Shown here in pieces: positions 1 through 64,000 of a stretch of 64,000 nt of DNA. The notes under the pieces were generated by a model, which was not told the DNA's origin, did not search any database, and worked only from the letters and a program-made list of their open reading frames with translations. The position numbers and the translations under genes are program-made. How positions within the stretch are numbered: the stretch's first letter is position 1; every line of letters starts with the position of its first letter. Where the stretch lies: the NCBI GenBank assembly GCA_965113315.1, contig OZ220363.1; one strand, 5' to 3'. Source of the stretch: Podarcis vaucheri. Taxonomy: Eukaryota.

Positions 1-876
1 AATTGTGCAGCAATTATAGCATCAGTGCAGTGCAGCAAAATACTCAGGATGTACCAACGCAACACTCTGGAGTTGCTCTGTGTGAGGTCTTGCAAAAGTC
101 AGATATGTGGAGTGTGGAGGAGTGTGATGCCACTCTGCAAAATCCTTGAATCAGGAGACCTCCCGCCTTAGTACTGTTACCAGTGTTGTGACCACAAACC
201 ATATAAATTAGTCAAATGTGACCATTACTGTAAAGCACTTTGCATGTTGAAAGTACTATGTAAATTATAAATAACTAATTTAAAAATGAAAATTGGATGA
301 CAGAGCCTGTAATTCAGAGCCTTCCTAGGGCATAGGCAAAGACACCAGTTGTGCAGTGATAAAACTGGAAACTGCCACACGCTCCATCTCATACTAGTAC
401 CCATGCCCATGGGCAACACAGAGCAGATGGGACAGAGGAAAGGGAACAGGAAGTGCAGTGGATGGAACCCCAAACAGTGGGTGTCTGCTTTGTAAATGTT
501 GCCCTACTTGGAGCACAGCAATTCTGTTCAAGGCCTGTCCCCATCTATCAGGGCGAGCTGGTGTGCCTCAGGTGATAGTGCCTGTGGTATCTGAGAGGAT
601 GGTGAAAGAAATGTGTGCATCAGTAGAATTTTGTACTAAAATCTATGTGTCTACAAGACAAGACTTTGTGGCAATACTTGATATACAGTATTTCCTGTTT
701 GTGAGCATTCTTGCCCTGTGTGTGAAGGGTGATATGCAAATGCCATAAACAAAGGGCTGTAATGTGTCAGCTATTTAGTTTAGTATTATATTGTTACCAC
801 CATTGTATGGATTTGTCATTTGCATTTTCTGTTCTTGGAAAATGTATTAAGCCATTTTTGTCTCTTTTGGAAGTTA

Positions 877-1135
877 CCGTATTTTTTGCTCTGTAAGACT
901 CACTTTTTCCCTCCTAAAAAGTAAGGGGAAATGTGTGTGCGTCTTATGGAGCGAATGCAGGCTGCACAGCTATCCCAGAAGCCAGAACAACAAGAGGGAT
1001 TGCTGCTTTCACTGCGCAGCCATCCCTCTTGCTGTTCTGGCTTCTGAGATTCATAATATTTTTTTTCTTGTTTTCCTCCTCCAAAAACTAGGTGTGTCTT
1101 GTGGTCTGGTGCGTCTTATAGAGCGAAAAATATGG
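877..1135. mobile_element. Tc1/mariner-superfamily MITE
   Basis: TA flanks; TIRs ccgtattttttgctctgtaagac / gtcttatagagcgaaaaatatgg; internal hairpin. Confidence 0.8.
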
Positions 1136-2225
1136 TACTTGACATAGATCAGGTACCTCTTACTGTTACACACTAAAAACTTGCCTGCCATTCATATAGT
1201 CATTGTGGTTAAGGATTACTTGCTTATATGGGCAGCAGCTTTGATCAGCTAATAATTCCGAATACAACTTTGGGGAGCCTAGTGGTTATTCCATGTTTCA
1301 TGTTTAGGTTTCTGAAAGCTTCTCTGTAATTGGAGAGTTGTTCCTCTTTTATGCATTTTCTTTCACATCTGAACTGTATATTAGCTGCACTTCATGATCA
1401 GAATTATGAGTAGCCCTGAGTGTGTATTTTATGCTACATTTAAAAAGAAAACAGCAGCACATCTTTTACAGATTAAAAAAGAGAATTCAGCTCTACTAGT
1501 ATTGTTTTTCAGTTCAGTAATAGAACTTACACACATGGTGTAGCCTGTCAGGTTTGATCTTGTCTTGAGATCTAACATTTTCCCTTTGCCTGAAAGCAGG
1601 CCTCCTTGGTGTATTTTCCTTGTTTACTCCTTAGGGGGGTTCTTGTTTACTCCTTGGGGCATTTTCATGTTTATAGTCCACAGCAGTCTTTGCCAGGATC
1701 CAGGATAACCGGCTGGCTTAGTGCCACAGAGCGGCAATCCTCACAGCTGCAGAGCTTTTGAGCAACCTGCCTCCTGGCTCTTTACTGAGCAAACTCTTGG
1801 TCGGCTGTTTTGCTGCCAACACGCTGGGTGGGTTTGTTGATTTTAAGAGTCCAGGTTTCATTTTCTCCTTGTATGCAGGTGGAAAGGTGGGTGGAGCAAT
1901 GATAGCAGGTGGGAGGAACTGGCTGTCCCGAGTGCAGGCCTGGAAGATTGTGATTGGGGGTGGAGAATAGAACAAGTCATTTAAGGAGGACATGGAATGA
2001 ACAAAAAAAAAAAAAAAGCAGAGGGAGATACTTAACTGGCAAAGCCAGTCTGTTGGCCAGTCATGTGATTAACATGGCTACGATCAGGGAGTGCACAGCA
2101 AGGACACACAAGGAGTCTCAGGATTTGAAGGTGGCTGCCTGAATCTCAAAGAGGGAAGTCCATAAAGGTAATTATTTCCCCTGTGCTTTTCCATTTTGTA
2201 GGATGCTGCTTGTGAATAAGCTAAA

Positions 2226-2325
2226 ATGACTGTGAAATTGCTCTCTCTTCTGCCTGTGCCATCTGTGCTCTTGGCTTTCTGCCTTGCCACAAGGAGTGAG
2301 CAGGAAAGGACAGCAGCTTTACAAG
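2226..2325 (+). CDS. SIGIRR: SIGIRR candidate signal-peptide exon ([33 protein letters not shown])
   Basis: Acceptor ccattttgtag ends at 2201. ATG at 2226 has A at -3. Basic n-region is followed by a hydrophobic stretch. Strong donor aag|gtgag is phase 1, matching the 11854 exon. Confidence 0.65.
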
Positions 2326-5300
2326 GTGAGACTAAAAGAAAAAGTTGTCCTGGTGTGGTTTGTGTGTTTTATGAATATATGTAGGCTTGTGGTACTTAGC
2401 AATTAAGGCAGTCTGACCCACTGTTTTTTCTTCTCTGTGCCCTTCTTGCTTGACCTGATCAGGCCTCCTGCCTTTACAGTCACGTGTGCTTCAACCACTA
2501 ATCTCTCTTCTGTGTTTGGATATCTCTTTCTGGAAGAGACACACTTTATTTATGAGACAATATGAGTATTTTGAGAGAAGATTTGAAACTTCTTACATGG
2601 CAGGCCTATTTCCATTGTTGTTTCTGTTTGGCACAGTGGCCTTTCCTAGGCCTTGCTTCCCAATTTGAAATTAGTTTTCCATTGTTGTTTTTTGGTCAGT
2701 GAGATTTGTGTGCGTGCGTGTGTTTGTATTTAACACTTGCTATCTGATCATAGGGGTGTCCTATGTTTTCCATTTGTTCTTGAGGCCTCATTGAATTCCA
2801 TTTTCCCATGACACACATTGCCTCATTGAATTCCATTTTCCCATGACACACATTGCCAGGTTCCTGTAGGCTTCACATCAGCTCACTGATGCTTGATATG
2901 GCTGGCTTCTGTCCTGTGAGGGCTTTTCAGTAGTCAACATTTGTCTATCCATCATTCTCTTTGCCTTCTGCTTAACATTTGCTGTAGGGGTGCATGGAGC
3001 TTTAGGAGAGAATGAAAAGTGCATCCACTGTTCTTCTGACCTTTATAATCCAGTCTTACTCTGGCCTCTGCCCATGCTGGCCCTGCAGCCAGTGGCAAAG
3101 CATACAGGAACTTTGGAGAAAAAAATGGGCTATTCTTCTCTGGGAACACAGGATGCTGGCTAGTCAGTTGCATTCTAAGGGGTGGCTTAGTACAGCAACA
3201 TAGTCATCCTATTGGCTGATCAAATCCTAAGTTTATCTGCTGACCAGCTATGTGGTGTTTATTTGTTTTCTGTTTTTCATTTGCATTACTCTTGGCTGCC
3301 TTGGACATATGTAGAAGGAAGTGGAATACAGTTTTTTAAAAAGAAATTAATTAGTAGTGGCCAACTTGTAGGGATCTTCAAAATATGTGAGTGTGCTACT
3401 CTATATTGCATTACAGTACCTGTGCAAACCTGTGTGTGTTAGGCTTCCAGTGGCTTTCCCTCTAGTTTTCTAATCTCTGGAGTAGGTGTCATTGCAGTGC
3501 TGAAGAGACAGGCAAGAATATACATTTGATTTTGCCTTAGTCGGGCCTATAAATCCTTAGTTTCTAGTCCAGAAGTGCCATAGACTCATTCTGCCTTTGC
3601 CACTGTGATGTTTGTGCCACAGCTGATTACTATGGGGTTAAATTTAGTATGTGGTGGGGCAATGAAACACTAGGTTAGCCATACATGGAACTGACACATT
3701 TATTCCCATAATTAGTGTTTTCAAATGACCATATAAATAAATAGTTGAACTGTCGTTGTAGGAAGTGAGCAGATTTATCTCTGGAGTGTCACAGATATCT
3801 GCATACAAGATTTTTACTTCCTTATGATTTATTTTTGATGTGGCTCACAAAATGATCAGGCAGTGCACGATGAAGAAACTCTACTGTGATCCTTCTAGAT
3901 TTAACTTGCTATCCCTATGTATTGGTAAAATAGCTTTGTTAGTACAGAGATGAAGTACTCTTTCGTAACACATCCTACTACAAAGGTAAGGATGCTAACC
4001 TTCCATTTCCATCGATTGACAATGGGGACACAACCTGCATCTCTTATTAAGTTGTATGCTTAAATAGGGTTGTGTTGGTATCCGTCTGTCTTGGGAGACA
4101 ATAGACGAGTGTGACTTTGGGAGTGAAGTCAAGCTGTTGGAGAGTTACAGTGTCTGCAGTGGTTCCAGAAACATATACAGGAGAGATATGTTTTCTTGCA
4201 GGTGGTGCAGAAGAAGGCATCTGGTTTTGCTGCTAAAGTTACACCATGGTGTTTCTTTTTTCTGCGCTCATACCAGTGATCATTCCTCTGGTTACTGACT
4301 GACTGTCTCCAGACACTGTGATTGCCTGCAAACGGTTCCCACATGGTGGGGTTAATGTTGCCAGCCTTCATATCACATTTGCAGACATCTTTGTAACACA
4401 GTTAGTCTGCCAACAGACCTAGTTTACTATTATTTTTTAAATTTATATACTACTCTTCATCCAAAGACAATAGGCCAGCTTACAACATAAAAACACAAAA
4501 TACACAGCATAATAATAATAATACCCCCTTCTGTTATTCATTCATTTATCCCATACTTCCAGTGCATTTCCCCATGACTTTCCAAACCGCAGAAAGCCTG
4601 ATTCTTTTTTAAAGTGGATTTGTTGAGCTAGTCAACAGAGCCTTTCAATCCAATTTAACGGCTCAGACCTAAGTTTCCGATGTGCTCTTGAATCCCACTT
4701 ACAAAATAGTGACTGTCTGGAGGCACCCTTAGGCAATTTATGCTTGCCTAATTGAAACAGCAACATAAGATGATGTGGGGTGCAACATTTTGATGTTTTT
4801 AGAGGCATTTTTCTTCTTCTGAAATATGATTTGTCTCTTAAATTCCCTCTGAGTATCCATCATGAGTAGTGCAGAAATCTTTATACATGTTGCCCAAGAC
4901 GATAAAAGATACAATATTGCCTTGGTCTAACCTCTTAAAACAATGGCTATTTTAATTTTCTGCCTCATAGAGGGAGTCTTAAAGCTATAAGTTGGTTAGA
5001 AATTGAGATAATCCTTATCTTTCTCTGCCCCTCCCAGTTATATGGGTTTGTGTGTGCCTGCTGTGATCCTGGGAAAAGAACTGGCAAAGTCAATACGATA
5101 ACATTCCTGTCTGTAGGACCAATAAATAAGCCATAATCTTTGAGTTTTACATAGAGGTGCCTTTTCAGTTATTACTGTTGCAACAGACCAACCTAATCTG
5201 CTTTTATTGATAATGCTTTTGTATAAATTGACCACACCTTGCAAAGAAGCAAACTGGCTAGAAAATGTGTATGTCATGGTGGGGGGAGTGAGAGAGTGAG

Positions 5301-8300
5301 CTTGGGAGTTTGCTCAGCCAGTAATAGGTGTCAGTATCTTCAAAGGGATGCGGGTGGCGCTGTGGGTAAAAGCCTCAGCGCCTAGGGCTTGCCGATTGAA
5401 AGGTCGGCAGTTTGAATCCCCGCGGCAGGGTGCGCTCCCGTTGCTCGGTCCTAGCGCCTGCCAACCTAGCAGTTTGAAAGCACCCCCTGGTGCAAGTAGA
5501 TAAATAGGGACCGCTTATAAGCGGGAAGGTAAACGGCGTTTCCGTGTGCGGCTCTGGCTCGCCAGAGCAGCGATGTCACGCTGGCCATGTGACCCGGAAG
5601 TGTCTCCGGACAGCGCTGGCCCCTGGCCTCTTGAGTGAGATGGGCGCACAACCCTAGAGTCTGGCAAGACTGGCCCGTACGGGCAGGGGTACCTTTACCT
5701 TTACCTTTTTATCTTCAAGGTATGCTGTTTGTTGTGACATTTCTTTGTGTCTTCTCTGTATACTGGGAGAACCCTTGAGTGCCTCCCAGACCATTTACAG
5801 ACACATTTACACAGTTTTCTTTTCATTTAGCGCTATATTTGTGTTAGCCTTTGCAAAGGGATAGCCATGCTGACATTCACTTATAGAAACAGGACTGAAT
5901 GTGTACTCCAGTGCAAGCCTGGTTGGGACAAAATGCCAAATTGTGGTTTGTTTAAAATAAAGAAAGGAGGAAGGAAATGGATCTGTGTGGCTCATACTTA
6001 TGCTGCCAACCCATGCTTGGGCATTATGTCTGAACCAGTCCTAGGGGTCTGACAACAAATTAAAATTATTTGAGGCCATTTACACTGCACCTTAGTTTTG
6101 CTTTAACCACATTATTCTGTGCAGTTTTGCAGGGAAGCATTTTGCACAGCAGTTACTGGTTTTAAGTTTATTGTGGCAATTACATAATGAAGGAGATAAT
6201 TGATTCTCCCTTCCAGACTCTTTATGATGATGTGAAACCAGTTTACCATCTTGCAGGGATGCACGCTTTGTTGTTTGTAGGTTGAAGCCTGCCATATTTT
6301 TTAATGAAATAGGTGATGTTTAGGGTTGTTATAACTGCCCTGAGGCATTTTGCTGCCTGAGAGGGACAGGATGACTTCCCCACTCCCCTTCCATGTACAG
6401 AAGCTGACTCTGGCAACGAGACAGCATCCTTCACCACACCTGAAGGCATCAGCATGCCCAGGACAGGCCATATGGCACATAGAGTTCTGTCTTTCAACAC
6501 TTCGTTACTCCTCGCCCTAATTGGGTCATTGCCAACACGGATAGATGCTGCTGTGCAGCAGCATGTGTTGCATGGGCATGTGCTAAAGTTTCTGGACTGT
6601 GTGGCTTATGCTGGTTGCCTCTTTGCAATGCATACTTCTTCAGTCTGGGGCTTTCCTGTACTGTGACGTGTTGAAAGAAAGTGACTAGGTGAGACATATA
6701 GCCATACTAGGCCAGCAACAAGCAGGCTTACTGGCACAGGAGGGTAGAAATGGCCAGGAGACTTAGGAAGAACATCCAAGGTGGCGTCGTTACCACCTGA
6801 GACAATTGCCTCATTCTGTAATGATAGGGTTGCCCCTGCAAAAAGCAAAGGCTCTCCCTATCATTATTTGTTTAGTTAGCTGCCTGTGGCTTGGATCCTA
6901 GGCACAGTTTCTTGGAGGTACGTTTCAAAATTGGTAGGATTTACTTCCAAGTAATAAGATGCATAAAAGTGAGGTGCCAGATTACTACAGTTCTAGCAGA
7001 TGAGTTTCCTTACTCCTTAAATTAAATATATCTACTACAGTGCAGTAGGGTATTGATTATCTGATTAAGCCCTTTAACTCATCAGAAATGTGAGGAAATA
7101 GTCGATAGAGCAGAAGACTCTTTAATCTCAGTGTCATAGATTCAAGCCCCACACTGGGCAAAAAGATTACTGCATTGCAGTGGGTTGGAGTCAGCAAACT
7201 TTTTCAGCAGGGGGCCAGTCCACTGTCCCTCAGACCTTGTGGGGAGCCGGACTATATTTTTTTTGGGGGAAAGAACAAATTCCTATGCCCCACAAATAAT
7301 CCAGAGATGCATTTTAAATAAAAGGACACATTCTACTCATGTAAAAACATGCTGATTCCCAGACTGCCCACGGGCTGGATTTAGAAGGTGATTGGGCCAG
7401 ATATGGCCGGATATGGCTTAGTTTGCCTACCCTTGGAGTAGATTGTCCTTGTGCTGTCTTCCAACTCTATTGTTCTATTCTCTACTGCTGCCTAAAGTGT
7501 ACAATACTTTGGATTGATCCCAGGATTTGGGATGGTTGGTGTTGAAGGAGTGCTATATTTAAACATATGAAAGGGATGAAAGAATTACATTTTGTTTTGA
7601 AATGTAGAATAATGTAGTTAATATTGATTTGTGCAAAATACAAGGAATAGTGAATGCCAAAAAAGAAATGGAAATCTGTGTATTGGCTGAAATAGGCAAA
7701 ATATAAGAGCAGAGGAATAAATATGGGTTTAAGGGCCCCTACCTGTTAGCTGTGCTGAAGTCTTTTTAAAAAGAGCTTATGTGTGTAGTGGATAGCGGCC
7801 ATGATCTTTGATATACTTTGGGACCATAATAGCAGTATGAATAATGTAATCTTGCTTCCTGCACATTGTCTGATATACCAAATTGATATCTGAGAATCAT
7901 TTACAAAATAAAAGGGACAGGTTTTTAATCTCATAGTTGCATACTAGAAGATAGAAGGAGCTGCCTTTGTATTTTTAAGTCTAATATCCCAGTCTTGGGA
8001 TGCAGAACATACAATGCTCTATTATACATGTATATGCTTGGACAGGTAGTCTCAATTTAAAGGGATACTGTATATGTGCATTTTGAGCACACAGCATGAA
8101 ATGGATGCTTTCATGGTGTAGTGAGGAGTGGAGTGTACATTTCTCTAGAACAGATCCCTTCTCACAGACCAAGCATGCCAGGACTAAGGTCTGACTAGTG
8201 GTAGTAGTAGTGGCAGTAGTAACAGGATTAAGAATAAAGGGCTGACCTCTCAGCAAAGATTGAGTGAAAGCAGATACCATACAGGCCCCAGCATAAGCTG

Positions 8301-11300
8301 CTCCTCCTGCTCTGCCCTCTGAATGAAACAGAAGTAAAAAAGAGACTTCAGATAATTTAAACTGGAAACGATAATAATTTTTGAAGAGAGCTGAAATTTC
8401 CTTATGTGTGTGCTTCTTCTGTTTTGCTGGTCAAACATGTTTGGCAGGTTTTTAATCAATACAGAAACCTGTTTACCAGAGGTCAAAATGGAATGAGTAG
8501 TTGTCTTACTTCCAAACCAATTTTTGCTCTCCAGTCCCAGTGAATCCCATCCATTTCCTCTAGACTTCCTGCAAACACAATGAAGATTGTAGGATGTTTG
8601 AGTGAAGGGAACACACAAACATTCCTTGTAAAATAATGCAGCATAAGCAGGAGCTGAAGCAGGAAGGAGATACTGTGCAGCAAACTGCAGCCACAAAGTG
8701 CCCCTGACACAAATGATTCAATCTCTTTAGCATTTATAAATACATTGTGGAGTCAGAAATCTTTGGCGATCACTCGTAGCTGAGTAAGATCATCTTCCAT
8801 AAACACGGTTTTAACAATGAGTCCGTAAGTGACTGTCAAGGCCAATTCTGGATCCATACGGCCTTCCACAGTGGGGACATTGGTTTCCAGGCGGGAGTTG
8901 ATCACGGTGTGGATTTGCCAAGCATGCCTTCCTCTTAGCACGTTTCTCCCTTGCTTCCTGAGTTTGAATGTCTTCAAAGCCCATGACACCTTTGGTAAAA
9001 GCTGTTCTCCAACTGGAGCGCTCGCAGGCCAGTGTTTCCCAGTTGTCAGTGTTTATACTACATTTTTTTAGATTTACCTCAAGACAGTCTTTAAACCTCT
9101 TTTGTTGACCAGGAGTCAGAAATATTTGACCAGTACAACAGTGCACTGGCTTGAGTAACTTCTCAGAAAATGTGATATTCTTGTAGCAAAAGCACTACCT
9201 GTGCAAAAAGCATGAGGGATGATAGTGGAAACGGCCCTGAATTAAGCTGCATGGTAAGTGTATCCTGTTGTGACAAAATCCATTTGTAAATCAGCATTCA
9301 GTATGTGAAATATTTGTGAAAGGACCCTATGAGAATTAGCACCCTCTGAGATAAGTCTTTGGTTGCATCTTAATGCTGGGATCCATACCTGCCGTTTACT
9401 CCCTCCCACTATCTGATGGTTGGGTGTGTGCTTAACAGCTCCTGTGTGTAAGCAAAAAGAGCAGCATTTCTTTCTTCAGTTTCTTCCTGATCGGGTATGG
9501 GAATGTTTGTCTAGCAGACAAAGGCAACATATTATGCATACTTGAAGGGACCCAGCCCAGTCACAGTAAGGTGTTGTTGTTTTATTCATAGTTTATGGAT
9601 AGAAGGATGAAATAATGAAATGAAATTCTGTGGCAGTACTACTCTGGCAGTTCTTTGTAGAATAATTATGGTCATGATAGAACAGACAAGAGCAATAAAA
9701 GATGTGTAGGATTAGGCTACATGTATTCAGATGCTGAGCAGTGGGCTTTACTCCCTTGTAAGGTATAGAACTGCAATCCTATGTTACTTTTGTGTTAGCA
9801 AAAAAAGAAGCCATTCATATACGAAGCAATTCAGTTTCCACCTGGGAAATTTCATTCATATAACTTTAACAACAGCTGCAACAATGATGATAATGCCGTA
9901 ATGCTTATTTGGAGTGTTTTCAGGACAAAGCATCACAGTAGTCAGTGGCACTTTAACAACTGTGTTTGCATCTACTAAAGTTATTGCCATTTCTGCCAGA
10001 ACCATCATAGTTGTGAACAATTCATTGTATATATAGGACTGCTGTCCCACCAACAGTGAAAACCTTTGATAATGGAAGTGCTCACTTGAATATGAGTTCT
10101 CACTTGACGTTCTGCCAGCAGTGGCATTAACTTTAGTAGAGTTGCGTATTTAGGCAAGGTAAAGGTTAAGGACCCCTGGATGGTTAAGTTCAGTCAAAGG
10201 CAACTTTGGGGTGCGGTTCTCATCTTGCTTCAGGCCTAGGGAACCGGCGTTTGTCCACAGACAGCTTTCCGGGTCATGAGGTCAGCATGACTAAACCGCT
10301 TCTGGCACAATAGGACACCGTGACGAGTGCCATAGCACAGGGAACTGCCATTTACCTTCCTGCCACAGCAGTACCTAATTGTCTACTTGCACTGGTATAT
10401 TTCCGTACTGCTAGGTTGTCAGGAGCTGGAACAGAGCAATGGGAGCTCACCCCATCGCGTGGACTCAAACCGCTGACCTTCCGATTGGCAAGCCCAAGGG
10501 GCTCAGTGGTTTAGACCACAGCGCCACCTGTTCCCTATAGTTGCATATTTATGCCTACTGTTACACCAACAGTGGTAGTCAAGAACCATTGGGTGCCTCC
10601 AGAATAGTCCATCAACAGGCAACCAGAGCCCTTGAAGTTGGGTTTGAATCTCTGGTTGCTTATAGCATACAAACAACACATAAAAAGGTCTCAAATACAT
10701 AAGTTACTCTTAACTGAGAACTGCATGAGAAAATTATGTTCCATGTGCTACATCACTTGGCAAGTAGAGCGCAATGTGGAATAAATTCCCATTTAAATTT
10801 ATCTGCTAACTTGAGGGAGACTATTTTAGAACTGGTACATAGATGGTACTTAGGTCATTTAACTATCATATGTGATGGCCATGTGTGCAAAATGAATTTT
10901 ACTTGGAAGTCACCCCACACCAAAATAGTATTGATCAGTCAGACATGATTTATGCTTTGTACTTCTGGACATTTCTGAAAATGATTATTATTCTTACAAA
11001 GACTTATCAACTTTTGTTTGTAGCAGCTAAACTGGATATGTCTGAGCACTGGAAAAGATACAGAACCTCTATCTATTTCTCAATGGTATCAAATAAGGTG
11101 GAGGTTCACTGTCATGGACAAACAAGTGCATCCATTTCATGTACTTCATTGTTCCAGTTCCAGTTCATATCAAATACTAACAAGTATACAGACATGCAAC
11201 TTTTTGCTCAGCAAAATGTACTGTGTTGTACAGGTTTTTTTTGAAGGTTGATTGCTTTTCCTTTGAACTTGTAGCTCTGAAGCACTTATTATAATTATAG

Positions 11301-14300
11301 TATCTTTTTAAAAAAAAGTTTCCAGGTGTGCAAATGGCCAGTGAATACCACCAATGCTTTTTTAAAATACATTAGCAGTATTTGGTTGGCTAGGTTTCCC
11401 CCCTGTTCTTTCCTTTTTCTATAGTGCTTGCTTCAGTGCATTGCCTCTCCTAGCATTTTTGTGTGTGGTGTGTGTGTTATGAGGAGGGTTGTTGAATGTG
11501 ATCATTGTGTTAATGCCCTTATTATCAATTTGTTCTCTGTTCATTATAAATAAGGAATCTATGGCATAGATAGAGTTCTAGTTAGAATCACATAGTTAGC
11601 TGATCTTGTTATCAGGATGATAAATATTTATCTCTCTTCTCTATAGTAAATTCACTTTAAACAGTCTTTCAGGAGCCATCACATGGTATGCATATTAAAA
11701 GTAAGTTCAGCCAGGGGGGCAGTGTCTATGACCTGGTTGGGCATGAATGACTTGGTTGCTGTTGGAGTTGCGTATTCTGTGCTTGCTGTAGAAATGTAGG
11801 TTGGATTAGGCATCACAGAAGTAGTTGCAATTTAACTGCTTTGCTTTATTTAGAATTCTTTTCGCTGACGGTTTCATCTAATTTATCGTGTGTGGACCCA
11901 GATCACTTCTATGATCACACCATTTGGACCCAGCAAGAACAGGTTAATCATTTGTTCTGCCCTTTGGATAACCAGAGCCTCCAGCTTCTTCAGTCTACCT
12001 CAAACTTTAGCATCCAGTGGAGCAAAAACTGTCATCTGCTTAACTTCACCGCGTTAAGCCACCTGCACAGCACACTGCAGAACACAACAACATACCTCAC
12101 CTTTGAGCACGCAAATGCCAGCGATGCAGGCAACTATACCTGCACGCTCTACTTGAACGATCAGAGAAACAGCTCCTTCACTGTCCGGCTGGTCATGGCA
12201 GGTGAGTGAAAGAAGTGGGAATTTTCAAACATGCCTTTGGATCCCTAACCTAACACTGACGTCTCCTCTTGGGCCCATCCCAGGAGAAGCAGTACTGCTA
12301 CTGTTTCAAGATGGGCCACTTGTCTGCCTAAGTCGGGATCCTATGTTTCTCATTAGACACATAGTAGCTGTGAAGTATCTAACTATGTAGGGCATGATTT
12401 TGTCCGTTTTCACCTAAACATAAGGTACTGATCATACTCAAATAAGTTATGGCATTAGATAAGCCCTGGGGATGTGAGCCAATTTATCAAGTGCTATGAT
12501 CTAAATTATGCATTGTCAACCAGAAGTTGGCGGGTTGATGTTTGTGACTGTATGTGTGGCTGTTGCTGAAGAGGGCTTCCTTTTACCTGGGAGAAAAAGG
12601 CAGACACGGAGCTCTTTCTGAGCCCTCTCTGCATTTTATGTTATATCTAAGATGACATATAAAGGTAAAGGGACCCCTGACTGTTTGGTCCAGTCACAGA
12701 TGACTCTGAGGTTTCAGCGCTCATCTCGCTTTACTGGCCGATAGAACTGTGTAAACAGATAAACCTGACGAAGGCTTCACTGTGGTGGAGACGCAGTTTA
12801 GGAGAGAGAGAAAAGACTTAATGTTTCTAAAGCTGTGATAACAAGTGATAGTACCTAAAATGTGGTGAGAGGTACCTGAAGCTACCAAGATAAGCTCACT
12901 CCGTCCCCCATTTGCTAGTTGCATTGTCAGAGTTGAAATGGGGAAAGACAGGTTTAAAAAATATATATATGCTGAGATTAAAAAAATTAGCAGACTTGTT
13001 GGGACAGATAAGTGTGTTTTTGTCTCTGCTTAATCTTTTATAGTGCACTTAAACTAGGATGGATCATCATTTTGGAGTACTTCATTATGCTATTAGAAAC
13101 ATAAATTAGCTAAAGATGGTCAGAGGGAGATCATACGTCATTTGAGCTGAAATCCTGCACACACATCCTGAGACCTGGAAGTCAGGCTTGCTAGACACTG
13201 TAGATCTTATTTCTGAGAAGATTTGTATAGGATTGTACTCTTTAATTTTTTTTATTCATTAAGATAAGGATGGTAGTTGCTGGTTTCTCAGGAAGTTCTC
13301 CTGAACTGGCTAAGGACTGGATATGGGCTCTAAAAAGAACGTTTTTTGTATTGTTCTCCCTTTTAAATAAAGGTAAAGTTTGGAAATGAGTCCAATACAC
13401 ACAGAGGTACCTACAGAAGGGAGAGCCTTTACATTTTAAAAAATGATGGCCATGATGGCCTAGTTCTCCTTTTCAGAATTTAAGGGAATGTAAGGGAAAA
13501 GGAAATTAGGGACAAGTACCTGTGACATATTCTAGTTTTTAATGCAATGTGACATTTGCACCTTAAACACCCTATTTTCCGCAATAGGATTCAGAAAGTT
13601 CTTCATTAAAAAAACGCACGCTCACATATGCTGAAAATATTTAGCATGGATGAATGAGTTGACAGTATGAAAGACAGAGGGGGAAGAACAGCACTGTGCT
13701 GGACTCTGAACAGGCAGTGAGAATAATTAAAGTACTGGCACTAGGACTTCAAAAGTTAATAATTAATACCATATCTCATATTCAGCACTTCTGTGATGTG
13801 CATACCCCTTTATCCTGGGCATTTCTCTATTATGGGACATGACATGCTTTCCAGATAACCTGAACATTCTGTCTTTCCCACTATAGTCCTTACTGAATTT
13901 CTCATTGTTTTCTCAAGTCAAATCAGAACTGCAGAACTAGCCTTGAGAGAGAGGTTATACTCAGCAACTTGTCTAGTTAAGTCGGCGAACCCACTGTGCA
14001 AGAGAGATTGTGCTTAGGTGCAGGGTCACAGGGACAAGAGTAGCTTGACTTTCTTTGTTATGTTAGCCAGACCTAAATAGCCAATATAAGATTTGCAGTA
14101 TGCAGTCTGGAAGTTCAGTGCTCTCATTGAAAAGCTCTCTTACGGTGTACTGTTTTTGTTTTCCCAACAGATATTTGCAGTGTCCTTCCTCGTTTCCTTT
14201 ACCCCTCCAGCAATCTGACTTTGCAACGTGATTTGGGAAGCCAGTTTACACTGAACTGCACTGTGCAGCTGCCCTACACGAAAAGCTGTGATTTTGGCCT

Positions 14301-15796
14301 TTATTGGATGAAAGATGACCAGTTGCTAGACAACGAGACCTATGCTTCTTCAACTCATTGGTAAGAAGGCTTTTATGTATAATGGAAAATAAAGCTAAAT
14401 TGGCTGTATAAACTAGAAACAAAAGAGAGAGAAACAAATTAAAATAGTGTCTCCCAGACTCTGAAGATAATGGTGGATCTTTAAGGGCTTATGTATACTA
14501 TCAACCTTATAGGTTTGTGGAATAGGGGCAGTAGTGTAATATATATAGTTCATTGGGAGGAAATATCTTTGCAGTAGCAGGGGGAGATTGAGTGAGAGTG
14601 GGAGATTGTGTTTCTGTTAAAAAGAAAATTGTACACTTAAGCCCTGGAGAAGGGCTTAAGACAATGCTCTATGTATCAGTCTTCATTGGGGAGGCAGAGG
14701 GAGAGGAAGATGACCCTTTCAGATGTTTGTGGCTTCAGAACAAATATGGTTTCATGAACACCCCTTTTATTTTAGTGTTCCCACTGCAGGGGACTTGTGT
14801 TGTGTTGTACGTTATCAGTGGTGTCATGGATATGTTCTACTAGGTTACTGGGAACTCATGTAATATTTTGTACATCACTCAATAATGGCATGGAGGCTGT
14901 AGCTGGGAGAAGAAAAATTGACATTTCACTAGTAAGAAAAAATGCACTTTAAGCAATAGGACATTGCTATTATAGTTCCACAAAAGAAGTACTTTTATAT
15001 AAGACAGTGGGATCCCATACAACAACTAAGCGACCACAATTAATCCAGTGCTTTAAAAGAACAAGAAAAAAGATGATTTTGAAAGTCCCCAAATTTCTAC
15101 TAGTTTTTGTGGAAGAAAAGGTTTTCAAAGGCCAACATGATAAAATAGTGACAGTATTTCCAGATCATAGATACTCAAATGGACACTCTTGTTACCAACT
15201 CACAGTTCATTCCTTGTCCAAATTTAATGTTTGGTATAATCCAAGATTCATAGGGTGGAGCCCTCTGAGTTTCCTTCCTGTCCGGTTCTGACTGAAATTT
15301 CCTAGTGTTTGTTTTCCATCAGTGCTAACCTAAATCATCTTCTATTTGCACCCCAGGTTCAATGACAATAAATCAGAGATATTCATCTCCAGCACTTTGG
15401 ATATGAATGTAACAACAGATGAAATTTATGGAGCATTTACCTGCTTGGTTAGAAACAGTACAGCAGTTTTCACACTGCAAAAATCAGGTAGCATTTCTTT
15501 GTACTTCATACCATGTGCATTTGGGTGTGGGCCGGTACTCCATTTGAAGGTTGTTATCTTTATTAAGTTGTTCAAAAAAGATACTGCTACTCACTAACTG
15601 TATTCCATAGTAGAATTCCCATGAGTATTTCTGAAATGAGAGTTGGAGATACTTTTTTTTTAAAGAGTTGTCAGACTACTCTGAAAACACACTTATGGCA
15701 TTCAATCCAAATGTAAATTTCCCTTTCAGAGTTGACCTCTGAAAACTGATAGATAAGAATATGGCTGTGTACAGCATTGATTGGCTGATGCCTTTG

Positions 15797-15854
<58 letters not shown>

Positions 15855-18800
15855 TATCTTTGACCCCACCCCAGAGCAGTTCTGCACTTTGGTTAACAAG
15901 ATGACAAATAAACATGAATGAAATACTTTAAACTCTTTTTAATTTAATTATCTTTAGAAGGGCTTCTTATCTGAAGCTTGATGGGAGGGGCAAGTGTGAT
16001 AACTGAGCTTGCATTTGCTTTGTACATTTGTCATTAAAATGGCAGAACTAGATAAATCTGAGATTGTGCAGCAGCTGAGGAATTGAATGTGATTTATATT
16101 CTGTCTGCCTCCTCTTGAGACTCAAGTAGCCTAAGTGTTTTGGATTACATTTTCTAATTACAGTCTAGAAATCATCCATGGCTCAGCATCATTATTTCAT
16201 TTCTCCATTGGTGTATGTGAGATGCTAAGGGCCATTTCACACATTATGTGTGTGTCTTGGAATGGAACAGTGTGTGTGTGTAAAAGAAACTACATCCTTG
16301 GGTCCAATGTACAGGATTCAGTATGGTCTATTGAGGATGTGGGTAGCATGGAATCTGGTCAGAGTTTGACCCACAGTGAGTTTATAGAGGTGTGACAGCT
16401 TCACTATACATTCAGTTTATAATTCAGTCCACATTTTTCACTTTGTAGTGCCACTGTTCAGATGACTCTTGGCATGTATGCAAAGGCAAATGTGTTTTTT
16501 GGGGGAAGAAACATAGTTTTGAACTAAGATGGCTTCAAAATTCTGAAGTATTGTATGACCCTCTGAGAATTTATGAAGTGGGTATCTCAGCTTGGCTTTC
16601 CTTCTTTTAGGAAGAAGCAAGACTTAATTTTCTATATAGAAACTAACTGTTCTCATTTAAAAAATATAGTAATTTACTTTAGCCCATGCATGGCCATCTG
16701 ATAGACTGAAGTCTAGCTGGGGTGATAAGAGTATTTGCTTTTATGCTGTATCTAGATGCCTTCCTTTTCTTTTGAATAGGTTTCCCCAGTTTTATCTTGG
16801 AATTCAAGAAACTCAGCTGAGCCTGCCTGATCCTCTTCTTAGACTTTAAAAGATGTTTTTGCTCTAGCTGGTAGTAGGGTTTCTAAAAAGGGCTTTGAAC
16901 CAGACTTAACATGTCTCTAGAGGAGTTTAATATAAAGACAGCCTTTTGTGCCCTCAGTATTGCTCCATGCTGGCTTTAGGGTCTCAGTTTACAAGAGCAA
17001 TTTTATGATGGCGTCATCAGTGAATCTGATGGCAGAAAATTGCCACATGATGGCACCAGCAGACAATAGAAACTTTTCTGAGGTTTTCAATCAGTCACAG
17101 CCTCAAATGGTTCTACACACCAAAACAAACGTGCTATCAGGCTGCCCCCAAGCAACTCAGCTGTTTTGGCATGCTTGAACACTTTCAAATTCCTCCATCT
17201 GGAAGTTTCCATAGGCTGATGGAGCAATTCTGAGATTAGAGCCTCAGTGTATTTTAAAGCAACATTCAGCAAATGGCTACAAAAAGTCTAAATGAACTTG
17301 CCCGCATGCTTGCAGGAAGAAATTGAATTGGCACTGGAGAATGTGAATAATTTAGTTCATGCACATCTTTACTCTGAAAACCTTTGATTTACTTCTGCAT
17401 GTGCATCTTGTGAATGGAGATCCTTGCAAAATTTGGAGGATGATCTAACAATGTGGTGCTAGAATAAATCTGTCTTTTAGCTTCTGCTCATCTCTTCCTC
17501 ATCATGGTTGCACGTTCTGATAGTCAGAACAGTCATCAAGATACTAAAAATTGTTCAAGAATGACATAACCCCTCATTTTCTTTATAATTTGGTATATTC
17601 TGAGACCATAGACCCCAACTCTTCTCTTCCTTTTTTCTCTGCCATCCTATCAATTGTAAGGCTGTTTTCTCATTTAATGCTATTTAAAATATGTCTTTCT
17701 ATTACAGCAGAGACTGCTGGGCACTTGGGCGCTGTGCTAGCTGCACTTGTCACGGTGGCACTGCTGTTACTAATGGCTGTGATGTATGTGAAGTGCCGTC
17801 TGAATGTGCTCCTCTGGTACAGAAACCGTCATGGAGAGGTGGAGATCAATGGTAAATATTGGGCTGGAGAGTTGGCTGTCACTTTTCCCCTTGTGAGATT
17901 CGAGTTTCAATGACAGTCCAACCCAAAGTGTGAACTTCTACAAGAATTATCCTCTCAGTGTTATAGCTAGTCAGCACAGGTTTTGTTGTTGTTGTTGTTT
18001 TAAAAATTATAATAAATTTCTCCTCTTGGTACTTTTCCACAGATGGAAAGCTGTATGATGCCTATGTGTCTTATTCTAACTCAACGGATGATAGAAAGTT
18101 TGTCAACTTCATAGTGAAGCCACAGCTGGAGAATCGTCATGGCTACAAGATTTTCCTGGATGATAAAGACATCCTGCCCAATTCAGGTATAGAACCTTGT
18201 CCAACACCTCATTTAATATGTACCTGGGCACTCAGACTTGCTGTTGAGTTCAGGCTGCAAATAACTTATCTGAAATGGATTAGTTGGCTAAATGAAGAGA
18301 AACCTTCAGTTTAATTTGCCCATTTGGCATCCTATGTTTAATATGGTAGCTTTATTAAGTGTTAAAATATCCAATTGATATTGGTACACACACTAAGTCT
18401 GAATATCAGGTTAACTCTTGCATCCATTTTCAAACAAGAGGAGGAGAATGCAAAAAACACTATTTCTATTAGACACTGAGACAGCAGGATGAAAGTTGGT
18501 ATGCAACTTTCCCTGAAAGTTGCCCTGAACATTCTGCATTTCAAGTACAGCTTAATCCATGTCCCTGTTTCCAAGGTAGATTGGAAAGATGTAAAACATA
18601 GTGCAGTGCTATATCTGACTGAGATATTAGAATACAGGCTGGTGTATACATTCAGGACACCATTGTGCATTTCATATATGATCCCAGCTTGACATCTGTA
18701 TCCTTTTTCAGAGTGAAGGAAAGGGCCACAAACATTGCAATGCAGTACATTGGTACCTCGGGTTACATACGCTTCAGGTTACAGACTCCGCTAACCCAGA

Positions 18801-21800
18801 AATAGTACCTTGGGTTAAAAACTTTGCTTCAGGATGAGAACAGAAATCGCGCAGCAGCAGCAGGAAGCCCCATTAGCTAAAGTGGTGCTTCAGGTTAAGA
18901 ACAGTTTCAGGTTAAGAACGGACCTCCGGAACGAATTAAGTACTTAACCCGAGGTACCACTGTATCTGAAATGAAGCCTGTTGAACGCTGCACTTTGCTA
19001 TTTAATAGATGCAAAAGTATGGCTCTGAAAAATTACTTTGGCACACTATTTTGTGCCTCTAAAGCAACCTAAAATACCTTTAATTCTAAACACCAATAAT
19101 GGCAAAACTGCAAAGTAAGAACTGACAGGCTCTCTGTTGTACGAAGAAAAATGTATTCTCCTTAACCACCCAGTTGTCCACAGTTAGGTTCCATTTGCAT
19201 ATTAAGTAGGATGTATTCACAGTCTGCCCAGTATATGCTCAGCACAACTGGTGGGCTTTCTACACCTGTTCAAAGTCTGTGGCATGATGCATTGCTTAAC
19301 TTGCATGACCTTGCAGATATGCATTTCATAGAGATGGGTGGTTGTTTTGTGCTGGCCTGCTGCCTCTCCCTGTGCCTCCACATTTCCAGGCTGTTATTGC
19401 ATATGTTTGACAATGTGTTTCTTTATTTTGGGCACAGCTTGTTTAATCTTCCTCCAAAGAGCATGAAGTGTAGTTCCTATCCAGGCAGTTTACAGGCCCA
19501 CCCCTGTTCTGGCTTCCGCAATATCACTGTAATCATGTGCCTTCAGACCATTTGTTCTTATCTTCAACTGTTTTGTTTAATAAAACTTCTATAAAAAGTA
19601 TGCAGCATCCATTTGCATGGGGATGCAAAACAAGCTGTGTACAAAATGCAGCTCCTCCATATTCTATAATGCTGCCCACAGTGGACAGTTCTGGTTAAAC
19701 AAGAATACACCACAAAACAGCATTTCTCAGCAGCTGTATTACCTTTTTGAGTGTATAGTACTATGGAAACGGCATCTGTATTGTGCTCTTTGTGGTATGT
19801 CTAATAATTAAAAAATGCAATGTTTGAGTATACTCTTCATTTTTTTTTTATGTCCTGAGTGTTCCACCAGAGGCACTCATATCCAAAACCAATGGTGCTG
19901 TCTGAAGGACAGGGAAGTTCTAAACAGGCTGGTTAGTTTTTATTCCATTGCCCAGGGGTTCTCCTTTCTGTAGAGCAGAGCGGATATGAATTTGGATGCT
20001 AGGGTATTTCTTTCTTGTACAGGGGAAGGATGAATGCTGAAACAACAATGGATTGGTTCTGGCCCTTTTCAGAAGAGATTTAGTTTTTCTCCTCTCTTTC
20101 AGAACCTTCTGCAGATCTGATTATGAATGTCAGCCGGTGCCGCCGCCTCATTGTGGTTCTCTCTAATGCATATCTGGAACAGGAATGGTGCAACAATAAT
20201 TTCAGGTAATTAGAGCGTCAGCAATAGAGACAAGTTCTCTGATCCTCCTTTCGTTTTTGGAGGATCAGGAATGACTCGGGCAAATAGTATGTGCAATTCT
20301 GATTTGGAGGGATCACTAAAATCATAGTTTGCTTATTTGGTTGTCCTGGTGAACTATGGCTTGTCAAAATAGTCAAGTGTTCCAATAAGTTGTACTCATA
20401 AGAGGAGGAGGGAAGGTAGAAGGGAGTAGGAAGGCAGGTGGGAGTATCTTCCTGGCTCTCCTATCTATGGTTAGAAGAGCATCTGAATTTATCCAATTTC
20501 TGTATACACCTCCAATCACAACACCCAGAATCTCTCTCATATTTCTGGAAATGAAGCACAGCAGTTTAGTGTTAATGCCTCTCAAACCAGTTCCTGAAGT
20601 TTTCATTGAACTGTTTGAATTCTACTGAAACTAGTCGTGCTTAGAATTAATTTTTTGGGTGACTAGATTGGGTTTCAATAATTTGGTTGTGGATTTGCTT
20701 AGGACTCTAACCGATTGTCTGGTTTTGCAGGGAAGGTCTTTGGAGGCTGCTGGAACTATCCCGGAGGCCAATCTTCATTGTCTTTGAGAGCCAGTACCGA
20801 GAAATAGCACATCCAGCCATAAATTTGCTGAAGCAGCAGAAGAGCACAGTGACCCTTCTGATGTGGCGTGCTGGGTCCATGGTAAGTTGTGGGCTGCAAG
20901 GCCATAACTTCATCACTGTGGTTTTGTTTCTCAGTGGCAAGGCAGTACTTGAAGCTATTCAAGAAGCATAGAAGTGTAGAGTAGCTTCTCTTCCAAGAAG
21001 GGTTGAGAGCCAATCCTCCATCACTTGACCTTGCTGTGATGTATACCAGAGTAATAACTGTTACCTGCTTTTCTTGGCACTAAAGAGTAGCATCTTCATG
21101 AAAGTAGGTTGAGTATATTTTTGTCTGTCCGTAATTTTGATCATGATCTCCTGTTATTTACTTTTTTATTTTAGCTATTTACCTGTTGACTAGGAAATCA
21201 TCAGCTCCAGAGATTTGCCAAATGATACCTTTTTAGATGAACATGGCTTGACTGCTCCATGGCTCATGCGTGGAGGTCATGAGCAGTGTTGTAAGCATTG
21301 CAGAAAATATAGATAAGTTATATTTTAACTCCAACTTTAAAGAAGCAAACAGAGCCACAGGGAGGCACCAGAACCTGAGAAATAAGAATTGGAAACATAT
21401 ACTTTGCTTCACCCAGAGTACTCTCAGTGCAAAGAGAATTGAAAAGAATGGAGAAGGAAAAAAGCACAAAAACTTCCCTAAAATGAGCATTTGCAGGGGA
21501 GCATTCTAGCAGGATAGAGACTTCTGGTTTACAGTTATTGCTGTTTCTTTATCTGTGCTAAATGAACAATAGCATGCTTGTGACTCACAATACTCCTTGC
21601 AGTTGCACATCAGGATATTTAGTTATTTTATTATGCTTTTCACCCACCCTTCACCTCACGGTCCCAGGGCAGGTTACAACAATTAGAAAAACTACTGACA
21701 TGACACATGTGTGTGTATTTTTAAAGAACCGGACCCATCATTTTTTGTAAGTCTGGTATAATGCAAAACTTGTACCTCGTATAAATATTTAAATACATAA

Positions 21801-24800
21801 GTAGGAGGCACACACAGGTAAACAAATAACTGCAAGCATGCTTGCAATAGACCTTAGGTTTCCAGAACTTAGGGAGTGTGAGGAATGGAGGGGAGGGGAC
21901 AACAGCACACAGTGCAAAGACACCCCATCAAGCACCTCCCACTCTTGGGGGACAGGAAGCACTGCAATAGAGTTCATTTGAAGGTGGTCCTGTGGACAGA
22001 TGTGCACAAAAATCCACATGGAAAAATCAGAGCCGTGCAACTCACTTGTGCAATTAACACTCTGCTGTGCACACAACCTATGCCTCAAGACATAAGAAAG
22101 GGGCTTTTTGATTTTACTTACAATGTAAAGAATCCTAAGCAGCTTTGTTAAACAGGCCTTTTAGACACAGCATTCAAGGAACTACCTACTCCCCTCCCCA
22201 GCTAATAATAAGTTACGACAGCCAAAATATTTCAAAGCAGCTTTAACAGTGTCTGGAAAATGCCATTAGGTGTAAGGATACTGCTTCCTTCTGGCAGTGA
22301 GTGGATCAAAGCCACCATATGTCCGCTATTTTTTTTGTTTACTCCTATCTCTAAGACAAAATGGGAACAGCACATTAACATTTTTAATAAGACTGTTGCT
22401 GTACATGAGCAACAGGCTGCCAGTCTTTGGCTTCTTGTTTCTTAGTCAGATTAAAAATCTGACTCTTTCCAAAATAAGGCATTAGGAGAGGAATTAATAT
22501 CAAGAGAGGTTTTAAAGTAACATCCAGTGGAGTGGTCCTGTCATTGCTAAATTATTTGGTTCAAAAAAACCCAATTGGCTGTATTCCATCAGGGTGGAAT
22601 CAGCACAGCGATCCCAGTTTTCAAGAAAGGTGACACACAAATTATATACCAATCAGTCTTATAGATAGCATTAAAAATTACATGTAAAATACCTCCTGTT
22701 TTGAATCTGAAGAATGGCCGATGTTGCACAATATAATTGCTGAATAACAAGCTGACTTTAAAGCTGGCTGGTTAATGCTTGACAACCATTCTGTGCTTGC
22801 TCATTTAATTCCTGTGTTAACAGAAAAAATAAGCTCTTTGCAGTTTTTGTTGATTTTAAAACTGCCTTTGATTACATCAGTAGAAATACATTCTTGGAGA
22901 ACCTTGAGCACCAGCATTGCTTGCTATGTGTTAATTTGGTAGTAGCATTACCCTTAAAAACTAAGCTAAATTATCTCATAAGTGGATTGTGTCCAACTAT
23001 ATTCCTATATTTAGGGTGGATTGCAGATTGTTCATCCTGATTGGTTTGCAAGGAGGTTATACAGTAGGAGTGGGCAACCTCTGGCCCATAAGCCAGTATT
23101 CATTCTGACAAAGCAAACCCCTTCAGCTGGCAAGATTATACTCTCTGCTCTCCACTCACCAGCTGATGAGCAGGGGATTTGATAGTGCTCTGTTTGCCTG
23201 TACATACCTGCTGCCCTGCTGGAAACAGGCACACACAGTGAAAGAGCTCTGTATATTCCATCTCTGGTGGTTCGCTGCCCCCCTGAAATTCCATAAAACT
23301 AAAAGCTGAATGACAGCTGAATAGTACCGCGAAATATTTGCATGCCTATTGCCAATTCTAAAATGGGTTTAAATTAACTATGCAGTTGCTCTTTGCATTT
23401 GAGATCTTGGTGTTCAGGGTGTGTGTGTCTGCTTCTCATCCGACTTGATTGGGTTCAGAACACCATCAAATATGCTAACAGCATTTCTCCAATAAAAAAT
23501 GGGCCATTTTAGCTCTAAAAGTAAAAGTGAATGCTAGCCTGCTTTAACTATTGGAATTAACTCCTGCAATTCTTTTGAATCAATATAACCAAAAGGTTGT
23601 TGTAATTAATAGTCAGGGGATAGTTTATTCAACTCTGATGCTTGGTAACCAAATTTTTTTTCCCGTTGAATATTTTTCCAGCAGGAATTCTACGGTTGCA
23701 AAATTTGATTTAAAGAATAGTGTTTGTGACCTCTTTATTCAGAAATACCTATATTTTGTTTTCAACTCTAAAATCACACCATGGCAGTTATGTTTAAATA
23801 TAAACATATTGAATTGTATCTGATGGATCTATCAAATTTCACCAGCATAAGACTTTCCCTGTGCTCACAATGCAGTGTATGCAACTTCCTGTCATGGGAG
23901 ATGCAAAAATATTTCTTTTGCTTCCCAAATCTGCTTATGTGGAGAACATTCTGTGAAAGGTATAACCCATTACTTACTGGATGAATTTCTGAGAAAGCTT
24001 GTAATTTTTTCATCAGTTTCTGGGGGAATGTTGCCATTGATCAGGCTTTCAAATAATTTATTTTTTACTGGCAAGTTCAAAAAAGGGCATTATCAACACA
24101 GTGACCAACTTTTCTTTAGCTGTGGCCGAATGCTGTTAAAAGTTTGTGGATGCTTCTGCAATAGGACTCCAAGCTGAATGTTTGTGGTGGCTGTTAATTT
24201 CCTGCCAATGTTTTTGGTTTAATGATGTTTTCATTTTTGAATTCTTGCTGTTTTATTTACAGTGTTGGTCCTATGTAGCTGTACATTTTGACTTGATATG
24301 GCCAATGGTCAATATAAATAATTCTCTATTTAATTTGTATATCTACCCACCTTGCTGTTCCCCAGAGAGGCACACTATCAGATCAGTTAGGCTGAAGTAG
24401 CAACAAGGACGCTGAATGGATTAGGTGGAAATATTGTGGCTTCTTGTGCCTGAAAAGGCTGTAAAGCATTGCTGGAGGTTCCTGTCAGCTATGCCCCTTT
24501 ACCTCAAGGGTACAGGCAGCTCCCAGTATCTGTCTCAAATTCTTGTAACCTCTATAGGTCACTTTCTCCTCTAGGGCTATGGCTTACTGCAGGCTTCCTC
24601 AAACTCAGCCCTCCAGATGTTTTTGGCCTACAACTCCCATGATCCCTAGCTAGCAGTGGTCAGGGATGATGGGAATTGTATCTCAAAACACCTGGAGGGC
24701 CAAGTTTGAGGAAACCTGGCTTACTGCATACAGCTGTAGCTTGCAGCTATGGTTTACTGTGATGTACAGACTGGGCCACTAAGGTGAGATGAAGTTAGGA

Positions 24801-27404
24801 AATAGCAAGCTTGGGAAAGCTATCTGTGCGAGGCATTGAAGCATTGCAGTCTGTTTCTGAGTTTTTGCTGGATACCAGCCACATGTTCTCTTGCCTTTTA
24901 TCCATGAGGACAAAGCCAAAAGCCTTATTTTAAAAAAAAGAAGAAGAAAAGAATTCACTCAATTTAAAATTGCACTGAAATCCTAGGTTAATGGAAAGGC
25001 GAAATCTGTTGCTTTATCTGGTCACGAAAGCCTTCCATCAGAAGTAATGCCACTTAATACCTCTTAGATTTTGCAGTACGTTTCATCTCGAAGATGAAAC
25101 AAAGCTGAATGGGAAAACTGTTGGTGGGGCTGTAGATCCCTCTGTTGTAGCGAACATTTATCTCTCTCTGCTCAATCCTTTGGGAGCCAGACAGGGTGCC
25201 TGTGCTTCATAGGCGAGGAGCGCCGGTGAGAACGCTGCCCTCAAGGCAGGGCTGCTGGGACTTGCCTACAGATATATCGCACAAGGGTTTGTGTGTAACT
25301 GATGAGCATGTGACAAGATGCTGCCTCTTTACTGCTTCTAGGCGCCTTCATCTGATTTTTGGAAGGAACTGTGCCTCGCCCTGCCACGAAAAGTGTCCTA
25401 TCAAGGCCTCAGGGGAGACCCCCAGACCAGTTTCCAGGAAGACAAGGACCCTATGCTGATCCTCAACAGCAATTACTTGGATTTCCGGGGGGATTCGCAC
25501 CCTGAAGGAGACTCTGGTAACAGCACTGTTTAATCTTCACTCTGTCGCCATAGCATGCCAACAGGAGAACACACAGTTGCTCTTGATCCTGCTCTGTGTT
25601 TTTTGTTTTTTTGAGTGTTAGTCCACAGTTAGCCAGAAAGATTCTCAAGTGAGGCTCACAATTAAGTTTGAAAGAAAAAACCCCATTAAAAAATCACTTG
25701 ATAGAAGAACACTGCACTTGCTAAAATTAGCAAAAGTATAGCCCAGCAGATTTATTAATCAGTCAGCCAGGTGCCTTTCTACACACTGCCATGAGCTAAC
25801 TGTGTGCTTCCTGCCTGTATTATTACAGCTATTTTAGTATGGTATGCCAAAACCCTATGTACACTTACTTTAACGTAAGTTCCATTGAACTCAATCCTTT
25901 AGAGTGGATATGTGTAGGATCAGGCCTCACTTTTGATTACAAAAGCTAAGGCTAGTCAGATGGTAACCGCCCCCCCTCCCCGAATTAAAGATGCTTTGGA
26001 ATATGTGATCAAATTGTGCTATGTATTCTCATCTTAGTTTCACCTCTAGGAAATAGGTTTCTTCTTTATTTCAGAATTATCAAAACCTGTTCAGCCAAAG
26101 GTGACAGTGGAGACCAATGGAAGTGAAGCCTCTGCTCCCACTTTCAGATTCCTTAAAATTTATTTTCTCCAATTTAAGCCTGTGTAGTGTAGTCAGATCA
26201 CAAGCAGTAGTATTTATTTAAGGCCTTTATATACCATCTGACTTGGCAGAATGTGTCTACTTTGGTTGATCACCAGGCTTGGTCACCATTGTATGCTGTG
26301 TCTGTGGCTTCCAAATGGCATAACAGGTCTTCCTCTTTCTTTCTTTCTTTCTTTCTTTCCTTCCTTCCTTCCTTCCTTCCTTCCTTCCTTCCTTCCTTCC
26401 TTCCTTCCTTCCAATGGCCATTCCAGAGTTACACCTAATTAGCTGATCCTTCATCAGTCAAACAACCATTACCTCAATCCAAATGAAATGATCTTCCCTG
26501 TCATGCAGCAGTCCACACATACATACTGTGGCACATTTTGTAGCAGAAGAATTAATTCATCTGTTTTTCCCATTCACTGCTAACATTGGATAGGGAGCAG
26601 GGCAACATGTTTTCATAGAGAACATGTTATTTTGGCTATGAATCCATTTGTGTGTTTGCAGAGGAAGAAAGGAAATAATGGTGTCGTTATCACTACATGC
26701 TTCCTTAGAGTAGCAATACCAAGGAGTGGAAATTTACGTAATTTACCACCTCCATCTATCATTTACGTGCAAACATACCCAAGAGTTCATAAAAGAAATG
26801 GGTTTTATATCCACCAAAGGGCAGTTTTCCATTCTCGGAGCCCGAGACTACAGAGAGCTTGGTGGTTTAGTCCTGACATCCTTTTTCCTAGGCCTGTGGG
26901 ACTATGGCTGTACAATGGATCAATGAGTAGGAAGCGCACCTGAGGCATCGGTTCCAGAGGTTGTGAAGAACAAGCTCTGGCCCTAGGGATTTGTTAACAC
27001 AGGCTGAGCACTTGCAAAGCAATACATTTTAATTTTAGTAACAGGAGCAAAATAAGTTCAGTGGTCATAAAAGATTTACGAGCAACTGGCAAGAGCAAGC
27101 CCAGCTCGCTTGTACACGGTGATTTTATTGTCAAGAGAAGAACAGAGAAAATAATGGGTTTGGCTGGGCTTTTCTTTTAGTTGAGACAGCAGCGTTGGGC
27201 TTATTTTGCTGAGGGTGTTGCGTTCACTGTCATTAATAGGCCTTGTTTCTTGTGTGGCGCGGCTGTGCACCTTGTTGGAAGCTTTCCTCATTAGTCTAGT
27301 TGCTCCATACAACAGCATGCCAGGATGCTTGAGGCTCCTCATTCTCTCACTTGCAAAGGGAATTGTTGCTTGGAAGACATTTCATTCTCACTAGGAGCGC
27401 CTGA

Positions 27405-27444
<40 letters not shown>

Positions 27445-28651
27445 CCTGCTTGAGAGAAAGTGATGCACATCAAATGTATTTCATGAGGCTTACAAAGGTG
27501 TTACCGGTTTCTCTTCCCAGCTCCCCTCCTGAGGTCTTTGAAATGCTGCCTGTTAGTGCTAAGGGGAAGAGCAGCTCCTCTCAGACCCTGGGGATTGGCG
27601 AAAGGCGGGACTGAAGCCTCCTCCAGATTCCCTAGGTGTTGAAATATTCAGGCCCCTTACTCTTGTCTGACATGTCAAGGCATGCTCTAAAATAAAACAT
27701 TTAAATTAAGTTTAAAACTGCCAACTGACTCCCAAGCTGCATGAGATGCAGGAGGTCTATAATTAGATCTCCTGACATTTCTGCTTTTAGTTAAAAGTAG
27801 CCAGAGGCTCCAGCTTTGATTAGAGCAGTGACCCTGAGCCTCAGGCCTGAGGAAAAAAAATTTGAACTCTATTTCCCTGTGCCATTACCCCAATCTGTAC
27901 TGTCTCCTAGTTATAGATCTCCTGCATCTCACGCAACTTGATACTTAAATTGGTTTAATAGTTCTTCCTTCTCTCCGGCTAGCCTTAGCAACTAGTTCTT
28001 TGAGGAAGGATAGCAATCTCACTGAAGTACTATTCGCAGAAATGTTGGTGGGAAGCAATGATACTTAAACTGGTGTTTAAATGAGCTTGAACTGTATATA
28101 TGTCCTCCTTGTAAATACAGTGGTACCTCGGATTAAGTACTTAATTCCTTTCGGAGGTCCGTTCTTAACCTGAAACTGTTCTAAACCTGAAGCACCACTT
28201 TAGCTAATGGGGTCTCCTGCTGCTGCTGCGCCTCCGGAGTACGATTTCTGTTCTCAGCCTGAAGCAAAGTTCTTAACCCGAGGTAATATTTCTGGGTTAA
28301 CGGAGTCTGTAACCTGAAGTGTCTGTAACCCGAGGTACCACTGTACTTGCAGAAAGTATAGTGGCACCAGTCATTTTAAAGCACTGCAACTTGTCTCATT
28401 CTGCCTTGCCATCCCTTCCTCTCTGCTAACTGCTACCTTCTCCTTCCCATCCTACAGGTGGCAGGGGGTCCATTTTCAAAGGCGCACCGCCTCCTCCCAT
28501 TAGTGGCCCTGATGGTCCTCCACTTGGTGCTTTGGAAGAAATACAGCTTGGGGAAAACCAAAGGAGCGAGATTGACATCTCTGATTTGGGATCTCGGAAC
28601 TATGGAGCAAGGACAGATTTCTACTGCCTGGTGACAGAGGATGATATCTAA
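2226..28651 (+). CDS. SIGIRR: SIGIRR/IL-1R8 gene model, 10 coding exons: 2226-2325, 11854-12201, 14171-14360, 15357-15487, 17708-17851, 18043-18186, 20103-20205, 20731-20881, 25342-25516, 28458-28651 (1680 nt, 559 aa). Domains: signal peptide, two Ig, TM, TIR, long C-tail
   Basis: All introns are GT-AG with matching phases. The translation matches human SIGIRR motifs [69 protein letters not shown] and [17 protein letters not shown]. Convergent to PKP3 as in human. The first two exons are less certain than the last eight. Confidence 0.93.
2785..2857 (+). repeat. Perfect 35-bp tandem duplication
   Basis: gcctcattgaattccattttcccatgacacacatt occurs twice in tandem. Confidence 0.95.
5345..5709 (+). 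mobile_element. Sauria SINE, full length
   Basis: Head gggatgcgggtggcgctgtggg, tail (acctttt)n, TSD tatcttcaa. Near-identical to the 34264 copy. Confidence 0.9.
7093..7482 (+). mobile_element. tRNA-derived SINE with CR1-type tail, interrupted by a hAT MITE (about 7189-7433)
   Basis: tRNA-like head (gactctttaatctcag...ttcaagcccc) and tail cttccaactctattgttctattct. The insert is homologous to 51465-51849. Confidence 0.7.
8752..9113 (-). mobile_element. RTE-clade LINE, 5'-truncated 3' end
   Basis: [27 protein letters not shown]...CPHCGR..SRIGL.SHLRTH is the typical RTE C-terminus with a C2H2 motif. Confidence 0.85.
10156..10535 (-). mobile_element. Sauria SINE (older subfamily)
   Basis: aaggtaaagg tail at the left and ccacagcgccacc head at the right; degenerate ~18-bp TSD (agttgcRtattta). 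Confidence 0.85.
11854..12201 (+). CDS. SIGIRR: SIGIRR extra N-terminal Ig-domain exon (IL-1R D2-like)
   Basis: Bounded by tttatttag|aa and gca g|gtgagt; 348 nt, phase 1-1, no stops. Ig signature C..LFCP..QWSKNC..LTF...SDAGNYTC, with 8 N-glycosylation sequons. Confidence 0.88.
12661..12740 (-). mobile_element. Sauria SINE 3' fragment
   Basis: aaaggtaaagggacccctgac...gcgctcatctcgctttactggccga. Confidence 0.75.
14171..14360 (+). CDS. SIGIRR: SIGIRR canonical Ig domain, first half ([31 protein letters not shown]...YWMKDD)
   Basis: cccaacag acceptor and tg|gtaag donor. Aligns to human GVCDRAPDFLSPS...LGSSVALNCT...QWLKDG. Confidence 0.92.
15357..15487 (+). CDS. SIGIRR: SIGIRR canonical Ig domain, second half ([29 protein letters not shown])
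   Basis: ccccag acceptor and tca g|gtagc donor. Matches human SEVLVSSVLGVNVTSTEVYGAFTC. Confidence 0.93.
15800..15854. repeat. (CT)n(CA)n microsatellite
   Basis: Read directly from the sequence. Confidence 0.95.
17708..17851 (+). CDS. SIGIRR: SIGIRR transmembrane exon
   Basis: Translates as [43 protein letters not shown]. The tandem CAGCAG acceptor allows a start at 17708 or 17711. Confidence 0.95.
18043..18186 (+). CDS. SIGIRR: SIGIRR TIR exon 1
   Basis: Translates as [48 protein letters not shown], with canonical splice sites. Confidence 0.96.
18748..18962. mobile_element. TcMar/pogo-type MITE (CAGTGGTACCTC TIR family), copy 1 of 5
   Basis: TA TSD and TIRs; internal sequence shared with the four other copies. 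Confidence 0.88.
20103..20205 (+). CDS. SIGIRR: SIGIRR TIR exon 2
   Basis: Translates as [35 protein letters not shown], with canonical splice sites. Confidence 0.96.
20731..20881 (+). CDS. SIGIRR: SIGIRR TIR exon 3
   Basis: Translates as [50 protein letters not shown]; donor atg|gtaagt. Confidence 0.96.
22560..23020 (+). mobile_element. Old LINE reverse-transcriptase fragment
   Basis: Degenerate [14 protein letters not shown] and FVDFKTAFD motifs. Confidence 0.65.
24590..24718. mobile_element. Short hAT MITE
   Basis: TIRs caggcttcctcaaact / agtttgaggaaacctg; 8-bp TSD gcttactg. Confidence 0.88.
25342..25516 (+). CDS. SIGIRR: SIGIRR TIR end / C-tail exon
   Basis: Translates as [58 protein letters not shown]. 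Confidence 0.96.
26333..26412. repeat. (TTTC)n(TTCC)n microsatellite
   Basis: Read directly from the sequence. Confidence 0.95.
27410..27441. repeat. (CA)n microsatellite
   Basis: Read directly from the sequence. Confidence 0.95.
27733..27940. mobile_element. MITE-like element with ~33-bp terminal inverted repeats
   Basis: aagctgcatgagatgcaggaggtctataattag pairs with ctagttatagatctcctgcatctcacgcaactt, with about 4 mismatches. Confidence 0.65.
28118..28343. mobile_element. TcMar/pogo-type MITE, copy 2 of 5
   Basis: ta|cagtggtacctcgg ... cgaggtaccactg|ta. Confidence 0.88.
28458..28651 (+). CDS. SIGIRR: SIGIRR terminal coding exon
   Basis: Translates as [13 protein letters not shown]...[29 protein letters not shown]; long pyrimidine tract before cctacag. 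Confidence 0.96.
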
Positions 28652-28759
28652 GAGATGCTGGAATTTTCCTTGGTGAAACTGATTATCACGATGTGCCTTG
28701 ACAATGACAATCAGCTTGGGTAGTTTCTCTGATCTGTAACAACCAAATTGAGTGCTGTA

Positions 28760-29160
28760 GGGCTCTCTCCTGGGCCCCACACTCTTCATAATATTAATCA
28801 ATTACTTGGCAGAAGGGGTGGAGGGGAATCCTTAGCACATCTATGGAGGACATGGAAATGGGAGGGATCACTAACATCTCAGAAGACAGGAATAAAATTC
28901 AACATGATCTCAGTGGGTTGGAAACTAGGTGGATTAACACATGAAATTCAACAGAGACCAATGCAAAATTCAAATGCACATGTTTGGGTGGTGGGAATAC
29001 CTAGGTTGGCATGGCAATAGTATACGTGCGAAGGATTTTAGCATTGTGTTTGATCACAAGCTGACTATGTATGAGTCAGTGGTGTTAGATGACTGCAAAA
29101 ACAGACTAATAAGATTTTTTTGCAGCATTACTAGAACCATGATTTCCAAGTCACCAGAAG
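28760..29160 (+). mobile_element. Degenerate CR1 LINE RT fragment directly after the SIGIRR stop (in the presumptive 3' UTR)
   Basis: Frameshifted GS.LGP.LF...EDRNKIQ.DL...MKFNRD.CK motifs. Confidence 0.75.
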
Positions 29161-31919
29161 TGGAACTGTGGCAGTGGACCTGGTTACCTAGAAGGCAGGT
29201 GGTTTCCTGCTCTGGAAGAGGCTGGACTTGAATTGATATAGTCCACAGTATGGATATCTAACCTGAGTTCATGTGGGCCCCCACCTAACTGTCTCATCCC
29301 CCAACACCTCAGCACTTTGGTGGCAGCAGCAAGAAGAAACAAAATCAAAATTGACAGTGTTTGAACGCGACCAGCTGCATACCTGTGCATGCAGTGTGTG
29401 TGCGTGTGCGCACGCATGTGCATACCTGCAGGAGTTAAGGTTAATCAAGAGTAAATGCAGCCTTTGGGCCCAAAATGTTAGCCACTCCTTCTCTACAGTA
29501 TCCCTTCCAACTCTTTGGTTTTATATCACTTCAGCACTGTAATTGTTGGGGGGGGGAGTTCTGTTAATCCTGAAATGTGCAAGACTTTGTTAGTGCCTTA
29601 TACTTTGATTATCTTTAGTTTGTATAACTACTCAGGATCAAGGGAAGTTGTTAGGAACGAATGACCCTATTGTATGTTCTTGGGTGAAGATCTTGCACTA
29701 GGTCACTATGCTGAGATCCCAACGTCTGTCAGACTCCTTTGTTTTTGCTAACATCTCTGGATAGCCCTTGCTATTTCAGAAATGGGCACTGATGACTGGC
29801 CAACATTAAGGTAATAGAACAAAGGAAAATAACAGCAATTTGGCCTGGCACTGCTGAGACCCTGTTGTGGCTGGAAACGTATCAGTCAAAAGCAGTGTAA
29901 TGGAAGCAATGTCTTGGACAAAACAGATTAGATTAGCCATTTGGTTTCCGAATGAAAATCACATTGACAGCTGCAGCCCTTGGGTAAGTAGCACTTTCTA
30001 AGAGCTTTACAGCCTGATCCTAGCCACATTTACTTGGAAAATTTGCCTTAGGTTAGTTACAGTAGTTTGTGAGTACAGCCTTAGCAATACATTGTTGCCA
30101 CTAAGTGCAGATCAATGCCTAGGATGGAAAGAGAAGGGCTATAATGTTGATGGAACATCTGCCTGAACTTCAAGAAAATCATAGCTTTTGGGGGAGGCAG
30201 GATTTGAAAAGTAATGACACTGAAAGTTCAGAATGAAAAGGTCAAGTTTTACTTACGTTCCAGCTAACATATTGTCACAGCAAGTCTTAGAAAAGGTTGG
30301 CACATGGTCCTTTGTCCTCTGCTTCTTTGTTTCCTTCTGGCAAAGCTCTGAGTAAGTCGCCCACCAAAAGGCCTAATTGCAATAATGGCACCTCAAAAAG
30401 TGTTTCTTAGGCTGTGTTTAGCTACTAATGTTGTTTGCTGCCTAAACAGTTCACTGGGCAGGTGTTCTTGCTTTAAAAAAGATTGTATGCACACCAGAAA
30501 GTGGCTAAATAAATAAATATTTTAAGCTAGCTGTTTTGTAGCATAAGTAGTCACTGGGCTGTCAACTTCAGCCTCTAGAAAGCTGATGTCTTCAAGTTAA
30601 CTGGCATCTAAAGGGTTAAGCCCTGACTTGGGAAAAACTTCTGCATATCAGGGTTGAGTTGTGTCAGGACTAAATGGGCACTACTAACTTGGTCCAGCAG
30701 CTAAAAACAATGAAAATGGAATTGACATTCTCATGGTCTTTATACGCACCAAAATTTCTTCCCAACCATGAACACTAGCACTGTCTAGTGCATTGGTGCT
30801 TAATCTTGAGGCCAAACTGGAAATATCACTTTATCTGGATACAATTCCTCTGAATGTGCTAATGACTGTTGCCCCTCGCTTTCCTCCAGCCACAAAGAGG
30901 TCTAGTTTAGTGAACATCTGCATGGGGACTCCTCTTGCTTCCAGTTCAGCTCTTTAGGTCACAGTGAAAGTGGTAGTTGTGTCCTGAGAAAAGAAATACA
31001 ATGCACCATAAGGCTGCTGATAACACTTTGTTTGCACGGCTCCTAGGTTACACAGATGAACAGGACTGCCCCGCATAGGTTGAAGGCTCATAAGCATTAT
31101 CTAACTGAAGGCATTAGATGTATTCATGAACGTGTTTGGTCACGGAAGAAAGGCATACGCACTAGTCATATTTAATGGGATAGTAACTAGGAGACAGGAG
31201 ATTCCTTTCAAAATCATTAGCTAGCAGGAGAGGAAACCTCTTCAGTTACACTCTAATCAGCACACGTCTGAAATACTGCTTTCATTTTTAAGGGCTTTTC
31301 TGAGGTTAGTTTTTTAAAGTTTTTTTCATTTTGCTATATTTGTGCTAGTCCCAATTTAGTGCCAGAAGCATGATATTTTGTTTGCATGCAAAAAATAAAA
31401 TAAAATGGTATTTTTGAGGGCTGGGGATTTTGGTGTACGTTGCCTAATAATAATAATAATGCATTAGATAACTTAATGCTGTTAAAAGCATTAGTTACCA
31501 ATGTGAAAGCTGGCAAAGAGGTGGCACTATTTCATAGTGTTTTTATAGTTATAAGTTGACAACAAAGCAAGTGTCAAAAGAATTTGAAGAGCGTTTTACT
31601 AAGAACATTTTAAAAATCTAAAACTTAAATACATAAGAAGCAGGAAACCAGCCAATGAGGCAGTTGTATCTGTAGACAACTATGGAGTGGTAAGATTGCT
31701 AAAGAGGGGGAGAGAGAAATTGTAGAAAAGTATAATCCTTTGCATTGAACTAAACTACTTTTTATTCATGCGGCGTAAGGTATGAGGGCTAAAATTAACA
31801 ATCCCTCATATACAGTTGAAATGCACCCAAGATGCATTAAATAATAAAAATATGCAATCTATCACTATAACTGGGCTAACTAAAGGATAGCCAGTCCATG
31901 TGTGTGTGTGTGTGTGTAG

Positions 31920-32160
31920 GGAAGCCCTTTTAAAAGATATCTTCCAGTAAAATCATGAAAAGGATGTTAAATAGAGAATTGTTACAGCTACTGAAGACAA
32001 GCCTTTTTGAGGAATAGTCAGCATGGTTTCTGAATGCAAAAAAGTCCTGTATCATAAGTCTTTTGTAGTTCTTTGAGCATGCCAGCTGCCATTTTCTATG
32101 TGGATACAGGTAATCCTCTGGGCATTTTCAGTTTTTCAAGGTGTTACATATTCTCTCCAT
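31920..32160 (+). mobile_element. Degenerate CR1 fragment
   Basis: SQHGF...KSC-like motif (agtcagcatggtttc...aagtcctg). Confidence 0.5.
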
Positions 32161-32394
32161 GATAGATATTCATTACAGTTGTGCCTTCCCTCAAAGAATT
32201 CTGGGAATTGTATTTTGGCGATGGTGTTGAGGATTCTGTTCTAGAGCCTTTCTCCAGTTCATGGAATCACAGTTCCCAGAGTTCTCCGGAGACAGAATGG
32301 TAAGCCCGAGTGGTAAACTCAAAGTATACATGCCACTGACACATGTAGAATATAGCATAACAAGAAAAAGTAACAGCAATAAATGGTCAAAGTC

Positions 32395-32400
32395 TTTATT
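32395..32400 (-). terminator. Candidate PKP3 poly(A) signal (AATAAA on - strand)
   Basis: Followed on the - strand by the GU/U-rich gctgttactttttcttgt. Other candidates exist, for example 32870-32875. Confidence 0.35.
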
Positions 32401-34263
32401 TATTTAGCAACATCAGTGAGTCTGCTCAGAATTAGAGAGCATGCACTGAGCATGCTCAAAAGTGTGCAAAAGATTGTCAGATTCAGAGGAAGACCAGGTT
32501 CTTAATAGTTGTACAGGAAACAGAATTTTTGCAGGTGCAACATGTCTGTCATACAGGGGTGAGAAACGCTGTACTGGATGGAATTCCTTCTATACTGCAC
32601 CACTGAGGCTGATCACCTGATGGGTCAGTAAGCTGTCTTGCCAGTTGTGGTATATTTTTCTCTAGCAGAAGCACTGAAGACCTAGTCCTTTCACCCACAT
32701 GTTCTTTGATGTAGCATTTAACATGCCTATCTTTCAGTGCTCCAGGTTCTCATAAAACAAACAAAAATATTTCAATATTATATATTTCTGTTTCAGAAGT
32801 TAGAGAAGAGCCTAAGAGCTCATTTAGTTCCTAAGAGATAATCCGAGGGTATAGTTATTACTTGCCATGTTTATTACAATTTAAACTTTAACCAGGTGTA
32901 TTTTACCAGCAAATGGGCCAAAGGCTGTGGCCATCTTCACAAAATGACTTGTCTTCCCACTTTTCTCTTTGTGTTCATGGCTAAGGTTTTCAATCCTGCA
33001 TCCAGGCTTCTCATTTGACAAAATAGGGATGATTGTGCCTCTTTGTGGAGAGCAGAGGCAGGTCTTTGGCGAACAACATTAGTAGAAGCAGCAGACTGGC
33101 AAATTAGCAAGTTTTAATTACCTGCTTAACTTGCTGAGCTATGTGCATTTGTTGATACTTTTGGCTCCTCCCCTCTCCCATACAGTTGTTAAGAGATAAC
33201 AGCTCTACTTCTATGCTTGAGTGTACGTGTTCCAAAGGGATAGTTCTACAATAACATCCATCCTTACTTGGAAATTAGGGGAGCTGTTTCCTCAATGTTT
33301 ATATACAGATGATCACCTCTGAAAATAGGAAGAGTGTCAGATGTTGGAGGAACTGATGAGTGGTGCATCACTATGCACCGTGCAAAGGTAGCTATTTTAC
33401 TAAAACAAAATGCCAGCTGCTTAATTCACTTTCTTAAGGTGACTTCAGCTTTTCAGTTGCACAGTTGTGATTTCCAAGGAAGCATACATAATGCTGTCAA
33501 AGTTAATGAGTTGTTAAAAGCAGCAATTTTACAAGATAATAGCCTATCCACTATACTGAGTAAAAACAAAAGCATTTATACAGTATGTACAGGAGAAACT
33601 TATTCCCTCTTATTGCCCCTCGAGTCCATCTTGGCATCCCGTTGTGGCTGAGCAGAGTCTGGTCTCATATCTATGCCGGGTACAAATTTTAACAATTACA
33701 GCAAGAACGTCAGAGAGATGATGCTGGGGTAGTTACTTTCCTCCCAAATACTGAAATCAGCTGCCATTCCAACAGCAGCTTGTCTCTTAAAGTAAATGAA
33801 CATGGCTAAATTAGGCCAAGTATTTTAATAGGTCTACTCTTGAGTAAAAATTAGTTGAATACCACCCATAGTATTTGCATGACTCACTTTGATAATGACA
33901 ACTATCAAGAGCTGCTGCTGGTTTATGTGAAAGGTAGTGCAGTTAACAGCACAACTACTCCAATAAGGGAAACCTTCTCAATCAATGGCTTTCAGTTAGG
34001 CAGTGAAAAAAGCCTGTCAGATTGGTGGACATAGCATGTAGTGGGACTAGTACTAGATCCTACAGCCTCCAGCTTCCCCATTGGCCTAAACAGGTACCAG
34101 ATGACAGCATAACCAATGTTTGTCTGCCATCACAGCCTCTGTAGTAACTTCCCCTTTAGCCAACATTCTGATAGGACATTCCAGTAATCTGCCATTTGAC
34201 TGCAGGAAGGATATACCCCTGAGTGAAAGCTACTGTGAATTAGTTGTTATGTAACCTGCTTCA

Positions 34264-34626
34264 GGGGACGCGGGTGGCGCTGTGGGTAAAAGCCTCAGCG
34301 CCTAGGGCTTGCCGATCGAAAGATCGGCAGTTCGAATCCCCGCGGCGGGGTGCGCTCCCGCTGCTCGGTCCCAGCGCCTGCCAACCTAGCAGTTCGAAAG
34401 CACCCCCGGGTGCAAGTAGATAAATAGGTTCCGCTTACCAGCGGGAAGGTAAACGGCGTTCCGTGTGCTGCGCTGGCTCGCCAGATGCAGCTTTGTCACG
34501 CTGGCCACGTGACCCGGAAGTGTCTCCGGACAGCGCTGGCCCCCGGCCTCTTGAGTGAGATGGGCGCACAAACCCCAGAGTCTGTCAAGACTGGCCCGTT
34601 CGGGCAGGGGTACCTTTACCTTTACC
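34264..34626 (+). mobile_element. Sauria SINE, full length, young (CpGs retained)
   Basis: Same head and tail as the 5345 copy; 12-bp TSD taacctgcttca at 34252-34263 and 34627-34638. Confidence 0.92.
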
Positions 34627-35790
34627 TAACCTGCTTCATATAGAATACTGGCACACAAAAGACAGCTTAATTTTACTAAAACTTTAATCTGGTCATCTTG
34701 TGCCTTAACATATTCTATCCCAGCCATTGTTGGCTCATTTGACAGGGTCCTGGCACTTTAAATCAAGGCTGTTGGTTTTACCCTATAATCAAATACAGTT
34801 CAGTGGGCCAGTACCTGGCACTTTATAGCCACCAAGGCATTCCTGCCAGCATAGAGCCAAAGTAACATTTTGCACAAACCACAGCAAAGCTGGCCAGAGA
34901 CCAGCCCAAGGACCTCTTTTCCCCCAGCAGGTTCTAAGCCAGCCAGCACCCTTTTTGCATAATCCCACCCACCTCTTACTTTACCAGCGCTATCACCCAA
35001 ACAGAAACGGTACACATATACAGTGTGTGTAGCTTCAGAAAATCCTGTCTTCAGGATTCCTGCTATTGACCATACAAACTAATTAAAATGAAAGGATCCG
35101 CCACCCAATTCCACCATAAAACTATATGCCAAAGCATTCTTGCCCTACTTTTTGGGCAGTGCTAACTTTAAACATTGCATTTATCCCTCAAAATTCCATT
35201 AACAGGTTCAATACCACCAGAAACAAGTGGTTTTCTGGTGTCATATGTGTAGAGCTTATAGTTTTCATTAAAATTGATCCATGCCACTTTAAAAGTGAAA
35301 AGGAAGCCCATCATTTTAGGGGTTCAGAGAAGATGGTGGGGAGTGACCTACAAACAGTAAGACTTTTAGGAGGGAGAAGGAAGGCCCCTCAGCATCCTTC
35401 CCAAGACTGGAGGTCCTGCTATGACATGAGTGTTCGTGAATTTCAAATAATGACGGGGGATCCAAGGGCATCCAGTACAAGATGTGAAGGAGAAGGAGAG
35501 TCCTGAGAATTTGCCTGGATGCTGACTCACGTCTTTACAGTTAAGATTTGTTTTTATGGAGATAAGATGGCCAGCAGAAGATGATGAGTTTCCAGCAGGC
35601 TTGAAAAAGAAACACTAATGAATAATTAAAAAATAAGGCACACCAGCCAAATTGGCCTGAGATCTATAAAAAGGAGGGAAGCTGCAGAGGGCAAGCTTCA
35701 TGCAGCGGCGCCACAGTCCATGATGGTGATTCACGTACAAATTTCATGATGAGTTAGGGCTGGACAGTCCATTTCTGCATTCCCTTTTCT

Positions 35791-35826
35791 TTACAGGCCA
35801 ACAAAGTCTTCTTTTCGATAGCCCTT
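35791..35826 (-). CDS. PKP3: PKP3 terminal coding exon (KGYRKEDFVGL*)
   Basis: tgttttacag acceptor; human C-terminus is KGYRKEDFLGP. Confidence 0.93.
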   Translation of the reverse strand, partial: KGYRKEDFVGL

Positions 35827-38800
35827 CTGTAAAACACAGAAGAAGAAAAATATCACAAGGGCACATCATTCCACCCACCCACTGCCCTATTGATATAAGA
35901 CCCAAGATGGCACAGATTCTCAAAAGAACTGCAAATCTAGAATTCATATCTGTGACACTGCAGAAGAGAATGACCTGCAGCAGGGGGTGCCCCTTCCTCA
36001 TAAGAGAAGTTTGTACCTGATGGCTGAAATGGAAGCCCCCCACCATGGGAAGTAAGGGTGATGTGTTATGTTCTATTAGTGTGCTAAAATGTTCAAACAT
36101 TTAAAATAAGGGGGAGCCCTAAAAACAAGTGGCACTTACCAAGCCCTTGGAGGACACACATTCCCGACACCTTAGATAAGTGCCATGATTCCTGGACTAA
36201 AACTATAGGTTATTGATCTATTTGGGGCAATATCCTCAGCTAAGGCCAAAATGGCAGCTGAACAAACAGCACATCTCTGTCACTTTCCTATTCAGTACTA
36301 TAGGGCTAAACCCAAAGCACAGCAGGTACCCACTAAGCATCCCTTGTTAAAGTTAGATGCAAAAGGGTATAGGGTGGGCTCCCATACTGTTAATAGTGGT
36401 TCAAAATAGGGGCGTAGAGCAGGTATATGTTTTCTTATGCCTCCATGACAAACTATACTTACTGAAATTCATTCTTCCAGAAAACTACTAATAATACAGG
36501 TGTGCTGGCCTTTGTAGCTGATCATATCTAGAAGATACCTCTTCTCCCTCTTCTAGAATCAGAAATCTACTCATGCATATTGCAGCACAGGCACCCTATG
36601 AAGTCATTTCTCTTGTGATGTGTTATGTCCAGGAGTGCAAGCTTTCACACTGCAGGACTTGAAGGAGCAACCATACTTCCCCCTCTAGACTGGGCAGGAA
36701 GTCAGTTCTTCTCCTGTAAGCTCACTGAGGAGTGGAGAGAGAGCAATTGGGAGGAAGGAACATACCGTCTTATAGTCCCGATGAAGCTTGCTGTACTGCC
36801 ACATGTTGGTCAGGAGGCTGGAAGCAGCTCTCGACGACTTCTCACTGTCTGAGCTGGAGAATAAAGACAGACACAACACACTGCAAGTGCACTTTAAGAC
36901 ACAGACTCTCTTCCTTCATAAACTATTGGTGGATTTTATACTAGGTTACATCATGTCTATTAGTGAACCACTGAGAATTAAGGTAGCAAACCTTAGACAC
37001 ATAGTAAGGAATTCCACATAACGCTAAGTGGGGTATGGACACAAGGAACAAGGTCTGCTTGTGCAGTGGGATTTAGCTACTCTCCCCCCCCCCTTGTGCC
37101 CCCCTGAACCTGTTCTGGGGGGCTCCCCCCATCTTCCAGAACAAATTTAAGGGCATAGAGGAAGAGAGGGGGGAGAACTCAGATGAATTCCTCCCACGTG
37201 CTTATGACTAAGCTCTACTAAATTCAGTGATACATCCAATAGGCTTGGGCTACATTTCTGAGTCGGTCACAACTGGACCTAATGGTCAGGGGTCTCTTTA
37301 CATTTACCTTTACACTTCTGGAAGAAAATGGGTCTGTCTTAACAAATGGGCATGGTCTGTAGGAACAGACTCACAGCTTTGCAAATCCACAAACACTCCC
37401 CTTAATAGAAATTTAGACAGGAGGACATACTGTTTAGCAGCAGGTGGACTAATTCCACACCCTTGCAATTGGTATAAAGCAGCCAGATGGCCTAAAATGT
37501 GACTGAATATGGAGTTCTTGGAATTCAACTGGTGGTTTCAGCATATGGAATTGGAGGAGGAATCCCCAGGTCTTCCCCACCTGTCCCTTTTCTTCTTGAT
37601 GTAGAATAGCTTCCGCAGGCCATCGAAGTAGACAATGTCACGTGCAGCAACAGGGCTTTCCACAACCAAGTTGTTCAGCACAGCAATAATGTTGACAACC
37701 ACGTCTGTTGGAGGCCACTTCTCTCCAGAGCTGCCTGGAAGCTTCTCGATCAAATGACTCACCACCTTGGTTGCTGCAAATCAAAAACAAAACTGATCAG
37801 TGATGCAGGTGACTACAGGTGAAGCCCCAAGGAATGGGACACGCCCCAGAAACACTGTGTGGATGGAGTAGGCAAGGTCATTCTGCATGGAGGACAGCGC
37901 CTCCCAGCTTTCTTCCAGGTCCTGGAATGGTGACCTTTGCTATATTTTCCAATTGGAATGACACTCACACATCTCATCCTTATTGCGCGCATTCCGGGAG
38001 AGATTCCGAATAAGTCCCGTCAGTGAACGAAGTTGGTGATGGTCAGCTGTGCGGACTCTGTCCAGCACTGGGTTGAGGATCCTCTCTTGTTCCAAAGCCA
38101 CTCTGCTGAGGACACCAGCCCACTACAGTGAAACAGGAGCCAGCAAGAGGATGAGTTGTCAGCCAAGTCAATAAAGCATCTGAGCTCAAGTTGCAGATGT
38201 GGGGAGAGAGATTCCCACATCCCCTCTGCTTATTGCTGTAACATTGTTTATCAAAAACCCTTGTGTTTAAGATGACTCCATGGCAGGTTTGCACAGTAAT
38301 TTAGTGCTACAGCACAGAAAGCATCAGGCTATTCTTCAGGGGTAAGGGGGAAAGAGGACAGGAAGCTTTCTTCCCACCTGTGAATTGGGGAGAGCTGGTT
38401 ATGACAAATGACAGAACTGGCGCTGATATTTGGCTATTCCTTCTCCTTCAAAGTACACTTCCAAAACTATTTAAATATTTTCACTGGCCTACATTAGGGA
38501 TTCTTAACCAAAGGTCCATGGATGGGCTTCAGGAAGTCTGTGAACAAAGGGAGGGGGGAAACCCTCCATTGCAACAAACGTTTGTGTGCATGTGTGCGTG
38601 TTTATGTGCATTTTTCTGGGAAGGAAGTCTATAGCTTTCATTAAATCCTCAAAAGGGTCTGTGGGCCAAAACAGGTTAAGAACTATTGACCTATATACCT
38701 ACAACAAGTATTGGGACACTGCAAACAGAGAAGTCCGTCTGGCCTTCCCCTTCATCTACTCCCAGTGCTGTGTGATCTATTGGTTCTTAGTCTTTTCTGT

Positions 38801-41800
38801 CCTAGCCATGTTTGGATTCAAGCAGGAAAGGGAGGCCTTGTCATCTCTTTTCAAATTTTGCACAAGCCACCTATGAATGCCTTTCTTCTCATCATCTGTG
38901 ACATGGAGGGTGAATTCTCACTGCAGTGCCTGTTCTAAGGAAGGTAAGGCAGGCACAGCCTGCAAGGGAAGTTCCTTCACAGGCACCTTCTCTTCATGTT
39001 TGCAATCTTAAAAAAACAACCCTCTAAGTGATAGACTGAGAACACATTGTGAGCCGCATTCACCCTGCTTAATTTCACACCATTTTATCCCAGTGTACCC
39101 AACAAGACTCTTGGTGGGATGTTTCAAGCTGTTAACCTTACCCTCCGGTCTCCTGCTGTGATGTTCTGAAGAGCCCCAGAGGCTGCCTCCGTGGTGTGCT
39201 TGTTTAGCTCACATCTCTGTAGCAGCCTGTTGTACACTCCTATAATTTGAGGGTTCCACAGCCACTCCATCCCTTTGGGATCCTTAGAGACCTCTGTGAA
39301 AGTCACAATGTCTGAGTTCATGTGGAGCTTGGGAGGGAAAGAGAGAGAATGTTCAATGACCATTCTATGGGGGTCTAGAGAACCGTTTTCTACCATATCA
39401 CCCACTTCATACCTCGCCCAGACCTCAGCTCATGCACTGTTTCCATCATGGCTGTCATCGATTTCTATGGACAAAGCTTCTCATGCCTTAAATCCACTTC
39501 AATTTCTTTTGGGATCTTACTCGCTTCTTAATTGCTTCTCATGTGTTCACTTCACTGTATCATTAATTCCCAGCATTCAATGTGAAAATACTGGGAGGAG
39601 CTTACACCTCCACTGATAACGCTCTGGATCTCCTTGGGGATGTTACCCTCACACCCTGAAAAGCAACTTCTATTCTAGTGCTTAGATCAAGCAACAGGCA
39701 TGATGAGGATCAAGGCAACAACCACTGATCTGAAAGTTCTTCCCACTCATCTCAGAAATTGGGGGTTTCATTGTAGTTACTCAGAACCAAGCAAAATGTC
39801 TTCACATTTTCAGGGATACTTTAACAAACTTACTTCATATTCTGAGGATGGGGGATGAGCGCCAACAATAAAAACACATGTTTGGGCAGAGCCCCGGCAC
39901 AAATTAAGCTATGCAGACTTCAGATGCACAGACCCCTTCATAGGCTCACTTCACCATCTCTTAACATAAGAACAATAACAATTTATTATTTATACCCTGC
40001 CCATCTGACTGGGTTTCCTCAGCCACTCTGAGCAGCTCCCAACCGAATATTAAAAAGACAATGCAGCAATTCCTTACCTTATGCAACATTTGCTGCCAGG
40101 CCCTTCTTTCTATCCCCCATAATAACACCATTTGCCCTCTCACCTCTCGAGCTCTCCTGCCCTGTGGGCTGAAGCATCCAACCAGCTCGCTAGTCATGTT
40201 TGGCCCCTCGCCCCTCCTTTGGCCTTCCAGTCTCTGGAGTGCAGAAGGAGGCATCTCATCATAGAGACGGTAGGAGAGGTTGCGCAGTACACAGACAGCA
40301 TTCTCTACACTCTGTAGGGACAACAAAAGCGGGGGGTGCTTTTAAACGAACCATTTACAGGAAATTTTCCAATGCAAAGTATTTCTTTTTCTTTCTTTTG
40401 GCAAGCCCTTAAGGAATTATGTTTTTAAGTGGTTGCTGTGGATTGTATTATAAGATGCTGTTCTGTGTAGATTTCAGTATTTTATGTATTTTTGTTTGTG
40501 TTTGATTCTTCTCGTCAGCTGCCTCAGGCAAATATTTGGAGAAGCCCCAAATGTAAAATATTATGCATACACACACACATAATTTATATTTTGCCTTTCC
40601 AGTTTTTTACTGGAAGCAACTTATAAGAAGACTCCTCCCTGGCTTTGGAGTCAGGATAAGGGATATGGGCTACATCTGTGCTTGGAGACATCTGCACTCC
40701 ACTTCTGCCAAGAATGAGAAAGGCTAGGAATGGAGATTCCCAGGCAGCTCTGACCCAAGGAGCAACCAAGCATATTTGATTGTATTGAACCAGTGCAGCC
40801 CAGGCACAGAAAAATGCATTATTTCACAGTCTACAGAAAACTTAGATTATTTTACTTAGTTGTCTAGAAACAGTCAAATTCAAGTCTTTTTAAACTCACA
40901 AATCACATTTTAGCTGACTTGTTTGCTGCAGATACCCTGAATTTTAATGGAATAATTCAATATACTCTTATCTGACCACTTACAAGCTAATACGACTTTT
41001 ATTCTTTCTTGTATTTTATGTTGCCCTTCCTCCAAGGTGCTCATTATAGCATACATGGTCTTCTGTGATGTAGGTTAGCCAAGTATCAGTGCTTGGCTGA
41101 AGATCATCCTGCGAGTTTCATTGCTAAGGGCAGATCTGAACCAAGGACATTCGAGCCCTAGTCTGATGCTCTGTTCACTACACTACATGAATAAGGGTTG
41201 CTTTACACTTTCCATTTTTGGGTGTACACCAAAAATTCCATATGTATGTCTAAACTGAAAAGTGTAAAAAACACATTTAACACAGACACACACACACGCC
41301 TTGTGATTGGCTGTAGCACCAATCTGAGTGTACACTTGTTGGCAGACCTTGCTTTGTCTACGTGTAATGTGTGAAGTGGCTTGCCGTGTCTTTGGACAGC
41401 TTCCCAAAGCCTGTCTGAAAAGCTCATGTCAGGAAAAGTAACAAAGGAAGTTTTGACTTATGGCAAGGGTGGAGAACCTTGGGTCCTCCAGAAGTTGCTG
41501 AACTACAACTCCCACCAGCCCTAGCAAGCAAGGCCAGCGGGCCAGTGATGATGACAGCTGTTATACAGTAATATATGGGGGGAGGGGGCAAAGGTTCTCC
41601 CCACCGACTTAGGGGGAGGTCTCCTACTTGAGGCAGACTATCAACCTACTCTTGGCTCTCTCAGAGAAAACATGCATGAGGCAGTCATACCAGAGAATAA
41701 TACTCTGAAAGCCAGCAGCATCCTTAGATAATTGATGTATGTTTTGCCCTTCCTGTATTATGATTAAGATGGCTTAAGAAACAGATGCCTTCTGCATGCT

Positions 41801-44800
41801 CTCTTTAAAAACAGAGTAATTTCCAAAACAGAATTACTCTTGACTAGAACATGAGCCGGGATCTAGAAGTCTGCTGCTTCTCTGCCATCACCTGACAAGA
41901 ACAGATCTGGTGGATGTAAGGAACAAAAGCATCGCCCAGCTTGGTACAGAAGAATGAAACTACAACCTCGGCTTAAGAAGATGGCCCTCAATGATTTAGG
42001 GAGAAATCATTCCACATCACAATTGTTTACATGTACAAGAATAACCACAGAGAACTTGGCCTTGGAATAAAGATCTCTTGGCCTTGTGTAGATAATGGTT
42101 CAGCCACAGCCGCAGCACATTACAAGGCAACCAGCTAACAAGGGGAGGACTCACCTTGTCCTCTGACTTCCCTACTTCTAGTGAGCTATTAATGTAATTG
42201 ACCATGGAGTCTACCAGCCCATGGCATTCACGCATTTTCTGACGAGTTTGCTGGCTGGCAGAGCTAAGATTCCTAGAAGGGAAACACAAAAGCATGTCAT
42301 CACAAGGAATAATATTCCTGTCACCTGAGACCTGCCATCACATCTTAAAAGGTCAAACTAATTAATATACTAAATACAGAAAGGAGGAGATTCTGCCAGG
42401 TACATATCAGAGGGAAGCAGCATCTCTCGGGTAAATTATTCTGCTTGACCTGGCAGCTGCATATATATAAGGCAGAGAAAGAACATGATCTTGACAATGG
42501 AACCCCAAAAGTAGACTACAGACCTAACCCTACTTACCTGAGAGCAAGGCCTGTTGAATTCAATAGAAATTGTCTCTGAGTAAACATAGTTAGGACTGCA
42601 CTTTGAGTCTCACTGTCAGGGGCAGCCAAATGAGATCCATGCAAAGAGAAATGGGCAGGGCTGCACTGTCAGTCAAACTGGCCCATTTTACAATCCACGA
42701 CAGAGCCCCATAAGCTATTCATAGACACCGCTAATAAGTGTGACGTTCTTGGCTTTAAAAATCAAAAGTGCCGTTTCATTGTGTGCATTGTTTAACAGTT
42801 AAACATTGCTTAACTGAAGTGCATTGTTTAACAGTCCCCTCCCAACCCCTTGCTTCTGTCCTGGATGGTGCACCAATTGATTGTTCATGCCATCTTAGTC
42901 AGCAGCAATGTACTAAGAGAAGGGCAGAGTGCGAATGGCAACATTGGTGCCAGCTATGGACCACTTTGACCTGCCATGGAAGCTTTTACAGTGTAAAAGC
43001 AGTGCTGCGTCTGTTTCTTTAATATTGCTTCACCAAGGATATTGAAATATTGCCACATCATGCATAGCTTTCCCAAGTTGGTCTTATAAGGATCCAACAG
43101 CCATGGAATATGTCTTTCCTTTAGTAAGGAGAAATACCTGAGGAAGCCAGTTGCATTGTAGAAGATTTCTGCCTCTGAGGCATTTTGCTGGATAAGAGCA
43201 GCATTGCCTGTCCCAGACAGGGGAATCAAGACCAGGTCTGTGAGCTTCTCCAGGGTGTCACGGGCCAGGCGGTCCTTGAGGTTATCGCTGGAAGACAGAT
43301 TCCAGAGGATTCCTGCAGAGCAATGAGACAAGCATGTGTAAGGAAACTTCACTACAGAAACCACTGCTCCACAAGATGGGGAAACTCACAGCTTCCTGAG
43401 GAACTAAGCAGGAAGTAGTGTGGTTTTTTTCATGCCTAGGTGGCTCCCATGTCCTATTAAATCATCATCACTGTGCAAAATGCTTCACAGTCTTTACACA
43501 CTTGTCGTCAGGATAAACCTGCATGTTAGGCCACTCATACTTTAGATTCACAGATAAGCAACTGAGGCCCAGTTTACAGGAACATTTCCTGACGTGTGCC
43601 AGCAAAACAGCAGGTTGCAGAGATCAGTCCTATGAAGGCCCTGACATCCCTTGACTTGGCCTGCTATTTCCTAGGACAACCCAGACCTAAAAGGTGTTTC
43701 AAAGCATTCCCACAAATACAGTGGTACCTTGGCTTAAGTACTTAATTGGTTCCGGAGGTCTGTTCTTAACCTGAAATTGTTCTTAATCTGAAGCACCACT
43801 TTAGCTAATGGGGCCTCCTGCTGCCGCTGTGCCACCGGAGCACAATTTCTGTTCTCATCCTGAAGCAAAGTTCTTAACCTGAAGCACTATTTCTGGGGTA
43901 GTGGAGTATGTAACCTGAAGCGTATGTAACCTGAAGCATATGTAACCCGAGGTACCACTGTACTTGTCAAGTGGAAACATGGCAATCTGCCACAGTGGCT
44001 TCCCCTGGCACAGGGCAACTTTCTCAAGGTCACCCAGCACACCTATTCTCTGAACAGGGCTGTGAAACAAGGTACCTCAAGCCCCAGGCCCTTATTTTCT
44101 TCAGTTCTTCATAAAGGGAAGAACTGTAGCTCAGTGACAGAGCATCTGCTTTGCATGCAGAAAGGTCCCAGGGTTCAGTCCCCAGCATCTCCAGGTAGGG
44201 CTGGAAATCTCCCCCATATGAAACCCTTGGGAGCTGCTGCCAGTCAGTGAAGACAACACTGAGCTATACAGACCAGTGTTCTGACTTGATATAAGGCAGC
44301 TTGCTAGATGTTCCTTTCCTATGAATAGCACATGGCTTGCTATCTGCTGAATGGTTTTACTGGAACTCATCATACTTCATTTGATTTGGGGTTCTATGTA
44401 CAGTGGTACCTCAGGTTACATACACTTCAGGTTACATACGCTTCAGGTTACATACTCCACTAACCCAGAAATAGTACTTTGCTTTAGGATGCGAACAGAA
44501 ATCATGCTTCGGCGGCGCGGCAGCAGCAGGAGGCCCCATGAGCTAAAGTGGTACCTCAGGTTAACAACAATTTCAGGTTAAGAACGGACCTCCGGAACGA
44601 ATTAAGTACTTAACCCGAGGTACCACTGTATAGGGTGTTTCCTTGAAGTTGGTCATGACATCTCCAAACAGCTATCCCTTTAAACATTAAGAGTAGCTAG
44701 GAAGCAGCCTCCCACACTATGCTATTTAAAGTACAGTTGAAGTGAATTGGAAAATCAATGTAAAAAAGCAAATATCAATCAACCATGTTCAAAACCTTCT

Positions 44801-47800
44801 TATAAACCCTGCAAAGCAATTAACCAGTTCCAAAGGGATAAAATAACAAAGCACTGAAAATCCAAGTATCTGCTCTGCAAATTTTGCAAGAAGCAATTTC
44901 AAAAGAATAGCTATATTTGCCACTCAGTTGTATGCTTTTGTTCAATGGGCAAGGTGGCCTCAGGATTCCAATATACAAACACAAAACTCTTTGGACTGAT
45001 ATCCTGGAATAAGTAAGAAGACGTTACTTTCCTATTTATCAAATGAAACTAAGAAAATTTTCTATCTACATTAGTATTGTGAAAATGATGTACCACATGA
45101 TGCTGTGGTTGTTTAAATATATAAAATGATGGGTGGGTTGTTGTTTTTTTTAAAAGAGTAGATCTATTTGCTCCAGCACATTTTCAAAGCTCAAATCCAC
45201 AACTACAGAAATTTCAAAATGAACAAAAATGCACCGTTCAAAAAGGGGGACATATTCTGATCTCCTTGTGGTGGCAGCACTTCCTTCTATTCATATGGTT
45301 TCCAAGGGTATACCTAATTATTTTGGAACGGGTGCTTGAAGTGTTGATTCCTTGTGGCAAATGGATCATTTGAAGGTTCCATCCCAGTACAAATATTAAC
45401 ATGTGTGTGTGTGTGTAAGATAACTGCTAATTTCAGTGGGGCCACCATAGATGAAAATATTAGAATGTTGAACTGTTATCTCTGTTATCTGCTAACCACG
45501 CAAATCAGCCTGAGTGACAGGATGAGACCAAACAGCAGCCCCAGCAACTCCTCCAAGAAATGACAGCAAGAGAAAGATGCAGACAGACGCCATGTAGAAA
45601 CTTGTATGGATCCAAGCCCTGTAAGACTGTCAACATTACTGGGATGCTTTACTACAAAGACAAGAATGGTTGAGTCACACGAACTTGTTGGAGCAAGACA
45701 GCCCTGCAGGCTCTGCCATGTGTCAATCGTGTTCTTCCAGGAACTCATCTAACCTCTTCCCTGTTGCAGTTCCTCAAACCTGAGATCTTTCCTGCAGTAC
45801 TGACAGGATAATGTTTCACTTGCTCAGCTTTGTCCAGACCAGCTTGCTCTTTTTTCTTTACCTCTACTGGGACGCTCTACATCAACAAACAGACCAGATC
45901 CTCAGCCAGGGCCAGCGCCATCTTTTGGAGGGGAGTGCTGGGCCATCTGCCCTCAGTGCCCCCCAGCACAAACCAGCCCCCCAATACCCACCATCACTTA
46001 GTTCCTTGGGCTGCAACCACTGGGCTCCCTCTTCCCCTAGCTCTGACATGGGCTCATCAGCCACTGCTCCGATTGGGTAAGCTGAATGGCAAATGCAACC
46101 ATGAGCTCCCCCCTTGAATTCACAGGTGAGTAGGGTTACTCTATGCCAACACTGGCAGGAGGACTGTAAAGGGCTGAATCAGAGCAGCCACCAGGCTCCC
46201 AGCACATTAAGGTGCTGCTGAGATAAGGGGCAGGGCAAGAAAAGTGTCAGTGCTGGTGTGCATGGACCCCTGGTTCCACTATGTTAGTAGGATCAACAGA
46301 TATTCTGGATACAATTTTCAAGGAAGCAGAACACACACACACACATATTAAAATATGCCCCAGAGAAAAAAAATGCATAGTCATTTTGAGAAACAGAGTA
46401 ACACAATAGGCAATGGGGAGAAATCAAAATTTTACTGGGGAAGCTCTATTTAATGGAGAAACGAGATAAATCAGGATAAGAGAGAGCTTGGTTCTCACAG
46501 AGTTTGCATTGCTGTGGAAGCAGAGTAGGAATGAGAGTTCAGCCCACAAGAGTGCTTCCAAGAGCCAATATTCATTCACACATGAAACAAAGCTAACTGT
46601 GTACACCTCATGTTGGGATTGGATGGGGAGCACTAAGGCATAAACCAGGGGAAAAGATGTTGCAGTTCTGGAGGAAGAAATCTGTATACAGATTTTAGTA
46701 TGAAAGGGCTAGGTAAGTAACTGGGTGAGAGAAGATAAAGAAGATGAGGGAGGAAATTCCCATAAAAGAGTGAGTGGCAGGCATGATAAAAGGAGTGTTT
46801 TAACCTGCTTCAGGAGAAAACTAAAGGCATGGTGCAGATTTGGATGGGATTTATCCAGACTGAGATTGTGCACTGGTGATGATGAAGGATTTGGATTATA
46901 GGGAAGGGAACTATTACATAAAAGCTAGCAAAGTGGACAAGTTTGTCTGATTTAGAAAGTGAGCCTTGCACAGCACAGCAATTCACCCTGTCCGACTGGG
47001 ACAAGTGGAACAACAAATCAATAAATGCATCAGTGCTATGTTTGCTTTAAATGTTTTCAGATTACTGATTTGCCTATGACATGTCTCAGTAGGATACCCT
47101 GTATACAGGAAAGGTAAGGAAACATGCCCACAAAACATATTATAAATTTTGTCATGTGGGTTGCAAAAAGTGGGAGATCAGCATGTGTGCGCACACACAC
47201 ACACACACAGCTACAGGCAGGCAAGAATGCAGTTGTCTTGTCTCCTCCCCACCCCCAATCCATATATACCAGCAGCAAAAGGCTAATCTCATGCACAGAA
47301 CGAGGTATGCCCTGGGCTGTGATATCTGGGGATTACTCTTTCCATCCTCTGATTGTATTCAGCTAAAGCCACTTTCACAGACTCCACCATGCTTGTAATA
47401 AGCGTTAAAGCTCATTGCATCATAGCTCCTAGACCTAACTTTCCCATTAGCCTGGTATTAGATTAGACAATCAGAGCCTGTTGGGCAGGATTAGGAAGGC
47501 CCTTTTGTAAGAGAAGCAAATGTAATCTCTCCTGTTGGCTGGACCTCTATATTCAGTGCCCTTGCTCTCTCCCAGCGCAAAAGACAGTTGCAGACAGGCT
47601 GGAGTTAGGTCCCAACCCACACCCTGGCCCTCCCTACCACCTATATTTATCACCTTCCTTTGCACACCATGACATACAGAGCAACTAGAGTGCTTAATCT
47701 GAGGATTTGGAACTCCCTCCCCCAGCCCACGAAGCGCTCTGGATTCTGCCAGGTTTTATGTTTTCCTCTATGAGGATTTGCTGGTGCTTATCCCAGTTCT

Positions 47801-49524
47801 CTTTGTGAATGGGCACGGGTGCCAATATGAGCTCAGAGAGTATTTCAATAAACTGGGAGTTGCTAGTGTCCTGCTGATTTCTTCTGTTCACAGATTAGTG
47901 TGCCTTCAAGCTTTTTGTGAATTGAGAAATGAGACACCTGGAAAATTTGAGCTGAGTTGCAGGGGGTGGGGGTGGGGGGAGGAGAGTGGCTAGTTCTGAA
48001 GGGGACCTGGGACAAAAGGGAGGGGAGCAGCATAGAGAAAAAAGCTCTGGATGCGAATGTATCGTGTGCAGTGCAAAAGATGATGCAGGTGCAGGCAAGG
48101 TGATTCATGGGCCAAATGCAATTAAGGTGCATGGAAAAAGACCAAAGTTGTTCTTCATATACAAATTCAAATACATGCAGGTGTGGGCTAATCTAGTCTT
48201 ATTTGAAGGCGGGGTGGGGTGTGGATTTATTAACAGCAAAATACTGCTCAAATGTAGGCAAGCCCTTACTTTGCATGCAGAAGGTCCCAGGTTCAATTCC
48301 TGGCACCTCCAGGAGAGCTGGAAATTTTGTATTGTATTGTATTGTATTGTATTGTCTCAGGGCAGTTCACAGTATTTCCATGTTCTTGCAGTTTTTGGCC
48401 CTGGTTCATAGTCAGTTGCATGTGTTAGTAATGCCGACCTTTTTGGACACAGGAGTTAAGAGCCCGGTTCTATAGTCCACTTGCTTGGGGATGCCACCAA
48501 AAATAGTTTCCCCAAGACATGTTGTCTCCCTCCTGCTGGAATATCTGACCACTACCACAAGGATCAGGGCCATCATGTTTCTGCTCTCCTAACAGTGGTA
48601 GCCAAACCCATGGAGTACAGGCAGGCAGAATCCAAGCTGCAGCAAGCACTCCTAGGAGTGACGGTAGGGCAGGGGCTACTCATGGGGAGACTGTTTGGGG
48701 CAGCAGCTCTGTGGCAAATATAATGCGCAGCTCTAAGCACTGGAGAGCTTGCCTCATCATAACTTGCCCGATGCAAACTTCTCTCACCTGTGACATTCTT
48801 GCGCAACTCATCATCTTGCTCGCATAAAGTGCGCATCAGCTCATAGATCCCGTTTTCTTCCACCAGGGCCAGCTTGTTTTCAGCATTGTCATAGATGAGG
48901 TTGCGCATGGCTCCAGTGGCATGGCGCTGCACCTCATGGTTGGAGTTGTTGAAGAGCTTCACTAGTTTGGGCACGGCTTGGAGGCTGCGAGCCTGTTGAG
49001 GCAGAGAGACAGGGGCAGAAAGAGTAGTACACTTGTCAGAGACAAACAAGAAAGCAGGTCTCTGCGTGGAACTTTTCAGTATGCCATGCCACCTAAGGCT
49101 GCCTGCTCTGTTCTCATTCCAGATAACTTACTCATCCCCACAGGCAGGAGCCCAATGCATCAGAATGAGTGCTGTTGCAGGCTTTTCAATGAGATGTATC
49201 AGTGACTAAACCTGCAGTCCACATTGGTCCCCCTGGGAAACAAGCTCAGGCCCTTGGCATGGCACGTTCCCAGTATCACCTTGGGATATGCCTCTGCTGC
49301 CTCACCTGTTTCTTGGCATCATTGTCGCTATAGCATTTGTGCTGGATGTAGGCAGCTCCAAGCACCTGTAGGTTGGGGTCACTGGCCATCAGGTATTTCA
49401 CCGCAGAAGGGAGATCAATGTCATCAAACCTGAAAACCAAGGCCTAGTTAGAGGGGATAGTGTGCATTTTCCCATCTTCACCTCATTCACATAGAGCTCT
49501 AATAAATGTCCCCTGAATACTGTG

Positions 49525-49575
<51 letters not shown>

Positions 49576-52500
49576 GGTTTTGGTGTCTTCGGGTGTCTTC
49601 CCGTGTAAGAGTCGGGGTGTCTGTGCGACGTTTCGACGAGGTCTCACTCGTCATCTTCAGGCTGGTGCTTTCGGCTTCTTGTTACTGGAACAGAGCAGAA
49701 TCTGGTGTTTGAGTTCCTATAAATACTGTTGAGGGGTGTGGTGTATAGCCTCCAACGTTCTGGGCAGAGAGGAAGTTCCTAGATTAGTGTGCCTTTTCTT
49801 CTTTTGTTCCTTAATTACTTGAGGGATATCTTGAGTGATTTCATGAGTGATATTCTGAATACCACTGGGTGGGTCATTAAGTGTAGATTAGTTGCTAAAG
49901 CTTTCGTGTCTTGACCTCTTGAGCTTGTGAAGAGTTTTTCTGAGAAGATGGCTGTGCTGCATTTAGTTGTGCTCTGGCTTGGCTTCGTGTATAGGGGCGA
50001 GCTGTAATTTTGTGCCTTGTGCCAGCCAGATCTGTGTAGGGATTGCAGGGGGGTGCAGCATCCGGAGGTGCCACTATAGTTTGGCTACTGGATGGAGTCT
50101 GTAGTATGTCTGTGGAGAGGGTCTGGGTTTGGGTCTCCACAGACATACTACAGACTCCATCCAGTAGCCAAACTATAGTGGCACCTCCGGATGCTGCACC
50201 CCCCTGCAATCCCTACACAGATCTGGCTGGCACAAGGCACAAAATTACAGCTCGCCCCTATACACGAAGCCAAGCCAGAGCACAACTAAATGCAGCACAG
50301 CCATCTTCTCAGAAAAACTCTTCACAAGCTCAAGAGGTCAAGACACGAAAGCTTTAGCAACTAATCTACACTTAATGACCCACCCAGTGGTATTCAGAAT
50401 ATCACTCATGAAATCACTCAAGATATCCCTCAAGTAATTAAGGAACAAAAGAAGAAAAGGCACACTAATCTAGGAACTTCCTCTCTGCCCAGAACGTTGG
50501 AGGCTATACACCACACCCCTCAACAGTATTTATAGGAACTCAAACACCAGATTCTGCTCTGTTCCAGTAACAAGAAGCCGAAAGCACCAGCCTGAAGATG
50601 ACGAGTGAGACCTCGTCGAAACGTCGCACAGACACCCCGACTCTTACACGGGAAGACACCCGAAGACACCAAAACCTGCATTCCTGTACCCGTGAAAATC
50701 TACGAAAGCATATATATATATATATATATATATATCTATATCTATATCTATATCTATATCTATATCTATATCTATATCTATATATATCTCCAAATGTATA
50801 TTAAGCAAATCTTAATATCTTTATTTTATCATGTTTGCAGATTGGAGGTATACAAAGGGTTTTTCTTTTCTTTTCTTTTTTGCAAAACCAAAAGTATTTT
50901 GTAAAAAAGAGGGAGGGATAGAGGGGTTTGGAATTGAGAATTAGATGGCAAAGGAGAAGACTGCAAACAGGCATGAAGGACAGGAGGGTCCAGCACAGCA
51001 GAAAAGCACACTGAGTAACAACTGCAACCTTTGGTCAGGCTTACTCTGTTTTCTGAACCCTTACTATTTGGTTCTCGCAGTTCTGTGCCTTTCTTCCTAA
51101 CTGCAATGGCTAGAAGCATGCTTTGTTCTTCAAAATTATGAGACTGGAGAGTCTCAGAATGAAAGACACAGAATGGATTCCAGGTTCTGTGCTTCCACAA
51201 TGGATATGCTGAAAACAGAAAGCTAAGTATAGTTCCACCCCACACCCACCAAGGGAATTACAGAATGGGTTTCTGGGTTTTTTCCCCCTGTTGTTATTCT
51301 GTCTCTCACAGCTACAAAAAACCTACCATTAAAATTATGGACTGGTCAGAGGGCAAACAGGCAAACTTAGCAGGGGATCAAATACTTCCCCCCCCCTCAC
51401 TGTAAGTCAACACCCTACTAGCCATAAACAAGTGGATTGACAGAGGCTGTCACATCGCCTTGGCAAGGGGTAGGCAACCTAAGGACGGATGCGTCTCAAT
51501 CGCCTTCTCAATCTGGCCCGTGGACAGTCCGGAAATCAGCATGTTTTTACATGAGTAGAATGTGTGCTTTTATTTAAAATGCATCTTTGGGTTATTTGTG
51601 GGACCTGCCTGGTGTTTTTACATGAGTAGAATGTGTGCTTTTATTTAAAACGCATCTTTGGGTTATTTGTGGGGCCTGCCTGGTGTTTTTACATGAGTAG
51701 AATGTGTGCTTTTATTTAAAATGCATCTCTGGGTTATTTGTGGGGCATAGGAATTTGTTCAATTTTTTTTTTCAAAATATAGTCTGGCCCACCACATGGT
51801 CTGAGGGACGGTGGACTGGCCCACGACTGAAAAAGGTTGCTGACCCCTGGCCTTGGCTTTGGCTTCAGGATGTTACATTCAAAGCACCCTAACATGAAGT
51901 TTCGGAATTATGGGGGAAAGAAGAGTAGAAGTCCTATCATCTTCTTTGAAGCACCATCAGTTGTACTTTGCTGCTAGAGTAAAGGCATACTTCCAGAGAG
52001 GGACAACATTCATATGACTCACTGAGCAGCATTAAACAAGTGATGATCAAGTACTTCAATTAAAAAAAATATCACCAAGGGAGGAAGAACACTATGCTCT
52101 GTGTCCCTGATTTTTCCTCTTTTTTTAAACCACCTCCGCTGGGAACAGAGTGCCCCACACCCTGCAAGTAAACCGCAGGACACTCACCCTCCAGAGAAGG
52201 ACTGCTGAGACATCAGTGTGTTTTGACCGTCGTACATGTCAATGGCACGCAGGTCTTGCAAATGGTGGTTGGAGTCAGCCAAGCTGCGCACAGAGGGCGC
52301 ACGGGAACTGCGTTCCATCATTCCTGCATAGGAGTTCCCGGCCTGAGAAGCCTGGACTGTGCCATAGGTGCCAGTGCTAAGGCGGGAGCGGTTGTTGCTC
52401 TGGAAGCGCTGCAAGGTGCGCATGGCCGGCGCACGGATGACAGGCCTGTTCTGCGGTGCCTCCACACCATCCATCCAGTCGATGGGCCCCTTCATGCCTG

Positions 52501-53480
52501 CGTTGGAGCCGGCGCTCATCTGCCTTTCAAAGGTGTAGGATCTGCTGAAGCCGCCACCTGCCCGGTTTTTGTAGAGCGCTGCCTGGGCCAGTGGATCCAG
52601 CTGCTCAGACACAATGCTGTAGTGGTCATCCACACCCCCAGGACTGCCTGGCCCATCCGCCAGGCGCAGGGAGCGCAGGGACATGGTGTCATAGTTCTGA
52701 TGCCCCCGGTAGTTCCGCTCGTGAAAAGACCTGGGGCGGGGGGCAGTACTGGCAGACTGAGACAGCGTGTAATTTGGACTATAAGCCAGGCCCTTTGGCC
52801 CAACGCCATTGCTGATGGAGGCCATTCTCTTGTTGGGTCTGAGGTCCACTGCTGAGCGAGAGGACCAGCTAGTAGTTTTCATGGTGCTGTAACCTTTCTT
52901 TCCAGCTGGTGGTTGGTACAGCTATAATGGGAGGAAAGAAGGGAGTGCAATGTTTATTTTCAAAAGGAGATAGACTCTTCTATCAAATGAAATAATGCAG
53001 AGTATTTGGTTTGTCCTGCAAATGCCACACCCCAGCTGCAAGGTCAAGTGGGGAACTTTCCATACCACCCATTTATTTGCCCTTGATGGGCACCATCCTC
53101 AGTGAACTGGCAGGCCACATTCTGCTCTCAGTTAACAGCCATGCTGCTCTGCACAGAATCTTAAAAGCTGGCAGAGCTGGCTCTGACACCGTCACTGGGA
53201 TATTTTACTGAAACAATCGCTGCAAGATTGCATAGTACCATGGGGACCAGTTTTACAAAAGCAGGGAGGGCAAAAGTGGGAATTAGATTCCTTTAACGCT
53301 GGTGGTAATCATCACGACAGTCATCATCACCCACAATCGCAGTTCATTAGCAATCAATAGGTAGCAGAAAGAGCTGGGTTTTTGAACTTACAGAGCTTTT
53401 GGGGGCTGTGCCATTTGTCTGGGATCTGGAGCTGTAGTGCTGCTGCAGAGTGCTGCATTGGCCATTGGTGGAGTTTCCGC
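35791..53480 (-). CDS. PKP3: Plakophilin-3, 5'-partial, exons 2-13: 53480-53392, 52921-52188, 49429-49306, 48992-48788, 43312-43138, 42272-42155, 40311-40144, 39327-39142, 38122-37969, 37773-37581, 36853-36766, 35826-35791
   Basis: Phase-consistent GT-AG exons whose translations track human PKP3 (WSSRSAVDL, FDDIDLPSAVKYLMASDPNLQVLGAAYIQHKCYSD, armadillo repeats, KGYRKEDF). No exon 1 (RVQEQVR motif) found in the window. Confidence 0.96.
36766..36853 (-). CDS. PKP3: PKP3 exon 12
   Basis: Translates as SDSEKSSRAASSLLTNMWQYSKLHRDYKT. Confidence 0.95.
37581..37773 (-). CDS. PKP3: PKP3 exon 11
   Basis: Translates as TKVVSHLIEKLPGSSGEKWPPTDVVVNIIAVLNNLVV...DGLRKLFYIKKKRD. Confidence 0.96.
37969..38122 (-). 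CDS. PKP3: PKP3 exon 10
   Basis: Translates as WAGVLSRVALEQERILNPVLDRVRTADHHQLRSLTGLIRNLSRNARNKDEM. Confidence 0.96.
39142..39327 (-). CDS. PKP3: PKP3 exon 9
   Basis: Translates as LHMNSDIVTFTEVSKDPKGMEWLWNPQIIGVYNRLLQRCELNKHTTEAASGALQNITAGDRR; uses an AAG acceptor. Confidence 0.95.
40144..40311 (-). CDS. PKP3: PKP3 exon 8
   Basis: Translates as SVENAVCVLRNLSYRLYDEMPPSALQRLEG...VGCFSPQGRRARE. Confidence 0.96.
41465..41605. mobile_element. Degenerate short hAT MITE
   Basis: Ends ggagaacctt ... aaggttctcc, with an actacaactccca core. Confidence 0.6.
42155..42272 (-). CDS. PKP3: PKP3 exon 7
   Basis: Translates as NLSSASQQTRQKMRECHGLVDSMVNYINSSLEVGKSEDK. Confidence 0.96.
43138..43312 (-). CDS. 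PKP3: PKP3 exon 6
   Basis: Translates as ILWNLSSSDNLKDRLARDTLEKLTDLVL...EAEIFYNATGFLR. Confidence 0.96.
43719..43960. mobile_element. TcMar/pogo-type MITE, copy 3 of 5
   Basis: Same TIRs and TA TSD as the other copies. Confidence 0.88.
44116..44315 (+). mobile_element. tRNA-derived squamate SINE (Squam3-like); a partial copy also lies at about 48245-48320
   Basis: A/B-box head tagctcagtgacagagcatctgctttgcatgcagaaaggtcccagggttcagtccc; tail aaggcagctt...gttcct. Confidence 0.75.
44401..44628. mobile_element. TcMar/pogo-type MITE, copy 4 of 5 (inverted relative to copy 3)
   Basis: Same TIRs and TA TSD as the other copies. Confidence 0.88.
48788..48992 (-). CDS. PKP3: PKP3 exon 5
   Basis: Translates as ARSLQAVPKLVKLFNNSNHEVQRHATGAMRNLIYDNAENKLALVEENGIYELMRTLCEQDDELRKNVT. 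Confidence 0.96.
49306..49429 (-). CDS. PKP3: PKP3 exon 4
   Basis: Translates as FDDIDLPSAVKYLMASDPNLQVLGAAYIQHKCYSDNDAKKQ. Confidence 0.96.
49526..49570. repeat. (TA)n microsatellite, left flank of the Penelope palindrome
   Basis: Read directly from the sequence. Confidence 0.95.
49625..49662 (-). ncRNA. Mirror copy of the hammerhead motif, in the PKP3 sense orientation
   Basis: Exact reverse complement of 50590-50627. Confidence 0.65.
50590..50627 (+). ncRNA. Minimal hammerhead ribozyme motif (Penelope pLTR type)
   Basis: CUGAAGA-U-GACGAG-(UGAGAC)-CUCGUC-GAAA-CGUC: core boxes, perfect 6-bp helix II, palindromic ACGU helix III and a GUC site. Helix I is only about 2 bp. Confidence 0.65.
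50710..50788. repeat. (TA)n/(TATCTA)n microsatellite, right flank of the Penelope palindrome
   Basis: Read directly from the sequence. Confidence 0.95.
51465..51849. mobile_element. hAT MITE with internal ~69-bp triplication
   Basis: 16-bp imperfect TIRs and perfect 8-bp TSD gccttggc. Confidence 0.88.
52188..52921 (-). CDS. PKP3: PKP3 exon 3 (head domain)
   Basis: Translates as LYQPPAGKKGYSTMKTTSWSSRSAVDL...YDTMSLRSLRL...IRAPAMRTLQRFQS...RAPSVRSL. Confidence 0.95.
53392..53480 (-). CDS. PKP3: PKP3 exon 2 (GNSTNGQCSTLQQHYSSRSQTNGTAPKSS)
   Basis: tcctgcag acceptor and gtaagt donor, phase 1-0. Resembles human GQYHTLQAGFSSRSQ. Confidence 0.85.
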
Positions 53481-56400
53481 CTGCAGGACAAGAATACATT
53501 GAGCTCACTTAGCAAGGACAGTATTGCTTTGTTTGGCAAACAGTCCAACAGTTGGGGCAGCAGGACAGCAACTGGCTGGAGTTGACTAAACTTGGAAGGA
53601 GAAATACAATATGTATGAAAATATCAGACTTTACCCTTCAAATTCTAGAGGTCTGGATTATGGGTCCATGGCAGACCTCAGTTTCTATGTTAATCAAAAC
53701 AAGTGTCTTGGCTTAAATTACTCCCATGTTATGTTTCCCAGTTAATCCTGGAAACTAGTTTATACTGTTACGGTTGGTTGTTCTAGCCTAATATTGTCCC
53801 CTCAGACTGGAAACAGTTCTCCAAGGTCCCAGGCACAGGTCCTTCTCAGCCCTGAAATGAGAGATCCTGTTAACGGGAGATGCCACAGGCTGACCCTGGG
53901 TGTCATGATTCCAGAGTGACCAGGACACAAAAATAGAGACTATAGCATCACCGGCCTAGGAGCTACATCAGGTTCCTGACTCTGTCTCCAATGCTGGTTC
54001 AGGGAACCACTGAAGCCCATCTCATACAACATGAGATGTAGCCACAAATGGAATCTTCCCCAGGGCCCATGGAACTGAGTGCCTCTCATACTAGCTTGCC
54101 AGTCTAATGGCAAAGAGAGTGTGTGCTAGGTAGGAAGCTATAGAGTGCAGGAGAAGTCCCAGTCCTCAGGCCAGGGGGTGGGCCTTCAAGGGACTCTAGC
54201 AGGAGGAGCCTACGAGAGGTGACTGGAGGCAGAGGCTCAAATTTTCAATTCCAGCTCTGGTTTGAGCAAGTTGCTCAGCTAAGAGCTCTTCTTGCTACAT
54301 GGGCTCCTCCATGGGACCAGAAGAGGACAGTAGTGGACACTGCACATAGAAGTTGTAGTTCCTGGAAATAAAGGCAGAGGTACATCAAGAAGAATCCACC
54401 TAATCCAGCATTCTTTTTCTAGCTGAAAACTTGTAAGCAAGACATAGCATGATGTCTATGCCATTTGTCCACCAGAAACCACTATCCTCCATCTATATTT
54501 GGGAGATTCAATGTCACTGTCATGACTTCCTGCAATATATATCTTAGACCATGCAGCCTGTGTGATGAAAGACCATGGTGGCTGTCTATGACACAGTTCC
54601 ATACCTTATGGCAGCCCAGGGAATTCAGAGAAGTGGAGGCCACCAGACCATTGACCTTATGAATCCTCCACCACACGGGGACTGGCCTTACTCAGGATTT
54701 TATTTACCTTCAGAACCCTGTACTAACTTCTTAAGCAATGTCACCTCTTTAGTCCTAGGTATTCTGGTTGGGAAACAGTTGATTATGTGTGTGGATTACC
54801 TTATCTTTTTTCTCACCTACCCAGGCCTTTGCCAAGTGACATTATATACACCAAATTGTTCTTTCCTGGGTGCTTTTGGGATTGCATCCTTGGTTTATCT
54901 AACCAATGTTCTTTAAGGACCTTGCTCTCACTATGATCTATATTTCATTCCTATTGATAACTCATTTCTGGGGACACTACAGTTACTCAGAAGTGTGGAA
55001 TATGTTTTCTGCAGTTACACAGAGGAACTTTTGGCCAACCTAACTTTGTGTATCTCAGGGATGAACCCTGTCATTAGAAACAGATCCTAGGAATGAACCC
55101 TGGCAGAAATTAAATCCTAGTACTAACTTGAGCATTGATAAATGCTGAGTAGCACAGGGCTATTTACTGCTTGATAGATTCCTGGATATGAAAGCTTCTG
55201 TTAATTCAGTCTAAAATTACACTGGCCTCCATTTCACTCCACTGCATGAAACTGTTGACTCAGTTGGTTATCTATTATCACCCTTAAATGCTTGTTGGCA
55301 TCATGACTGCATAGCCAATTATCCAATAACTTGTCAAGGGTCTCTGACCTGAACCTAATTTTAAAGCTATCCCTCATTGCCCTTGCAATGTCCCTCTTGT
55401 CCACCATATGTTCCTAGTCATTTGGATTTGCCTGCAGCCAAACCTTATATAGCTCAGAGAGGCCATCCATTGTAGCGCCTGCCAAAACCATAGCAAAAAG
55501 CTCGCAAACACATTGAGGTGTCCCACACTTTCTAGAGCGTAAATTACTGTTACAAAAATGTCCTTTATTTCAGAACCTCCTTGTTTTCCACAAGACAACT
55601 GTCTAGCTTCCACTCTTTGAGCTTGTCAGTTCTTCCAAAGATACCTTCATCCTCTACAAAGGCTCAAAGCTTTTCACAAAGAACACAAGGGCATAATAAG
55701 TACCTTGCTGGTTCAAATCAAAGGTCTACCTAGCCAGTCCATCATTCTGCCTCAGAATGTGGGCAGCCAGGTGTCTCTGACAAACTCACTAGACAAAAAA
55801 ATGGCAACAATCATACCCTTTAGTTCGTTTCCAAACAGCTGGTATTCACTTAAACTAGGGATGCAGCCTCAAAACATGGGAATGTTTGCAATCATGGGTA
55901 ACATCTATCAAAAGTAAGCTAAGCTTGAACTCATCACCATACTCGTGGTAATTCACACCATTAGTTAATGAACCACTCTATGAATAAGTACTTTTTCTTC
56001 ATCCTAGACCAAATATTTCCTTGAGCAACTTTGTGTTCTGTTCTTATGGGAGAAGGTGGACAATTTCTTTCTCGCCATTCTCTTCACATCATTCATGATT
56101 GTATAAACTTTAGCTTGTGCCCTCTGAGTTGTCTATTTTCTAAGCCAAGTAAAGTATTATTTCATTTTTATAGGAATTTTGACTTCCCCAATTATCTCTC
56201 TCATGTCAGGTTGTTTTGTCTTTGCTTGACCCTCATTTAGAGGCTTCCATCTTCCATTTTAAATCCATAAGACTGAGATATGAGTTATCCTCCATCTTAC
56301 TGCATTTGGCTCTTCCCTTTCCTGTCATCCATTTATTTGTGGTGGTTTTCTGATGCTCTTTTAATCAGATTGTAATAGCATGGTGGTTCACATTCCACCT

Positions 56401-56720
56401 ACGCATGAATTCCTGGATAATATCCCAGAACACACTGTACTGGGATCTGGCACAGTGCCTTCTGGGTAATGACACCTCCGTTCACTTTTTGGGAAGAAAG
56501 TGGAAATGGCTACATATTTTGGAAATATGATCTATTCATCCATTATGATTAAAAATCATTAGCGTGGTGATTATTAAAGGTGCCCTTGTTCAGAGGTGCA
56601 TGCCTCCTAGGGCTACTGCAAGGTAGAAGGGGGAAATGAAAATGGCAGGGAATCGTACTAGCTTTGCACTTGTCAGAGGCCCAGATGGGACATAACACTA
56701 AGCCAAACCATGACTTAGAG

Positions 56721-56848
56721 CAGGTATCCCCAACCTTCGGCCCTCCAGATGTTTTGGACTACAATTCCCACCATCCCTGACCACTGGTCCTGTTAGCTAG
56801 GGATCATGGGAGTTGTAGGCCAAAGCATCTGGAGGTTGGGGATGCCTG
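56721..56848. mobile_element. Short hAT MITE related to the 24590 element
   Basis: caggtatccccaacc ... ggttggggatgcctg, with the shared ccctccagatgttttggactacaa core. Confidence 0.8.
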
Positions 56849-58019
56849 AATAACCAAACGTGCAGGTTCCCAGAGAGAAGACTGGCCGCTTTGCTTTTTC
56901 TCTGGTCCTGCTGCTGCCATGCTGTGAGCTGAGCATGGCAAACCATAGAACAAACCTTGGCTACAGCTCACAGTTTGTCTAGAGCAAGATAAACCATGAG
57001 CCCAGGTTTGGACACAACACTAAGCCAAATCACGGCACGGTGCTGTATGTTCTTCTCCCAGCTGTGTCACACACAATCCTTGATCACAGGTCATATTGCG
57101 GGTGAGAGAAAAGGAAAGACCAGGACATTAGCACTGCTATCAGCACTGAACAAGTTTGCATCAGCAATGTTAGTAGAGGAAACCTCCAAAGCAAAGGCAC
57201 TTGCTTCCTGTGCCCTTCGCAAAAGGGACCCTATTGTCATAGTTTACAACTCAAGTGCCAAAGAACAGTGTGGGAAATGGCTTTGGAGCTGTCCTCTCAC
57301 TTTCTTATCTGCAAAATGCTTGGTTTTTCTTCTTGCTTGGCTGCACTGGTTCTCCTTTCTGACAAACAGAAATGCAAGACGGGGCTAGATAATAAACTTC
57401 AGCTCCTTCTGTTCCCTCTCCATTAACTTTCTCCACTCCTTCTTTCCCAGGCATCCTTTCATTTTGTATAAATATTAAAACACTTTTTAAATGGTTGCTT
57501 AACAAAGGCCCTTTTTAGAAAGCTGTAACCTGGCACAGTTCCTGGATAGCTGAAGGGAGTTGACCAGCTATCAGCACAGCCATAATGCTACTGAGGGATT
57601 GTATTTCAGAAGCTGCAGAGTCATCCGGAGAGACCCGAGCCAAAATCCAGCAAGTAGAATGTTTTTGGTGGGCTCAGATTTTGTTCTGAGCCAATGTTTA
57701 ATGTTTTTTCTCAGAACCATCTGACTGCTTTTGCGGCTGTGAGGGAGGAGATACGTACAGCAGTATCCCATATCCATTTTAGAAGAATCTGTAGAAGATA
57801 ACAACTCAGAAGAAGTGTAAAACATGGTTTACCACTAAACTTGAATGAACAAAATCTCATTTTGACTGATGTTCAAGCCAGACCAAGAAACAAGTCTTAA
57901 CCCCTATGGGCAAGTTTACACTAGCAGTTTTTTGGATGATACCATATGAGATGCACCCCTAAGACTGGAAATATTGTGCATTCCCCAGAGACAGAACACC
58001 ATTGGTGTGCCTGGGGTTT

Positions 58020-58046
58020 TGTGTGTGTGTGTGTGTGTGTGTGTGC
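58020..58046. repeat. (TG)n microsatellite
   Basis: Read directly from the sequence. Confidence 0.95.
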
Positions 58047-58696
58047 GCATGTGCTTTAAAGCTGGGGAACAGTTTTTGCTCCTAAGACATGCTGTACTCT
58101 TAAGCGCTTGGCACAGAACACGCTAACTAGCTAGCTACACTATTGCAACATCAAGTTATAATGACATAGCAAATATGCTAGTGCACAAGCTTAGAGAAGT
58201 AGTATTATTTAATGCTTAAAAACAGCACCATGGACTGGTTTAAAAGATCTATGGTAGTTCAAAACATCAAAAGAAAATCTATACAAATTGTCACTATGCA
58301 CAGCTCAGAAGAGGGAGGAAAAAGTTGCTACTACCAAGCAAGAAACACCATTTATGTGAAGCCTGTCACTTAACTCAGGGGTCACAAACACAATGCCCAT
58401 GAGAACCAATATGCCCACCAGTTCCTTCTATGACACCCTCAAAAGGTATCAGTAAATATCTCCTCAAAAACCCATAATGTATGAGGGACTATTTGCTCTT
58501 ACTGCTCACTTCCTGATTGCACCAGCTTGGTCTGTCCTATATTCTCCCATAGGAGCCATTTTATGTTCTGCCACACCCCCATGGCAGCCATTTTGTGACT
58601 GGCACCCACAACCTTAAACCCTTTGTTCTTTTTAAAGAATACCATTTTCATACATTAATCCCTTATTACGCTTTCCTTTCTCTCTGTGTGTTCTCC

Positions 58697-58698
<2 letters not shown>

Positions 58699-58752
<54 letters not shown>
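58699..58752. repeat. (CT)n(CA)n microsatellite
   Basis: Read directly from the sequence. Confidence 0.95.
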
Positions 58753-59101
58753 GTTTATGTTTAGTGTATATGAGATCATTATATGGACAATTTCCTCAAT
58801 CAAGGAACAGCTGCTAGAATGGGACTCCTAAAACCAGTGGGAGAAACAAAAGGGGTGTCTAGAATTCAGGTCCATTAAAATGGTGTGGATAATGTTTTAA
58901 GGCCTGGTGTCAAATCATATAGCATACAAAACACCACAAAGAATCACCATTTATTTACACTACAAAGGGGAAATGGAGATGGAAAGGATAAAGAAACACT
59001 GCATAATTAAGGAAACTACCACGCCTATCTTGTGTAATGCACCAATGTTTAAAGGTGTAGATTTTGTAAAAGCTTGATGAAGCTGCAGTGAGAGAAAAAT
59101 A

Positions 59102-59343
59102 CAGTGGTACCTCAGGTTAAGTACTTAATTCGTACCGGAGGTCTGTACTTAACCTGAAACTGTTCTTAACCTGAAGCACCACTTTAGCTAATGGGGCCTG
59201 CTGCTGCTGCCACGCCGCCGGAGCACGATTTCTGTTCTCATCCTGAGGCAAAGTTCTTAATACGAGGTAATATTTCTGGGTTAGCGGAGTCTGTAACCTG
59301 AAGTGTATGTAACCTGAAGTGTATGTAACCTGAGGTACCACTG
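59102..59343. mobile_element. TcMar/pogo-type MITE, copy 5 of 5
   Basis: Same TIRs and TA TSD as the other copies. Confidence 0.88.
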
Positions 59344-61346
59344 TATGCACCTGCAACACTAGAGGACCTTCTCCTGAAAGAGACAGGAACCAAAGTATTT
59401 TCCAAATAGGATACTTTAGTATCTAGCAAATACCTTTGACAAACTAGACTGCTACACTGACTAGATTTATCACACCCTTTGGGAGATTTTGTTTTCAGCA
59501 CTTACCATTTGGAATTGCAAGTGCTTCCTAGATTTTTTAAACAAAGATGACAGAAGTCCTGAGAGAGATAAAAGGAGTAATTGTCTTCCTGAATGACATT
59601 CTAATGCAGAGTACATCAGTGGAAGAAAGACCATGACAAAACACTGGTCACTGTCAGGAATAAGATCCATTAATCTGGACTAAATATAAACAAGGAGAAA
59701 TGCATTTTTCATCAAGGTGAAGTTGAATTACTTGGACAACTAATCACACAACATGGGACAAAGCCATGCCTAGAGATGGTAAATGCCATCAAAGAACTGA
59801 AAGCACTGAAGGCTGCAGAACTGAGACAATTTCTGGGAATGCTGAACTATCTTTCTATGATGATATTTGTACAATACTTCAAAAGATAAACAACCACTAC
59901 ACCGATTATTGAAATCCACTACTTCCTGGTTTTGTGGATCAATTCTGTGGGCTATCTTTAAAAATATAAATGAGATGTTCGCCAATCTTAGTTTTAGGAT
60001 GCCACAAGCCTACAATGGGTAGCAGTGATGCAAGAAACTGCAGATTTAGAAGGCGTGCTATTACAATTGCATGGTTCAGAATGGATGCCAGTCACATTCT
60101 GCTCTAGAACTCTAACCAGAGCAGAAAAAAAATATTATGAAAAAATTGAGAATTTTTTTTGCTAGTGTTTGGTCATGCAAAAACTTTTACAGATACCTAT
60201 GTGATCTGTCTTATTTCAGATTCGCAGACCATAATCCCTTGGTGACCTTGATTAAAGAAAAAAATATGTAGCAGAATATATTACAAGAAAACAATTGATC
60301 ATAGCAGACACCTTGTCACAAAGTCCCACAAGAGCCTGATTATATTCTGCTGAGAGTGAACATGGAATACTTAACAAAAACTGATGATATCTTCTTCCTA
60401 TCACTGAGAAGGTGCAATCACCAAAAGCAAACTCTCGGGCTTGCATAGTAGAACTAACAGCAATGTTACTGTCACGACTACTACTTACTCTGAGTTATTT
60501 GGAAGCTGTCAAGGTAAATGACCGAAGACCTGAACTATCAAGTAGTTTAACAGCACTGATGTACTGGTTGTTTATTTAAATAAGGAAGGGATGTTGTGTG
60601 GATAGTGTCATTCTCTGGTTTGGTCAATAGATGGCATTGTACTTAGTTAAATCTAAATGGCTTCAAGAGTTTCCTTTGTTGGTTCTTTCTTGTTGGAGAC
60701 AATGATGTTCTTATCTAGCTGCCTGACTGGGATGCCCTCTAAGCCTTCCATGACATGTGATAACAAATCTATTTAGAGTAATGCTTATACAAATCAAAAC
60801 TAATTATTATGTGCAAAGACGAAACCAAACCAAAGGAGTTGCTATGGGAGTGAAAAAAGGGTTGTGCAAACTAACCTTGCATGTCTCCATGTTATACTAA
60901 TTAATTCATTACTTAGAAACGTATGAGGTCAGCACTTAAAGAATGTGTGAACCTTCCTAAGTGTTGCACCACAATAAAGACACCCTCAGTTTTTCCTCCT
61001 CTGAAAGAAATTGTCCTCTTACCGTAAAATGTAAGTAAAGTGGGGGAATCTCTCTTCATACCAGAAGATTAGGAAACTAGGTCTGTTTCTGCAGAGGCTT
61101 TCAACTTATTAAGCTAAACAAGATAAGCTTTATAGAGGAAATGCAGCGCTCAGAGTGAAAATTCCTCCCATTTTACTGAACAGCTGCATGTGTAGTTATC
61201 AAACATGACCCTAAGTTAAAAGAATAATCATTTAGGAGCTGTTTGCCAAATAAATCCAATGACAGATGAGGCTGATTTCCCAGCAGTGGAGGAGACACAA
61301 ACCAGGCTCAAAACCGCAAATAAAATCTGAGCATTTCTCATTAATG

Positions 61347-61705
61347 CAGGCACACCTCATTTATTGTGCTTTGCTTTATTGTGCTTCACAGATATTGCTC
61401 CTTACAAGGATGCAGGTGCAGCTGCAGGCAGCCCAGCCACATCCAAGGGAAGGAAGCGCTCTGCTACCACCCTTCTTCTGGCTACAGGAGGGGAGCTGGC
61501 TAGTGCTGGACTTGGGCTTTCCCCCTCCTGCCCCTGATGACGGGGGCGGGGGGGGGGCTGGCTTAGTAGCCTACAGCATAGAGAAAACATAACTTTTATA
61601 TGCACTAGGAAACAAAAACAAAAAATGTGTGACTTGCTTTAATGCAATATTTGCTTTATTGTGCTGGCCTAGAACCAAATCCATAATATCTCCGAGGTAC
61701 ACCTG
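61347..61705 (+). mobile_element. Tigger1-like non-autonomous DNA transposon
   Basis: Ends caggcacacctcatttattgtgctttgctttattgtgcttcacagata and aatatctccgaggtacacctg|ta resemble both termini of mammalian Tigger1 as I recall them. Confidence 0.72.
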
Positions 61706-62316
61706 TATCTCCATCCTTCTCTGTGGCATTCTTTGTTTTGCAGCTACTTTTTAGCTCAAGGGGCTGGCTTAGAGCAGGATGGGAAACCTGTGGCCCTCCA
61801 GATATTGTTTGACTGTGTAGCAAGACACCCCACTGTATACTTTATATGTGGAGGACCAGATTTTATTTCTCACTTATTCACTTTCTAACCACCAAATATT
61901 AGCATTAGTAAACTGTATAGTTCTGATAACTATATTCCAGAAGCTATGGTATGATAGATGTGGTACAAAACCATCTAGACACTCTTTTATAATTAAATAT
62001 ATTTATTTATTATAAATATAGAGGTATAATAAGGCGAGTTTTATACTTCAGTTTGTTACTATTGCTTTAAGACATACTTATATTTGCTCTAATAAGGTTC
62101 CTGTATCTTTAAATGACAATTATAAAGGCTTACATAAGGCTGACTGGTAAAACTTAGTTCCTAACCCTATTTAACTTAATACCGCTTAGTCTGTCTTCCC
62201 AGTCAATCTCACTACCAAGTCCTTTGAGACAGGCTTGCAGGCAGTTCTCACTCTGGACAGCTCCAGAAGCTCCTTGCTGAATGCCCCTCATTCCTTAATG
62301 CCCTTATACGGCCTCA

Positions 62317-62528
62317 TATATGCATACGACTTTCCTCCTGCACTGTTTTCCTGAAATTATCTCCCCAAGCAAGACGGAAAGTGCCTATATTTTTCCCCAT
62401 GCAGGGCAAATGCAGCTGTGTGAAAGATTTTGATCAGGAAAACAGTGTAAGGAGAGACGTATAAAAATACACATCTCATGTACTGCTCCAAAGAAATAGG
62501 CAGCCTTCCCCACCCACACCCCTTGTTC
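62317..62528 (+). repeat. 212-bp direct repeat, copy 1
   Basis: Matches 63166-63377 with 4 substitutions. Confidence 0.95.
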
Positions 62529-63165
62529 AGCTTATTCAGTGATCCAGCTCTTTGGGGGAAGACTATCTTTCCAGCTTGGATAGCCTCTAGCCTGTCTTCC
62601 ACCTGCTTCAACTCCTTCCTCTCCCTCTCCCTCTCCATCTTTGCCCCCTGTTCTTCACCCCTCATCATTTGTCAGCTTCAACAGTCGTAGAATAGACCTA
62701 TTTATGTCCCAGCCAGCCTATTCTTCAATGAATCAGATTTGATTCATTAAATCCCTCCCTCCTCATCAGCCCACTTTCCCCATCCAATAAGTGACCAATA
62801 AATTCTGCCCAATATGCCAGTCAGAAATGTAGTTTTCCAGTTGCAGGAAAATGGGATGGCTTATTCCTCACTAATGACCATATCTTTCTTGTTTTACTTG
62901 AATATTTTTATTTGTTATGTCTGCGTCTCATTCTTCCTCCAAGCTGCTCAAGGAAGTATACTTGGGAGGTTGTCTGGTTTATCCTTGCATCACCACTGTG
63001 AGGAAGGTTAAGTCCATGCATAATGGCTAAGCAGTGATGTAAACCCAGATGTCCCCAGTCACAAAGGTCAGCTACGTATTATGTGCATAATCTGCTATTG
63101 GATCACTTGTTATTTAAAAGGCAAAATGTAGATGGGGGAGGGCTGTCAATTTATTTGAAGCAGAG

Positions 63166-63377
63166 TATATGCATACGACTTTCCTCCTGCACGGTTTTCC
63201 TGAAATTATCTCCCCAAGCAAGACGGAAAGTGCCTATATTTTTCCCCATGCAGGGCAAATGCAGCTGTGTGAAAGATTTTGATCAGGAAAACAGTGTGAG
63301 GAGAGACGTATAAAAATACACATCTCATGTACTGCTCCAAAGATATAGGCAACCTTCCCCACCCACACCCCTTGTTC
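63166..63377 (+). repeat. 212-bp direct repeat, copy 2
   Basis: Matches 62317-62528 at an offset of 849 bp. Confidence 0.95.
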
Positions 63378-64000
63378 CTCCGCCCCCATTTTAAAAAATG
63401 GGGAGATCATGATAGCTGGCTCCAAGCCTAGAGATCAATCTAGCCACATTACACCACACTGGTTCTGACTGGTGTTAACAGCTTTTTTTCTTCTCATTGA
63501 ACATCCTTTCCAAAGCAACCTTCTGTACTGAAGAAGTTGTCTTATGCCTAATATACAAGATACAGATACAGCAGAGATGGAGGTAGTTGAGAGTACTATG
63601 GATCAACACGGGGGCAGATTTTATGTTATGAAGGAGCCCAGAACTGAAATGGCACAACGCAGGCTAGCGTTTCCCCGCAAATCTGAAAATTTTATTTTAG
63701 AAATCTGTAAGAAAAAATGGAGTATGTTTACTGTTTTTTATGTTATCATGATTTTTAAAGGATTTGTTGCAACACAATATTTTAATTTATAAACCACTCT
63801 GTATAACTTATATAAAGGTAGGGAATAGATAGGGGGGAAAGTTAATAAACAAATGAACAAAAGAGCCCTTGTGAGCATATGTAGGCTTGGCAGTGGGGAG
63901 GGCGAACTAATTATGTAAGCAAATATTCCACCTACAAGTTAGTGTAGAACTCACTATATGATTGATTAGAGCAGGCTAAGCGCCATTTGGATAAGCCAAC

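Follow-up and report, generated by a model that had tools for sequence, protein, structure and literature searches.

A question raised by this locus is how many Ig domains the SIGIRR of a lizard carries. In mammals the protein lacks a signal peptide and carries a single Ig domain; reviews present it as the IL-1R family member with just one Ig, regard DIGIRR as "transitional" and confined to fish, and note that the phylogeny of SIGIRR is little known. Within the window, by which we mean the whole 64,000-nt stretch of DNA that was analyzed, lies a gene that we take, with a probability of roughly 0.85, to be the lacertid orthologue of SIGIRR/IL-1R8, the long form of which is a predicted 559-aa type I membrane protein with a putative signal peptide and two Ig domains (i.e., the architecture of fish DIGIRR at the SIGIRR locus of a tetrapod).

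The predicted 559-aa form would consist of a signal peptide (exon A), an Ig domain of the D2 type (exon B), an Ig domain of the D3 type (encoded jointly by exons C and D), a single transmembrane (TM) helix, a signaling-defective TIR domain of the SIGIRR type and a long C-terminal tail. All of its exons are on the plus strand. Exon A (2202-2325) and exon B (11854-12201) are followed by exon C (14171-14360) and exon D (15357-15487), which encode the first and second halves of the canonical SIGIRR Ig domain, and by the TM exon (17708-17851), and these five join in frame with no stop. Exons C and D were placed by splice joints and by homology to P0130, a database protein that, along with P0121, stood in for the whole receptor in searches, the exons of the window being searched singly. 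The TM exon was placed by the joint 15487>17708, and its helix is predicted at residues 261-298 of the full-length model. A tblastn search of the window with P0130 located the TIR and tail exons between 18043 and 28651, in approximate blocks at 18043-18186, 20099-20206, 20729-20884, 25342-25518 and 28445-28651. An earlier note on this DNA had described a canonical Ig exon 2 kb downstream of exon B; exon B does join it in frame, but the canonical domain is split over two exons. The full-length model has two beta-sandwich domains, at residues ~50-150 and ~155-257, with pLDDT values of 70-90; outside these domains and the TM helix it is poor (pTM 0.32), and it was not used for domain packing.

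Is exon B a genuine coding exon? It is, as the earlier note held, a stop-free 348-nt phase 1-1 exon with good splice sites (acceptor tttatttag/AA, donor GCAG/gtgagt), and each of the eight N-x-S/T sequons claimed for it was counted, along with four Cys residues in the pattern C..CP..W.K.C..GNYTC. Since several ORFs of 119-148 aa occur within the first 30 kb of the window, a stop-free run of 116 codons is by itself not beyond chance. That chance runs of this length exist in the window lends something to the notion that exon B is a decaying pseudo-exon, a chance ORF that happens to be spliced in, or part of another gene, as does a sauropsid transcript (P0014) that has a frame change within the homologous exon. 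Exon B is nevertheless confirmed by Pfam Ig matches, spliced reads and orthologues. Three Pfam families score above their cut-offs, namely Ig_2 (29.7 bits, cut-off 27), I-set (24.1, cut-off 23.7) and ig (22.2, cut-off 21.8). The joints 12201>14171, 14360>15357 and 15487>17708 are present in transcript contigs of three related lizards at the same depth as the remainder of the transcript, and raw stranded RNA-seq data covering 11800-17799 yielded 3 reads for the first of these joints and a single read apiece for the second and third. The Pfam Ig scores exceed their thresholds, the predicted fold is that of an Ig domain, homology to D2-D3 of IL-1 receptors is collinear, the junctions occur in three organisms, the changes in the exon are all synonymous, and orthologues are intact in groups as far apart as teleosts and crocodilians; on these grounds we give almost no credence to a pseudo-exon, a chance ORF or a stray piece of another gene, and return to exon B as a coding Ig exon of SIGIRR.

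Selection on exon B was measured from substitutions in lacertid transcript reads and contigs. The lacertid transcripts differ in exon B by 5 synonymous and 0 non-synonymous substitutions (synonymous sites, 72; non-synonymous sites, 273), and the probability that all five changes would be synonymous by chance is ~4e-4; in the same comparison exons C and D together have 4 synonymous and 6 non-synonymous substitutions. At the level of sequence, D2 is better conserved than the canonical Ig domain, with a mean pairwise identity among 12 squamates of 0.75 for D2 and 0.70 for D3, and identities to the sturgeon Huso of 0.52 and 0.43, respectively. The four Cys residues are invariant in 17 aligned sequences, from teleosts to lizards.

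The Ig fold that the earlier note asked after is present in an AlphaFold2 model of exon B, which is a seven-strand beta-sandwich (pLDDT 83.5, pTM 0.76). A Foldseek search with this model gave at least 500 Ig matches at probability 1.0. Ranked by Foldseek alone, generic titin-like I-set domains came first, and a preference for D2 of IL-1 receptors emerged only when the matches were re-aligned with VIA-align. The top 9 of 998 chains were then all D2 domains of IL-1RAcP, IL1RAPL1, IL-1R1 or IL-1R2 (Z 11.2-11.9), with a lead over generic I-set domains of ~1 Z unit. Eight of the nine superpose with an rmsd of 2.1-2.9 Å over 91-97 residues, the ninth (1itb_B) with an rmsd of 8.7 Å over 104 residues. 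The sequence profiles point the same way. In the whole-protein profile, positions 34-242 form one uninterrupted alignment to residues 112-319 of IL-1RAcP and likewise to D2-D3 of IL-1R1, IL-1R2, ST2 and IL1RL2 (E 1e-9 to 3e-14 for these five); D2-D3 of IL1RAPL1 is collinear too, making six family members in all, while a profile of D2 only matches residues 107-208 of IL-1RAcP. Judged by sequence and model, the exon B domain is a D2 of the IL-1R family: it precedes D3 collinearly, its predicted fold is I-set-like and its four invariant Cys form a putative two-disulfide pattern. We have demonstrated here that exon B is spliced into the mature transcripts examined, that purifying selection maintains it as coding sequence and that its Ig fold is of the D2 type.

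The leader is more variable in its use. The earlier note had proposed a 100-nt leader exon at 2226-2325, and its ATG at 2226, its phase of 1 and its in-frame connection to exon B all hold, but the exon begins at ~2202 and includes 24 nt of 5' UTR. Exon A comprises 33 codons plus 1 nt up to a gt donor directly after 2325, and its product is identical to residues 1-33 of P0130. Its n-region is basic (MTVK) and is followed by ~17 residues of hydrophobic core (Kyte-Doolittle mean 2.0-2.4 at residues 5-15), with C-L-A before TR. Hydrophobic leaders occur in all 17 of the aligned orthologues, and it is by hydrophobicity and conservation only that the exon A product is judged to be a putative signal peptide. 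The predicted junction 2325/11854 was found in one contig (X14), which joins 2294-2325 to 11854; exon A is skipped in the other two of the three contigs (X1 and X7, from organisms A and B), in which a 5' UTR exon on the plus strand, exon X (2033-2167), is joined straight to exon B. The 5' end of exon X is undefined, at least 135 nt of it being seen in contig X7, and its donor is AAAG/gtaatt; the ends of X1 and X7 that precede exon B match 2136-2165 exactly. Exon X has an in-frame TGA at 2140-2142 and thereafter no AUG before exon B. Because of this stop, D2 cannot be translated from an AUG in transcripts lacking exon A, and, as two of three contigs skip the leader, only some of the transcripts can give rise to the two-Ig form.

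The exon-A-less transcripts raise the possibility that exon B is mainly 5' UTR, that the main product is a leaderless 412-aa, mammalian-type single-Ig protein and that the two-Ig form is minor or vestigial. Besides the joining of exon X (2136-2167) to exon B, with its early stop, this possibility draws on an in-frame ATG at 12195-12197 that has a good context (GTCATGG), on the termination of all five upstream ORFs before 12195, on a 412-aa model that begins MADICSV and is annotated in Podarcis lilfordi, and on conservation of the start Met at 90% or more in the alignment. It has to contend with five AUGs upstream of 12195, three of them within exon B, with the presence of the leader in contig X14 and with three observations that are at odds with untranslated sequence: the 0 non-synonymous versus 5 synonymous changes, the four invariant Cys and, for more than 400 My, a stronger conservation of D2 than of the Ig domain that is translated. 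We consider it unlikely that exon B is mainly 5' UTR, and we continue to read exon B as coding in the long form.

It may be that both forms are made. Transcripts without exon A may yield the leaderless 412-aa single-Ig protein from the conserved Met at 12195, and, as a tentative suggestion that we hold to be possible rather than probable, one lizard gene could make two proteins through inclusion or skipping of the leader: a DIGIRR-type protein having two Ig domains behind a signal peptide, and a leaderless mammalian-type protein that has a single Ig domain and starts at a Met in the last codons of the D2 exon. Were this so, each form would engage IL-1R complexes in its own way, and the two-protein gene of lizards would be a living intermediate for the origin of mammalian SIGIRR, in which the D2 exon was reduced to 5' UTR. 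The exon B Met at 12195, with which the 412-aa model starts, is presumably equivalent to the mammalian start.

The assignment of the gene to SIGIRR draws on its TIR domain and its location. The lizard TIR has Cys (in NVSRCRR) and Leu, as expected of SIGIRR, at the positions of Ser447 and Tyr536 in IL-1R1, and the whole-protein profile matches the SIGIRR TIR chain 7fcj_A in the PDB with an E value of 4.6e-80. The C-terminal tail (residues 461-559) is conserved; that of SIGIRR is reported to be ~95 aa. Downstream, at 39961-52882, exon-sized ORFs on the minus strand mark a plakophilin-like gene that is convergent with SIGIRR and is no part of the receptor. One of them (48573-49049) matches the Pfam Arm repeat, the only domain tested in this neighbor, with an E value of 2.6e-10, and the gene appears compatible with the label PKP3 assigned to it in the earlier note. 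One could still suppose that the two-Ig gene is a DIGIRR-like paralogue and that a separate single-Ig SIGIRR is located elsewhere in the genome, for which no support was found within the 64,000-nt window. Such a paralogue would have to be reconciled with the convergent Arm-repeat neighbor and with reports that the chicken SIGIRR locus is highly conserved relative to that of human, as well as with the SIGIRR-type Cys and Leu of the TIR and the match to 7fcj_A. Moreover, DIGIRR is reported to occupy the chromosomal location of SIGIRR, with fish having one or the other but never both, and all of the RefSeq squamate models that we found bear one name. A paralogue is very improbable on these grounds, and the gene of the window is best regarded as SIGIRR itself.

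The lizard sequence is not new. A check of existing annotations, as the earlier note had advised, found the same 559-aa protein to be present in RefSeq for Podarcis, Lacerta and Zootoca. Further two-Ig models occur in at least 10 other squamate genera, Gavialis (gharial), Lissotriton (newt), sturgeon, paddlefish and a teleost; those of squamates, the gharial, the newt and sturgeons go by the name "single Ig IL-1-related receptor", apart from one sturgeon model named "DIGIRR [Acipenser sinensis]". The closest full-length non-tetrapod relative of the exon B domain is sturgeon DIGIRR, with 52-53% identity over the domain. A library of 50%-identity representatives gave matches only to the sturgeon cluster and to short Logan pieces, probably because full-length tetrapod proteins fall under other representatives. 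Word-based searches (shared 5-residue words), with 71-142 candidates each and too narrow in scope to mean absence, returned no D2-bearing protein from birds, turtles, frogs or mammals. Nothing on the number of Ig domains of SIGIRR in reptiles, lizards or amphibians was found in the literature searched, in which the persistence of a D2-bearing architecture in tetrapods together with a mammalian-type TIR seems not to have been stated. The reading of the ectodomain as D2 plus D3, put forward in the earlier note, is borne out by the junctions, selection, fold, collinear D2-D3 profile, relatives and locus.

What might the additional domain do? By analogy with mammalian SIGIRR and fish DIGIRR, the lizard protein would act as a brake on IL-1R/TLR signaling. 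In solved complexes, IL-1RAcP docks on ligand-receptor pairs via D2-D3, and the lizard ectodomain would present the same two domains as this docking module. As D2-D3 are the docking domains of IL-1RAcP, the lizard receptor could conceivably compete for that position while its TIR fails to signal, and the D2-D3 module thus offers a testable idea for the role of the ectodomain. Our data and the unremarked RefSeq models place the two-Ig, leader-bearing form in a salamander and a crocodilian as well as in lizards and snakes. On this evidence D2 was lost not at the fish-tetrapod transition but later and in particular lineages (mammals at least), and its loss is uncoupled from the replacement of Ser by Cys in the TIR. 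In practical terms the effect is modest, in that "single Ig" gene names and domain surveys mislabel two-Ig proteins.

Compared with the three-Ig receptors IL-1RAcP, IL-1R1 and IL-1R2, the lizard ectodomain is collinear with their D2-D3, and exon B superposes best on their D2; it differs from them in that it has no D1 and its TIR is without the residues needed for signaling, and identity is 16-24%. With teleost and sturgeon DIGIRR, which in fish is reported to have a Golgi or cytoplasmic location and to regulate IL-1/LPS signaling negatively, the lizard long form has in common a signal-peptide-like leader, a TM segment, a TIR of the non-signaling type, a long tail and the two extracellular Ig domains that define DIGIRR, both of which are apparent from Pfam on exon B and from the full-length and exon B models. 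For the N-terminal Ig domain, identity is 52-53% with the sturgeon cluster to which "DIGIRR [Acipenser sinensis]" belongs and 33% with a teleost. DIGIRR is further characterized by loss of Arg-Tyr with retention of Ser; in the lizard Arg-Tyr is replaced, but Cys takes the place of Ser (..SRCRR..), a feature shared with mammalian SIGIRR, whereas Ser is kept in Huso (..SHSRR..) and in the teleost (..SRSRR..). The host is also a tetrapod, whereas papers term DIGIRR fish-specific. With mammalian SIGIRR/IL-1R8/TIR8 the lizard gene shares a probably orthologous locus, a D3-type Ig domain, a TM segment, the Cys and Leu substitutions in the TIR and a C-terminal tail. The single Ig domain and the lack of a signal peptide that characterize the mammalian protein would be found only in the putative 412-aa isoform, whereas the long form adds a leader and a 115-aa D2 with its eight sequons.

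The SIGIRR gene of Podarcis vaucheri contains an exon for a second Ig domain that is conserved and expressed, can be joined to a leader exon, and gives an ectodomain collinear with domains D2 and D3 of the IL-1 receptor family (D2 being the domain from this exon, exon B, and D3 the canonical SIGIRR Ig domain). The gene lies on the plus strand at ~2.0-28.7 kb of the window, and its borders were checked by eye and by script. A 5' UTR exon (exon X) ends at 2167 (donor AAAG/gtaatt) and is followed by leader exon A (~2202-2325; ATG at 2226, 33 codons plus one base), exon B (11854-12201; 348 nt, phase 1-1, acceptor tttatttag, donor gtgagt), exons C and D (14171-14360 and 15357-15487), the transmembrane (TM) exon (17708-17851), and five blocks for the TIR domain and tail, to ~28651. 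An earlier note, made from the sequence alone, was right in its coordinates and about the four cysteines and eight N-x-S/T sequons in the product of exon B (115 whole codons), but it treated the canonical Ig domain as one exon when it is divided between exons C and D. The proposed in-frame joining of leader, exon B, and canonical Ig exons holds, with no stop in A-B-C-D-TM by a script run on the window. Because stop-free runs as long as exon B are not rare within the window, the case for the exon is built on Pfam matches, RNA, selection, and fold.

Downstream of SIGIRR, the minus strand carries plakophilin-like exons of a convergent gene. One of these exons matches the Arm repeat (E 2.6e-10), which alone was tested, the name PKP3 being that of the earlier note. 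The chicken SIGIRR locus is reported to be highly conserved with the human locus. The leader exon also holds an 8-codon upstream ORF (2203-2229; ATG CTG CTT GTG AAT AAG CTA AAA TGA), the TGA of which overlaps the main ATG at 2226-2228 (..AAAATGA..), and this overlap could couple termination to re-initiation at the receptor start codon.

Exon B alone exceeds the Pfam gathering scores for Ig_2 (29.7 versus 27), I-set (24.1 versus 23.7), and ig (22.2 versus 21.8), and AlphaFold2, given 19 aligned sequences, predicts a seven-strand beta-sandwich (mean pLDDT 83.5, pTM 0.76). For this model, Foldseek returned 500 or more Ig domains with a probability of 1.0, titin-type I-set domains coming first. 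When the best 998 chains were re-aligned, the top nine all belonged to the IL-1R family and the aligned range was D2 in each: IL-1RAcP (5vi4_C, residues 135-234; 4yfd_B; 4dep_C), IL1RAPL1 (5y32_B, 4yh6_B, 5wy8_B), IL-1R1 (1ira_Y, residues 97-198; 1itb_B), and IL-1R2 (3o4o_C, residues 114-216). Their Z scores of 11.2-11.9 exceed those of unrelated Ig domains by only about one Z unit; rmsd was 2.1-2.9 Å over 91-97 residues in eight of the nine, and 8.7 Å over 104 residues for 1itb_B. In a profile of 17 full-length proteins, positions 34-242 align unbroken to IL-1RAcP residues 112-319, and the same profile matches the D2-D3 ranges of IL-1R2, IL1RAPL1, IL-1R1, IL1RL2, and ST2 (E 1e-9 to 3e-14); a D2-only profile matches IL-1RAcP residues 107-208. 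Since structural matches and sequence profiles agree, the D2+D3 ectodomain proposed in the earlier note is supported as an interpretation, and the observation beneath it is confirmed. A language-model atlas ranks IL1RAP and IL1RAPL2 fragments first for D2, a result we treat as no more than a lead. Overall quality of the full-length model is low (pTM 0.32), but two beta-sandwich domains are predicted with confidence, ahead of a long helix (261-298).

Window positions 11800-17799 were mapped against transcript contigs from three related lizards (organisms A, B, and C) and one raw stranded RNA-seq run, and depth was confined to exons B, C, D, and TM plus one intronic repeat. The joints 12201>14171, 14360>15357, and 15487>17708 were present in all three contigs with GT..AG ends; the raw run added three reads with three start points for the first, which the earlier note had predicted, and one read for each of the others, all on the strand expected of plus-strand mRNA. 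With the 12201>14171 joint in every contig and depth on B-C-D-TM, exon B was always included among the transcripts mapped. The intronic repeat, a fragment of ~85 nt between exons B and C (12658-12741), has huge depth in every RNA run (contigs summed, 5,000-23,000; raw, ~190 reads per base), with reads that continue into a wide variety of flanking sequences; it resembles part of a squamate SINE-like element expressed in many transcripts and does not look like a part of SIGIRR. A GA/GT microsatellite in the intron after exon D (15793-15864) was left out of the mapping as a repeat.

Upstream of exon B, the organism C contig continues into 2294-2325 of leader exon A, giving the predicted 2325/11854 junction, and the organism A and B contigs continue into 2136-2167 of exon X, skipping the leader. 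The leader-skipped form has an in-frame TGA (2140-2142) ahead of exon B, and its sole in-frame AUG thereafter is at 12195 (..VMA/D.., good context GTCATGG), before which each of five short upstream ORFs terminates. Both forms are mirrored in RefSeq-type models: the full-length form by 559-aa models in Podarcis muralis, P. raffonei, P. lilfordi, and Lacerta agilis and a 558-aa model in Zootoca vivipara, and the other by a 412-aa P. lilfordi model with N-terminus MADICSV. Skipping of the leader may also yield a single-Ig isoform of the mammalian type. If that isoform is made, the lizard gene would show a possible origin of the mammalian form, with the D2 exon retained in the mRNA yet untranslated.

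Other 5' variants occur among the relatives. A 436-aa Polyodon spathula protein (P0106) keeps the signal peptide and skips the D2 exon, as phase 1-1 allows, a route to a single-Ig form that differs from lizard leader skipping. In the agamid Pogona vitticeps, models P0135 and P0143 use alternative first exons, and the resulting proteins contain D2 but have no hydrophobic leader. Squamate SIGIRR seems in general to be variable in its use of 5' exons. In lacertids, seven additional residues (EFFSLTV; 11854-11874, columns 56-62 of A1, our alignment of 17 orthologues) begin D2 and are absent from all other squamates aligned, which suggests that lacertids splice to an acceptor 21 nt upstream of the ancestral site; six of the seven are missing from Lacerta agilis isoform X3 (P0125).

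An alternative is that exon B is UTR or a pseudo-exon, but its pattern of change is not typical of either. When differences between the window and the mapped lacertid transcripts were classed, all five in exon B were third-position and synonymous (72 synonymous and 273 non-synonymous sites; neutral chance ~4e-4), and exons C and D had six non-synonymous and four synonymous differences. D2 identity exceeded D3 identity in every protein comparison made: 0.98 and 0.91 among lacertids, 0.75 and 0.70 among 12 squamates, and, for a window-like Podarcis protein, 0.61 and 0.55 against gharial, 0.54 and 0.41 against newt, and 0.52 and 0.43 against the sturgeon Huso. Across 17 sequences there is no variation in the four cysteines or in the motifs CPLD, W.K.C, D.G.YTC, and SFT. 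A separate set of ~3-kb Logan transcript contigs (P0014) encodes a leader nearest to that of gharial and a D2 ~60% identical to the window over its first part; the frame shifts after ..SHLH, with ..AGNYTC.. readable in another frame, in three cluster members, and this may be a lineage with a decaying D2 or an assembly error.

As a sequence annotation, exon B is already known, the identical D2 exon product being present in Podarcis muralis RefSeq models. In an exhaustive HMMER search, exon B matched generic multi-Ig proteins and also a sturgeon protein of 547 aa, with 53% identity across the exon. Grouped with this protein in a 90% cluster are 'DIGIRR [Acipenser sinensis]' and entries from sturgeon and paddlefish labelled 'single Ig IL-1-related receptor-like'. 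Domain-restricted searches with sturgeon, lizard, and gharial proteins found two-Ig models named 'single Ig IL-1-related receptor' in the squamates Lacerta, Podarcis, Zootoca, Hemicordylus, Elgaria, Python, Varanus, Rhineura, Eublepharis, Sphaerodactylus, Anolis, Sceloporus, Pogona, and Phrynocephalus, as well as in the crocodilian Gavialis (561 aa) and a salamander, the newt Lissotriton helveticus (557 aa); the most distant relative was a 481-aa protein of the teleost Coryphaenoides. No bird, turtle, frog, or mammal two-Ig protein was among the matches, and searches of this kind, which need shared 5-residue words, cannot show absence.

What might a second Ig domain do? By analogy with mammalian SIGIRR and fish DIGIRR, we infer that the lizard protein negatively regulates IL-1R/TLR signalling. 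In solved ternary complexes, IL-1RAcP touches the ligand-receptor pair through D2 and D3. Because IL-1RAcP docks in this way and is one of the best matches by both profile and structure, a SIGIRR with D2 and D3 could fill the place of the accessory protein more completely than the mammalian form, which has D3 only, and the lizard TIR would be unable to signal while it did so. This mechanism is a guess, to which we give somewhat less than even odds.

In the papers searched, DIGIRR is described as first found in teleosts and as 'fish specific'; it is placed at the chromosomal location of SIGIRR, the two are said never to occur in one fish, and it is regarded as transitional between three-Ig receptors and SIGIRR (PMC9448908, PMC3705552, PMC9020223, PMC7144542). 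A signal peptide is present in fish DIGIRR and absent in mammalian SIGIRR (PMC9448908). A 2025 survey of >400 species described SIGIRR-like proteins with one Ig domain or none, leaving two-Ig tetrapod forms unmentioned (PMC12108812), and the literature searched, outside which most subscription journals lie, makes no mention of a two-Ig form in reptiles or amphibians. The two-Ig lizard SIGIRR extends the DIGIRR kind to tetrapods, a point unstated in that literature. The lizard TIR domain matches the PDB SIGIRR TIR chain 7fcj_A (E 4.6e-80), and its motifs ..NVSRCRR.. and ..[10 protein letters not shown].. have the SIGIRR-type Cys and Leu, whereas Huso and teleost proteins retain Ser at the first position. 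The Ser-to-Cys change is typical of mammalian SIGIRR; in A1, the column of C365 (..SRCRR..) of the 559-aa Podarcis protein P0130 is Cys in every aligned tetrapod and one paddlefish paralogue, and is not Cys in Huso or the teleost. The change is therefore uncoupled from loss of D2. In the lizard protein, an ectodomain of DIGIRR type goes with a TIR domain of SIGIRR type.

Follow-up and report, generated by a model that had tools for sequence, protein, structure and literature searches.

SIGIRR (IL-1R8, TIR8) is an inhibitor of IL-1R/TLR signalling and a co-receptor for IL-37. The original paper on DIGIRR is reportedly that of Gu in 2011. According to the available portions of PMC9448908 and PMC4837151, mammalian SIGIRR has one Ig domain and no signal peptide, and the former adds that the position of the SIGIRR Cys is still Ser in DIGIRR. 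DIGIRR, found in teleosts and sturgeon, is presented in the accessible text of several sources as a transitional or fish-specific molecule (PMC9448908, PMC3705552, PMC4837151, PMC9020223, PMC7144542, PMC3482685), and its localisation in fish is given as Golgi or cytoplasmic (PMC3705552, PMC9448908, in the parts available). Reviews, as far as their accessible text goes, treat DIGIRR as a fish-only step in a single line leading from three-Ig receptors to SIGIRR, the history of which is described as little known (PMC3482685, PMC3705552, PMC9020223). Two-Ig reptile forms have no mention in the accessible parts of PMC5861070, PMC12108812, PMC4090809 and PMC12315662, and no paper on a two-Ig reptile SIGIRR, or on the junction Met described below, was found in the literature covered, ie outside the subscription journals.

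The window, a stretch of 64,000 nucleotides of Podarcis vaucheri contig OZ220363.1 (assembly GCA_965113315.1), carries a gene whose protein matches the 559-aa Lacerta agilis SIGIRR X1 of RefSeq, at 99% over the extra Ig exon. Its TIR sites were defined from the available portions of PMC9448908 and PMC4837151 and were located by visual comparison with proteins of bat and sturgeon; they comprise the Cys (exon 20103-20205) and Ala-Leu (exon at 25342) of SIGIRR, followed by a long C-terminal tail that runs to 28648. By sequence, tree and neighbours the gene is the ortholog of mammalian SIGIRR. The long form has two Ig domains and an N-terminal signal peptide, as does a DIGIRR, and the single Ig domain of SIGIRR is found only in the predicted short form. 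Nor does the gene lack a signal peptide, the signal exon being present and spliced in, with other transcripts that skip it. At the first TIR site the lizard has Cys and the sturgeon has the Ser of DIGIRR, so that the lizard gene combines orthology to SIGIRR with the ectodomain of a DIGIRR and strictly belongs to neither class. Anoctamin exons lie on the same strand 13-20 kb upstream of the window (L003:99-7251), and anoctamin likewise appears in a fused sturgeon model; we take the upstream gene to be ANO9. On the minus strand, exons at 37541-40341 belong to a plakophilin-like gene (plakophilin 1 match, E 7.6e-04) that converges on SIGIRR and is presumably PKP3, from human synteny.

Eight exons joined by their coordinates give 437 codons without a stop (Table 1). 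The long frame runs from ATG 2226 in the signal exon through the extra Ig exon and six downstream exons, and two further exons finish the gene. The signal exon is a 100% match to residues 1-33 of protein P0001, the signal of which has a hydrophobic core of 2.64. The start given for the untranslated exon is the point where the contigs begin, beside a skipped A-run, and its true 5' end may differ. The extra Ig exon is coding in the long mRNA and leader in the mRNA from which the signal exon is skipped. It is single-copy in the genome, scores above the cut-off with Pfam Ig_2 (E 7.9e-07), and in the predicted structure forms the strands of a beta-sandwich at a pLDDT of about 70-80. For the predicted ectodomain (pLDDT about 70-88) the best fold matches are the IL1RAPL1 and IL-1R ectodomains; the mean pLDDT of the TIR part is 58.5, and structural readings are drawn from the ectodomain only. 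Pfam searches with three downstream ORFs gave no match.

Table 1. Positions of SIGIRR features in the window.
Feature	Position	Strand	Remarks
Upstream untranslated exon	2031..2167	+	contig pieces, GT..AG joint to 11854 in X1, X5; donor GT at 2168
22-codon upstream ORF, strong context	2074..2142	+	closes within untranslated exon
Signal-peptide exon, skippable	2202..2325	+	ATG 2226 (A at -3, A at +4), 33 codons + 1 nt
8-codon out-of-frame upstream ORF	2203..2229	+	TGA overlaps start ATG 2226
Extra (membrane-distal) Ig exon	11854..12201	+	348 nt, phase 1 at both ends
13-codon out-of-frame ORF in Ig exon	12115..12156	+	stop is also the end of the frameshifted turtle-like ORF
Junction Met codon	12195..12197	+	residue 148 of long form, Met1 of predicted short form
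Splice donor GTGAGT	12202..12207	+	phase 1, inside codon 3 of short form; X4 and X1 contigs run on into exon at 14171
Retained membrane-proximal Ig domain, first half	14171..14360	+	
Retained Ig domain, second half	15357..15487	+	
Transmembrane exon	17708..17851	+	
TIR exon 1	18043..18186	+	
TIR exon 2	20103..20205	+	carries SIGIRR-type Cys
TIR exon 3	20731..20881	+	
TIR end and tail exon	25342..25515	+	approximate, tblastn bounds
Last coding exon	28448..28648	+	approximate, tblastn bounds

The extra Ig exon starts longer in lacertids than in other squamates (window 11854-11872). Models from Zootoca and Lacerta agilis (P0126, P0127) have an additional acceptor 18 nt further in; the corresponding site here reads GG and not AG (11870-11871), and so looks lost. 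A third acceptor, at 11900-11901, is compatible with a Zootoca model. High-copy interspersed repeats occupy the introns at about 5340-5710, 7100-7480, 8760-9240, 10150-10540 and 12650-12745, and are heavily covered by RNA reads originating elsewhere in the genome.

The preliminary description had pointed to an in-frame Met in strong Kozak context 7 nt before the donor of the extra Ig exon, and the window sequence and the frame of the exon confirm it. Positions 12192-12207 read GTC ATG GCA G followed by GTGAGT. The ATG at 12195 shares its frame with exon 11854-12201, has G at both -3 and +4, and precedes the donor GT at 12202 by 7 nt. The residue it encodes, Met148, is the sole strong-context Met among the seven internal ones with scorable context. 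In the predicted model it ends the strand of residues 137-150, the last strand of the outer Ig domain, and falls on the inward-facing alternation of that strand. A protein begun there would therefore retain an intact inner domain.

The start given for human SIGIRR is borne out by database proteins P0457 and P0502. The proposed alignment of the lizard Met with human Met1 holds as well, a Met in the same register, four residues before a conserved Cys, being present in 88 of 120 mammal-type matches, opossum and human included. In SIGIRR of mammals, birds, turtles and advanced snakes, Met1 aligns with the lizard Met free of gaps. Turtle, bird and colubroid/viperid snake models of 410-418 aa begin at the same Met (49 of 108 sauropsid rows; the other 59, which have no Met in register and are mostly partial bird models from residue 3 or the intron end, were left uncounted). 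Twenty-two alternative or intron-reading mammalian models, hand-picked as 19 of the 32 'other' rows and three more, differ at residues 1 and 2 and have Gly (20), Arg (one) or Cys (one) at residue 3. These are all N-G-N codons, which places a phase-1 intron in codon 3 of mammalian SIGIRR, as deduced from the models and not from mammalian DNA. Two musk-deer models depart from the gene after residue 3. The first human coding exon had been described as contributing only ATG-CCA-G, in agreement with this break, and the exon-end and phase context, in which a difference between mammals and lizard had been allowed for, is the same in both. There is thus very little doubt that the Met and its intron are orthologous between the lizard and the short SIGIRRs. 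The human gene has 10 exons (PMC3482685, in the part available), which would be accounted for by a leader exon, the ATG exon and the eight further exons that follow in the lizard.

The Met might, on the preliminary description, have proved absent from other sauropsids; it is conserved there and beyond. All 52 database proteins with the domain-end motif have it (squamates, crocodilians, sturgeons and two turtle relics), in a set made up in large part of isoforms or close kin. A search with the outer domain gave 14 SIGIRR-type matches, every one with the Met: 10 named squamates, one further, gharial and two sturgeons. In a 17-row alignment Met occupies the position in all 15 long forms from squamates, crocodilians and sturgeon/paddlefish, and Val in goby and lamprey. 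On the sequences compared, the conservation of the Met in long forms is not chance. Being common to sturgeons and tetrapods, it dates back at least to the split between them and is not a mammalian feature. The polarity first proposed, that of a mammalian-type start preserved in a lizard, is therefore reversed, the Met far predating mammals. Its strong context does vary: only 42 of the 52 proteins imply G at +4, and the Thr or Ile of crocodilians implies A there. Purine at -3 (implied in 42 of 52, open in 10) was set aside because transition bias predicts the same.

That the locus could make both a long and a short form had also been suggested, and at the mRNA level signal-bearing and signal-less splices do occur in related lacertids, from which the eight runs come. 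The skip joint 2167-11854, which leaves out the signal exon, is present in X1 and X5 (two of eight runs, from two studies and two organisms). The inclusion joint 2325-11854 is present in X4 (one of eight, from a third organism), which also joins 12201 to 14171. RNA status of the runs is a guess, but the joints of X4 and X5 are GT..AG and so belong to spliced transcripts. In none of the eight runs are both joints covered by 31 nt to either side; X2, with contigs of both upstream exons that each extend only 16 letters beyond, was not counted. Two further sources were rejected: an X12 contig, which begins in the intron at 11761 and cannot show a start site, and the raw-read runs X21, X23 and X24, in which the mean depth over exon bins was at most 1.4 and the joints were dominated by repeats, making them unsuitable for ratios or start sites. 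Among the joints listed there was no splice from the signal exon to the inner domain. No CpG island of an internal promoter was found outside repeats between 2326 and 12195, and none that was clear in the 20 kb upstream.

In Podarcis lilfordi, Python, Paroedura and Alligator the database models include both short and long forms. Crocodilian models of 530 aa (P0152-P0155, P0160) have two Ig domains and no signal peptide, and are a possible third form. The donor of the leader exon is separated from the acceptor of the signal exon by 34 nt (2168-2201). This is too short for a usual intron, and the two may be alternative first exons, mutually exclusive exons, or a single run-through exon.

In the skipped mRNA five ATGs lie ahead of 12195, at 2063, 2074, 11911, 12115 and 12124, one of them in strong context, and the last of the five upstream ORFs ends 39 nt before it. 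Since all five close before 12195, it is the first ATG to open the long frame. Productive initiation at 12195 in lizards is only slightly more likely than not. In the long mRNA, the ORF at 2203-2229 might act as a brake on the long form or as a switch for reinitiation.

We consider it likely that lacertid SIGIRR keeps the ancestral two-Ig, signal-bearing form, and that the Met at 12195 is a built-in second start which later became the sole start in several tetrapod lines. On the signal-skipped mRNA, ribosomes would reach 12195 past the five short ORFs by leaky scanning or reinitiation, and the product would be a leaderless one-Ig receptor, inserted via its transmembrane helix in the way that mammalian SIGIRR has to be. 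With the short form already working, the outer-domain exon would have been free to decay into leader, retaining its last 7 nt and the donor. The lines in which this would have happened independently are amphibians (caecilian), mammals, turtles, birds and caenophidian snakes; of these, turtles would represent an early stage, with a frameshift only, caecilian and birds a later one, and mammals a stage past recognition.

Alternatively, the Met could be no more than the hydrophobic end of an Ig G strand, with the skipped mRNAs of lizards being noise, and the lineages that lost the outer domain could have fallen back on the nearest in-frame Met with no prior short form. The inward-facing position of Met148 suits such a role, and invariance of this degree is unexceptional, since 12 of 44 aliphatic-majority columns of the ectodomain are equally invariant. 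Val, however, serves in goby and lamprey, yet no change from Met to Val, Leu or Ile is seen among the 52 proteins, in which the other Met-majority column (196) varies. The five upstream ORFs of the skipped mRNA and the weaker context in crocodilians speak for this alternative; against it, the skip joint is the path obtained by assembly from two organisms, each in a different study. A turtle-like frameshift, moreover, would be null unless a downstream start had worked beforehand. This alternative is unlikely.

In turtles the proposed decay of the outer-domain exon can be seen under way. ORF P0297 (128 aa; near twin P0515) begins with a signal peptide and runs halfway through the outer domain before it goes out of frame, stopping at the point that corresponds to the end of the lizard ORF 12115-12156. 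It agrees with Emys at 22 of 24 residues and with crocodilians or lizards at 14 of 24. Its tail, read one frame over, is codon-compatible with the relic peptides of Emys at 44/45, Gopherus at 59/61 and Chelydra at 53/56 informative bases, against shuffle maxima of 0.72-0.77. Compared with gharial, P0297 is 7 bases short, ie there is a frameshift before the Met. With its signal and broken Ig, it indicates that turtles appear to transcribe the signal and outer-domain exons still, but in a broken state.

The preliminary description had proposed a comparison of the mammalian ATG exon with the Ig exon in search of relic codons. Such relics were recovered in turtles and the caecilian; in mammals a peptide proxy brought none to light. 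The relic test was anchored at the ATG and made at the nucleotide level on back-translated upstream peptides, with 300 shuffles and with back-translated gharial and the lizard DNA as references. It was positive in five of five turtles and in the one caecilian, Microcaecilia (p=0.003, both references), and in none of six negative controls. The signal in birds was weak, with four of six at p<0.02 against back-translated gharial (three pigeons) and one of six against lizard DNA. A bird relic in Pelecanus, obtained from a three-frame peptide comparison (p=0.003, about 40 frame tests), was dropped when the anchored test did not repeat it. N-terminally extended mammalian models, used as the peptide proxy, gave none in 12. 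With no mammalian relic detectable, decay in mammals is argued from position, phase and analogy only; the mammalian ATG exon probably decayed in place from the Ig exon.

The same result would be given if the Met and donor of mammals were orthologous and new or inserted sequence, together with a new acceptor, had taken the place of the rest of the ATG exon, and the mammalian exon upstream of the Met is shorter, at about 53 apparent codons against 107-114 in the lizard. A relic subject to neutral decay with GC drift for more than 160 million years would be just as invisible, however, and the test was of back-translated peptides and not of DNA, with birds already near the limit of detection. A human gene of leader, ATG exon and the same eight exons, as would follow from the exon count in the accessible part of PMC3482685, likewise argues against replacement, which we regard as improbable.

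A tree of 40 chosen proteins, built from the shared part only, recovers one family and a single SIGIRR clade with species-like branching. The long form of lamprey makes two Ig domains the ancestral condition. On this tree the Met-started short forms need four changes, in the caecilian, mammals, turtles plus birds (an open node) and advanced snakes, the loss in snakes and amphibians being taken from annotation; the starred branches force only three. Crocodilians are the sister group of birds, and on the accepted species tree their position raises the number of losses to five. Single-Ig SIGIRR accordingly did not have the mammal-specific origin first envisaged, the event having been repeated in several tetrapod lines. 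The matches listed included no monotreme, shark or lungfish protein and no named frog protein. That the repeated losses are partly annotation bias, with long forms left unmodelled in colubroid snakes, amphibians or birds, is improbable. In its favour, Heteronotia and Lerista have only short models where their close kin have long ones, and the outer-domain search, limited by its word matching, failed to find teleost DIGIRR. Against it, the colubroid/viperid models listed are all of 416 aa or less against 552 aa in boa and python, the same search matched python and no colubroid, the turtle frameshift is physical, and what lies upstream in the caecilian is a relic peptide in a degraded state.

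The widest reading of these data is that the bony-vertebrate ancestor had a dual-use SIGIRR, giving a two-Ig receptor and a leaderless one-Ig receptor from a selected Met, that lizards and crocodilians still make both, that at least five tetrapod lines dropped the long form via the same Met, and that the human 5'-UTR exon is an Ig fossil. Taken as a whole, this could as readily prove wrong as right. If it is true, the retention of the outer domain for more than 400 million years (sturgeon, lizards, crocodilians) would hint at a ligand or partner, now lost, of the orphan receptor. The picture of an ancestral two-Ig gene that survives in reptiles and was repeatedly lost through one pre-existing start, with turtles as the intermediate, would replace the single-line account of the reviews, and it would explain the missing signal peptide of mammalian SIGIRR. 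An animal with both forms on the same TIR domain would also allow a comparison of outer-domain binding and of the route by which a leaderless Ig domain reaches the surface.

An internal start combined with an exon turned leader is a known class of mechanism, and the long forms were already present, unremarked, in automated models. The lizard gene resembles DIGIRR in its signal peptide, two Ig domains, transmembrane helix, TIR domain and long tail. Its outer domain is 51% identical to that of sturgeon, the cluster of which includes a protein named DIGIRR, and both have anoctamin upstream. It differs in that DIGIRR is described as fish-specific (PMC7144542, in the part available), whereas the present form occurs in lizard and crocodilians; in that the lizard TIR domain has Cys and not Ser; and in that the SIGIRR locus of lacertids also yields a signal-less mRNA. 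With mammalian and avian SIGIRR it shares orthology, the Met register and intron phase, the TIR Cys and a plakophilin-like neighbour downstream, but mammalian SIGIRR has one Ig domain and no signal peptide, and the lizard gene retains both extra parts. The fish forms with a signal and one Ig domain (a paddlefish 436-aa paralog, a salmonid-like model and hagfish) are likewise left with one Ig, but in these the phase 1-1 outer exon has been dropped and the signal kept and joined to the inner domain. The truncated IL-1RI transcript 'IL-1R3', made from an internal promoter according to the accessible text of PMC4090809, is a further case in which one locus of the IL-1 receptor family also gives a shortened receptor; in SIGIRR, by contrast, the shortening would come about through skipping of the signal exon, and has repeatedly been fixed as the only form.
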